From an uncultured Eubacteriales bacterium (GTDB taxonomy: Bacteria; Bacillota; Clostridia; Oscillospirales; Oscillospiraceae), in assembly GCA_949744165.1 (NCBI GenBank), contig CATJWG010000174.1:1-38742 (forward strand): a DNA stretch of 38,742 nt, in the 5' to 3' direction. Both the position numbers and the translations under genes were made by a program. The notes under the pieces are model-generated. The model was not told where the DNA came from. It saw nothing but the letters and a program-made list of their open reading frames with translations, and made no database searches. Positions 1 through 38,742 of the stretch are shown in pieces (position 1 is the first letter of the stretch; each line of letters starts with the position of its first letter).

Positions 1-77
1 AAAATGCCGCAATAAGCTATGCAAAACTGTACCATGAGCTCTTTTTTACCGTCATGTGCCAAAAGGGCAATGTTCAA
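1..77 (-). CDS. mgsA: methylglyoxal synthase, first 25 codons only (gene runs off the left edge)
   Basis: Reverse-strand translation from TTG at 77..75 reads (M)NIALLAHDGKKELMVQFCIAYCGI. This matches the conserved MgsA N-terminus as I recall it (B. subtilis MKIALIAHDKKKQDMVQF). A GGAGG lies upstream (93-97, reverse strand). It is absent from the ORF track because the window edge truncates it. Confidence 0.6.
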   Translation of the reverse strand, partial: MNIALLAHDGKKELMVQFCIAYCGI

Positions 78-154
78 TGCACCACAACCTTTCCTCCGTG
101 TTATCAAATCGCTGGTTAATCCTGTAAAATTCGTATTATACGAGACGCATTCTA

Positions 155-182
155 TGATATACCAATTTTTTGAAAATTGCAA
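155..182 (-). promoter_or_regulatory. candidate SigA-type promoter for mgsA
   Basis: On the reverse strand: TTGCAA (182..177), a 16-nt spacer ending in TGG, then TATATC (160..155), an extended -10-like arrangement. It sits in an AT-rich gap about 80 nt upstream of the mgsA start. Sequence pattern only. Confidence 0.35.
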
Positions 183-293
183 GACGTTTTTTATTCATTT
201 TTCTGCGATTTCACAGGATATTTCCAAGAATAATATTTAAATTGCCAATATCAAACATCAAATCGCAAGCCGTGAAACGCCCTTTAATTTGAT

Positions 294-2420
294 TCACCTG
301 AGCAGCTGGTTCTCTCCCTCAAGGGCCACAGTGCTGTCAACAAAGCTGAAGTAATAGTCAAGCACCTGGCGTGCTATCTCGGCGGTGGTCGCGCCCGCGC
401 CGACCTTTTCCACGGCGACGGCGACAGCTATCTGTGGATTCTCATAGGGAGCGTAGCAGATGAAAAAGCCGTTGTTGGCGCGGTTTTCACCGCGCTGCGC
501 CGTACCGGTCTTGGCAGCGGCGGTGTAGGTAGCGCCGGCAAAAACCGCGCATACGGAACCGGCCATCGGGTCAGTCACAACACCGTGCATTCCCTGGTGT
601 ATTGCCTCATAGTAGCTTGGGTCTGCCTCAACGCTGGAAAGCAGCTCGGGCGTGCGCTCATAGATAGTCTCGGAATAGTCAAAGCTGCGCACGGATTTGA
701 GCATGGAGGCACTGTAGCGGTAGCCGTTGTTGGCTATGGCGGCACAGTACTCGGCCATTTGCAGGGTGTTGAACTCACTGAACGACTGGCCTATACCGGC
801 GGCCAGTGTGTCGCCGGCGTACATGTCGCGTCCGAAATGCTCCTGGGTGTATTGGTCGGTGGACATCTGACCGATGTCCTCGGGCAGCTCAATGCCCGTG
901 GGTTCGCCTAATCCGTAGGCCTTGGCGTATTTGGCCATAAGGCTTATTTGCAGGTAGTCTGCTATGGTATAGAAATAATAGTTGCACGAGAGCGTAAGCG
1001 ACTCGGACAGCGTCAGCTCACCGTGAAGCCCCTGTCCCCAAATCCAGCAGGTCGGCGCGTAGCCCGCATCCTCATACTTACGGAATTTACCCTCGCACTC
1101 AATGGTAGTGAGCGTATCCGTCTTTCCCTCGCACAGCGCCGCCATGGCCGTCACGGGTTTGAATGTTGAGCCGGGAGCATAGGTGCCGTTGAGCGCACGG
1201 TTGAAAAGCGGATTGCTCTCGTCCGTACTTATCTCCGACCAGTCCTGGATGATTCTCGACACGTCATAGGTCGGCCAACTGGCTATGGCCAGCGGCTCGC
1301 CCGTTGCTATGTCAACGGCCACAACCGCTCCGCCGGTTATGAGCTCCTGAATCTTATCATGCTCACCGTCGTTGCTCACGCCGTACATCTCGACCTCCTC
1401 ATTGGCCTGTTCACGCTCAAGGTTGGTGTTGACAATGAAGGAGCTCAGCGCGTTTTCCGCCGCCTCCTGAAGGCCAATGTCTATGGTCAGGTAAACATTG
1501 TTTCCGGGTTCGGGCTCTTTTGTGTAGATGGTTCTGGTTGTCACCCCGGTGGAGGTTCGCGTTACCTTCGCCTCGCCGTCCACGCCGTGGAGATATTCCT
1601 CAAAGGCATACTCCGCACCATCCTTGCCCACGCGGGCATTGAGCGGATAGCCCTTTTTGGAATAGAATTTGTACTCATCGTCACTCATGACGTTGGTATA
1701 GCCGAGAATATGCGCGGCATAGTTGGTGTTGTACTCGCGCACATATGAGGTTGTAACCTCAAAGCCGGGGATATCGCTTTCCAGCAGGCGGGTTATAAGC
1801 TCCATGGACACGTCCTCGGCAAAGACATAATCTGAGGTGTTTATGTTATAGCGCACGTTGACTTCGTAGCGGATACCAGCGATGGTACGAGCGTCCCTGC
1901 CGGAGTAATTGTTGTCTATTTTATAGCGCGCACGCATGGCGGCCATGACCTCGACAGCAGTGGAATTACGGTTTACGCCGTACCTGTCTTCATTCGCGTC
2001 AAGCCAGGCGTTGAGCCGCTCGCGCTGGACTGAGGTCATGGCAGTGAACTCAAAAGGAGCCTCCTTAGTTATGGGCAGCTCGTCGATGTACTCGTCGCCG
2101 TACTCTTCTATCAGGCCGCACAGCTCAAGAATTATCGCGTTGGACTCCTCGTCTGTGCGGTCATACAAAAGCTCCTGCACATTTATAAGCAAGTTGTTGC
2201 AGGTGCGGTTTGTCACAAGCGTGCGGCCGTAGCGGTCGAGTATGCTGCCGCGGGCGGCTGAAACTGTCACGTCAGTGGTGTTGCTGTTAAGGCTTTCCTC
2301 ATAATAGGCCGCTCCGTCAATTATTTGCAGCTTGTACAGCGCGATGAGGTATATCACCACGAGCACTGTGATAAGTATAAACATAAAGGCAAGGCGCGCG
2401 GGTTTTATGAGTTTTTCCAT
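294..2420 (-). CDS. mrdA: penicillin-binding protein 2 (class B elongation transpeptidase)
   Basis: 708-aa ORF with an N-terminal TM helix. Transpeptidase motifs are present: SxxK (GSTFKPVTA), SxN (SCNYYF) and KTG (AKTGTAQ). AGGAGGG lies upstream of the ATG. It sits directly downstream of mreC-mreD. Confidence 0.9.
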   Translation of the reverse strand: MEKLIKPARLAFMFILITVLVVIYLIALYKLQIIDGAAYYEESLNSNTTDVTVSAARGSILDRYGRTLVTNRTCNNLLINVQELLYDRTDEESNAIILELCGLIEEYGDEYIDELPITKEAPFEFTAMTSVQRERLNAWLDANEDRYGVNRNSTAVEVMAAMRARYKIDNNYSGRDARTIAGIRYEVNVRYNINTSDYVFAEDVSMELITRLLESDIPGFEVTTSYVREYNTNYAAHILGYTNVMSDDEYKFYSKKGYPLNARVGKDGAEYAFEEYLHGVDGEAKVTRTSTGVTTRTIYTKEPEPGNNVYLTIDIGLQEAAENALSSFIVNTNLEREQANEEVEMYGVSNDGEHDKIQELITGGAVVAVDIATGEPLAIASWPTYDVSRIIQDWSEISTDESNPLFNRALNGTYAPGSTFKPVTAMAALCEGKTDTLTTIECEGKFRKYEDAGYAPTCWIWGQGLHGELTLSESLTLSCNYYFYTIADYLQISLMAKYAKAYGLGEPTGIELPEDIGQMSTDQYTQEHFGRDMYAGDTLAAGIGQSFSEFNTLQMAEYCAAIANNGYRYSASMLKSVRSFDYSETIYERTPELLSSVEADPSYYEAIHQGMHGVVTDPMAGSVCAVFAGATYTAAAKTGTAQRGENRANNGFFICYAPYENPQIAVAVAVEKVGAGATTAEIARQVLDYYFSFVDSTVALEGENQLLR

Positions 2421-2494
2421 GTGTTTGCCCTCCTTTCCCCGGAAATATGTGGTTTTGCTTTTATTCTGTCAATTTTTTGTATCTGATTTGCGTC

Positions 2495-3013
2495 CTATTC
2501 CTTGAGCTTGCGTCCGGCTATCACGCGGCAGACGAAGTACGACGGCACGGCTAAGGGGAGGGACCAGGCCGCCTGAAGCCCAGCTGTACGCAGCAGCGCA
2601 AGCGGCGCCGCGCCGTGGTATACCCACACCGGAACCGCCTGGCACACCGCCGCGAGAAGCAGCGCCAGCGCAGCGGCTATCATATAAGAGTAAAACCGGC
2701 GGTTTATAAGGACCTCGCACACCAGGCCCGCCAGAAACCCGAGCACGGCGAAGCTTATCGTAAACAGCACGGTTGTGCCAGAGCTTGACATATCGCACAT
2801 AAGTCCTGCGAGCACGCCGAACAGGCCACCCCACAGTCCTCCCTCAAAAAGTCCTATTGCAGCAATAAACGCCGGCACAGGCATGGCCCTGACTCCAAGA
2901 GGGCTTATACGCGAGAGCAGAGTTTCCTGAATATAGAGCATGACGACAAGACAGGCAATGTATAACAACGCCCTCCGTATTTTTTTCAGGTCAATAAGGT
3001 CGTAAATTATCAT
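2495..3013 (-). CDS. mreD: rod shape-determining protein MreD
   Basis: 172-aa polytopic hydrophobic protein located between mreC and PBP2. Its size and position are typical of MreD. Confidence 0.75.
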   Translation of the reverse strand: MIIYDLIDLKKIRRALLYIACLVVMLYIQETLLSRISPLGVRAMPVPAFIAAIGLFEGGLWGGLFGVLAGLMCDMSSSGTTVLFTISFAVLGFLAGLVCEVLINRRFYSYMIAAALALLLAAVCQAVPVWVYHGAAPLALLRTAGLQAAWSLPLAVPSYFVCRVIAGRKLKE

Positions 3014-3019
3014 AGATTA

Positions 3020-3913
3020 TTACTCCACTATTTTATAATCCTTTATGACGAACACCTGACTGAGCGTACTTAAATCGCAGGCGGGGTCAATTACGCCGTA
3101 AGTGGTTTGGCCGCCGGCTTCGCTCATTATGGCGCTCACCTCGCCTATGATAAGCCCCGGGGGAAAGCTTCCGCCGGCGCCGGAGGTCAGCACCTCGTCG
3201 CCCTGGAAGATCTGGGATCCGGAGGAGAGATAGGTCACACGCGTCTGTCCCTGCTGCATAAGCGTGAACTCGCCCACAACCATGCCGGAGCTTCCCATCT
3301 CGCCTATGAGTGCACCGACATTGGTATTTACGTCTATAAGCGTGCGCACCGTAGCCCAGGAGGTGCCCAGCTCCGTTACCTGGCCGACGAGCGCGCCGTA
3401 CTCAGTCACGACGCTGTCGCCAAGCTCGATGCCCTGGTCGGAGCCCTTGCTTATATTGAAAGCGGAGGCATAGTTAGAGCTGTCCCAGGAAACTATCTTG
3501 GCGGACTCATACGTGAAGTCCTCATGCTTTTCGCGCAGGTTCTGAAGCTGGCGCAGGCGCTCGTTTTCGGCGGCTATCTCGTCATAGTCGCGCGCTCGCT
3601 CCTGAAGCTCCGCTATCTGAGCGCGCAGGGAATTATTCTCCTCAACCAGACGGTCGTACTGATATACATAGCCGTAAATGCTCTCCATCCAGTCAATAAG
3701 CGCGGTCGCCGCTTTCTGCACGGGTATTTTCAGCGAGCCCGCACCGTCGGTCAGCGGTCCGGCCAAGCCACTGCGTATGCCAGTGCCGATAAGCACGCCG
3801 AGCACGGCAACAAACAGCACTGCCGCCACCTTCACGCCGTATCGCAGTAAATACCGTTTAACCTTCAAAGTAAATTCACACCCAATGTTTTCAGGATAAG
3901 TCCTAACCTGCAC
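3020..3913 (-). CDS. mreC: rod shape-determining protein MreC
   Basis: It has an N-terminal TM helix, a coiled coil (LVEENNSLRAQIAELQERARDYDEIAAENERLRQLQNL) and Gly-rich beta domains (GLIIGEV). The start is uncertain. The longest ORF (GTG at 3913) overlaps maf by 49 nt; a TTG at 3868 overlapping the maf stop (TTGA) is a plausible alternative. Confidence 0.88.
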   Translation of the reverse strand: MQVRTYPENIGCEFTLKVKRYLLRYGVKVAAVLFVAVLGVLIGTGIRSGLAGPLTDGAGSLKIPVQKAATALIDWMESIYGYVYQYDRLVEENNSLRAQIAELQERARDYDEIAAENERLRQLQNLREKHEDFTYESAKIVSWDSSNYASAFNISKGSDQGIELGDSVVTEYGALVGQVTELGTSWATVRTLIDVNTNVGALIGEMGSSGMVVGEFTLMQQGQTRVTYLSSGSQIFQGDEVLTSGAGGSFPPGLIIGEVSAIMSEAGGQTTYGVIDPACDLSTLSQVFVIKDYKIVE

Positions 3914-4434
3914 AGCGGCAAGCCCATTACGTTGAAGAAATCGCCCTCAATCCCATCGATAAACAGGCTGGCAAGGCCCTGTATGCCATAGGCGCCCGCC
4001 TTGTCCAGCGGCTCGCCTGTTGCAACATAGGCCCTGGTCTCTTCCTCGCTTATCTCGCGGAAATGCACAAGCGTGCGCTCAACAAAGCTTTGAGCCGCGC
4101 CGTTTTTAATCACTGTGACTCCCGTGAACACCTCGTGCGCGCGGCCTGACAGCATTGTGAGCATACGCGTAGCGTCTTTTTCATTTAGCGGCTTACCGAG
4201 CACCGCGCCGTCCACGGACACAACCGTGTCCGCGCCTATAACCACCGCGTCAGGATTATTTTCTGCCACCTCCGCGGCCTTGGCTCGGGCAAGCTCGCGC
4301 ACAAGCTCTGCCGGAGACAGCTCCGGATGGAGCTGCTCCTGCGCTCTGGCCGGGATTATCTCCAGCCGCCTGACATTCAGCATCTCCAGCAGCTCACGCC
4401 GCCGTGGAGACGCTGAGGCAAGTATTATTCTCAT
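3865..4434 (-). CDS. maf: Maf-family nucleoside triphosphate pyrophosphatase (septum formation protein)
   Basis: 189 aa. It has the MRIILASASPRRRELL N-terminus, and GADTVV and AGAYGIQG motifs characteristic of Maf/YhdE. Confidence 0.9.
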   Translation of the reverse strand: MRIILASASPRRRELLEMLNVRRLEIIPARAQEQLHPELSPAELVRELARAKAAEVAENNPDAVVIGADTVVSVDGAVLGKPLNEKDATRMLTMLSGRAHEVFTGVTVIKNGAAQSFVERTLVHFREISEEETRAYVATGEPLDKAGAYGIQGLASLFIDGIEGDFFNVMGLPLCRLGLILKTLGVNLL

Positions 4435-4454
4435 TTTGATTTACCTCTCTGTAC

Positions 4455-4565
4455 CTTTCTGAGCGCAGACGCGCTCCCAAATATTATGGCCTCACAGCCT
4501 CGCAGAGTTCGCGCCCGCACCACGAGGGTACTTTGCCGCCGCCTTTGGCGGCTCGGGCGCAGGCC
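4455..4565 (+). repeat. partial copy of the modular intergenic hairpin repeat (copy A)
   Basis: CAGCCTCGCAGAGTTCGCGCCCGCA (4495-4519) matches AGCTTCTCAGAGTTTGCGCCCGCA at 17504-17527 and CAGCCTCGCAGA at 6684-6695. It contains nested GC hairpins (GCGCCCG...CGGGCGC, GCCGCC..GGCGGC). Confidence 0.55.
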
Positions 4566-4575
4566 ATTAAGCTGA

Positions 4576-6660
4576 CTACTCCACGCCCCGATAGTAAAGA
4601 CCTCTCGTAAGTCCGTTGGGGCTGTATTTCGTCTGACCCATGTAAGTCTTTGTCACAAGCGCGCACTCCCTCGGGCTTTCTCCGGTGAAGCACAGGCGCA
4701 GCGCCCACAGTCCGGCGTCGGACAGCTCGTCCATTTTGTCGGCCAAAAACAGCTTGTGGGCATTGTATATCACATTTCTGCATCCAAATTCCTTCATAAC
4801 CGGAAAAACCGAGCCCATTCTGTCGGACATGGATGCCGGATTCTGGCAGGCACAGCCGCCGGCGGACTGCTTGATTATACATTGGTCCGTGACCATCAGA
4901 GGCAGACGGCCGTAGGCGATAAGCTCCATGTCCAGACTCTTGGTCATGTCCCGAATCTGCGTAAGGCGCAGCTCAAACGAAGCCGTGGCCGAGACAAGCC
5001 CCGCTTTTTTTAGTGTTTCCAAAGTATATGAATTGAAAACATTCAGGCCGAAATCCCCGCGAATTTCAAAGCCGCACTGCCGGGCCAGCGCAATATGGCC
5101 CAAATTGCCGACGAGCGCGTATTTTACACCACGCTCACGCACCTTGTCAAGCATGGAGCGCACAGCGTCGGTCTCCGTGTCGGTTATCACACGGGGCAGC
5201 ACGGCGGCTATTTTGACGTTTTTGCCGATAAACGGGTCCACGGCGTCAAAGCGCTCGCACAGAAGCTGTATTGGGACATACAGCGTGTCGGGCGCAAGCT
5301 CGGCAAGCTCGGGCGTGAGCTGCTCGGCGGCGAGGACCTGAATATTTACAACCGGCCGGCGCCGCGCCGCGGTCTTTGACGTCAGGCGCGGGAAATTGCC
5401 GTATTTACGCGGGGGAACCTCGGCGCGCTTTTGCGTAAGCTGCTCAAGGGCGTGGCGGCGCAGGTCGTTCAGCGCTGCGGCTGTGAGAAAAAGTCCGGGC
5501 TCGACGGAGGTTTTGACCTCACGGCAGCGGTACGGCGTGCCGCCGGTCTTGTACATCTGGTCGGAGACGTTCTTGTCCGTAAGCTGAGTTCGCTGCGCGC
5601 TCTCGGGCACGGGGCCGCGGGAGATGGCGCGATTTCCGGAGCCGTCCTGCACCATGAGGCTTACCGGCTCGTTCGGACGGACCACAACGTAAAAATCTAC
5701 CGGCACGCGGCGCGCCTCCGGGCCTGAATAGCCGCGGCGCACCTCGGCATAGAGCTTGTTTATCTCCCTGTCCGGCTCGGTGTGTACGCCGTGCATATTT
5801 TCCTTGACCCCCGTGAAGTAGCCGTCTGTAAACCCCTGGCGGGGGAAAATCTGCTCAAGGCGCTCAAGCTCCTTGTCCGTGGGCGGCACGCCGTCATGGA
5901 TAGCCTTGGCGTAAATCTCCGTGGCGACGGCGGTATACTCCGGCCGCCTCATGCGTCCTTCTATTTTTACGCAGGCGACTCCCGCATCCTCCAGCTTAGC
6001 CAGATGCTCGACAAGGCAGGCGTCTTTAAGGCTCATGGGGTAGCCGTCCATGCGCCGGCCCATATTGTACTCCATGCGGCAGGGCTGGGCGCACATGCCG
6101 CGGTTTCCGCTGCGGCGGCCGATAACCGAGGACATGTAGCACTGTCCGCTGTGGCAGAAGCACAGCGCGCCGTGGACAAACACCTCAATCTCCACCGGCG
6201 AGCGGGCGGCAATGAATTTTATCTGCTCATAGCTGAGCTCGCGCGCGAGCACCACTCGCTTGAGGCCGAGCTCCGCCGCGGCGTACACTCCGGCCAGATT
6301 GTGTACGCTCATCTGAGTGCTGGCGTGCAGCGTAAGCTCCGGGCAGACGGAGCGCAGCACGCGCGCCACGCCGAGATCCTGTACCAGCACGGCGTCCGCG
6401 CCAGCTTCGCACACGAACTGGGCCATGCGCGCGGCTCGCTCAAGCTCGCGGTCGGAAACCAGTGTATTGAGCGTCACGTACAGCTTGCAGCCGCGCACGC
6501 GGCAATACTGCGCCGTTGTGCGGAACTCCTCCTGTGTGAAATTTTTCGCGCCGCGGCGGGCGTTGAAGCCGCCAAGGCCGAGATATATCGCATCCGCACC
6601 GGACTGCACCGCGGCCACAACCGCCTCCGGACTTCCGGCGGGAGATAAAAGTTCAAGCAT
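4576..6660 (-). CDS. U32-family peptidase, long form with C-terminal extension
   Basis: The N-terminus MLELLSPAGSPEAVVAAVQSGADAIYLG and the ELTLHASTQM and E..VHGALC.C.SGQCY blocks are typical of peptidase U32 (collagenase-like/RlhA-TrhP family). The start is taken at ATG 6660, which has GGTGG 6 nt upstream. The track's GTG at 6669 adds 3 codons. Confidence 0.85.
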   Translation of the reverse strand: MLELLSPAGSPEAVVAAVQSGADAIYLGLGGFNARRGAKNFTQEEFRTTAQYCRVRGCKLYVTLNTLVSDRELERAARMAQFVCEAGADAVLVQDLGVARVLRSVCPELTLHASTQMSVHNLAGVYAAAELGLKRVVLARELSYEQIKFIAARSPVEIEVFVHGALCFCHSGQCYMSSVIGRRSGNRGMCAQPCRMEYNMGRRMDGYPMSLKDACLVEHLAKLEDAGVACVKIEGRMRRPEYTAVATEIYAKAIHDGVPPTDKELERLEQIFPRQGFTDGYFTGVKENMHGVHTEPDREINKLYAEVRRGYSGPEARRVPVDFYVVVRPNEPVSLMVQDGSGNRAISRGPVPESAQRTQLTDKNVSDQMYKTGGTPYRCREVKTSVEPGLFLTAAALNDLRRHALEQLTQKRAEVPPRKYGNFPRLTSKTAARRRPVVNIQVLAAEQLTPELAELAPDTLYVPIQLLCERFDAVDPFIGKNVKIAAVLPRVITDTETDAVRSMLDKVRERGVKYALVGNLGHIALARQCGFEIRGDFGLNVFNSYTLETLKKAGLVSATASFELRLTQIRDMTKSLDMELIAYGRLPLMVTDQCIIKQSAGGCACQNPASMSDRMGSVFPVMKEFGCRNVIYNAHKLFLADKMDELSDAGLWALRLCFTGESPRECALVTKTYMGQTKYSPNGLTRGLYYRGVE

Positions 6661-6671
6661 AAAAACCACCT

Positions 6672-6937
6672 AAAACGAAGCGTCAGCCTCGCAGATATTC
6701 AGAATGTCAGCGGACTTGCCGCTTACAAATTCTTTACGCGGAACTTTCGCGGCGGCAAAGCGCCCATAGGGTGCACGCCGCGAATAAATTTCAACCGTTT
6801 TTGTCAGTACGCCCCTCAGGGGACCTTTCTTGCCCTCACAGGGCAATTTGCCTTGTGTGCCTGAAAAAATACTCTGTGCACGGAGCACAGCGAAGCTTTA
6901 TCAAGTTGTACGCAGCTTTGCGGCGCACAACTTGAAT
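6672..6937 (+). repeat. modular intergenic hairpin repeat (copy B, with internal insertion)
   Basis: CGTTTTTGTCAG (6796-6807) and AAAAAATACTCTGTGCACGGAGCACAGCGAAGCT (6864-6897) align with the reverse complement of 35891-35952 and with 17572-17605. There are several perfect stems (TTGCCCT/AGGGCAA, CAAGTTGT/ACAACTTG). Confidence 0.6.
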
Positions 6938-7066
6938 ATCGTTAAATTATACCATGGAACAGGGCCTTGATTCAAGCGGTAATTGATGATATAATGACAG
7001 AATATCAAAAAACTGTATCATTTTACTTACGATAACGGCCCTCGGGCCATACATACAGACAGACAT

Positions 7067-8011
7067 ATGAACGACACGACAAACAAAAGCGAAAATACGC
7101 TCCCGCTCACCGTGGGGGCCGCGGACAGGCTGCTCGCCTGCGCAGATGGGAAAAGCGCGCTGCTTTACCTGCATATCCTGCGCTGCGGCGGCTTTTCCGC
7201 CTCCCGCGCGGCCAGGGACCTGCGCTGTACACCTGACGAGATATCCCGCGCGGCGGACAACCTGCGCCGGCTCGGGCTGGTTTCCTCGCCTGAGGAGCCG
7301 TTGCCGAGCGAGGAGCTGCCCGAATACACGGGACGCGACATTGCCGAGCGGGCAAAGACAGACAGCGCCTTTGAGGGCGTTATATTCGAGGCCCAGCGCG
7401 CGCTGGGCAAAATGCTCAGCACAAACGACATGCGCATACTCTTCGGAATTTACGACCACCTCGGCCTGCCTGCGGAGCTTATATGCCTGCTGATAAACCA
7501 CTGCATAGAGGCCTACAGGCACGCCAACGGCGACGGCAGGATGCCCACCATGAGGTATATTGAAAAAGAGGCCTGGTTCTGGGTCCGCTCAGAGGTAACC
7601 ACGATGGAGGCGGCAGAGGAGCACATGCGCCGCGAAAAGCGGTCCCTGCAGCTGACCGAGCAGGTCAGGGAGGTTTTGCAGATACACTCCCGATCGCTGA
7701 CCGCGACGGAGAAAAAGTATGTTGACGGATGGCTGGAGCTGGGCTTTTCGCCGGAGGCTATCGCAGTGGCTTACGACCGCACCGTTGTCGGCACGGGGAA
7801 GCTGACCTGGAAATACATGGACAGGATTCTGCGCGACTGGCACGAAAAGGGTCTGTTTACACCCGAGCAGATTGAGCAGGGGGACGCGCGGCACGCTCCG
7901 GCGGCCGCCCGAGCCGCGGCAAAGGCTCCGGCGGCCGCGCAGGACGCCGCGGTCCGCGGCGAGCTGGAAAACATGCGCCGGATGTATGAGAGCATGAGAA
8001 AGGGAAGGTGA
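7067..8011 (+). CDS. DnaD-domain replication initiation/primosome protein (DnaB/DnaD-like)
   Basis: 314 aa. The N-terminal winged-helix-like region and the DnaD-type repeats (MRILFGIYDHLGLPAELICLLINHC; YVDGWLELGFSPEAIAVAYDRT; ILRDWHEKG) support the call. An AAA+ loader gene follows 4 nt downstream. Confidence 0.7.
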   Translation: MNDTTNKSENTLPLTVGAADRLLACADGKSALLYLHILRCGGFSASRAARDLRCTPDEISRAADNLRRLGLVSSPEEPLPSEELPEYTGRDIAERAKTDSAFEGVIFEAQRALGKMLSTNDMRILFGIYDHLGLPAELICLLINHCIEAYRHANGDGRMPTMRYIEKEAWFWVRSEVTTMEAAEEHMRREKRSLQLTEQVREVLQIHSRSLTATEKKYVDGWLELGFSPEAIAVAYDRTVVGTGKLTWKYMDRILRDWHEKGLFTPEQIEQGDARHAPAAARAAAKAPAAAQDAAVRGELENMRRMYESMRKGR

Positions 8012-8015
8012 GGCA

Positions 8016-9026
8016 ATGGCGCTCGACGGAAAGCTGCTTGCCCGCTCGCGCGAGCGGCTGGCACAGATAAGGGCGGACAACGAGCTCGAGCAAAAGCGCC
8101 GCCAGGCGCGCGCCTACGCCGAAATTCCGCGTCTTCGCGAGATTGACGTGCGCCTGCGCCGCCTGCTCGGCGAGGTGATTGGCCTGACGCTCCGGCGCGA
8201 CGAGACGGCGGCGGCCACGCTTGATGGGATTCAGGCCCAGAGCGAGGCGCTGCAGCGGGAGAAAGCCGAGCTGCTGTCCGCGCACGGATTGCCCGCGGAC
8301 TGCCTGGACGAAATATACTCCTGTCCCAAGTGCCGCGACCGCGGCTTCGGCGCGGACGGACTTCCGTGCTCCTGCCTGCTGGAGCTCTACCGGCGCGAAC
8401 AAGCGCGGGAGCTGTCCTCTCTGCTGAAATTAGGCGCGGACGATTTTGCGCAATTCGACCTGAATTACTACTCCGCCGCGGTTGACCCGCGCTATGGCAT
8501 GTCCCCGCGCGAGGCGATGAGCATGGTGCTGAGCGCCTGCCGGCAGTATGCGGACGATTTCGGCGACGGCTCGCGCAGTCTGCTGCTGCGGGGCGGCACG
8601 GGGCTGGGCAAGACCTTCCTGTCCGCGTGCATAGCCCGGCAAGCCGCAAGCCGCGGCTTCTCCGTGGTTTATGAAACTGCGGTCGCCGCCTTTGAGGCTT
8701 TTGAGATAAGCAAGTTTCACCGCGACGGCCCCGGCGGCGACGCTGCGGCGGAGAAATGCGCAAGGATACTGTCCTGCGAGCTGATGATTCTCGACGATCT
8801 CGGCACGGAGATGACCACGCAGTTTACGCAAAGCGCGCTTTATACCATAGTCAACACCCGCCTTTGCGACTCGCGCCCGACGATAATCAGCACCAACCTC
8901 TCCGCTGAGGAGATATCGGCACGCTACAGCGCGCAGATTGTCTCGCGGATTGACGGGGAGTACGATACACTGCTGTTTTTAGGGCGGGATGTGAGAGCGG
9001 TGAAGAAAGAGCTACGGTATCAATAA
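8016..9026 (+). CDS. DnaC/DnaI-family replicative helicase loader ATPase
   Basis: Walker A is GGTGLGKTFL and Walker B is LMILDDLGTE. There is an N-terminal Cys cluster (CPKCRDRGF...CSC), as in DnaI. It is paired with the DnaD-like gene. Confidence 0.8.
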   Translation: MALDGKLLARSRERLAQIRADNELEQKRRQARAYAEIPRLREIDVRLRRLLGEVIGLTLRRDETAAATLDGIQAQSEALQREKAELLSAHGLPADCLDEIYSCPKCRDRGFGADGLPCSCLLELYRREQARELSSLLKLGADDFAQFDLNYYSAAVDPRYGMSPREAMSMVLSACRQYADDFGDGSRSLLLRGGTGLGKTFLSACIARQAASRGFSVVYETAVAAFEAFEISKFHRDGPGGDAAAEKCARILSCELMILDDLGTEMTTQFTQSALYTIVNTRLCDSRPTIISTNLSAEEISARYSAQIVSRIDGEYDTLLFLGRDVRAVKKELRYQ

Positions 9027-9035
9027 GCGCGGAGC

Positions 9036-9881
9036 TTACTTGTGGTAGTATAGGATTCCCAGCGTTCCCGGGCCGCAGTGGCTGGAGACAGTGCAACCGG
9101 CGCGGGTGTGGAGGATTTCCTTGAAGGGCTGATATTTCAGGACCTCGCGCTCGACAAGCTCCCGGGTTTCGTCGCTCAGGCCGCCGGAGTCGGTGATGAA
9201 AATTCGTCTGGTATCGATGTCGTCGCGGTTTTCGAGCCGGGCGCGGACATAATCCGTCAGGCACTTTTCCATACTGCCGCGGAACTTGCGGCCAACGCCC
9301 ATCTTACCGTTTTTGACCTCGATGCAGGGTTTTAACGAGAGCAGGTTGGCTCCCATCGCCGCCAGCGCGGAGCAGCGCCCGCCGCGGCGCAGATAGGCCA
9401 GAGTGTCCACCACGAAGCTGACGTCCAGCTTCTCGCTCCGGCGTTCAAGCTCGGCGCTTATCTCCGCGCCGGACATGCCCTGCCGCGCCATTCCGGCCGC
9501 GTCAAGAACAAGGTGTCCGATACCGGTGGAGAGATTGCGCGAGTCCACGGGGTAGACGCGTCCGAGCTCTCTTGCCGCGATACAGGCATTCTGCCAGCAG
9601 GCGGACATGTCGCTGGAAATATGCAGGTGGACTATCTCGTCACACGTTTCAAGGCGTTTGCTGAAAAACTCAAGATAGTCGGCCACGGACACGGCCGCGG
9701 TTGAGCATATCTCCCCTCCTGCGGACACGTGGGCGTATATGTCCTCGGGCTGTATCTCCACTCCGTCGGCAAAGGATTTTCCGTCCTTGATAATGTAAAG
9801 CGGTGTTATTCCTATGTCATATCTGCTTGTTAACTCCCGCGTCAAATCGCAGGTGCTGTCTGCCGATACGCTGACTTTCAA
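9036..9881 (-). CDS. DegV-family fatty-acid-binding protein
   Basis: The sequence (M)KVSVSADSTCDL...ITPLYI...STAAVS...LSTG is typical of DegV. The start is set at TTG 9881, which has AGGAGG 7 nt upstream. The 377-aa track ORF (to 10169) would run across the miaA start and is rejected. Confidence 0.85.
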   Translation of the reverse strand: MKVSVSADSTCDLTRELTSRYDIGITPLYIIKDGKSFADGVEIQPEDIYAHVSAGGEICSTAAVSVADYLEFFSKRLETCDEIVHLHISSDMSACWQNACIAARELGRVYPVDSRNLSTGIGHLVLDAAGMARQGMSGAEISAELERRSEKLDVSFVVDTLAYLRRGGRCSALAAMGANLLSLKPCIEVKNGKMGVGRKFRGSMEKCLTDYVRARLENRDDIDTRRIFITDSGGLSDETRELVEREVLKYQPFKEILHTRAGCTVSSHCGPGTLGILYYHK

Positions 9882-9980
9882 GGCCCTGCCTCCTTTTTTC
9901 AACATGAAAATATTTTCCTTCAGTATAGCATACCTTTTGAGGAAATTGCTAACAAATAATGAATTCCAGGTAGGTTCAGT

Positions 9981-10940
9981 GTGAAAAAGCCCGAAAAAGT
10001 AATCGTAATAAGCGGCCCCACCGCCACAGGGAAAACGGCGCTGGGAGTGGAGCTGTGCCTGCGTATAGGAGGAGAGGTCATATCGGCCGACTCCATGCAG
10101 CTCTACCGCGGGTTGAACATAGGTACGGCCAAGGCCACGGAGGAGGAAATGCGCGGCGTGCCCCACCACATGCTTGACGTAGCCGAGCCAGACGAAGACT
10201 TTTCCGTCTCACGCTGGGTGGACATGGCCGCAGACTGCGCGGGGAAAATTTTCGCGCACGGGAGAATTCCGGTTATCGTCGGCGGTACGGGGCTTTATAT
10301 CGACTCGCTGCTGTCAGGACGCAGCTTTGCCTCAGCGGACATGGACGGTGCTCTGCGCGCTCGGCTATCGTCCGAGTACGACGAGCAGGGCGGGGACGCC
10401 TTTCGCGAACGGCTGCGCAGGGTGGACCCGCGCAGGGCGGAGCTGCTCCACCCCGCGGACAAGAAGCGCCTTGTGCGCGCCATGGAGGTATACCTGCTCA
10501 CAGGCGAAACGATAACGGCGCACGACGAGCGCACCAAAGCCCTGCCGCCCCGCTGGCCGTCGTCTCGCTTCGCACTGAGCTTTGCGAACAGGCAAGCTCT
10601 GTACGCGCGCATTGATGCGCGCGTGGACCAGATGCTCGCGATCGGGCTGTTCGGCGAGGTGGAGCAGCTCATGCGCGAAAGAAAAATTTCTCCGGAATCC
10701 TCCTCAATGCAGGCAATCGGATACAAAGAAGCTGTAGAATACCTTGAAGGACGCTGCACGGCGGCCGAAGCCGCGGAGCGCATAAAGCTCGCCTCCCGCC
10801 GCTACTCCAAGCGCCAGCTTACATGGCTCCGGCGTGACGCAGGACTTGAGTGGATACTCTGGGACAGCGCTCCCGACCCCTGCGCGGGCGCGCTGCGCGT
10901 GATTCAGACGCTGAAACACAGCAATTTCTTCAACTTTTAA
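9981..10940 (+). CDS. miaA: tRNA dimethylallyltransferase
   Basis: The P-loop ISGPTATGKT, and SADSMQLYRGLNIGTAK and RQLTWLRR, are classic MiaA blocks. GTG start; hfq lies downstream, as in many bacteria. Confidence 0.95.
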   Translation: MKKPEKVIVISGPTATGKTALGVELCLRIGGEVISADSMQLYRGLNIGTAKATEEEMRGVPHHMLDVAEPDEDFSVSRWVDMAADCAGKIFAHGRIPVIVGGTGLYIDSLLSGRSFASADMDGALRARLSSEYDEQGGDAFRERLRRVDPRRAELLHPADKKRLVRAMEVYLLTGETITAHDERTKALPPRWPSSRFALSFANRQALYARIDARVDQMLAIGLFGEVEQLMRERKISPESSSMQAIGYKEAVEYLEGRCTAAEAAERIKLASRRYSKRQLTWLRRDAGLEWILWDSAPDPCAGALRVIQTLKHSNFFNF

Positions 10941-11120
10941 GTGTGAATCAACAGAAAACGACATTTTTTACGCGACGGCGCGTCTAAAATAGCATATGCG
11001 GGTCAGCTTCCCGCAAAAAACTATTCTAAACCAGCGCCGTTTGTGATAATATGTACTTTACCGCCGGGGCAGGGGCGCCCCGCCGGAGACGGCGCCGCAG
11101 ACAAAAAGGAGTCGTTGAAC

Positions 11121-11351
11121 ATGCAGAAGACACAAAATTATCAGGACGCGTTTCTCAGTGCGGCAAGGCGGGACAGGCTCACCGTGGTGGTGTTTTTAAT
11201 GAACGGCTTTCAGATGAAGGGTGTTGTGCGCGGCTTTGACAGCTTCGTGGTGATGCTCGACACGGAGGGAAAGCAGCAGATGATTTACAAGCATGCAATC
11301 TCCACTATCGTACCTCCCAGGCCAATAGAACTCGGAGCTGAAACCGTATAA
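11121..11351 (+). CDS. hfq: RNA chaperone Hfq
   Basis: It reads [63 protein letters not shown], containing the Sm1/Sm2 motifs. ATG 11121 has AAAGGAG upstream. The track's 11043 start adds an implausible extension. Confidence 0.95.
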
Positions 11352-11402
11352 GCCCGGACAAAGGCACTACATATCGCGCCCCCGATACGCAAAGAAGGCA
11401 AT

Positions 11403-12596
11403 ATGAAGCGAACCGACACAGTTACAATCATAATAGCGCTGGTGCTTTTCCTGGCCGTGGCCGCCTACGCAGGCGTTTACGCCTACGGCGCACTGACCGA
11501 CCAAACCGTGACCGCCGAAGCTGCGGTTACCTCCGTGACTGCCGAGGGCACTGCCAGCGGCATAGTCGTGCGCAGCGAAAGCGTGCTGCAAAGCGCGGAG
11601 CCATACATCGACATAAGCGTGCCGGACGGGACGAAGGTTGCCGCCGGCGAGACAATAGCCACTGCAATGAGCAGCCAGACAGGCCTCGAGCGCGCCGCAA
11701 GGATTCACGAGCTGGAGCTTGAAATCGCGCGCGTATCCGCCGCGGTGGATGGAATAAGCTCCGCCCGGGACCTGACGGCGCGCGACGCTCAGCTTCGCTC
11801 AGCCGTGCTCGAGCTGGCCGGCTGCGTGGCGCGCAGGGAGCTTGACCGACTCGACGCCGCGGCGCTGAACCTGCGTTGTCTGACCTTTGACGAGAGCGAG
11901 TCCAGTCAGGCCGAGCTTGACGCACTGCAAACCGAGCTTTCCAGCCTGCGCAGCAGCTCCAGCTCTGACACGAGCTTTCTGACGGCAAGCTTCTCCGGCG
12001 TATTCTCCACGGCCGTGGACGGCTATGAGCATCTTGGCCCCGAAGACCTGCAGGACCTCACACCGGATGGCGTGATGGGGCTTGTCGAGTCCCGCGGCGA
12101 GAGCCCTGACGGGGCCTACGGTAAGCTGGTTACGGATTACCGCTGGTACTTCGCCGCAGTGATGCCTGACGCGGATGCGGCCAACCTGACTGTCGGCGGA
12201 TACGCTAACCTTGACTTTGGCCGTTACTACGGCTCCGGAGTCTCCGCGCTGGTGCAGAGCATAAGCCCGGGGCACAACGGCAGTACCGCGGTGGTTTTCA
12301 TGTGCGACACGGCTCTGGCCGACACGCTGGCCATGCGCGAGGTGTCCGCCTCTGTGGTGTTCGACGAGTACGATGGCATCCGCGTGCCGTCACAGGCGCT
12401 GCACGAGGATGAAAACGGCAGGGAATATGTATGGGTTATAACGGCCATGCAGCTTGAGCGCAAGGAAGTCACAGTCATATACAGCGGCGATGATTTCTGC
12501 GTGGTCGAACGCGAGGCCGCGCCGAACGCCCTGCGTGAAGGAAACGAAATTGTTGTATCTGGAAGCGATTTGTATGAAGGGAAGCTGATGGATTGA
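11403..12596 (+). CDS. HlyD/membrane-fusion-like protein (N-terminal TM, lipoyl-like hairpin, coiled coil, beta-barrel)
   Basis: 397 aa with a single N-terminal TM helix. It has the V..G..V..GE.IA barrel-sandwich signature, a long Ala/Leu/Glu coiled segment and a C-terminal beta-rich domain. The family call is by architecture only. Confidence 0.5.
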   Translation: MKRTDTVTIIIALVLFLAVAAYAGVYAYGALTDQTVTAEAAVTSVTAEGTASGIVVRSESVLQSAEPYIDISVPDGTKVAAGETIATAMSSQTGLERAARIHELELEIARVSAAVDGISSARDLTARDAQLRSAVLELAGCVARRELDRLDAAALNLRCLTFDESESSQAELDALQTELSSLRSSSSSDTSFLTASFSGVFSTAVDGYEHLGPEDLQDLTPDGVMGLVESRGESPDGAYGKLVTDYRWYFAAVMPDADAANLTVGGYANLDFGRYYGSGVSALVQSISPGHNGSTAVVFMCDTALADTLAMREVSASVVFDEYDGIRVPSQALHEDENGREYVWVITAMQLERKEVTVIYSGDDFCVVEREAAPNALREGNEIVVSGSDLYEGKLMD

Positions 12597-13297
12597 GCAT
12601 CGCGGAAAATGTAGAAAAAATAAGAAGGAACATCGCCGAGGCCGCAGGCTCCGGCGCTGTTTTGCTTGTTGCCGCCACGAAAATGAACGACGCCGCGCAT
12701 GTGCGCGAGGCTGTCGCGGCAGGCGTGGACGCCTGCGGCGAGAACCGCGTGCAGGAATTTCTGGAAAAAAATGCGCAAAACGCCTATGACGGCGCGCCAA
12801 AGCACTTCATTGGTCATTTGCAGCGCAACAAGGTCAATAAAATAGTCGGCAGCGTGGACCTTATCCAGTCAGTCGGCAGCGCCGAACTGCTGACGCTCAT
12901 TGGCCGGCGCGCCGAATCGCTGGGTATTGTGCAGGATGTTTTGATAGAAATTAACATTGCCGGAGAAGCTCAAAAGTCCGGCATCGAGCCGCGGCAGCTT
13001 GAGGAAATACTGGAGTTTTCTGCCAATTTCTCCTCCGTTCGGGTGCGCGGATTGATGTGCATACCTCCAATATCGGCCCAAAGTGGGGATAATCGGGCTT
13101 ATTTTGCCCGTATGAGGCAGCTTTTTGTTGACAACGGGCACAAAAAATACGATAATGCTTCTATGGACTTTCTGTCCATGGGCATGACGGACGATTATAT
13201 GGACGCGGTAAGGGAAGGCGCCAACATGGTTCGTATCGGTTCGGCGATTTTCGGACGGCGCGATTACGGTGCTGGGAAATCGCTTTTGGAGGAATAG
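12593..13297 (+). CDS. yggS: YggS/YlmE-family PLP homeostasis protein
   Basis: Signatures present: LLVAATKMNDAAHVREAVAAGVDACGENRVQE (Lys in ATK), HFIGHLQRNK and SMGMTDDY. The TTG start overlaps the upstream stop. Confidence 0.9.
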   Translation: MSIAENVEKIRRNIAEAAGSGAVLLVAATKMNDAAHVREAVAAGVDACGENRVQEFLEKNAQNAYDGAPKHFIGHLQRNKVNKIVGSVDLIQSVGSAELLTLIGRRAESLGIVQDVLIEINIAGEAQKSGIEPRQLEEILEFSANFSSVRVRGLMCIPPISAQSGDNRAYFARMRQLFVDNGHKKYDNASMDFLSMGMTDDYMDAVREGANMVRIGSAIFGRRDYGAGKSLLEE

Positions 13298-13302
13298 TTT
13301 AG

Positions 13303-13800
13303 ATGGGTTTTTTTGACGAGCTGAAAAAGCTTACTCGTCCTTATGACGATGAGGACGACGAATTTATAGATGAGTCCGGCGGTATAGAGCCGCCTGCCGC
13401 GTCCGAGCGCCGGCCCAACCCCTTCTCCGGTTTCGGCGTGGAGTCGGCCCCCTCTCAGAGCACCCGCCCTTCCAGGCAACCGCGCGAGGGCCGGGTAGTG
13501 AGTATAAACGGCGGAGCCGGCATACAGCCGACAAAGCTTGTCCTGGTAAAGCCCGAGCGCTTTGACGCCGCAGCTGAGATTGCCGACCACCTGCGGGACG
13601 GCCACTCCATAATAATGAATCTGGAAACAACGCCCAAGGACGTTTCCCGCCGGCTGATAGATTTTCTCTCCGGCGTGACCTATGCCCTGGACGGTAAAAT
13701 ACAGAAGGCAGCAATAAACACTTACGTGATAGCGCCCAAGAACGCGGACCTGTCAGGCGACCTTGCCGAGGACCTTGAAAGCGGCAGCGCATATTTATAA
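13303..13800 (+). CDS. sepF: cell division protein SepF
   Basis: It has the N-terminal amphipathic MGFFDELKKL, a disordered linker and a conserved C-domain (VLVKPERFDAAAEIADHLRDGHSIIMNLE). It is positioned between ylmE/yggS and divIVA. Confidence 0.85.
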   Translation: MGFFDELKKLTRPYDDEDDEFIDESGGIEPPAASERRPNPFSGFGVESAPSQSTRPSRQPREGRVVSINGGAGIQPTKLVLVKPERFDAAAEIADHLRDGHSIIMNLETTPKDVSRRLIDFLSGVTYALDGKIQKAAINTYVIAPKNADLSGDLAEDLESGSAYL

Positions 13801-13849
13801 GGACGAGCTATTGGGCAAAACCTACGAATAACTTTGGGGGATTTAAGAT

Positions 13850-14536
13850 ATGACTACACCTCAGGATATCAGAGAGAAAACTTTTGAAAAAGCTGTTTTC
13901 GGCGGCTATGATATGGGCGATGTGGACGACTTTATGGAGCAGCTCGCCACAGACATAACCACCCTTCAGAAGGAAAATTCCGTGTTAAAGGGCAAAATGA
14001 AGGTTCTTGTGGACAAGATAGAGGAGTACCGCGGCGGCGAGGAGGCTCTGCGCACGGCAATACTCTCAGCCCAGAAGATGGGCAACATGATAGAAAAAGA
14101 GTCGCGCGAGAAAAGCGACAGAATTGTCGGCGACGCCGAGGCCGAGGCCGAACGACTCACGCGCAAGGCCAGAGACGAGGTCGAGACCGAGAAGGCCCGG
14201 CTTGAAGCGGCAAAACGCAGCAGCGTACAGTTTATTGAGAGCATGAATATGCTCTGCCACAAGCAGCTTGAGTTCTTAGCGCGCATAAGCGGGGCGGATT
14301 TTGTTAAGCCCGCGCCGCGCTCCGCCGCACCGGCCGTACATGCGAACGAGGACGGCTCCGAAATTCACGAGACCGTCAAAAGCATAGAGGAAACCGTTGC
14401 CAAGGCCGCCAGCGAGCCCGTCAACGACGTGCGTCCCGACATAAAGCGAATGGTCACCCGCGGCGACGATAATCCCACCCGCACCTTCGGCATCGCCTCC
14501 GGAGGAATGGACGACGATGAGCCAACAATATTTTGA
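13850..14536 (+). CDS. divIVA: DivIVA-family cell division/polar scaffold protein
   Basis: The N-terminal lipid-binding domain is present (TPQDIREKTFEKAVFGGYDMGDVDDFMEQL), followed by coiled coils. Confidence 0.85.
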   Translation: MTTPQDIREKTFEKAVFGGYDMGDVDDFMEQLATDITTLQKENSVLKGKMKVLVDKIEEYRGGEEALRTAILSAQKMGNMIEKESREKSDRIVGDAEAEAERLTRKARDEVETEKARLEAAKRSSVQFIESMNMLCHKQLEFLARISGADFVKPAPRSAAPAVHANEDGSEIHETVKSIEETVAKAASEPVNDVRPDIKRMVTRGDDNPTRTFGIASGGMDDDEPTIF

Positions 14537-14564
14537 CGGGCGGTGCTTTTGATTTATAACATAT

Positions 14565-14597
14565 GGGGCGGGTATTCCGCCCCGTGATTTGGTTTTT
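14565..14597 (+). terminator. candidate intrinsic terminator after divIVA
   Basis: GGGGCGG (14565-14571), loop GTATT, CCGCCCC (14577-14583), then GTGATTTGGTTTTT. Confidence 0.55.
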
Positions 14598-14655
14598 GAG
14601 CTTATAATTTATCCGGCGCAGATTTGGCCCCGGATATGTTCAGGAGAGAAATAAG

Positions 14656-17451
14656 ATGGAAAAAGACTACAACTCAACCCTTAATCTGCCGAAAACCGAC
14701 TTTCCCATGAGGGCGGGGCTACCCAAGCGCGAGCCGGAGATGCTCGAGCGCTGGGAAAAGCAGGACGTTTACCATGAGATGCTTAAGAAAAACGAGGGCA
14801 AGCCGCGCTTTTCGCTGCATGACGGGCCCCCGTTCTCCAACGGCAGCATACACATGGGCACGGCCATGAACAAGGCTATAAAGGATTTTATCACCCGCTC
14901 CTACGCCATGCGCGGCTATTACACGCCCTATATTCCCGGCTGGGACAACCACGGTATGCCAATTGAGTCGGCCATAATAAAGCAGAACAAGCTCAACCGC
15001 AAAGCCATGAGCGTACCGGAGTTCCGCACCGCCTGCCACGAGTTTGCTCAGCACTATGTCAATGTGCAGCGTGAGAATTTCAAGCGTATTGGCGTTATAG
15101 GCGACTGGGAGAATCCTTATCTGACCATGTCACCCAAGTTTGAGTCGGAGGAGGTCAGGGTTTTCGGCGAGATGTACAAGAAGGGCTACATCTACAAGGG
15201 CCTCAAGCCCGTGTACTGGTGTCCCTACGATGAGACGGCGCTGGCCGAGGCGGAAATTGAGTATCAGGACGACCCCTGCACAACCGTTTACGTGAAGTTT
15301 GCCGTATGCGACGACAAGGGCAAACTGGCGCAGTTCGGCGACGTGTCGAAGATGTACTTCCTGATATGGACGACCACGATATGGACTCTGCCGGGCAACT
15401 TGGCCATCGCGGTGCACCCGCGCGAGAGCTACGTGTTGGTGAAGGCCGGAAACGGCGAGATGTACATTTTAGCCGAAGCGCTTGCGGAGAAGGTCATGGG
15501 CGTCGGAGACGTGGCAGATTATGAGATTATCGCGCGGTTTAAGGGCGCAGAGTTTGAGTATATGCTCGCGCGGCATCCCTTCCTGGACAAGACAAGCCAG
15601 CTCTGCACGGCAGAATACGTCACCATGGACAGCGGCACCGGCTGCGTCCATACCGCTCCCGGCTTTGGTGCGGACGACTACGAGACCTGCAAGCGTTATA
15701 AAATAGATATGGTTGTGCCCGTGGACGACCGCGGAAGGCACACCGATTACGCCGGCAAATACGCCGGTCTGAAAACGGAGGAGAGCAACAGCGTTATCTT
15801 AGCGGACATGAAGGAGTCCGGCGCGCTGTTTGCCAGCGAAGAGATTACCCACTCCTACCCGCACTGCTGGCGGTGCAAGCACCCGATAATCTTCCGTGCC
15901 ACACCGCAGTGGTTCTGCTCGGTGGACGCCTTCAAGCAGGAAGCCTGCGACGCCTGCGACGATGTAAAATGGTACCCCGCATGGGGAATTGACCGCATAA
16001 AGAGTATGATACGCGAGCGTGCTGACTGGTGCATTTCCCGCCAGCGCCGCTGGGGCCTGCCGATTCCGGTATTCTACTGCCCCGACTGCGGAAAGCCTAT
16101 ATGTAATGACGAGACGATTGACGCGGTGTCGCGCCTCTTCGCCGGTCGCGGGTCAAACGCCTGGTACGAGCTGGACGCAAATGAAATCCTGCCGAAGGAC
16201 TTTGCCTGTCCGCACTGTGGAGCCAAGGGCGGATTTACCAAGGAAGAGGACACGCTCGACGGTTGGTTTGACTCCGGCTCGTCCCACTTCGCCTCCATGC
16301 AGCGCGACCAGGGCTTCTGGCCCGCTGATGTGTACCTTGAGGGTCTTGACCAATACCGCGGCTGGTTCCAGTCCAGCCTGCTGACCGCCGTAGGCGCGCT
16401 GGGCAAGGGCGCGCCGTTTAAGGAGTGCATCACCCACGGCTGGACCGTTGACGGCGATGGCCGGGCGATGCACAAGTCTCTCGGCAACGGTATGGACCCT
16501 GCGCAGATTATAGACACCTACGGCGCGGACCTGCTGCGCCTTTGGGCCGCATCGGCGGACTACCACGCCGATGTGCGCTGCTCGGACAAAATTTTCAAGC
16601 AGCTTTCCCAGAATTATCTGAAATTCCGCAACACCGCGCGTTACTGTCTGGGCAACCTTGACGGCTTTAACGCCGACGACCTGGTTGGCCCGGAAGAGAT
16701 GGAGGAGCTTGACCGCTGGGCGCTGACGCGTCTCGGCGCGCTCATGGCCCGCTGCGAGCAGGGCTACAGCACTTACGAGTTTGCTATTGTCACCCACGCG
16801 GTTAACGACTTCTGCGTAGTGGAGCTTTCCAACTTCTATCTCGACATCATCAAGGACCGCCTGTACTGTGAGGAGCGCAACAGCCTGCGCCGCCGCAGCG
16901 CGCAGACCGCGCTGTTCCTCATTCTCGACACGCTCACCAAGCTCATGGCCCCGATTTTAGCTTTCACCTGCGACGAGATATGGCAGGTAATGCCCCACCG
17001 TGCAGACGACGACGCGCGAAACGTCGTGTTCAACGAGATGAACAGGCCCTTTGACAAGTACGCGCTCGACGCCGAGTCCATGGAGCGCTGGGATACTCTT
17101 ATAGCCCTGCGCAGCGACGTAAACGCCGTACTGGAAACCGCACGCGCGGAAAAGCGTATCGGCAAGTCGCTTGAGGCTGCGGTTACTCTCTGCCCCGACG
17201 AGACGGAGGGTACGCTTGTGCTCGACAAGTTGGGCGCAATGAACCTGGCAGAGCTGTTCATAGTCTCCCATGTTGCTGTGGCATCAAAGCCTGTTGAGGG
17301 CGTGAAGCAGGGTGCGAACGTTCCCGGTATCTCCGTGGCCGTGACCGAGGCCTCCGGCGTCAAGTGCCCGCGCTGCTGGATGCATTCCACCGCGGCAAAC
17401 GATGACGGCCTGTGCCCCCGCTGTGCGAAAGTTCTTTCGTTTATAAAATAA
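14656..17451 (+). CDS. ileS: isoleucine--tRNA ligase
   Basis: 931 aa. It has a class I HIGH-type motif (PFSNGSIHMGTAMNK), a KMSKS-type motif (MHKSLGN), a CP1 editing domain and a C-terminal zinc knuckle (CPRCW...CPRC). Confidence 0.97.
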   Translation: MEKDYNSTLNLPKTDFPMRAGLPKREPEMLERWEKQDVYHEMLKKNEGKPRFSLHDGPPFSNGSIHMGTAMNKAIKDFITRSYAMRGYYTPYIPGWDNHGMPIESAIIKQNKLNRKAMSVPEFRTACHEFAQHYVNVQRENFKRIGVIGDWENPYLTMSPKFESEEVRVFGEMYKKGYIYKGLKPVYWCPYDETALAEAEIEYQDDPCTTVYVKFAVCDDKGKLAQFGDVSKMYFLIWTTTIWTLPGNLAIAVHPRESYVLVKAGNGEMYILAEALAEKVMGVGDVADYEIIARFKGAEFEYMLARHPFLDKTSQLCTAEYVTMDSGTGCVHTAPGFGADDYETCKRYKIDMVVPVDDRGRHTDYAGKYAGLKTEESNSVILADMKESGALFASEEITHSYPHCWRCKHPIIFRATPQWFCSVDAFKQEACDACDDVKWYPAWGIDRIKSMIRERADWCISRQRRWGLPIPVFYCPDCGKPICNDETIDAVSRLFAGRGSNAWYELDANEILPKDFACPHCGAKGGFTKEEDTLDGWFDSGSSHFASMQRDQGFWPADVYLEGLDQYRGWFQSSLLTAVGALGKGAPFKECITHGWTVDGDGRAMHKSLGNGMDPAQIIDTYGADLLRLWAASADYHADVRCSDKIFKQLSQNYLKFRNTARYCLGNLDGFNADDLVGPEEMEELDRWALTRLGALMARCEQGYSTYEFAIVTHAVNDFCVVELSNFYLDIIKDRLYCEERNSLRRRSAQTALFLILDTLTKLMAPILAFTCDEIWQVMPHRADDDARNVVFNEMNRPFDKYALDAESMERWDTLIALRSDVNAVLETARAEKRIGKSLEAAVTLCPDETEGTLVLDKLGAMNLAELFIVSHVAVASKPVEGVKQGANVPGISVAVTEASGVKCPRCWMHSTAANDDGLCPRCAKVLSFIK

Positions 17452-17496
17452 GCAAAAACATCCCCGCAAAAGGGACCAAGCTTCTTTTGCGCCCCA

Positions 17497-17668
17497 CGTT
17501 AAAAGCTTCTCAGAGTTTGCGCCCGCAGGCGCAAAAGATAAAATCGTTTTTTCCGGCGGCGTGTACGTAGGAAAAAGCGCTCTGCGCGGAGCGAACGTCG
17601 AATCCTTTTCCGCCTTAAACAGCAAAGGGTGAGGCGCAGAACGAAGCGATTCTCTTTCGAAAAAAGGC
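17497..17668 (+). repeat. modular intergenic hairpin repeat (copy C, reference orientation)
   Basis: It aligns over roughly 170 nt with the reverse complement of 35839-36000. Examples: AAAAGCTTCTCAGAGTTTGCGCCCGCAGGCGCAAAAGATAAAATCGTTTTTT versus AAAAGATCTCGTAGAGTCTCGCCGCCGGAGCGGCGAAATAAAATTCAATCGTTTTTT, and GAGGCGCAGAACGAAGCGATTC versus GAGGCGCAGAACGGAGCGAGTC. Confidence 0.65.
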
Positions 17669-17702
17669 TCCACCTCTTTTTCGAGACCCCAAGGAGGTTT
17701 CT

Positions 17703-18578
17703 ATGCTTTACGCAATAGTCGCCGTTATAGCCCTGATAATCGACCAGGCGGTTAAATACTGGACCACCGCCCACATTGTTCTCAATTCAGGCCAGCACAA
17801 GCTCATTCCGGGCTTTATCCACCTGGCCAATGTTCACAACACCGGCGCTGCCTTCAGCTTTATGGAGGGTGCACGCTGGGTTTTCGTGGCACTGTGCGCA
17901 CTGTTTGTCGCAGCGCTGATATACCTGCTGGTGAACAACATTATCAAGGGCAAAACCGCGCGCTGGATGGCTGTACTTGTTATGGCCGGCGCCGTGGGCA
18001 ACTGCATTGACCGCATCATAAGCGGCTATGTGGTTGACATGTTTGAGTTTGAATTCAAAATTTTTGGCCAGCAATTCCCCGTTTTTAACGTGGCCGATAT
18101 CTTCATAACTGTGTGCGGCATTGCCTTTTGCGTGTGCATACTTTTGGAAAAGCCAGAGGACGAAAGGGCAAAGCGGGCCAGACAGGCGGCAGCCAGCAGC
18201 GCTGAAAGCGGAAGCCGCGCCGTATTCACAAAGCCAAAGCAGAGCGGCAGCACTCAGGGCAAAGTCACGCCTTTCCCCGGTCGTGGCATCCGTTCGTCCG
18301 GCGCCGGCAGCATTGGCTCTGACGACCCCTTTGCCGAGTGGGAGCGCTATGCCGCGTCGAAAAACCCAGGGGTATCCGGAGCGACAAGCAAGTCCTCCGC
18401 TCCGCGAAGCACGCCTTCGCTTGACGAGCCGATGTCCCATGTCCGTCCGGCCCCGAAGCCGCCGGCTCCTCCCACAGCTCCGGCAAGTCCGCCGCGTCCC
18501 TCCGTTAAGCCCGACACATCCTCCGACGAGCCGAGCTATAACCTGGACGATATTCTTGCAGAATTCCGAGATTTGTGA
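17703..18578 (+). CDS. lspA: lipoprotein signal peptidase II with a roughly 140-aa Pro/Ser/Ala-rich C-terminal tail
   Basis: Residues 1-150 carry the LspA signatures (NTGAAFSF, GNCIDRI, FNVADIFI) and four TM helices. The ORF continues in frame to 18578, and its stop overlaps the rluD ATG (TGATG). Confidence 0.85.
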   Translation: MLYAIVAVIALIIDQAVKYWTTAHIVLNSGQHKLIPGFIHLANVHNTGAAFSFMEGARWVFVALCALFVAALIYLLVNNIIKGKTARWMAVLVMAGAVGNCIDRIISGYVVDMFEFEFKIFGQQFPVFNVADIFITVCGIAFCVCILLEKPEDERAKRARQAAASSAESGSRAVFTKPKQSGSTQGKVTPFPGRGIRSSGAGSIGSDDPFAEWERYAASKNPGVSGATSKSSAPRSTPSLDEPMSHVRPAPKPPAPPTAPASPPRPSVKPDTSSDEPSYNLDDILAEFRDL

Positions 18579-19495
18579 TGGAGACGGAATTTTTTACCGT
18601 GGAAACGGCAGGAGAGCGCGTTGACGCCCTCCTGCCTCAGCTTATACCGGATTTGACTCGCTCGGGCGCGCAGAGGCTTATAGAAAGCGGCTGCGTGACT
18701 GTAAACGGCGCTGCGGCGAAAAAAAACCTGCGCGTTAACGCGGGCAACATCGTGGGCGTGACGCTGCCGGAGCCGGAGTGCGCTGTGCCCGTGCCGCAGG
18801 AGCTGCCGCTGGACGTGGTATATGAGGACTCGGACCTTATCGTGGTCAACAAGGCCCGCGGCATGGTGGTGCATCCCGCGCCGGGACATCCCGACGGCAC
18901 GCTTGTTAACGCCCTGCTGTGGCGCTGCGGAGACAGCCTGTCAGGCGTCGGCGGAGAGCGCCGGCCTGGCATAGTTCACCGCATAGACAAGGACACCTCT
19001 GGCCTCATTATCGCAGCAAAGAACGATTTTGCCCACCGCGCGCTGTCCGCGCAGTTGTCTGACCACACGCTGGCGCGTACCTATGAGGCAGTTGTTTATG
19101 GACGAGTGCGTGACGATGACGGGACCGTGGACGCGCCCATAGGTCGCTGCCCGACGGACCGCAAGCGAATGGCCGTGACTGAAAAAAATTCACGTCCGGC
19201 TGTAACGCACTATGAGGTCATCACCCGTTACAGTGGCTTCACTCACCTGCGCTGCCGCTTGGAAACGGGACGCACACACCAGATTCGCGTACATATGGAA
19301 AGGATGGGCCACCCGCTTTTGGGCGACATGGTGTACGGCCGCAGGTGTCCTGCCAAAGGGCTTGAAGGCCAATGCCTTCACGCGCGCGCGCTGCGCTTCA
19401 TTCACCCGCGTACGGATCTTACAGTAGAACTGGAAACGCCGCTGCCGGAGTATTTTACGCAGGTGCTCTCAAGGCTCGGCAAGCCTGAGGGCTGA
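18578..19495 (+). CDS. rluD: RluA-family 23S rRNA pseudouridine synthase (RluD-like)
   Basis: It has an N-terminal S4 domain and the catalytic HRIDKDTSGLIIAAKN and GRTHQIRVH motifs. The lspA-rluD pairing is conserved. The track's start at 18575 (GTG) is one codon longer. Confidence 0.9.
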   Translation: METEFFTVETAGERVDALLPQLIPDLTRSGAQRLIESGCVTVNGAAAKKNLRVNAGNIVGVTLPEPECAVPVPQELPLDVVYEDSDLIVVNKARGMVVHPAPGHPDGTLVNALLWRCGDSLSGVGGERRPGIVHRIDKDTSGLIIAAKNDFAHRALSAQLSDHTLARTYEAVVYGRVRDDDGTVDAPIGRCPTDRKRMAVTEKNSRPAVTHYEVITRYSGFTHLRCRLETGRTHQIRVHMERMGHPLLGDMVYGRRCPAKGLEGQCLHARALRFIHPRTDLTVELETPLPEYFTQVLSRLGKPEG

Positions 19496-19549
19496 CGGCA
19501 GAGTAGTCGCGTTCCACGGATAAAAGTCAAAAACTGAGGGGGAAATTTT

Positions 19550-19798
19550 ATGCTCGGAATAATCGTCACCATACTAATAGGCGCCCTGTCCGGCTATCTG
19601 GCGGGGCTGATAATGAAGATAAAGGGCGGCTTCTGGTTCAACTGTGTGCTGGGCATAGTCGGCTCATTTATCGGATTCTTTCTGGCCAGTATCATCGGCA
19701 TCACCGCCTCGCGCGTGAGCATTGGCGGAATTTTGCTGTCCGTTGCGGGCGCATGCCTGCTGATTTGGCTGGTAAGAAAAATAGGAAGCAAAGTGTAA
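19550..19798 (+). CDS. GlsB/YeaQ/YmgE-family small membrane protein (transglycosylase-associated)
   Basis: 82 aa with three Gly-rich TM helices (GIIVTILIGALSGYLAG...GIVGSFIGFFL...). GGGGGA lies upstream. Confidence 0.75.
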   Translation: MLGIIVTILIGALSGYLAGLIMKIKGGFWFNCVLGIVGSFIGFFLASIIGITASRVSIGGILLSVAGACLLIWLVRKIGSKV

Positions 19799-19809
19799 AA
19801 AGCATGAAG

Positions 19810-19834
19810 AAGGCCGCCCATTTGGGGCGGCCTT
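19810..19834. terminator. hairpin between convergent genes (candidate bidirectional terminator)
   Basis: AAGGCCGCCC (19810-19819), loop ATTTG, GGGCGGCCTT (19825-19834); a perfect 10-bp stem. The flanking T-tracts are weak. Confidence 0.5.
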
Positions 19835-19846
19835 GGCTTTACCTTA

Positions 19847-22240
19847 TCAGAGCATGTTTTCCGTTCTCTTTATTATCTCATTCTGTACCGCGGGGGTAAG
19901 AAGGGTGAAATAGGTGCTGTAGCCTGCCACACGGACAATGAGGTCCTGATAGTCCCTGGGGGTCTCCTGAGCATTTTTGAGCACCTTGTTGTCCACGACG
20001 TTGAACTGGATATGCTTGCCGCCGTTGTACATATAGGTCCTTACCAATTCGACAAGCTTTTCAAGGTCGCTGTCGCTTTTCAGGGTACTGGGGTGTATCT
20101 TCATGTTCAGCAGTGCGGCGTTAAATGGGGTCTGGTTAATCTTCATCGCGCTGGTCAGTGAAGCGAGCGGCCCCTCGTGGTCGGTCCCCTGGGCTGGGGA
20201 CATCACGCCGTCGCACAGAGTCTCACCGCAGCAGCGGCCATCCGTGGTTGCGCAGGTATAGGAGCCGCCGGGAGCGTGGGCGGTAATGGACACGCCCGTG
20301 GGTCTGGGGGCCTCGCCGTACACCGTGCGGAAGCTCGCGGTTGTCTTTTCCCAGAACTCGTACAGCTCCACGGCTATGTCGTCGGCAAAGCTGTCGTTAT
20401 TGCCGAACTTGGGCGCCCTGAGACACTCGAGGCGCAAATCCTCATACCCCTCCCAGTCGGACTCTACAGCCTCGAACATGGTGCCCATACTTACCTTTTT
20501 GTCCTCAAACACGAGCTTTTTTATCGCGGCCATGGAGTTAGCCACGTTTATCATGCCGATAGGATTGAACATTGAGGCGTTTTCATAGAACATTTTCCTG
20601 TCGAACATGTCGCGTCCGCTGGTGATGCCGTCCTTGGTGAAGGCGGAGTGGACCACGTCGCAGAACACCTCGCGCGTTACGCGTATGAGGATGTTATGTT
20701 CCTCGTTGTACAGTCCCATGAAATATTTAAGCTGGGTCTTGAAAGCGTCCATGAAGCTGTCAAAGCTCGTGAAGTCCTTCATCTCGCCGGTGCGGGGTCC
20801 GAGCTGCTCGCCGGTCTGGGTGAGCACGCCGTTGTGCATTGTGATATCCAGTACCTTCGGCACGATGAACATGCCCAGAGCATTTATTCTCGACTTACCG
20901 GGCAGGTTCAGGTCCAGGCAGCCGGCCAAAGCGTAGTCACGAGCGTCCTCAAGGGGTATGCCCTGCTCCACAAGGCCGCCGATGTAGCTCTTGTCGGAGA
21001 CAAAGGCCGGCATACCAAGGCCAGTACGCACGAGCTCCGCGGCCTTCATAAGCAGGTCCTTCGGAGTGGTATCCGCCACGCGCACGGTAATGGTGTACTG
21101 CGGCACACGCACCTCGTAGGCAGCCTGGATTACAAGGTATGACAGCTCGTTTGTCGCGTCGCTGCCGTCGGGCTTCACGCCGCAGATAACGAAATTGTGC
21201 CAACGTGCCATGCCGGCCCACTTGTCGCGCTGCTGCGCGCCGCCGTTTACGAAGTTGAACTGCATTATCTTTATGCGCAGGCATTCCAGAAGCTCGAGCA
21301 CCTCGGCGTCGGTTATCGCGCCGGTCTCGATGTCGTGCTTGTAGTAGGGATACATATACTGGTCGAAGCGGCCGCCGGGGGTAGTGCCGTGGGCAACCAT
21401 CATCCAGTAGAAATAGAAATTCTGCATCGCATCGCGGAAGTCGCGCGACGGGTTCTCGGCTATCCAGTGGCAGGTGTCCGCCATTCGCAGGAGCTCTTTT
21501 TTGCGTGTTTCGTCCGTGGTCCCGGCCGCCTTGGCCGAGCAGGCGTCTCCGTACCGGTGATACATGCGCACCATGGCGCTCAGTGCGATTATCACGGCCT
21601 TGAGATACTGGGCCTTGTCGAAGGAATCAGGGTCATGGTAGGTTAGCTTTTGCAGCTCGTCCTCGGCCTGGTGCAGGGTGTGGCTTATTCCCTCCCGGAT
21701 TATCTTGCCGTAGTCCGGCACGAAAAAGGATAGTCCGATGCCGATGCCCCATCCAAAGCCCGCGCCTCCCGCGCCGCGTCCCTTTTCCTTGTCCTTCCAC
21801 GGCGGGCAGAGTATGCCAGAGCGAATGAAGGGCCACAGGTGCCAGTCGTCATAAAAGCGGCCCTGCCACTCGTAAATCTGCCGCCCCTGGCCGGCCCAGA
21901 AGGAGTCGTAGGAGCGCAGCTCACGCCGGTCGTCGTCGGAAATAACAAACTTTCCTCCGTCGAGCATGGTGTCAAGGTCCGCGTCATCCCAGAACGGCCC
22001 CCAGACAGAGGCCTCCATTCCGTGGGGCTGGGACGCCACATTGCCGGCTATAAGCTCGTCGTCGTCAATATATAAAGTGCGCTTGTCGAGGTAATTTGCC
22101 GTGGCGTATGCGTTCTTGAGAATCTGTGGCAGACCCTCATGCTCGCGCCAGGACTCGATAAAATACCTGGCCTTTTCCGCGCAGATGGGGTACTTGTCTG
22201 TCTTCAGGCTCTGCTGCATCCTGGCTATTCTATCCGTCAT
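19847..22240 (-). CDS. glycyl radical enzyme, PFL2/eliminase-like class, substrate unknown (GRE1)
   Basis: 797 aa. The C-terminal glycyl loop is LIVRVAGYSTYF (Gly773) and the catalytic Cys441 lies in LAGCLDLNLPGKSR, 332 residues upstream. It has the N-terminal YPICAEKARYF block and GGRFDQYMYPYY. GGAGG lies 8 nt upstream of the ATG. Confidence 0.9.
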   Translation of the reverse strand: MTDRIARMQQSLKTDKYPICAEKARYFIESWREHEGLPQILKNAYATANYLDKRTLYIDDDELIAGNVASQPHGMEASVWGPFWDDADLDTMLDGGKFVISDDDRRELRSYDSFWAGQGRQIYEWQGRFYDDWHLWPFIRSGILCPPWKDKEKGRGAGGAGFGWGIGIGLSFFVPDYGKIIREGISHTLHQAEDELQKLTYHDPDSFDKAQYLKAVIIALSAMVRMYHRYGDACSAKAAGTTDETRKKELLRMADTCHWIAENPSRDFRDAMQNFYFYWMMVAHGTTPGGRFDQYMYPYYKHDIETGAITDAEVLELLECLRIKIMQFNFVNGGAQQRDKWAGMARWHNFVICGVKPDGSDATNELSYLVIQAAYEVRVPQYTITVRVADTTPKDLLMKAAELVRTGLGMPAFVSDKSYIGGLVEQGIPLEDARDYALAGCLDLNLPGKSRINALGMFIVPKVLDITMHNGVLTQTGEQLGPRTGEMKDFTSFDSFMDAFKTQLKYFMGLYNEEHNILIRVTREVFCDVVHSAFTKDGITSGRDMFDRKMFYENASMFNPIGMINVANSMAAIKKLVFEDKKVSMGTMFEAVESDWEGYEDLRLECLRAPKFGNNDSFADDIAVELYEFWEKTTASFRTVYGEAPRPTGVSITAHAPGGSYTCATTDGRCCGETLCDGVMSPAQGTDHEGPLASLTSAMKINQTPFNAALLNMKIHPSTLKSDSDLEKLVELVRTYMYNGGKHIQFNVVDNKVLKNAQETPRDYQDLIVRVAGYSTYFTLLTPAVQNEIIKRTENML

Positions 22241-22315
22241 GAGAAAATCCTCCGTCTGTGTTATTTTATATATAACATATCATCAAAGCGTCACCGGCGC
22301 AACGAAGAAAAAATC

Positions 22316-22349
22316 GCATTTTCAACAACAATATGCTTGTTGAAAATGC
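22316..22349. promoter_or_regulatory. perfect 13-bp inverted repeat, candidate operator in the GRE1/LysR divergent promoter region
   Basis: GCATTTTCAACAA (22316-22328), 8-nt spacer CAATATGC, TTGTTGAAAATGC (22337-22349). It lies in an AT-rich 211-nt gap between the divergent starts at 22240 and 22452. Confidence 0.5.
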
Positions 22350-22451
22350 ACCTATTGAACAATAAAGATTGAAAAAATAAACAAAATGTGGTAAAATAAA
22401 TATATTTAGGCTTCCACTATTTTTAATACGGAGACCGGAGGGGCGAGACGC

Positions 22452-23459
22452 TTGAATAATATCAGTCTGCAATATTTCATTACAGCGGCGGAGGAACAGA
22501 ACATCACTCAGGCCGCGGCTAAGCTGTTCATCTCCCAGCAGGCGCTGAGCGGGCACATAAAGAAGCTGGAAAAGGCGTACAACGCCGTGTTTTTCGAGCG
22601 CAGCCCCAAACTTAAGCTGACCTATCAGGGCGAGAGGATGCTTGCTTATGCCAGACGGGTGGTTGAGGCCGAGCACGACCTTGTGGAAAAGCTGCGCGAC
22701 GACAGCGAAAACCGCCGCATACGCATGACAATAGGTCAGACCTCTACACGCGGGACCGTGTTCATGCCCACGATAATCGGAAATTATTACAAAATGTTCC
22801 CGAACGTGGTGCTGTCAATAATCTCGGGTAACCACGATTACATTGAGAACCAGCTCCAGCTCGGCAAAATCGAGCTGTACATGGGAATGTCGGCCAACAC
22901 CAATCTGCGCAGCAGCGGAAAAACGCTCTACCGCGACCGGCTGTATTTCATTATCTCCCGCGAGCTGCTCTCCCAAGTGCTCGGCGCAGGAGCGGACGGC
23001 TTTGTCGATGCACATCTCCACGGCTGCGACCTCACCGACGCCTGCCGCTTCCCGATGGCCCTGCCGCCAACCACCAGCACACTGCGCACTACCTTCGAAA
23101 CCATGTTCAACGAGCGCAGCCTCTCGCCCAACATAGTCCTGGAGACGACGGAACACGACATTCTCTTCGACGTGTGCAAAAACGGACTTTGCGGCTGCTT
23201 CGTCTCACGCGAGCTGCTTTACAGAAAGATAATGCACAAGAGCCGGCCGTCAAACGTACTGTATTTCCCCGCTGAGGGAATAACGGAGCTGGCGCACTTC
23301 AACATAGTCTACGGCAACAGGGAACCCTCCCTGCATGTGCGTTCGTTTATCGATTGCTGCCGCGAGACCATATGGCGCTCCATTGAGGAAATAGACAAGT
23401 ACCTGGTGTCGGAGAGCACAGTAAACAGTCACGTATATCCTAAAATGTCCGCGTTCTGA
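22452..23459 (+). CDS. LysR-family transcriptional regulator
   Basis: It has an N-terminal HTH (LQYFITAAEEQNITQAAAKLFISQQALSGHIKKLEKAYNAVFFER) plus a substrate-binding-domain-sized C-terminus. It is divergent from GRE1. TTG start. Confidence 0.9.
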   Translation: MNNISLQYFITAAEEQNITQAAAKLFISQQALSGHIKKLEKAYNAVFFERSPKLKLTYQGERMLAYARRVVEAEHDLVEKLRDDSENRRIRMTIGQTSTRGTVFMPTIIGNYYKMFPNVVLSIISGNHDYIENQLQLGKIELYMGMSANTNLRSSGKTLYRDRLYFIISRELLSQVLGAGADGFVDAHLHGCDLTDACRFPMALPPTTSTLRTTFETMFNERSLSPNIVLETTEHDILFDVCKNGLCGCFVSRELLYRKIMHKSRPSNVLYFPAEGITELAHFNIVYGNREPSLHVRSFIDCCRETIWRSIEEIDKYLVSESTVNSHVYPKMSAF

Positions 23460-23475
23460 GATACAGGGAATTTTG

Positions 23476-23507
23476 AAAAAGTCCTGATGTATATCGGGAC
23501 TTTTTTT
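23476..23507 (+). terminator. intrinsic terminator after the LysR gene
   Basis: AAAAAGTCC (23476-23484), 12-nt loop, GGACTTTTT, with a run of 7 T (23501-23507). Confidence 0.6.
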
Positions 23508-23688
23508 ATGCCCACAACAAAATTATTGTCGAAAATCACACCCAAAACTGTTGGAGTCAGCATTAAATCCGTGGTAAACTCCTAAACATAAAGCACAAAA
23601 ACCGCAGCGGCATAATTGGGGTTTTTGTTCATTTTATTTTAGTCAGGCAGACAACAGCCGGACTAAGCGCAAAAAACAGAAAAGGAGA

Positions 23689-24186
23689 ATGCAGGCATTG
23701 GAAAAGCTGAAAAAAGACCGCCTGTTGGGAATCATTGTCCTTGTCATTGCGGCCTTTTTTGCCTACTTCACTGGCAAATTGGGCTCGACAAACTTTGAGG
23801 GCGACCCTGGGCCAAAGATGTTCCCCTACATGGGCTCGATTATCATGGCGTTGTGCGGCATAATTCTCTTGGTAAAACCCGAGAAAAAGGAAAAGGGGAA
23901 ATTCCTCAGCCGCGATGAGCTTAAGCACGCCGCGCTCCTGTTCGGCATCTACGTGCTGTTCGTTGTAATGATGAAGTATCTCGGCTTTGTAGTAACCGCA
24001 CCGATTGTGCTGTTTGTCGTGTCATTCCTGTTTTCGAAAATTTCTGACCCCGGCGCGACGGCAAGGGCTCGTGTAATCCGCAGCCTTATCTACTCCGTGG
24101 CCGTAACCGCCGCGCTGTATCTGGTATACGTCGTGGCGCTGGACGCGAAGCTTCCCAGCGGCGCGCTGCTCAAGCTGTTCAGATAA
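23689..24186 (+). CDS. tctB: tripartite tricarboxylate transporter small membrane subunit TctB
   Basis: 165 aa with four predicted TM helices, immediately upstream of tctA. The start may instead be TTG at 23698, which has better spacing from AAAGGAG. Confidence 0.7.
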   Translation: MQALEKLKKDRLLGIIVLVIAAFFAYFTGKLGSTNFEGDPGPKMFPYMGSIIMALCGIILLVKPEKKEKGKFLSRDELKHAALLFGIYVLFVVMMKYLGFVVTAPIVLFVVSFLFSKISDPGATARARVIRSLIYSVAVTAALYLVYVVALDAKLPSGALLKLFR

Positions 24187-24200
24187 GGGAGGAAAAGAAA

Positions 24201-25682
24201 ATGCTCAATTACCTGCTCCAGTCTCTGGGCACCCTGTGCTCGTTTACAGGCATAATGTACATACTCATCGGCTCCATCGCCGGATTACTCTTCGGCTCCC
24301 TGCCGGGACTTTCCGGCGGCACGATAATGGTTTTGCTGCTGCCGATAAGCTACAAGATGGACCCCGTGCTGGCTATGGCGCTTTTCATGTCCATACACAT
24401 CGGCTCAACCTGCGGCGGATGCATCGGCTCAATCCTTCTCGGTATACCCGGCACCAGCGGTTCTATCGCCACGACATGGGACGGCTATGAATTTACCAAG
24501 CAGGGCGACCCAGTACGCGCGCTGTCCGCGGCCGTTGTTTGCAATTTCATTGGCACCATACCTTCCATAGTCATCGCCATGGCGGCCTGCCGCACGCTGG
24601 CAAACCTTGGCGTTAAGCTTGGCCCCTGGGAATACGCGGCTATGTGCTTCTGCGCGGTGTGCATGGTTATAGGTCTGTCCAAGGGAAACATGGTCAAGGG
24701 CTTTGTCGGCGTGGGCCTTGCAGTCCTGATTGCCTCGATAGGTACCGACCCCATAAACGGCAGCGTGCGTCTGACATTTGGTTCGATGGATATGTACAGC
24801 GGAGTCAACGTCATCAACATCATGCTCGGTCTGTACGCGGCAAAGCTAATTCTGCTCGAGTACGCCCGCCGGAGCCGCGGCGCAAAAACGAACATAAAAG
24901 TCCGGCGCTTCAAGTGGCCCGGCAGGGACCTCAAAGACAACAAAGGCAACATGATACGCTCGTTTGTAACCGGAGCGTTTATCGGCTTTCTGCCCGGGCT
25001 GGGCGCGCCGACCTCCACCGTAATCGCCTACGCCAACGAAAAGAGTCTGGCTAAAGACTCAGAGAAGTGGGGCCACGGCGCGATAGGCGGAGTTATCGCG
25101 CCCGAAATCTGCAACAATGCCGGAATCGGCGGAGCAATGATACCAATGCTGGCGCTTGGCATCCCCGGCGACGCGATAATGGTCCAGTTTATGGCCGTTA
25201 TGTCCATTCATGGCATAACCTCCGGACCTATGCTCATGAAAACGAACCCAGACATGGTATACATGCTCTTCACAGCGGCGATGGTCGCGGCAATATTCGT
25301 TCTGCTGGTGCAGACTCTGGGTATGCCGATGTTTCCGAAATTCATTTCCTTCCCCTACCACTATCTATATCCGGCAATAATCGTTGTCAGCTTCCTCGGC
25401 TCATACATGACCGCCGGCAGCATCTTCGGCGTGGTTGTTACCGTGTGCGCCTGCGCGCTGGGGCTTGCGATGGACTATTTTGCCATACCAATAATGCCGT
25501 TTATCATGACCTATATTCTCGCCTCTCTGTTTGAGAAAAACGTACGGCAGGCCATGAACTTCTCGCTCGTGGGTGTACAGGAATTTTTCACCCGTCCCGT
25601 GTCGCTGATATTCATTCTCGCTGGGTTGGCCGTACTGGCAATACATTTTGTAAAGCCTCTTATAAGTAAGGTCAGGGAGTGA
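24201..25682 (+). CDS. tctA: tripartite tricarboxylate transporter permease TctA
   Basis: 493-aa polytopic protein. TctA-type blocks are present (GSLPGLSGGTIMVLLLP, GIPGTSGSIAT, GFLPGLGAPTS, GIPGDAIM). GGGAGG RBS. Confidence 0.88.
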   Translation: MLNYLLQSLGTLCSFTGIMYILIGSIAGLLFGSLPGLSGGTIMVLLLPISYKMDPVLAMALFMSIHIGSTCGGCIGSILLGIPGTSGSIATTWDGYEFTKQGDPVRALSAAVVCNFIGTIPSIVIAMAACRTLANLGVKLGPWEYAAMCFCAVCMVIGLSKGNMVKGFVGVGLAVLIASIGTDPINGSVRLTFGSMDMYSGVNVINIMLGLYAAKLILLEYARRSRGAKTNIKVRRFKWPGRDLKDNKGNMIRSFVTGAFIGFLPGLGAPTSTVIAYANEKSLAKDSEKWGHGAIGGVIAPEICNNAGIGGAMIPMLALGIPGDAIMVQFMAVMSIHGITSGPMLMKTNPDMVYMLFTAAMVAAIFVLLVQTLGMPMFPKFISFPYHYLYPAIIVVSFLGSYMTAGSIFGVVVTVCACALGLAMDYFAIPIMPFIMTYILASLFEKNVRQAMNFSLVGVQEFFTRPVSLIFILAGLAVLAIHFVKPLISKVRE

Positions 25683-25749
25683 GCCGGAACCAATTTAAAG
25701 AGTACCGCGGCAAAAACCGCGTACCAATAAAACAAGGAGGACCAATGAA

Positions 25750-26859
25750 ATGAAAAAGAGTATAGCTATTATTCTCGCGCTTGTGATGCTTCTTGCTCTG
25801 TGCGCCTGCGGTGACACAGGCAACAGCAGCAATACCCCCGCCCCGGCAAGCACCCCTGCTCCCGCGGATAACAACGCCCCCGCAGACAATATCCCTCCGT
25901 CCGACGATAAGCCGGAGATAAGCTGGCCGACTGACACCGTGACGGTTTACGTTCCTGCCGACGTCGGCGCGCCGCTGGACCTGGCCACACGAGTTCTGGT
26001 TGACTGGCTGACTGAAAAAACCGGCGGCACCTTCGTGGTGGAAAACGACGCTGCCGGAGGCGGCGCACGTGTCGCCAACCTCACCACCCAGGGAGAGAAG
26101 GACGGCACCGTACTCATGTCCTGTGGTTGCGGACAGCTTATCTCCTCATACAATGGCACCTGGGACATCAGCCTTGCCAATCCCGAACAGTTCAGTATAA
26201 TCGCACCGAATATTGGTCAGGCTCTGCCCTCTGGCGGCGTGTTCGTCACACAGCCCGACGCACCTTATAACAGTATTCCCGAGCTGGTGGAGTATGTCGA
26301 GGCTAACCCGAATACCGTCACTGTAGCCGTTGTCATGGGCACCCCGCATGAGGTGCGGCTCAAGCTCATAACCGAGCACTACGGCATCTCCGACAAGGTC
26401 CGCTGGGTCTCCTGCACTAACAACGACGCGCTTACCGGCCTGCTCGGCGGCACTATAAATCTCGGCTGCCTTACTGAGACCGTAGGCCCGCAGTATGTTG
26501 CCGACGGCAGCCTCAAGGGTCTGCTCAACAGCCGCACCGAGCGCGGCTACGCCGATGATGAGCTCAAGGAAACTCTCGACTCCATCCCCATAGTACCTGA
26601 TATCATCGGCGGCGACTGTGAAAGCCTTGTCATCGCCTGGCCGATGCTGGTTGTCGGTCCCGGCGGCATGGACGACGAGCTTTGCAAGTACATCAACGAC
26701 TGCATCGCCGACATAATAAACAGTGAGGAGTACATGGAACGCGTGTACGGCCTTGGCGGCACGAACACCTACCAGCCCATGACGGTTGAGGAAATCCGCC
26801 AGGTCGTCGCCGACGCCGACGCTCAGCTCGCGGAAATCTGGGCCAATTTTGAAGGCTGA
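25750..26859 (+). CDS. tctC: TctC/Bug-family solute-binding lipoprotein
   Basis: It has a signal peptide plus lipobox (LLALCACG), a Pro/Ala/Asn-rich tether and a Bug-family block (FVVENDAAGGGARVAN). AAGGAGG RBS. Confidence 0.8.
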   Translation: MKKSIAIILALVMLLALCACGDTGNSSNTPAPASTPAPADNNAPADNIPPSDDKPEISWPTDTVTVYVPADVGAPLDLATRVLVDWLTEKTGGTFVVENDAAGGGARVANLTTQGEKDGTVLMSCGCGQLISSYNGTWDISLANPEQFSIIAPNIGQALPSGGVFVTQPDAPYNSIPELVEYVEANPNTVTVAVVMGTPHEVRLKLITEHYGISDKVRWVSCTNNDALTGLLGGTINLGCLTETVGPQYVADGSLKGLLNSRTERGYADDELKETLDSIPIVPDIIGGDCESLVIAWPMLVVGPGGMDDELCKYINDCIADIINSEEYMERVYGLGGTNTYQPMTVEEIRQVVADADAQLAEIWANFEG

Positions 26860-26870
26860 AAGAAATAGAA

Positions 26871-26898
26871 AAAGGGACCGCTCCGCGGCCCCTTTTTT
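26871..26898 (+). terminator. intrinsic terminator after tctC
   Basis: AAAGGGACCGC, loop TCC, GCGGCCCCTTTTTT. The stem is 8 bp with one mismatch, followed by a 6-T tract. Confidence 0.6.
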
Positions 26899-27139
26899 GA
26901 GAAGGTTTTGCCCCGCCGCGAGACTCTATTGTCCCGTCCCGCAATAAGGATGAGACAGGCAGTCGCACTCCTTACGCAGAGCATCTTCCTTGTTCTAAGT
27001 GGGCAAAAATCGAGTTCGAGATAGGCATAATCACTAAAACACCGTATAAATTTTCTGCAAAAACTACATATTTACATTTCAGCAGCAGAAAGGTTTATTA
27101 TGATGGTATAAAACGGAAAATTAAATTTGGAGGTCAGTT

Positions 27140-29542
27140 ATGGACACCCTGGAGCGAATAGAGAAGATAAAAAGGCGCGTGATAGTTGACCGCTATCCCA
27201 TCTGCATAGAGAAATTCCGCATTACGCTGGACGTGCGCGAGCACAGCCGCAACGACCATATCATGATTCAGCGCGGCAAAATACTGCGTGCCTGCGCTGA
27301 GCGCATGCCCATAGCCATAGGCGAGGAGGAGCTTATTGTAGGCATTGCATCAAGCAAGCACATGGGGCTTGAGATTGACCCAGACTACGGCATTTGGCCG
27401 CAGAATGAGATAGATTCGCTCAAGGCTGACGGCTATCTCATAGACCCCCAGGACGAGAAGGACCTGCAGGAGCTCAACAAGCGCTATCAGCCCGACACGC
27501 TCATAGGCCGCATGGGAGACGTGCTTTATAACGAGCCGCGCATCATGAACATGCTGCGCGCAGGGCTCATTCTGCCGCCGTGGAAGGATAAGCGCAGCGA
27601 GCGCGGGGTCGGCGGCGGCTACGCGCAGTCCGGTCTCGGCCTTGGCCCGTCGCTGGTGCTGCTGTGTGTGGAGTACGACAAACTAATTAAAAACGGCACA
27701 CGCGAGCTTATCCGTCAGGCAAGAGAGGAGCAGGACAAAATTCGCTTCTCCGACATGGAAGCGCTCGACAAGCACCGATATTACGACGCCGTGGTCATGG
27801 CCTTCGAGGCTATGGAGATTTTGGCCGGACGCTATGCCGCGCTGGCAAGGGACATGGCGAAAAAGGAGACTAATCCTGAGCGCCGGGCCGAGCTCGAGCA
27901 GATTGCCGAGACCTGCGCGAGAGTGCCGATGTATCCGGCGCGCTCCTTCCGTGAGGCGGTGCAGTGCTTCTGGTTCCAGGTTCTGTTCCTCAGCCCGAGC
28001 ACCACGCTGCCCGGTGGGCGCTTTGACCAGTACATGTACCCCTACTACAAGCATGACCTCGACGCGGGTCTCATAACGCGGGAGCAGGCTACGGAGCTGC
28101 TGTGCCTGCTGCGTCTTAAGGACATGGAGCTCAACCGCACCTCCGGCAGCGAGCTGCGCAAGAAAAACTCCGGCATGGCCAAGTGGCACAACTACACCAT
28201 CGGCGGCGTAGACCCAGTCACGGGCGAGGATGCGACCAACGACCTGACCTATATGCTCATTGACTCGGCCATGATAACCAAAACGCCGCACTTTACCCTA
28301 ACGCTGCGCGTACATGAGAAAACGCCTCCGGAGCTGATGGAAAAGTCGCTGGAGTGCGTGCGCCTCGGCCTCGGAATGCCGGCCTTCGTCAGCGACGGAT
28401 CCTACACGGCGACCTTCGCCTCGCGCGGCTGTCCGCTGGAGTTCGCGCGCGACTTCGTCATGACTGGCTGTCTGGACGGCAATCTTCCCGGCAAGTCCCG
28501 CACCGGCCCCGTGCCTATGGTGACCTTCCCGCTCATTTTCGATATCTTCCGCCACGGAGGAATTGACGTTAAAACAGGACTGCGCGTCGGTCCGAACTGC
28601 GGCAGCTTCGCGGACTTCAAAAGCTACGATGAGCTCTTCGCAGCGCTGAGCGAGGAGATAAAGTACATTCTCGGCCTCGTGTGCGAGAAGAACAACGTCG
28701 AGCTGGCCATAACGCAGGAAATACTTTTCGACCCTCTGCGCAGCGCGCTGATGTATCAGGGCATTGAGTCCGGCAAGGACACATGGAAGCGCGTGATGCC
28801 CTTTGAAAACTGCGCGGTGGTCAATCCCATAGGCATGGTAAACCTCGGCGACTCTCTCGCTGCGATAAAGAAGCTGGTGTTTGACGAAAAGAAATACACC
28901 CTTGCCGAGCTTCAGGCAGCCCTGGACGCCGACTGGGCCGGCTATGAGGACATGCAAAGCGACTTCCTTCACGCCCCGAAGTACGGCAACGACATTGACT
29001 ACGTGGACAACATCGTCTCTGAGTGCTACAAGCTGCTCAACGACACGGTGGCTGGACTGCCTAACATTCTCGGACGGCCGACGATTGCCACAGGCATATC
29101 GATAACCTCACACCAGCCCGGCGGCCAGCTCACCGGAGCCACTCCAGACGGCCGAAAGGCCGGCACGATTCTCGCCGACGGCACAACCTCACCCATGCAC
29201 GGTATGGACACCTGCGGTCCGACCTGCGTGTTCAAAAGCGCGATGAAAATTGACCAGGACCCCATGCAGGCCACACTGCTGAACATGAAGTTCCACACCA
29301 CCGCGCTGAAAACAAGCGCCGATCTGGCAAAGTTAGGCGCGATGATAAAGGCATATCTGACCCATGGCGGCAAGCAGGTGCAGTTTAACGTCGTTGACCA
29401 GGAGACGCTCAAAAAAGCGCAGGAGAGACCCGAGCAATACCGAGATCTCGTGGTGCGCGTGGCCGGCTACAGCACCTATTTCGTAACGCTGTCCAAGGCA
29501 ATGCAGGATGAGGTGATAGAACGCACCTCCATGGGCCTGTGA
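27140..29542 (+). CDS. glycyl radical enzyme, PFL2/eliminase-like class, substrate unknown (GRE2, paralogue of GRE1)
   Basis: 800 aa. The glycyl loop is LVVRVAGYSTYF (Gly776) and Cys444 lies in MTGCLDGNLPGKSR. It shares long blocks with GRE1 (PPWKDK, GGRFDQYMYPYYKHD, GLGMPAFVSD, AAIKKLVF, QFNVVD). GGAGG RBS. Confidence 0.9.
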   Translation: MDTLERIEKIKRRVIVDRYPICIEKFRITLDVREHSRNDHIMIQRGKILRACAERMPIAIGEEELIVGIASSKHMGLEIDPDYGIWPQNEIDSLKADGYLIDPQDEKDLQELNKRYQPDTLIGRMGDVLYNEPRIMNMLRAGLILPPWKDKRSERGVGGGYAQSGLGLGPSLVLLCVEYDKLIKNGTRELIRQAREEQDKIRFSDMEALDKHRYYDAVVMAFEAMEILAGRYAALARDMAKKETNPERRAELEQIAETCARVPMYPARSFREAVQCFWFQVLFLSPSTTLPGGRFDQYMYPYYKHDLDAGLITREQATELLCLLRLKDMELNRTSGSELRKKNSGMAKWHNYTIGGVDPVTGEDATNDLTYMLIDSAMITKTPHFTLTLRVHEKTPPELMEKSLECVRLGLGMPAFVSDGSYTATFASRGCPLEFARDFVMTGCLDGNLPGKSRTGPVPMVTFPLIFDIFRHGGIDVKTGLRVGPNCGSFADFKSYDELFAALSEEIKYILGLVCEKNNVELAITQEILFDPLRSALMYQGIESGKDTWKRVMPFENCAVVNPIGMVNLGDSLAAIKKLVFDEKKYTLAELQAALDADWAGYEDMQSDFLHAPKYGNDIDYVDNIVSECYKLLNDTVAGLPNILGRPTIATGISITSHQPGGQLTGATPDGRKAGTILADGTTSPMHGMDTCGPTCVFKSAMKIDQDPMQATLLNMKFHTTALKTSADLAKLGAMIKAYLTHGGKQVQFNVVDQETLKKAQERPEQYRDLVVRVAGYSTYFVTLSKAMQDEVIERTSMGL

Positions 29543-29573
29543 GCACACGTCCACAGCAAGGGAGACCGATGAA

Positions 29574-30512
29574 ATGACTGAAAACTACATGGAAGTAACC
29601 GCTCCGATATTCAACATCCAGAGCTATTCCATACATGACGGACCGGGCATAAGGGTGACGGTGTTTATCAAGGGCTGTCCACTGCGCTGCCTGTGGTGCG
29701 CCAATCCCGAGTCAAATCTGGCACGTCCTCAGCTCATGACATATATCGCCAAATGCACCGGCTGCGGCCGCTGCCTTGGCTCCTGTCCTGAGAAAGCCAT
29801 CTCCATAGGTTCAAAAGACGGGAAGGTGGCCGCGCTGACCGACCGAACGCTGTGTACAGAGTGCGGAGCGTGTATCTCCTCCTGTCCTCAGGAGGCGCGC
29901 GAGCTGGCCGGCAAGGAAATGACGGTACGGCAGGTGCTGGAAAAGGTGGAACGCGACAGGCTGTTCATCGAGACGAGCGGCGGCGGAATGACGCTCTCGG
30001 GAGGAGAGTGCCTCATGCATCCGGAATTTTCCGAGGCGATGCTGCACGCCGCGCACGAGGCGGGCTTCCACACAGCCGTGGAGTCCTGCTCCTTCGCCCC
30101 CAACGATGTTGTCGAGCGCGTGTTCTCCCTGGCTGACCTGTGTCTGCTGGACATAAAGCACATGGATTCCATAACGCACAAAAAGCTCACGGGCGTGCCC
30201 AACGAGCTGATACTCGACAATATCCGCTATACCTATCACATTCTGAAAAAACAGGTGATAGTACGCGTCCCGACCATCCCCGGCTATAACGACTCTGAGG
30301 CCAACATCACCGCCACGGCCCGCTTTGTGGCGCAGAAGTTGGGAAACGACGTGCCTGTACACCTGCTGCCCTACCACCGTTTGGGAGAATCGAAGAACGA
30401 GAGCCTTGGCAAGGATATGGACCTGTCGATAGAGGTCCCCTCCGACGAGCACATGCAGTGGCTGCTGGAAATTGTCAAAAATTTTGGGCTGGACGGACAA
30501 ATCGGCGGATAA
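29574..30512 (+). CDS. glycyl radical enzyme activating enzyme (radical SAM)
   Basis: The radical-SAM motif is CPLRCLWCANPE (CxxxCxxC). Two ferredoxin-like clusters (CTGCGRCLGSCP, CTECGACISSCP) and GGMTLSGGE are present. At 312 aa it is typical of PFL2-class activases. Confidence 0.9.
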   Translation: MTENYMEVTAPIFNIQSYSIHDGPGIRVTVFIKGCPLRCLWCANPESNLARPQLMTYIAKCTGCGRCLGSCPEKAISIGSKDGKVAALTDRTLCTECGACISSCPQEARELAGKEMTVRQVLEKVERDRLFIETSGGGMTLSGGECLMHPEFSEAMLHAAHEAGFHTAVESCSFAPNDVVERVFSLADLCLLDIKHMDSITHKKLTGVPNELILDNIRYTYHILKKQVIVRVPTIPGYNDSEANITATARFVAQKLGNDVPVHLLPYHRLGESKNESLGKDMDLSIEVPSDEHMQWLLEIVKNFGLDGQIGG

Positions 30513-30516
30513 TTAC

Positions 30517-30549
30517 AAAAAAACGGAAGCTGCAAGGCTTCCGTTTTTT
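30517..30549 (+). terminator. intrinsic terminator after the activase gene
   Basis: AAAAAAACGGAAGC, loop TGCAAG, GCTTCCGTTTTTT. The GC core is 8 bp, extended by A/T pairs, with a 6-T tract. Confidence 0.7.
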
Positions 30550-30598
30550 GTTCGAATCTGTTATCATAGAAGTCGTTAAAGAATACGAGGGAACGAAT

Positions 30599-31996
30599 AT
30601 GAATAAAAAAACACTTATAACGGATTTTACCTCGGGCTGTGTGCCGAAGCAGCTCGGTATTTTCATGCTGCCGTTTATGGCCTCAAACGCCATGCAGGTG
30701 CTCTACTCGCTGGTGGACATGATTATCGTCGGACGCTTTGTGGGAAAAAGCGGCCTGTCCGCCGTGTCACAGGGCAGTATGCTTATGATATTCGTCACAT
30801 GCATCTGCATGGGCTTTTCCACGGGCGGGCAGATTATAATCTCGCAGTTCATAGGCGCGGGCCGGCAAAAGGAGCTCGGCAAAATAATCGGCACGATGTT
30901 CACGAGCATGATAATTCTCAGCCTTGCTCTGACGGCTCTGGTCCTTGTACTAAGAAATTTCGCTCTGGACCTTATCAGCATACCTGATGAGGCGCGGGAC
31001 ATGGCAATGGATTACATTGTGATATGCGGCGCAGGCACCATCTTCACCGGCGGCTACAACCTCATATCCTCGATTCTGCGCGGTATGGGAGACTCTCGAC
31101 ATCCCTTCATCTTCATCACTATCGCTTCGGCTGTGAACCTGATTTTGGATTTGCTGTTTACGGGCTTTCTGGGATTTGGCGTCGCTGGAGCTGCGACGGC
31201 CACGATTTTAGGACAGGCGGTGTCGGTGGTCGTATCGCTGCGCCTGCTCTACCGTCGCAGGGCGGAGTTTTACTTTGACTTTATGCCAAAAAGCTTCCGG
31301 CCGGACGCACCTCTGTTCGTGGAGATTTTCCGCATGGGCGTGCCGCTGGCGCTCCAGGCTTGCGCTATAAGCATCTCAATGATGTTTGTAAACCGCTTTA
31401 TAAACACCCTTGGTGTCACTCCCTCGGCTACCTTCGGCACTGGAATGAAGCTTGACGACATCTCAAACAAGCTCACTCAGGGTGTACAGTACGCCGCCGC
31501 GCCGATGATTGGCCAGAACATCGCCGCAAAAAAGCACGGACGGGTCAAGTCCGTGTTCGGCTGGAGCCTTGTCCTGTCCAGCGTTGTGTCGGCCTGCTTT
31601 GTGCTCTGCTATGTGCTCATTGGCAGGGAGATGTTCTCGCTTTTCATCAGCGACGCGGATGTGCTCGACCTGTCGCACGTGTTCATAAGCGCAATACTGT
31701 GGACCTTCCCCGGTATGGTGCTTATGCGCTCAACACACGCGCTTCTCCAGGGAACGGGGCGCACGACAATAATCATGGCGCTGGCCTTTGCCGACGCAGG
31801 GTTGAGGCTGGTACTCAGCTACCTGTTCGGCATAAGCTGCGGCATGGGTTTTTACGGTTTTGTGCTCGGCTTCGGTCTCGCTCCCTACGGCGTGGCCCTG
31901 CCGGGGCTGATATATTTCTTCATGGGCCGCTGGAAAACAGCAAGGCTGTCCTCGGACAGTGATTTTGAAATGACTCAGGAGGCGGAAAATGGATAG
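30599..31996 (+). CDS. MATE-family efflux transporter
   Basis: About 465 aa with 12 TM-type hydrophobic segments. N-terminal MATE signatures are present (PFMASNAMQVLYSLVDMIIVGRFVG..LSAVS). ATG 30599 is chosen; the track's 30458 start overlaps the activase gene and its terminator. Confidence 0.85.
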   Translation: MNKKTLITDFTSGCVPKQLGIFMLPFMASNAMQVLYSLVDMIIVGRFVGKSGLSAVSQGSMLMIFVTCICMGFSTGGQIIISQFIGAGRQKELGKIIGTMFTSMIILSLALTALVLVLRNFALDLISIPDEARDMAMDYIVICGAGTIFTGGYNLISSILRGMGDSRHPFIFITIASAVNLILDLLFTGFLGFGVAGAATATILGQAVSVVVSLRLLYRRRAEFYFDFMPKSFRPDAPLFVEIFRMGVPLALQACAISISMMFVNRFINTLGVTPSATFGTGMKLDDISNKLTQGVQYAAAPMIGQNIAAKKHGRVKSVFGWSLVLSSVVSACFVLCYVLIGREMFSLFISDADVLDLSHVFISAILWTFPGMVLMRSTHALLQGTGRTTIIMALAFADAGLRLVLSYLFGISCGMGFYGFVLGFGLAPYGVALPGLIYFFMGRWKTARLSSDSDFEMTQEAENG

Positions 31997-32615
31997 GAAA
32001 AAGCTTATAGGAGAAATCGTGGACCTTGAATGGGATATGTTCCAGCGGGTACACAACAACGGAGGCCGCGCCTCCTGTCAGAACGACAGCGAGACCTTCT
32101 ACGGAATGCGCTGCGGCCAGTTTCTGGCCTGGGAGACGCCGGTGCTGGAAAGCTACGCGCGGGACCTGAAATCAGCTCAGGGGTCCGGACGCAACCTGCT
32201 CGCAGAAAAATACCTGCGCATGATGGAGAGCACCTTCCCTCAGGAGTACGAGCTTCAAAAGGACCGTCTGCCGGAGGTGAGCGAGCGCGCCGCGCGGCTG
32301 GCGGAGGAAATTTGCATTGAGATGATTGTTCAGACGGCGGCTGTGCGCGATAGCTTTCCGCTTGTCGGCGGGGCTGGCCGTCCGCTTTACAGCAGCGAGG
32401 ACCGTCCCGGCGATACCTCAGTTGAGACCTATCAGCGCGGCGAGTTGCTTACCTACTCGGAAACGACGCTTGAGCTGCTGCACGCCCAGGTCTTTGAGAT
32501 GAAGGCGCGCGGAGAGAGCCTTGCCGCGGCTGAGCTGGAAAACTCGGTGTGCCATTACGGATACGAAAGCATACAACAGGCGGAGGACTGTCTCCGCTCC
32601 AGACAGGGAGGTTAA
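31989..32615 (+). CDS. conserved hypothetical protein, DUF4125-like (assignment from memory)
   Basis: 208-aa soluble protein. The block WDMFQRVHNNGGRASCQND..TF..MR resembles what I recall of DUF4125. The start overlaps the MATE stop by 8 nt. Coding is likely; the family name is unverified. Confidence 0.55.
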   Translation: MDRKKLIGEIVDLEWDMFQRVHNNGGRASCQNDSETFYGMRCGQFLAWETPVLESYARDLKSAQGSGRNLLAEKYLRMMESTFPQEYELQKDRLPEVSERAARLAEEICIEMIVQTAAVRDSFPLVGGAGRPLYSSEDRPGDTSVETYQRGELLTYSETTLELLHAQVFEMKARGESLAAAELENSVCHYGYESIQQAEDCLRSRQGG

Positions 32616-32618
32616 AAA

Positions 32619-33308
32619 ATGACAGCACAGGAAATTTTGGAAAAATATGACACGCTGGCAAAAAGCGCGGGAGACGGGGAGGCCGAGCATTTTCTCGCAG
32701 AACAGTGCACCGGCTACGACGAGGCCGCGCCGGAGGATTTGACGGGGCGCGCCGCGCTGTACAACGAGCTCGGCGGCTTTTACTGCGCCGCAGGCAGCTA
32801 CGAAAAGAGCGAGACGTCCTTTAACAAGGCGAAGGAACTGCTTGACGGCAGCGCGGAGCTTCGCTGCAGCGACAGCCGCGCCGCCGTCCTGGAAAACCTC
32901 GGCAGCCTTTACAGGCTTACCGGACAGTACGACAGGGCGCTTGAACAGTTTAACGCTGTTAAGGAGATATACGACGAGGTGGAGGTGCCGCACGAGCTCT
33001 ACGCGGCCTGTATCAGCAACATCGGCCAGGTATATCTTGACGCCGGTCAGGCTGAGGAGGCTGAGGAGTTTTTCAGGGGAGCACTGGCCATAGCTCAGAC
33101 AGAGCCAGCGGATGAGCTGATGATGGGCACAAGTCTGGGCGGCATGGCCTCAGCCCGGCTGCTGCGCGGGGATGCCGCGGGCGCGGCGGAGCTTCTGCGC
33201 CGTGCGGGAGCACATTTCAACGTGCTGGGAGGTCAATATACCGAGGCGGGAGAGTATTTCATAACAACGGCAGACGAGCTTGAGGGCATAGGCAATGAAG
33301 GCGCTTGA
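32619..33308 (+). CDS. tetratricopeptide repeat protein
   Basis: 229 aa. It has repeated TPR-like helices (LYNELGGFYCAAGSYEKSETSFNKAKEL; LENLGSLYRLTGQYDRALEQFNAVKEIY; ISNIGQVYLDAGQAEEAEEFFRGALAI). The GGGAGG RBS lies inside the upstream gene's end. Confidence 0.65.
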   Translation: MTAQEILEKYDTLAKSAGDGEAEHFLAEQCTGYDEAAPEDLTGRAALYNELGGFYCAAGSYEKSETSFNKAKELLDGSAELRCSDSRAAVLENLGSLYRLTGQYDRALEQFNAVKEIYDEVEVPHELYAACISNIGQVYLDAGQAEEAEEFFRGALAIAQTEPADELMMGTSLGGMASARLLRGDAAGAAELLRRAGAHFNVLGGQYTEAGEYFITTADELEGIGNEGA

Positions 33309-34215
33309 ACTCAGCCGGAGATACTATTTTGACTGCTGCGAGCCGGTTTTGCGCAAGGAAGTGCCCGAGCTTCTGCCGCGCCTTGCCGCAGGGCTTGTGG
33401 GCGAGGGCTCGGAATGCTTCGGCTGGGACGACGAGCTCTCGCGTGACCACGACTGGGGACTGCGTGTGTGCCTGTTTTTCCCTGACGCACAGCTCCGCGA
33501 GCACGGAACTGCCCTGCTCGCGGCGATAGATAAGTTTCCACGCGAATACGAGGGCTTTCACCTCTGTCCGCCGGTACAGGGCCTCAAGCGCGGTGGGCTG
33601 TATGGCGTTGGCGAATTTTACGCACAGACCATAGGCCGTCCCTGCGCTCCCGAGACGGCGCGCCAGTGGCTGTCCGTGCCCGAGGTCAGCCTTGCCGCGG
33701 CGGTAAACGGCGAGGTTTTTGCCGACCCCTTGGGTGAGTTTTCCGCTGTGCGTAAAAAGCTGCTGGCAGGCTATCCGCGGGACGCGCGGCTGCGCATGCT
33801 GGCCCTTCACGCCGCCCTGGCGGGGCAAACGGGGCAGTACAACATGCTTCGCGCGAGCCGCCACGGAGAGGCTCTGGCCTCCAAGGCCGCAAAATTCAAA
33901 TTCATTGAGCACGCCGCGGCTATATTTTTCCTGCTGCGCGGGCGCTACCGACCCTTTTACAAGTGGCTCTACCGCGCCCTGCGCGAGCTGCCGGGCGGCG
34001 GGAGTATGCACTCGCTCTTGTTGGAGCTGGCTCAATCGGACGATATTCGGCGCGAGTGTTCCCTGACCGAGAGCGTGAGTGCCGCGCTCATCGCCGAGCT
34101 GCGCGACGGTGGCCTGAGCGACAGCGGCAGCGATTTTCTCATGGACCACGTACCTGAGCTTTTAGGACGCATTGAGGATACAGAGCTGAAAGGCGAGCCG
34201 CTTTCCCTGCTGTGA
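33295..34215 (+). CDS. nucleotidyltransferase-fold-like protein, DUF4037-like (assignment from memory)
   Basis: 306 aa. The N-terminal GEGSECFGWDDELSRDHDWG fits the pol-beta NTase pattern G-S-x11-D-x-D. The start overlaps the TPR gene stop by 14 nt. Confidence 0.55.
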   Translation: MKALELSRRYYFDCCEPVLRKEVPELLPRLAAGLVGEGSECFGWDDELSRDHDWGLRVCLFFPDAQLREHGTALLAAIDKFPREYEGFHLCPPVQGLKRGGLYGVGEFYAQTIGRPCAPETARQWLSVPEVSLAAAVNGEVFADPLGEFSAVRKKLLAGYPRDARLRMLALHAALAGQTGQYNMLRASRHGEALASKAAKFKFIEHAAAIFFLLRGRYRPFYKWLYRALRELPGGGSMHSLLLELAQSDDIRRECSLTESVSAALIAELRDGGLSDSGSDFLMDHVPELLGRIEDTELKGEPLSLL

Positions 34216-34226
34216 GAGGTGGGACG

Positions 34227-34925
34227 TTGAACAGGATTTTACTTGTTGAGGACGACGCCGCGCTCGGCCGCGGCGTCTCGCTGGCATTGCAGGACGCGCA
34301 GACCGCGCTCACTCATTGCCGCACACTTTCTCAGGCGCGGCAAACGCTCGAGCGGGAGAGCTTTGACCTGCTCATATTGGACATAAACCTGCCCGACGGC
34401 AGCGGCACGGAGCTTTTACGCGAGTTCAGGCTTAAAAGCTCCGTGCCGGTAATACTGCTCACAGCCAACGACCTGGAAACGGACATCGTCTACGGCCTTG
34501 AGTCCGGCGCGGACGACTATATCACCAAGCCATTTTCTCTCGCTGTTCTGCGCTCACGTGTGAAGGTTCAGCTCCGGCGCGAGCGCGCGTCTCACTCGCC
34601 CGCCGTGGAGCAGGACGGATTTTATTTCGACTTCGACAGCATGGATTTCCGTAAAAATGGGCAAAGCGTGGAGCTGAGCAAGACAGAGCAGAAGCTCCTG
34701 CGCGTGCTGGTGTCCAGCCGCGGTGTGACGCTCTCGCGCGCTGAGCTTGTTGACCGCGTGTGGACCGACGGAGCGCAGTACGTGGATGAAAACGCGCTGT
34801 CGGTGACGGTCAAACGCCTGCGCGGTAAGCTCGAGGACGAGCCCGGCGCGCCGAAATATCTCAAAACGGTGTACGGCATCGGCTATGTCTGGTGCGCGCC
34901 GGAGCGTGGCGGTGAGGGGCTATGA
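34227..34925 (+). CDS. OmpR/PhoB-family response regulator
   Basis: Receiver domain blocks (ILLVEDD, LLILDINLPDGSG, PVILLTA, GADDYITKPF) plus a winged-helix domain (LSKTEQKLLRVL, VKRLRGKL, TVYGIGY) are present. TTG 34227 has GAGGTGG upstream. The track's GTG at 34212 is 5 codons longer. Confidence 0.9.
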   Translation: MNRILLVEDDAALGRGVSLALQDAQTALTHCRTLSQARQTLERESFDLLILDINLPDGSGTELLREFRLKSSVPVILLTANDLETDIVYGLESGADDYITKPFSLAVLRSRVKVQLRRERASHSPAVEQDGFYFDFDSMDFRKNGQSVELSKTEQKLLRVLVSSRGVTLSRAELVDRVWTDGAQYVDENALSVTVKRLRGKLEDEPGAPKYLKTVYGIGYVWCAPERGGEGL

Positions 34926-35815
34926 CGATTTATGTGTGTCTGGCCGCTGCTTTAGCTGCCGCCGTGGTGATAATTTACGACCGACTCCAGACCGCGCGCA
35001 CCATGGACCGGTTTGAGCAAATGCTCGACGAGGCCGCGAGCGGACGGTTTGAGGTCTTGCGCTACAACGAAAGCCGCATGTCCAGCATAGAGAGCCGCAT
35101 GGCGGATTATCTCGCAGCCGCGGCGCTCTCCGCACAGGAGCTTCAGGCCGAGCGCGACAAAATAAAAACGCTCATCTCCGACATCGCCCACCAGACACGC
35201 ACGCCCATAGCCAATGTGCTGCTCTATACCCAGCTTCTGCTTGAGCAGGAGCTGGACACTGACAGCCGCGAGTGCGCCGCCGCTCTGAGCGATCAGGCGG
35301 AAAGGCTCAAAAGCCTTATTGACACACTCATAAAAACCTCCCGCCTTGAAAGCGGAACGCTGGACCTGCACCCTCGGCAAGGTGAGCTTGCGCCATTGCT
35401 GACCTCCGCCGCGGCACAGTTCACACACGCTGCAGCGGAAAAGGGGTTGTCGCTGACCGTGCTCCCCTGCGGCGATACGGCGGTTTTTGACCTGAAGTGG
35501 ACGCGCGAGGCGCTGTGCAATCTGCTGGACAACGCAGTGAAGTACACCCCCTCAGGCGGGAAAATTACGCTGTCGGTACAGCCCTACGAGCTCTTCTGCC
35601 GCGTTGACGTATGCGACACCGGCCCCGGCATCCCCGAACAGGAGCGTCCGAGGATTTTCCAGCGCTTTTATCGCGCGGAAAACACCTGGGAGAGCGAGGG
35701 CGTCGGTGTTGGGTTGTATCTGACGCGCCAGATTATGGAGTGTCAGGGCGGATTTGTGAAGGTTTACTCCAACGTAGGCCAGGGCAGTATGTTTTCGCTT
35801 TTCTTACCTAAATAG
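34922..35815 (+). CDS. sensor histidine kinase with one TM helix and no extracytoplasmic domain
   Basis: The H-box is ISDIAHQTRTPIAN, the N-box is NLLDNAVKYTP, and the G-boxes are DTGPGIP and GVGVGLYL. Only one N-terminal hydrophobic helix precedes the coiled linker. There is a 4-nt overlap with the RR gene. Confidence 0.9.
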   Translation: MTIYVCLAAALAAAVVIIYDRLQTARTMDRFEQMLDEAASGRFEVLRYNESRMSSIESRMADYLAAAALSAQELQAERDKIKTLISDIAHQTRTPIANVLLYTQLLLEQELDTDSRECAAALSDQAERLKSLIDTLIKTSRLESGTLDLHPRQGELAPLLTSAAAQFTHAAAEKGLSLTVLPCGDTAVFDLKWTREALCNLLDNAVKYTPSGGKITLSVQPYELFCRVDVCDTGPGIPEQERPRIFQRFYRAENTWESEGVGVGLYLTRQIMECQGGFVKVYSNVGQGSMFSLFLPK

Positions 35816-35838
35816 AGGACCCGTTGGGTCCTCTATTT
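35811..35838 (+). terminator. perfect 12-bp hairpin overlapping the kinase stop codon
   Basis: AATAGAGGACCC (35811-35822), loop GTT, GGGTCCTCTATT (35826-35837). The T-tract is short. Confidence 0.55.
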
Positions 35839-36000
35839 AGTCAGAAGGACTCGCTCCGTTCTGCGCCTCAGCTCCCGCTCTCCGGTCGGGAGCTTCGACG
35901 CTCACTCCGCACAGAGAGTTTTTTGTCAGGCGCATATTCTGACAAAAAACGATTGAATTTTATTTCGCCGCTCCGGCGGCGAGACTCTACGAGATCTTTT
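35839..36000 (-). repeat. modular intergenic hairpin repeat (copy E, inverted relative to copy C)
   Basis: Its reverse complement aligns module by module with 17497-17668 and with parts of 6672-6937. Internal stems are GCTCCCG/CGGGAGC and TTTTGTCAG/CTGACAAAA. Confidence 0.65.
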
Positions 36001-36039
36001 AAATTGAAATCTTGCAAAACTGTTAGATTTGAGAAAGAA

Positions 36040-36101
36040 CATGGAAAGATTCATATGTTAAAGTCTGTAGTGTCAAAAAGCATTGCAGACTTTTTCCATG
36101 G
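36040..36101 (+). promoter_or_regulatory. bipartite leader hairpin abutting the RBS of the ABC transporter gene
   Basis: The outer stem is CATGGAAA (36040-36047) with TTTCCATG (36093-36100). The inner stem is AAAGTCTG (36060-36067) with CAGACTTT (36086-36093). The 3' arm ends at the GGAGG RBS (36100-36104). Its function is not established. Confidence 0.3.
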
Positions 36102-36113
36102 AGGCGAAACATT

Positions 36114-36785
<672 letters not shown>

Positions 36786-36790
36786 GGGAC

Positions 36791-38742
36791 ATGGTAAAGG
36801 TATCCAACCGCCGCTGCGTGCGCCGGCTCGGCCTGCGCAGCATGGGCGCCGCGCGCGCCCGCAACCTCATCGCCGTGCTGGCAATCGCCCTGACGACGGT
36901 GCTGTTCACCTCGCTTTTCACCATCGCCGCGTCGATAAACTACTCCTTCCAGCAGCAGAACTTCCGTCAGGCCGGCGGCGACTTCCACGGCACCATAAAG
37001 GGGATAAGCCATGAGCAGGTGGAGCGGTTCCGCACCGACCCGCTCATAAAGGAGAGCTTTGCCCGCCTTTTCGTGGGCATGCCCAGCGACCCGCCCTTCA
37101 ACAAGTCCCACGTGGAGGTCAGCTACATGGAGCCGGCCGCGGCGCCCCACTATTTCTGCGCGCCGGAGCAGGGCCGCCTGCCGCTGGAGGGCACAAACGA
37201 GGCCGCCACGGACACCCGGGTGCTCTCACTTTTGGGCGTGGAGCCGGAGCTGGGCGCGGAGTTTACCATATCGTTCTACATCGACGAAAACACCAGTGAC
37301 CGGAAGCTGGTCACGCGCACCTACACCCTATCGGGCTGGTGGAGCTATGACAGCGTGTGCGTCGCCAGCAATGTGCTGCTGCCCCGCTCGGAGGCAGAAG
37401 AGCTGTGCGCTATGAGCAGCGGCGACCCATATTCCATGACCGGCGACTGGAACCTGGACATGATGTTCAAAAATTCCCTGAGCATCCGCGAGGACATAAA
37501 CGCCGTGCTGGCGAAATACGGCCTTCAGAGCGAGGACCCCGACGCGGACAACTACCAGAGAATTGGCGTCAACTGGGGCTACTCCGGTGCGCAGTTGAGC
37601 GCGAAATTCGACACGGGCACGGCTCTGGCAATCGCCGCGGTGCTGCTGCTGATAATCCTCACGGGCTATCTTATCATCTACAACGTGTTCCAGATATCCG
37701 TGAGCAACGACATCCGCTTTTACGGTCTTTTGAAAACCATCGGCACCACTGGGCGGCAGCTCAAGCGCATTATCCGCCAGCAGGCACTGCTTCTCAGTCT
37801 GATAGGAATCCCCATTGGCCTTGTGCTGGGCTTTTTCGTGGGCAACAAGCTCACGCCGGTTATCATGAGCCAGCTCAGCTACAAAAACGTGTTCGTGAGC
37901 TTCAACCCCTGGATTTTCATCGGAGCGGCACTGTTCGCGCTTGTCACAGTGCTTATTTCCTGCGCGAAGCCCGGACGCATGGCCGCGCGGGTGTCGCCCG
38001 TGGAGGCGGTGCGCTACGCCGAGGGCGGAGCCATCACGGGAAAACGTAAGGAGCGCGCAGCGAAAAAGGGTGCGTCCCTGCCCGCCATGGCCTGGGCCAA
38101 TCTGGGCCGCAGCCGCGGCAAGACGGCCGTGACCGTCATCTCCCTGACCCTGGCGGTGGTACTGCTGACGGTGACCTACACCTTCTCCCTGGGCTTTGAC
38201 ATGAACAAGTACCTTGCCCGCAACGCCGACGCGGATTTCATCCTTGGCGGCGCGGACTACTTTCAGAACAGCAGCGGCTTTCGCACCACGGATGACGCGG
38301 TGCCGGAGAGCGTGATTGCCGACGTGAACGCCCGTGGCGGCATTGAGGAGGGCGGACGCATCTACGGCGGCGTTTCCTCCATAAAGCAGTTTGTCACCGA
38401 GGACTGGTTCCGCCAGAGCTGGGGAACCTTCAACAGCGCAGAGACCGTGGACATGGTGATTAAGGGCACGGACCGTCTGCCCAACGGGCTTTTAGAGACC
38501 GGCGTACAGATGTATGGCATGGAGGACCTGCCGCTGAGCCTGCTGGAGCTGCTGGAGGGCGACCTTGAGCCCCTTAAGGACCCCTCGCAGAAAGCCATCG
38601 CCGCCGTGTTCCTTTCCAACGACTACAGAGAAACCCAGTGGGGCAGCAACTGGGCCCGGCTGGGTGACACGGTGACTGTCCGCTATGTCTCCGAGACGGA
38701 GTATTTCTACCGGGACACCGGTGAGGTCTTTGAGGATGTAGA
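36791..38742 (+). CDS. FtsX-family ABC transporter permease, large duplicated type (3' end beyond the window)
   Basis: I translated this frame by hand from ATG 36791 to the window end (650 codons) and found no stop. It reads [36 protein letters not shown].., then a roughly 200-aa extracytoplasmic domain, then the FtsX block ([21 protein letters not shown] and TM helices), then a second TM/ectodomain repeat. It is missing from the ORF track because it has no stop in the window. Confidence 0.85.

Follow-up and report, generated by a model that had tools for sequence, protein, structure and literature searches.

What might an uncultured Eubacteriales bacterium do with two paralogous glycyl radical enzymes (GREs) that bracket a LysR-type regulator and a tripartite tricarboxylate transporter (TTT) and that share one activase? 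The stretch of DNA analysed here (38,742 nucleotides, hereafter the window), from the chromosome of a member of the Clostridia of gut or rumen, had been proposed to carry a locus, as yet uncharacterised, that takes up an anionic small molecule for two related radical enzymes. That proposal is supported, having withstood comparison with characterised GREs, with described pathways and with related genomic neighbourhoods, and the function we attach to it below is one that we infer. The best reading of the sequence is that the locus would be an inducible uptake-and-conversion module for one small organic acid or two closely related acids.

GRE1 (797 aa; 19847–22240, minus strand) and GRE2 (800 aa; 27140–29542, plus strand) are full-length enzymes with PFL-like and Gly_radical Pfam domains (GRE1, E = 4.8e-155 and 1.4e-29; GRE2, E = 2e-143; PF02901, 518 bits in GRE1 and 480 in GRE2; PF01228, 103 and 102 bits). 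As the preliminary description had noticed, both translations terminate in RVAGYSTYF, with the radical glycine of the RVAGYS motif at G773 in GRE1 and G776 in GRE2, and in each enzyme 332 residues separate this glycine from the catalytic cysteine, C441 or C444, which aligns with C433 of the glycerol dehydratase GDH and C489 of CutC. The blocks reported as common to the two enzymes (PPWKDK, GGRFDQYMYPYYKHD, GLGMPAFVSD, GCLDxNLPGKSR, AAIKKLVF and QFNVVD) are real, and the computed identity is 41% over the full length. The barrel and glycyl radical domains, the RVxG motif, the catalytic cysteine and a nearby activase place both proteins in the PFL-like division of the GRE superfamily, and the AlphaFold model of GRE1 (pLDDT 90.5) matches GDH, the propanediol dehydratase PD, HypD and CutC with TM-scores of 0.90–0.92.

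Within that superfamily, neither enzyme clusters tightly with a characterised member, as had been anticipated: both miss the cut-offs of the NCBIfam equivalogs for CutC, HypD, HpsG, HpfG, IAD, the HPAD large subunit, the PRK09983 formate C-acetyltransferase type and PFL, with best scores at about half of the cut-off or less (509 versus 1000 for HpsG, 460 versus 1050 for CutC), their closest solved structures are 29–31% identical, and neither retains the residues with which GDH and CutC contact substrate. Nor do they reach the cut-off of the PFL2-3 subfamily model (518 bits for GRE1 and 505 for GRE2 versus 678). No homologue of GRE1 at 56–85% identity has more than a generic name, and homologues of GRE2 range from 54% to 98% identity. 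What unites these proteins is a cysteine loop of the form G-C-L-D-x-N-[LI]-P-G-K-S-R, with aspartate at Cys+2 (D443 in GRE1, D446 in GRE2), a position occupied by glutamate in the decarboxylases HPAD and IAD and in every characterised eliminase or isomerase. This CxD signature is invariant in 237 members (119 of 119 GRE1-type and 118 of 118 GRE2-type sequences). Among the locus GREs, 129 of the 131 with 38% or more identity to GRE1 have it, and those with 36% or less are CxE or other. By sequence, GRE1 and GRE2 belong to a distinct, coherent and uncharacterised CxD clade, a widespread but unstudied GRE branch: our literature search found no published function for the clade or assignment of the gene arrangement to a described pathway, in line with the preliminary description, and a GRE review of June 2026 includes no such enzyme. 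The paired GREs are a good target for enzymology.

Both enzymes were also compared with GRE classes of known chemistry. Formate lyases (PFL, TdcE) require two adjacent cysteines where both enzymes have a single one (G-C-L-D), and GRE1 and GRE2 score 119 and 89 bits with TIGR01255, whose cut-off is 994. X-succinate synthases have small accessory beta and gamma subunits, for which no open reading frames are present, and score below the eliminases (BSS 278 bits, MASS 318 bits), the TM-score to BSS being 0.80–0.86. As to the sulfonate-binding Arg/Gln/Arg triad of C–S lyases (IslA, IseG and HpsG), an indirect comparison with IslA shows no Arg or Gln around F172 (GRE1) or L174 (GRE2) and has R/K646 in GRE1 only; the window has no sulfite reductase gene. 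Membership of the HPAD/IAD subclass is contradicted by the missing CXE, the lengths of 797 and 800 aa, the absence of a small-subunit open reading frame and a TM-score of 0.80–0.81 normalised to HPAD length, which lowers the case for an HPAD or IAD proper and not that for decarboxylase activity as such. Finally, according to the 2026 review, CXE is kept throughout the eliminase and isomerase classes (GD, PD, HypD, HpyG, HpzG, CutC, IslA, HpsG, HpfG, HplG, YbiW and PflD), in place of which both window enzymes have C-L-D.

The mapped active site departs from the eliminases in other ways. Pairwise alignment, which is poor against CutC in the loop before F172, puts F172 (GRE1) and L174 (GRE2) at the position of GDH H164 and CutC D216, A454 and P457 at GDH D447, N453 and G456 at CutC T502, M457 and M460 at CutC Y506, G or S at GDH S282 and V or I at GDH Y640, so mapped that the positions of the leaving-group acids of eliminases are hydrophobic or small in the clade. 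The pocket placed in this way is largely hydrophobic, lined by W347, M457, I650 and I652. GRE1-type enzymes conserve an extra basic residue, R/K646, where GRE2-type enzymes have I or V, one contrast beside 66 family-specific conserved differences that cluster at 151–175, 276–290, 326–346, 451–468 and 651–663. Since the catalytic loop is the same and conserved differences fall in every active-site segment, the same chemistry on two related substrates is to be expected.

Directly 3′ of GRE2, and on the same strand, lies a GRE-activating radical SAM enzyme (29574–30512, plus strand; TIGR02494, the NCBIfam GRE-activase model, 344.5 bits versus a cut-off of 174.35) with a CPLRCLWC motif and two CxxCxxCxxxC clusters; a search of the whole 38.7-kb window found no second activase, so that the earlier count of one holds. 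The LysR-type regulator (22452–23459, plus strand, TTG start; HTH_1, PF00126, 57.5 bits; LysR_substrate, PF03466, 58 bits) is divergent from GRE1, as had been reported, and orthologues 52–55% identical to it are divergent from GRE1 orthologues in two other loci, L090 and L167. Between the two GREs, tctB (23689–24186; small membrane subunit; PF07331, E = 4e-22, 79 bits), tctA (24201–25682; large permease subunit; PF01970, E = 6e-117, 391 bits) and tctC (25750–26859; PF03401, 36.5 bits), all on the plus strand and above Pfam cut-offs, together make up a TTT. The lipoprotein anchoring claimed for its binding protein is borne out by a signal peptide, a lipobox (LCA|C) and a Pro/Ala linker in TctC, which is too divergent from characterised members to suggest a ligand (best solved relative BugD, E = 2e-08 only).

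Hairpins followed by T-runs, previously proposed to delimit the transcription units, are present 3′ of lysR (23476–23508, plus strand, intrinsic-terminator-like), tctC (26869–26897, bidirectional) and the activase gene (30517–30549, plus strand). The GRE1/lysR intergenic region contains a palindrome with 14-bp arms (22315–22350), a candidate for an operator or for a leader attenuator; read on the sense strand of GRE1, it folds into a hairpin with a U-run behind it. Its half-site, TTGTNGAAAAT, recurs at 23526, upstream of tctB, and at 27050, upstream of GRE2, there with one mismatch, and 8 matches were found versus 1.7 expected; the relatives L090 and L092 do not retain this putative shared operator.

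The gene neighbourhoods of the clade were compared across about 100 related loci (103 after dereplication), mostly retrieved through similarity to GRE1, which biases co-occurrence counts such as the 45 of 103 clade loci that hold a TTT, TRAP, MatC/CitMHS, MFS or SBP5 transporter. The association of GRE and TTT genes is not a chance one, because three other lineages (L003, L007 and L100; TctA in the first two is 55–63% identical to that of the window) have tctBAC 3′ of a GRE1-type gene and other GRE1-type genes adjoin CitMHS/MatC or TRAP carboxylate importers. Conservation of the full GRE–TTT–LysR–GRE–activase arrangement held in part: the GRE1/GRE2 pair is found again across Clostridia, Oscillospiraceae and Blautia among them, but the exact order is not conserved and the transporter type is interchangeable, as in L167, where the same divergent GRE1–LysR and GRE2 skeleton has MatC replacing TctBAC. 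A GRE1-type gene is also present in 9 of 13 distinct GRE2-type contexts, each type is also found alone, two or three GRE paralogues are often served by one activase gene, and PucR-type regulators (HTH_30) are more usual than LysR. The window itself has no shell protein, aldehyde or alcohol dehydrogenase, sulfite reductase or CoA-transferase gene, as first described; CoA-transferase genes do occur beside relatives, whose neighbours include CoA-transferase III, HGD-D, URO-D-like, MmgE/PrpD-like, PGA_cap (MslH-epimerase-like) and acyl-CoA-ligase genes.

Downstream of the activase gene, a MATE efflux transporter (30600–31996, plus strand; Pfam MatE, TIGR00797), whose start we corrected from the open reading frame start at 30458 to an ATG with a ribosome-binding site at 30600, may be linked to the locus, and MATE genes adjoin related GREs in L024, L105/L096 and L168. 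It is followed on the plus strand by genes for a DUF4125 protein (31989–32615), a TPR protein (32619–33308) and a DUF4037 protein (33295–34215), all assigned by Pfam. Because this accessory trio recurs beside GRE1/GRE2 orthologues (L001, L085, L090, L104 and L126), the functional neighbourhood, MATE gene included, probably extends to 34215.

Taken together, these observations make it on balance probable that the locus combines carboxylic-acid uptake with two CxD GREs of diverged specificity and one activase. TctC would bind the acid and TctAB import it; the acid would act as co-inducer of LysR, which would turn on GRE1, tctBAC and the GRE2–activase unit. With SAM and a reduced [4Fe-4S] cluster, the activase would place the radical on G773 and G776, from which it would move to the catalytic cysteine (C441 in GRE1, C444 in GRE2); the resulting thiyl radical would attack the bound carboxylate substrate, with D443 or D446 serving as a proton relay, probably via a water molecule. 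GRE1 and GRE2 would share one type of reaction, each with a substrate of its own, the two substrates being related as isomers or homologues, and the product would enter central metabolism directly or leave the cell, possibly via the adjacent MATE pump; in relatives, CoA-transferase and HGD-D-type enzymes might take it on. We tentatively rank radical decarboxylation as the single most likely reaction type, somewhat short of an even chance, a preference weakened by a slightly greater similarity, in both sequence and fold, to eliminases (GDH 433 bits, TM-score 0.90–0.92) than to decarboxylases (AAD 383 bits; HPAD 281 bits, target-normalised TM-score 0.80).

Nearly as likely is an alternative in which both GREs are 1,2-eliminases or isomerases of hydroxy- or amino-carboxylic acids, the paralogues taking two stereoisomers: the thiyl radical would take a hydrogen from the OH- or NH-bearing carbon, Asp443/446 would be the base, and loss of the neighbouring group would yield an oxo-acid for central metabolism. 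GDH, PD, HypD and CutC are indeed nearest in sequence and fold, an acidic residue is retained at Cys+2 and isomer-specific GRE paralogues are already known; in addition, clade MmgE/PrpD neighbours closest to iminodisuccinate epimerase, PGA_cap neighbours closest to the C-alpha epimerase MslH, Iso_dh neighbours and HGD-D 2-hydroxyacyl-CoA-dehydratase-like pairs would suit chiral hydroxy or amino acids. The missing CXE of every known eliminase and isomerase, the replacement of GDH H164 and D447 and CutC D216, T502 and Y506 by F/L, A/P, N/G and M, and the mostly hydrophobic mapped pocket argue against it. We consider it unlikely that the GREs act sequentially, GRE1 converting what is imported (a tricarboxylate, for instance) and GRE2 acting on the product of GRE1. 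GRE2-type genes do usually accompany GRE1-type genes, which often occur alone, TctBAC goes with the GRE1 type, and the basic R/K646 is confined to it; but sampling was centred on GRE1, three loci (L086, L169 and L170) have a lone GRE2-type gene with its own transporter, regulator and activase, and arrays of three paralogues are common (L085, L147 and L159), which fit parallel specificities better than sequential steps.

More doubtful still is a partly accidental juxtaposition, in which lysR and tctBAC were inserted between two GRE genes that were already divergent, and handle an acid that has nothing to do with them. The closest relatives (L084, L087 and L092) have directly divergent GREs with nothing between them and G+C dips to 0.50 around lysR versus 0.55–0.58 in the flanks, but the LysR orthologues divergent from GRE1 orthologues in two loci, the TctBAC genes 3′ of GRE1 orthologues in three other lineages and the half-site common to the three promoter regions all count against it. 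A heteromeric enzyme made of GRE1 and GRE2, or a role for one as non-catalytic or spare partner of the other, would accord with their frequent adjacency and common activase, but seems highly improbable given that the radical glycine, catalytic cysteine, aspartate and conserved cysteine loop are intact in both, that each type stands alone in several genomes and that the 2026 review describes no heteromeric GRE catalytic pair.

Among known systems, the B12-independent glycerol and 1,2-propanediol dehydratases, CutC and HypD share with the window enzymes the PFL2-type fold of about 800 aa, the glycine loop, a PGK cysteine loop and a ferredoxin-domain activase, and give the best sequence scores. 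They differ in being only 29–31% identical and CXE rather than CXD, in their microcompartment or aldehyde-processing genes, which the window lacks, and in that substrate would here be imported by carboxylate transporters. The arylacetate decarboxylases (HPAD, IAD, PAD and AAD) resemble the window system in their carboxylate substrate, hydrophobic pocket and lack of a second general acid; the pocket of IAD is fully hydrophobic and its glutamate at Cys+2 acts through water, an arrangement that the shorter aspartate would favour. HPAD and IAD, however, are CXE enzymes of 870–900 aa in a distinct structural subclass; scores against the decarboxylases are lower than those against the eliminases, and the HPAD and IAD equivalog cut-offs are missed more than two-fold. 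AAD matches the window GREs in size, has no small subunit and carries a C-V-L cysteine loop. The isomer-specific pairs in the review, HpyG/HpzG (N-methyl-cis-4-hydroxy-L/D-proline) and YbiW/PflD (anhydroglucitol and anhydromannitol 6-phosphate), are CXE enzymes with polar pockets, whose substrates are not imported by TTT or CitMHS transporters, and GRE1 and GRE2 score no higher against them than against other GREs (HpyG, 8id1, 370 and 338 bits; YbiW, 8id7, 369 and 329; PflD, 8id0, 312 and 298). In having two related GREs apply one chemistry to two stereoisomers, these pairs nevertheless offer, by analogy, the model that we favour for GRE1 and GRE2.

The two glycyl radical enzymes (GREs) of the locus, GRE1 (19847-22240, minus strand, 797 aa) and GRE2 (27140-29542, plus strand, 800 aa), each contain PFL-like and Gly_radical domains and are 41% identical over their full length. 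As the preliminary description had claimed, both proteins end in RVAGYSTYF, both have a Cys-to-Gly spacing of 332 residues, and the identical sequence blocks said to link them were recovered in the alignment. The claimed activase (29574-30512) passed the NCBIfam GRE-activase model and has three Cys clusters, and the LysR regulator, the three components TctB, TctA and TctC of a TTT carboxylate importer, the lipoprotein nature of the binding protein TctC and the three hairpin terminators were likewise verified. The chromosome segment in the window is of Clostridia type, with the housekeeping genes mreC, maf, dnaB/dnaI-like, miaA, sepF, divIVA, ileS, lspA and rluD upstream of the locus. The longest MATE ORF begins at GTG 30458, overlaps the activase stop and runs across the terminator at 30517-30549; its true start is most likely ATG 30600, which has GAGGGA before it. 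Downstream of the locus, a response regulator, histidine kinase, ABC ATPase and large permease (34212-38742) are syntenic with the loci L154 and L101 of GRE1 homologues; they are probably a bacitracin-type sensing and efflux module unrelated to the GRE locus. G+C is ~0.50 at 22001-24000 (lysR and flanking intergenic regions) versus 0.55-0.58 on either side, a dip compatible with later insertion of lysR-tctBAC between a once-adjacent divergent GRE pair, the arrangement present in the related loci L084, L087 and L092.

None of the NCBIfam GRE equivalog models (including CutC, HypD, HpsG, HpfG, IAD, HPAD and PFL types) came near its cut-off for GRE1 or GRE2, and the broad PFL2-3 subfamily model was also missed (518 and 505 bits versus a cut-off of 678). 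Solved structures provided no close relative by sequence or fold; the best of them, glycerol dehydratase (GDH), the choline enzyme CutC, propanediol dehydratase, HpsG, the arylacetate-type decarboxylase AAD, IslA and HypD, have approximately equal scores at ~30% identity, and a confident AlphaFold model (pLDDT 90.5) has a TM of ~0.9 to all of these, whereas it fits the decarboxylase HPAD and X-succinate synthase (BSS) somewhat worse. Among named relatives in the databases, the nearest are MAG proteins from Oscillospiraceae that carry the label ‘hypothetical protein’ or ‘formate C-acetyltransferase’. The locus observation in the preliminary description is real and its cautious interpretation is supported: neither a match to a known GRE nor, in full-text searches of the literature on glycyl radical enzymes, a function for the clade described next was found. 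A published benzene-activation study seemed pertinent at first and proved irrelevant.

The Cys loop of both enzymes reads G-C-L-D-x-N-[LI]-P-G-K-S-R, with an Asp two residues after the catalytic Cys (C441/D443 in GRE1, C444/D446 in GRE2; hereafter CxD), and this Asp is invariant among 119 GRE1-type and 118 GRE2-type homologues. The fetched loci contain 197 GRE ORFs in all; 131 of them share at least 38% identity with GRE1, and 129 of these have CxD. Those at most 36% identical to GRE1 have CxE or another motif. A search of 1.84 billion representatives returned ~17 nearest 50%-identity clusters that are almost all CxD, beyond which CxE (71) and other motifs (53) predominate. The CxD clade is widespread, occurring among Clostridia of the rumen and gut and also in anoxic sediments. 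Some of its members have the variant loops GCIE, GCIP or GCLG instead.

Active-site residues were mapped by alignment alone, with GRE1 numbers counting Met1. GDH E435 (CutC E491) corresponds to D443 in GRE1 and D446 in GRE2, GDH H164 (CutC D216) to F172 and L174, GDH H281-S282 to H284-G285 and P286-S287, GDH Y339 (CutC F395) to W347 and W349, GDH D447 to A454 and P457, CutC T502 to N453 and G456, CutC Y506 to M457 and M460, and GDH Y640 (CutC L698) to V650 and I653. Comparison of the two families gives 66 positions at which each is internally conserved but GRE1-type and GRE2-type enzymes differ; because these positions are concentrated in active-site segments they argue for a putative common chemistry with distinct specificity.

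Related loci came from a species-representative genome scan, a metagenome scan and exact-protein look-ups; all neighbouring ORFs were clustered and cluster representatives annotated. Greedy ORF calling gave opposite-strand shadow ORFs on some GREs (cluster c13), and the loci there were analysed by tblastn. Since loci were mostly found via GRE1 similarity, the neighbour and co-occurrence counts are indicative and biased: among 103 dereplicated clade loci, an activase was present in 48, two or more clade GREs in 34, MmgE/PrpD-like and PGA_cap proteins in 27 each, URO-D-like proteins in 19, MatC/CitMHS in 16, TRAP in 15, PucR-type HTH_30 in 14, acyl-CoA ligase in 13, HGD-D and CoA-transferase III in 11 each, MFS in 8, and TTT and SBP5-ABC in 7 each. 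The MmgE/PrpD-like proteins are nearest to iminodisuccinate epimerase and cis-aconitate decarboxylase, the PGA_cap proteins to the lasso-peptide C-alpha epimerase MslH, and the CoA-transferases to formyl-CoA, succinate-glutarate and mesaconate transferases. Jointly these neighbours point towards carboxylic-acid substrates, and the closeness of the PrpD-like and PGA_cap proteins to carboxylate C-alpha epimerases suggests that these acids are probably chiral. The same two proteins are the commonest enzyme neighbours (for example, L004:8578-9957, L086:2086-3231, L120 and L107), and arrays of three CxD-clade paralogues with one activase are common (for example, L085:7555-20319, L147, L159 and L087). 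A UbiX/UbiD-type aromatic decarboxylase context, considered for a ‘Flavoprotein’ gene near some relatives, was dropped because the gene belongs to the sporulation pair DpaA/DpaB.

GRE1-type and GRE2-type genes occur together in the window, L084, L087, L088, L092, L001 (Blautia), L085, L167 and L168 (9 of 13 distinct GRE2-type contexts); GRE1-type genes stand alone in L003, L004 and L094, and GRE2-type genes in L086, L169 and L170. L167 repeats the skeleton of the window (GRE1 82%, LysR 52% and GRE2 83% identical), and in its GRE1 operon a MatC/CitMHS carrier, two URO-D-like genes, a CoA-transferase and HGD-D replace tctBAC. In L003, L007 and L100 a tctBAC set comes immediately after the GRE1-type gene, whereas L167 has MatC/CitMHS, so the transporter class is interchangeable; a carboxylate importer of some class beside clade GREs is the rule. 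TctC was too distant from BugD, TphC and all other solved binding proteins for its ligand to be read from them.

A palindrome at 22315-22350 (14-bp arms; perfect stem of 13-14 bp) sits downstream of the promoter predicted for GRE1 and ahead of the start of that gene and forms, on the mRNA strand, a hairpin followed by a U-run; its half-site is repeated ahead of tctB and, bearing one mismatch, ahead of GRE2. Elements of hairpin and U-run occur in both the GRE1 leader region (22241-22451) and the tctB leader region (23509-23688), the latter folding unusually well (z = -3.2). These hairpins could be transcription attenuators instead of, or besides, LysR operators. Rfam and tRNA scans of the whole window gave no match, and the putative operator half-site was not conserved upstream of orthologues.

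The DUF4125/TPR/DUF4037 set at 31989-34215 recurs beside GRE1 and GRE2 orthologues (L085:1186-3818, L001:4139-5657, L090:5396-6109 and L104:1658-2251), with DUF4125 directly downstream of GRE1 in L090 and L104. A 2025 paper includes DUF4125 and DUF4037 proteins (LrcL, LrcM) among those expressed from an operon for anaerobic limonene ring cleavage. PADLOC returned nothing meaningful for the trio, and DUF4125 is not an Fe-S small subunit of the HPAD/BSS type because it has no Cys clusters.

The locus most likely serves LysR-controlled organic-acid import and radical conversion by two CxD GREs sharing one activase: LysR would govern the uptake and conversion of one or two related acids, the converters would be specificity-diverged, and the activase would serve both. 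As to the reaction, the usual leaving-group acids appear to be missing from both enzymes and the mapped pocket to be mainly hydrophobic, resembling that of IAD, in which the Glu works via water. Decarboxylation is our tentative first choice, at somewhat short of an even chance; elimination or isomerisation, with the Asp as base, ranks close behind it, and some other reaction is unlikely.

We regard as doubtful the broader reading that the CxD clade is a new GRE functional class, whose reaction would be new to the superfamily and whose substrates would be imported (poly)carboxylic acids that are non-aromatic or chiral; one such reaction might be the radical decarboxylation of di- or tricarboxylates that are allylic or alpha-substituted. 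In this reading, stereoisomers or homologues would be covered by arrays of paralogues, here GRE1 and GRE2, and the neighbouring PrpD-like and PGA_cap proteins would be epimerases that supply these paralogues. GREs that lack CXE are numerous outside the clade as well, and the CxD motif is therefore not unique by itself. Returning to LysR-controlled import and conversion, the locus is a variant inside a known superfamily, attractive for experiment and not astonishing, because many GRE clades remain without function.

GREs drive anaerobic conversions relevant to health and the environment, including the production of TMA, p-cresol, skatole and H2S and the degradation of hydrocarbons. Entire clades still have no assigned function (June 2026 review, PMC13450708), and this locus is a compact, testable entry to such a clade, with two paralogues, an activase, a ligand-screenable binding protein and a regulator. 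Substrate identity, once found, would give a new organic-acid fate in gut and sediment carbon flow and might also reveal a new radical reaction type. In the same review, which lists no enzyme of the CxD kind, CXE is kept in every eliminase and isomerase and also in HPAD and IAD, and the CxD clade departs from the motif of every one of these characterised eliminases and isomerases and of both decarboxylases.

Follow-up and report, generated by a model that had tools for sequence, protein, structure and literature searches.

Two paralogous genes for PFL2-type glycyl radical enzymes (GREs) lie in the window, the whole stretch of 38,742 nucleotides analysed here, which derives from mouse-gut Clostridia. 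GRE1 (positions 19847-22240, reverse strand) encodes 797 amino acids and GRE2 (27140-29542, forward strand) 800; both translated open reading frames (ORFs) match Pfam PF02901 and PF01228, and they are 41% identical in pairwise alignment. The tip of the Cys loop is G440-C441-L442-D443 in GRE1 (ggc tgc ctg gac, 20923-20912 on the reverse strand) and, by codon arithmetic and alignment with C441/D443 of GRE1, G443-C444-L445-D446 in GRE2 (28466-28477, forward strand). The translated stretches read LAGC441-L-D443 within ...YALAGCLDLNLPGKSR... and MTGC444-L-D446 within ...FVMTGCLDGNLPGKSR..., respectively. The glycyl radical motif is R770-V-A-G773-Y-S775 in GRE1 (19916-19933, reverse strand; aligned to RVAGYS of glycerol dehydratase (GD, also GDH) and CutC) and R773-V-A-G776-Y-S778 in GRE2 (29456-29473, forward strand; from the translation and the alignment with GRE1), and both proteins end in ...LIVRVAGYSTYF, with G773 and G776 as the radical glycines. 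The original prediction had reported G-C-L-D in both enzymes and a Cys-to-Gly spacing of 332 residues in each; the nucleotides and both ORF translations bear this out (C441/G773 and C444/G776). GRE1 and GRE2 thus both possess the Gly motif and the Cys loop of a catalytically complete glycyl radical enzyme.

The intervening region begins with a LysR-family regulator divergent from GRE1 (22452-23459, forward strand; Pfam HTH_1 and LysR_substrate), followed on the same strand by genes for TctB (23689-24186), TctA (24201-25682), and a TctC-like binding protein (25750-26859), which, by their Pfam domains (TctB, TctA, and TctC), form a tripartite tricarboxylate-type transporter (23689-26859). Directly after GRE2 lies a radical SAM GRE-activating enzyme (AE) with a ferredoxin-like insert (29574-30512, forward strand; Pfam Radical_SAM, Fer4_12, and Fer4 dicluster domains); since it is the sole activase in the window, it would be expected to activate GRE1 as well. 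Further downstream on the forward strand are a MATE efflux transporter (30458-31996; Pfam MatE), whose membership in the GRE system is uncertain, and genes recognized by Pfam as DUF4125 (31989-32615), a TPR protein (32619-33308), and DUF4037 (33295-34215), which are possible accessory genes of the system. No proline-reduction genes were found in the window. In mouse-gut sequencing runs labelled as RNA, the GRE locus was represented by low-depth contig fragments only, which are weakly compatible with its transcription, DNA carry-over being an alternative source.

Three features of the GRE superfamily (PFL-like branch) are present in this system, namely RVxG[FWY] in the Gly_radical domain, an in-register Cys, and a nearby radical SAM AE, whereas the CXE motif (Glu at Cys+2) of the GRE 1,2-eliminases and isomerases reads CLD in both proteins. 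In HMMER alignments, GC-L-D is in register with GC-V-E of 1r8w (glycerol dehydratase), 9rco, PflD 8yjo, 5i2a, HpzG 8iof, and CutC 9f3w and with GC-T-E of HpsG 6lon, and C441/C444 match GD C433, CutC C489, PD C438, and HpsG C462. The earlier assignment of C441/C444 as the thiyl-radical Cys is thus upheld, and the Asp sits at the position of the CXE Glu. It has been reported that CXE is kept in all characterised GRE eliminases and isomerases (PMC7077986; PMC13450708). The original prediction had extended Glu at Cys+2 to the decarboxylases as well, which holds for the eliminases but not for that class as a whole: HPAD and IAD carry E505 and E502, but AAD (7E7L) reads GCVL, and the essential Gln484 of PAD, judging from its numbering, probably occupies Cys+2. 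Other loops read GCIEP in HplG and ACMSP in the X-succinate synthase MasD. Pro at Cys+3, formerly taken as usual, is not general either (HpsG GCTET, PflD GCVEL, and HpzG GCVET). A characterised GRE with Asp at Cys+2, the finding that would have spoken against the original prediction, did not turn up among the GREs that could be checked through PDB full-length and Cys-loop fragment searches, NCBIfam, and the literature, with the X-succinate synthases represented by MasD.

Among the 147 alignable sequences of the 150 best 50%-identity representatives, Cys+2 was occupied by Glu in 72, Asp in 22, Ser in 10, His in 9, and other residues in the rest, Asp being over-represented because the list is ranked by similarity to GRE1. 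These counts rule out that Glu is universal at Cys+2 across the family; the position appears to be generally variable among uncharacterised GREs, with Cys-x-Asp (CXD) as one of several non-CXE variants.

Within the relatives of GRE1 and GRE2, on the other hand, the Asp is conserved far beyond chance, with GC[LVIM]D in all 120 nearest homologues of GRE1 and in 119 of the 120 nearest to GRE2. In species-representative genomes, Asp is present in all 47 GREs that share 38% identity or more with GRE1 or GRE2 and in none of those that share 35% or less. In a tree of 222 GREs, built by neighbor joining (NJ) on simple distances rather than by maximum likelihood, GRE1 and GRE2 fall into a clade of 60 sequences (bootstrap 92/100), 56 of which (93%) have Asp at Cys+2, compared with 2 of the 162 sequences outside it; the true HpsG representatives P0347 and P0304 branch outside. 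One nested member, P0241, reads GCIE and retains R338, K346, W347, and R548, while three others have Pro, Gly, or Ser at Cys+2 and keep the remaining signature, so that the fold can do without the Asp. Members come from Clostridia of the mouse and ruminant gut, Acidobacteriota, Syntrophus-like Deltaproteobacteria, and Spirochaetes, and the cultured isolates Geosporobacter ferrireducens IRF9, Cuneatibacter sp. NSJ-177, Clostridium sp. chh4-2, and Youngiibacter fragilis are among the carriers. GRE1 and GRE2 can therefore be placed, on sequence grounds, in a single, deep, taxonomically broad PFL2-type GRE clade marked by Cys-x-Asp. No characterised member was found within it, and the proposal that Asp at Cys+2 denotes a distinct active-site subclass is supported.

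The clade is defined by the GC-x-D loop together with R338, R/K346, W347, R548, T383, and T385, all of which are present in GRE1 and GRE2; its invariant set comprises R338, R/K346, W347, R451, R548, H381, T383, T385, E76, D725, and K742. R338, R451, and R548 would lie in the active site, and the positions of R338 and R548 are mostly Glu and Gly, respectively, in other GREs. W347 aligns with CutC F395 and GD Y339, an aromatic position of the active site, and the canonical pocket positions of GRE1 are largely hydrophobic (F172, I168, W347, M457, and V650). The roles of the partner residues of the Glu in GRE dehydratases and of the sulfonate-binding triad have been described (PMC13450708). By alignment, the His partner of the GD/PD/HypD-type dehydratases (GD His164 and HypD His160) is not kept, being F172 in GRE1 and Leu in GRE2, and GD Asp447 corresponds to A454; the Arg-Gln-Arg triad R183/Q187/R672 of HpsG is likewise absent, its positions being I168/F172/T648 in GRE1. 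At the variable positions of the pocket (172, 284-285, 341, 444, and 453-454), the two paralogues carry different residues, which suggests two different but related substrates.

The co-occurrence of D443 with the gained R338 and R548 raises the question of whether the main role of the Asp is a structural or electrostatic one, such as a salt bridge to a clade Arg. The chemistry would then proceed without a general base, as in X-succinate-synthase-like radical addition to an unsaturated dicarboxylate, or in an isomerisation (allylic or of the C skeleton) that starts from an unsaturated or branched dicarboxylate. Such a role would accord with the nested members that lack an acid at Cys+2, as the X-succinate synthases do, and with the mesaconate/succinate-related family III CoA-transferases and PrpD-like proteins among the neighbours of clade GREs. 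We nevertheless regard it as distinctly improbable: small beta/gamma (delta) subunit ORFs of the X-succinate-synthase type were not found beside GRE1, GRE2, or the clade GREs, the hosts are mostly fermentative gut Clostridia, and an Asp this prevalent, replaced conservatively by Glu in one nested member, is rather what a catalytic carboxylate would show.

Gene neighbourhoods were compared across 43 clade loci. An AE orthologous to that of the window occurs in 18 of them, a CitMHS/MatC transporter in 14, PGA_cap in 12, TctABC in 6-7 (adjoining the GRE in L003, L011, L016, L021, L033, and L040), HGD-D pairs in 7, a family III CoA-transferase in 6, MmgE/PrpD in 6, and TRAP DctP in 3. Other genes of the window recur as well, including LysR (L030 and L038), the MATE cluster c13 (L022, L027, L028, and L040), TPR and DUF4125 flanking the GRE pair of Blautia (L001), and TPR with a DUF4037-like protein upstream of the GRE in L015. 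Pairs of clade GREs occupy 6 of 39 loci, and further same-contig pairs were seen among homologues. Nearest to the CoA-transferase are the formyl-CoA, succinate-glutarate, and mesaconate CoA-transferases, and nearest to the PGA_cap protein is the C-terminal Trp epimerase MslH. AOR and Zn-ADH stand beside two clade GREs (L020 and L034); such neighbours would be anticipated if the product were an aldehyde or ketone. Some loci carry esterases, URO-D-like proteins, P450 fragments, or peptide ABC transporters, and this heterogeneity suggests that the clade spans several substrates. No single pathway emerged from the contexts, and sugar diacids, itaconate/mesaconate, tricarballylate/aconitate, hydroxy-glutamate/hydroxy-aspartate, and aryl acids were each too weakly supported by them to be asserted as the substrate. 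Taken together, the carboxylate transporters, epimerase-like PGA_cap, dicarboxylate-type CoA-transferases, HGD-like pairs, and PrpD-like neighbours point to a carboxylate; with the clade-specific gain of Arg/Lys, they disfavour the cationic substrate group that had originally been considered.

Carboxylate substrates would also match these transporters if CXD enzymes were radical (aryl)carboxylate decarboxylases like HPAD, IAD, PAD, and AAD, with the Asp as a proton donor to the Cys or the product rather than a base toward a hydroxyl. Among the known classes, this one alone lacks a fixed residue at Cys+2, and an aryl or alkyl carboxylate would also be compatible with the hydrophobic pocket positions of GRE1. 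In addition, the Blautia pair adjoins HGD-D, a family III CoA-transferase, an acyl-CoA dehydrogenase, and ETF, resembling the genes of the aryl-lactate reductive Stickland pathway, and neighbours of decarboxylase type (URO-D-like and Amidohydro_2) appear in some loci. However, the decarboxylase equivalogs score far below their cut-offs against the window GREs (IAD 478 bits versus 1100, HPAD 388 versus 1150), no HPAD-type small subunit gene lies by them, the AOR/ADH and epimerase-like neighbours are unexpected for a terminal decarboxylation, and the CoA-transferases resemble dicarboxylate rather than aryl-lactate enzymes. We consider decarboxylation rather unlikely.

The explanation that we prefer, with a confidence of about even, is that GRE1 and GRE2 act on carboxylates with the Asp as the acid/base counterpart of the CXE Glu. 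The Gly radical would generate a thiyl radical at Cys441/444, which would abstract a hydrogen atom from the substrate by the canonical route, and Asp443/446 would take the part of the CXE Glu in acid/base chemistry or hydrogen bonding to a substrate OH or NH. That the GCIE member occurs on the same scaffold suggests that a carboxylate at Cys+2 is what matters. The shorter side chain of Asp may fit a substrate anchored otherwise, with its carboxylate group(s) bound by the Arg/Lys residues specific to the clade. Such a substrate would most likely be a di- or tricarboxylate that bears a hydroxy or amino substituent and has a stereocentre beside a carboxylate, and the reaction an elimination or isomerisation whose product would then be activated by a dicarboxylate-type CoA-transferase. 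GRE1 and GRE2 would probably serve related substrates, such as stereoisomers or successive intermediates, with one activase common to both. A bolder and more tentative proposal, to which we give appreciably less credence, is that the CXD clade constitutes a new functional class of GREs, with which anaerobes of gut and sediment would convert di- or tricarboxylic acids in a reaction not yet known for GREs. In co-located paralogue pairs served by one activase, such as GRE1 and GRE2, the enzymes would take different stereoisomers or consecutive steps, with the PGA_cap/MslH-like metal-dependent epimerase assisting. Examples of such a radical reaction would be the dehydration, deamination, isomerisation, or C-C rearrangement of a dicarboxylate that is unsaturated or bears a hydroxy or amino group.

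Predictions of GRE function currently lean mostly on the CXE motif and a small number of pocket residues. GC-x-D with R338, R/K346, W347, and R548 provides a simple, sharply bounded signature of a coherent and widespread clade, which would let annotators drop the pyruvate formate-lyase or glycerol dehydratase label for its proteins. A 2026 review of the GRE family noted that whole clades are still without experimental validation; the CXD clade offers a defined target for enzymology (a carboxylate substrate, an Asp acid/base, and paired paralogues) and a lead for enzyme discovery. Should its chemistry prove new, carboxylic-acid metabolism in the gut would gain a further anaerobic route.

With regard to known systems, no NCBIfam equivalog (CutC, HypD, HpsG, HpfG, IAD, HPAD, or PFL) was matched, the best reaching 509 bits against a cut-off of 1000; the top match of GRE1 is the subfamily TIGR01774 (518 bits versus 678). 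The best solved relative is glycerol dehydratase from C. butyricum (1R8W; 434 bits), followed by propanediol dehydratase (PD; 5I2A, 394 bits), at ~33% identity. Both share with GRE1 and GRE2 the fold, the RVAGYS Gly loop, the register of the Cys loop, the RFDQYMYPYY motif, and an acidic Cys+2 residue, which is, however, Glu435/Glu440 rather than Asp. This likeness, and the chemical similarity of Asp and Glu, might suggest that the Asp is a neutral conservative replacement in an ordinary diol, glycerol, or hydroxyproline dehydratase or a choline or sulfonate lyase. That seems highly improbable, given that the characterised GREs all share only about 31-35% identity with the window GREs, the equivalog models stay far under their cut-offs, other residues stand in for the substrate-binding and partner residues of GD, HpsG/IslA, and CutC, the motif is a constant feature of a deep clade that has signature residues of its own (the Arg/Lys set being absent from GD), and microcompartment, choline, and sulfite-reduction genes are missing from the clade contexts. 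CutC has the same 332-residue Cys-to-Gly spacing and the aromatic position kept as W347, but differs at E491 (D443 in GRE1), Y506 (M457), and D216 (G165), and its model scores 471 bits against 1050. Pyruvate formate-lyase and TdcE have a Cys-Cys pair, in place of which GRE1 and GRE2 have a single Cys (PFL model 119 bits versus 994), and the Cys loop of MasD contains no acid. The decarboxylases, which act on carboxylates such as arylacetates, resemble the window GREs in that their Cys+2 is not strictly Glu, although none has Asp; as a class they have no single defining motif, their features including Glu505/Glu637 and a small Fe-S subunit in HPAD and Glu502/Arg226 in IAD. The C-S lyases IslA, IseG, and HpsG act on anionic, Arg-held substrates delivered by TRAP or TTT-type transporters, but have a CXE loop and the triad replaced in GRE1. 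A precedent for the GRE pair itself is provided by HpyG/HpzG and HypD/HplG, whose substrates bear a carboxylate beside a stereocentre; HpyG and HpzG, the N-methyl-cis-4-hydroxy-L/D-proline dehydratases, are paralogous GREs for substrate stereoisomers that operate with an epimerase (PMC13450708). These enzymes are all CXE (Glu437, Glu436, and Glu429), with the HypD model scoring 473 bits against a cut-off of 1100, whereas GRE1 and GRE2 carry Asp.

The two glycyl radical enzymes (GREs) of the window, defined by ORF and translation, are GRE1 (797 aa; 19847..22240, minus strand) and GRE2 (800 aa; 27140..29542, plus strand), which share 41% identity along their whole length and both contain PF02901 and PF01228. 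The Cys loop of GRE1 reads G440-C441-L442-D443 (20923..20912, minus strand, GGC TGC CTG GAC), and the translated loop of GRE2 reads MTGC444-L-D446 (28466..28477, plus strand). Both C-termini end in ...LIVRVAGYSTYF, in which the glycyl radical Gly is G773 (GRE1) or G776 (GRE2), and the Cys-to-Gly spacing is therefore 332 in both enzymes. The coordinates, residues, and spacing in the original prediction were all right when checked on the strand sequence and the translations of both ORFs. In HMMER comparisons with solved structures, GC-L-D aligns to GC-V-E of glycerol dehydratase (GD, C433/E435), 9RCO, PflD, propanediol dehydratase, HpzG, and choline TMA-lyase (CutC), and to GC-T-E of HpsG. In a multiple alignment, the representative P0389, a true CutC scoring 1601 bits with the CutC model, relates C489, E491, F395, Y506, and G821 of CutC to C441, D443, W347, M457, and G773 of GRE1, respectively (GRE1 numbering is used below). 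C441 and C444 are thus confirmed as the catalytic Cys, with Asp on the position of Glu.

Glu two residues after the catalytic Cys (Cys+2; CXE) is kept by all characterized C-O, C-N, and C-S eliminases and by the three isomerases; it forms a hydrogen bond to the substrate and, in most proposals, is the base generating the ketyl radical (PMC7077986; PMC13450708). Among the GRE decarboxylases, HPAD and IAD have Glu505 and Glu502 at Cys+2 (PMC13450708), the loop of AAD (7E7L) aligns as GCVL, and the essential Gln484 of PAD is, judging from its numbering, probably Cys+2. In the X-succinate synthase MasD the aligned loop is ACMSP, and that of PFL contains Cys-Cys. The expectation that Glu is the rule in characterized eliminases and decarboxylases thus holds for the eliminases, HPAD, and IAD, but not for AAD. 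The string 'CXD' (Asp at Cys+2) is absent from the 2026 superfamily review (PMC13450708), and no description of an Asp-containing GRE Cys loop was found in the literature searched.

GC[LVIM]D is present in 120/120 of the nearest GRE1 homologues (down to 56% identity) and in 119/120 of those of GRE2 (down to 53%), where the one exception lacks an alignable loop. An exhaustive phmmer search was made against 1.84 billion 50%-identity representatives. In its best 150 matches, Asp occurs in nearly all representatives above ~560 bits and Cys+2 is very variable lower in the ranking (totals: E 72, D 22, S 10, H 9, G 6, Q 6, and others); Asp is over-represented here because the ranking is by similarity to GRE1. 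A GTDB scan with one genome per species provided 79 loci. GCxD was found in all 47 GREs that are at least 38% identical to GRE1 or GRE2 (loci L001-L045, including loci retrieved earlier via homologue-encoding contigs), and in none of those at or below 35% identity in the species-representative scan, which mostly have GCVE. In a neighbour-joining (distance) tree of 222 full-length GREs, the smallest clade holding GRE1 and GRE2, here the CXD clade, has Asp in 56 of its 60 members versus only 2/162 sequences outside it, where the true CutC and HpsG representatives fall. This clade, with no characterized member, recurs in 92/100 bootstrap replicates, and the scores of GRE1, GRE2, and the nested member P0241 stay below every NCBIfam equivalog cut-off. 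The idea that Asp at Cys+2 marks a distinct subclass is therefore supported, with corrections to its interpretation: the CXD clade is an uncharacterized, well-delimited variant within the GREs. Its hosts are Oscillospiraceae, Lachnospiraceae, Anaerovoracaceae, Acidobacteriota, Syntrophus- and Desulfatiglans-like Deltaproteobacteria, Spirochaetes, and a Sterolibacterium MAG, and the cultured ones include Geosporobacter ferrireducens IRF9, Cuneatibacter sp. NSJ-177, Clostridium sp. chh4-2, and Youngiibacter fragilis.

The four nested non-Asp members, P0241 (GCIE), P0243 (GCIP), P0257 (GCLG), and P0269 (GALS, with Ala instead of Cys), all retain R338, K346, W347, and R548; the Cys-less P0269 may be inactive or have a different chemistry. 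The Glu of P0241, with the rest of the signature kept, indicates that the selected feature at Cys+2 is a carboxylate. The Asp may serve in acid/base chemistry or hydrogen bonding as the CXE Glu does; an alternative that still stands is a chiefly structural Asp and a reaction that needs no base. The partners of the CXE Glu in known enzymes (roles from PMC13450708) are missing, GD His164 being replaced by F172 (Leu in GRE2) and GD Asp447 by A454.

With cut-offs of ≥85% conservation within the clade and ≤25% occurrence elsewhere among GREs, the distinguishing residues are E76, R322, R338, W347, H381, T383, T385, D443, R451, R548, W596, G658, D725, and K742. R338 occurs in 100% of the clade, the R548 position is Gly in 79% of other GREs, and position 346 is Arg/Lys except for Thr in P0251 and Ala in P0253 and L038. 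R338, R451, and R548 are putative active-site residues; R/K346 would, judging from residue numbering, lie at the position of HypD Asp339. W347 occupies the active-site aromatic position of GD Y339 and CutC F395, and the sulfonate triad Arg-Gln-Arg of HpsG/IslA corresponds to I168/F172/T648 in GRE1. Barrel-strand pocket positions (168-174, 284-286, 341, 444-445, 453-457, and 648) differ from one subclade to another and also distinguish GRE1 from GRE2. An invariant, more basic core with variable walls fits a shared anionic handle and a variable rest of the substrate. The change from Glu to Asp is real, conserved, and clade-defining, and comes with remodelled, more basic conserved residues in otherwise complete GREs with an activase (AE, a radical SAM enzyme); a neutral substitution within an already known activity is poorly supported.

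Across 43 non-redundant clade loci, clustering of neighbour genes gave an activase (18 loci), a CitMHS/MatC-type transporter (14), a PGA_cap protein (12-13, including L023 4872-6008; usually adjoining the GRE or transporter), TctABC (6-7), a PucR-type HTH_30 regulator, an HGD-D protein pair, and a URO-D-like protein (7 each), a family III CoA-transferase and an MmgE/PrpD protein (6 each), and TRAP DctP (3). GntR-FCD regulators, esterases, aldehyde:ferredoxin oxidoreductase, and Zn-ADH occur in some loci. The transporters are all of types used for carboxylates or sulfonates, and no recurrent microcompartment, sulfite-reductase, choline, or proline-reductase genes were found among the clade loci. 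A cationic substrate, as originally suggested, is disfavoured by this gene context and the gained Arg/Lys residues. The CoA-transferase is nearest to formyl-CoA, succinate-glutarate, and succinyl-CoA:mesaconate transferases. After the activase and transporter, no neighbour is more specific to clade GREs than the PGA_cap (CapA-like) protein; in sequence comparison its sole characterized relative is MslH (PDB 8GQ9), a metal-dependent lasso-peptide C-terminal Trp epimerase acting at the C-alpha beside the C-terminal carboxylate. We infer a carboxylate substrate, probably a di- or tricarboxylate bearing a hydroxy or amino group and having a stereocentre beside a carboxylate, and a reaction of the elimination or isomerization type that would feed a CoA-dependent downstream pathway; decarboxylation continues to stand beside this reading. 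Given the heterogeneous contexts, several substrates are probably used within the clade.

In the window, a LysR regulator gene diverges from GRE1 and precedes the genes for TctB, TctA, a TctC-like binding protein, GRE2, and the only activase; MATE transporter, DUF4125, TPR, and DUF4037 genes lie 3' of the activase gene. Housekeeping genes upstream (IleRS, LspA, RluD, SepF, and DivIVA) mark the source as a Firmicute. The binding protein (369 aa; 25750-26859) matches Pfam TctC weakly (36.5 bits), yet clusters with TctC-like genes of other clade loci, and may therefore be divergent and specificity-determining. The MATE ORF (GTG start) overlaps the activase 3' end by 55 nt (30458-30512), and its true start may lie further downstream. 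The DUF4125, TPR, and DUF4037 proteins (31989-34215) may be accessory or maturation factors. TPR and DUF4125 genes also flank the GRE pair of a Blautia MAG (L001 4139-5657), and a deltaproteobacterial MAG has TPR and DUF4037-like genes upstream of a clade GRE (L015 6282-8130). The window sequence is present in mouse gut metagenomes, its nearest named relatives being an Intestinimonas MAG and an unclassified Oscillospiraceae MAG. Mouse-gut RNA-labelled runs, one explicitly metatranscriptomic, gave short low-depth contigs over 19500-34500 that cover GRE1, LysR, the Tct genes, GRE2, AE, MATE, and DUF4125, which is compatible with in-vivo transcription.

Other Cys loops were also observed. Four tandem GRE paralogues of a Chloroflexia MAG (L081 9116-19914) and two GREs of another MAG (L066 7429-12277) share the loop GC-V-Y-[LMI]-[DE]-[IV]-PGKN, and these Tyr-at-Cys+2 GREs appear to be a second uncharacterized non-CXE group. 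Non-clade GREs with GCQE, GCVY, or GCVW are co-located with clade GREs in L017 (20013-22394), L031 (12439-14883), L039 (3678-6152), and L026 (6313-8763).

The CXD clade merits experimental follow-up and is in itself no evidence of new chemistry. Two clade GREs are encoded in 6/39 GRE-bearing loci; such pairs, often adjacent and with a single activase, were seen in the window, L001, L013, L016, L020, and L034. GRE1-like and GRE2-like genes also occur together on six or more additional metagenomic contigs, and are adjacent in the Blautia MAG. GRE1 and GRE2 would act on related but different substrates, and the paired enzymes could be stereoisomer-specific, catalyze sequential steps, or even form a heteromer; HpyG/HpzG provide a precedent for stereoisomer-specific GRE paralogues.
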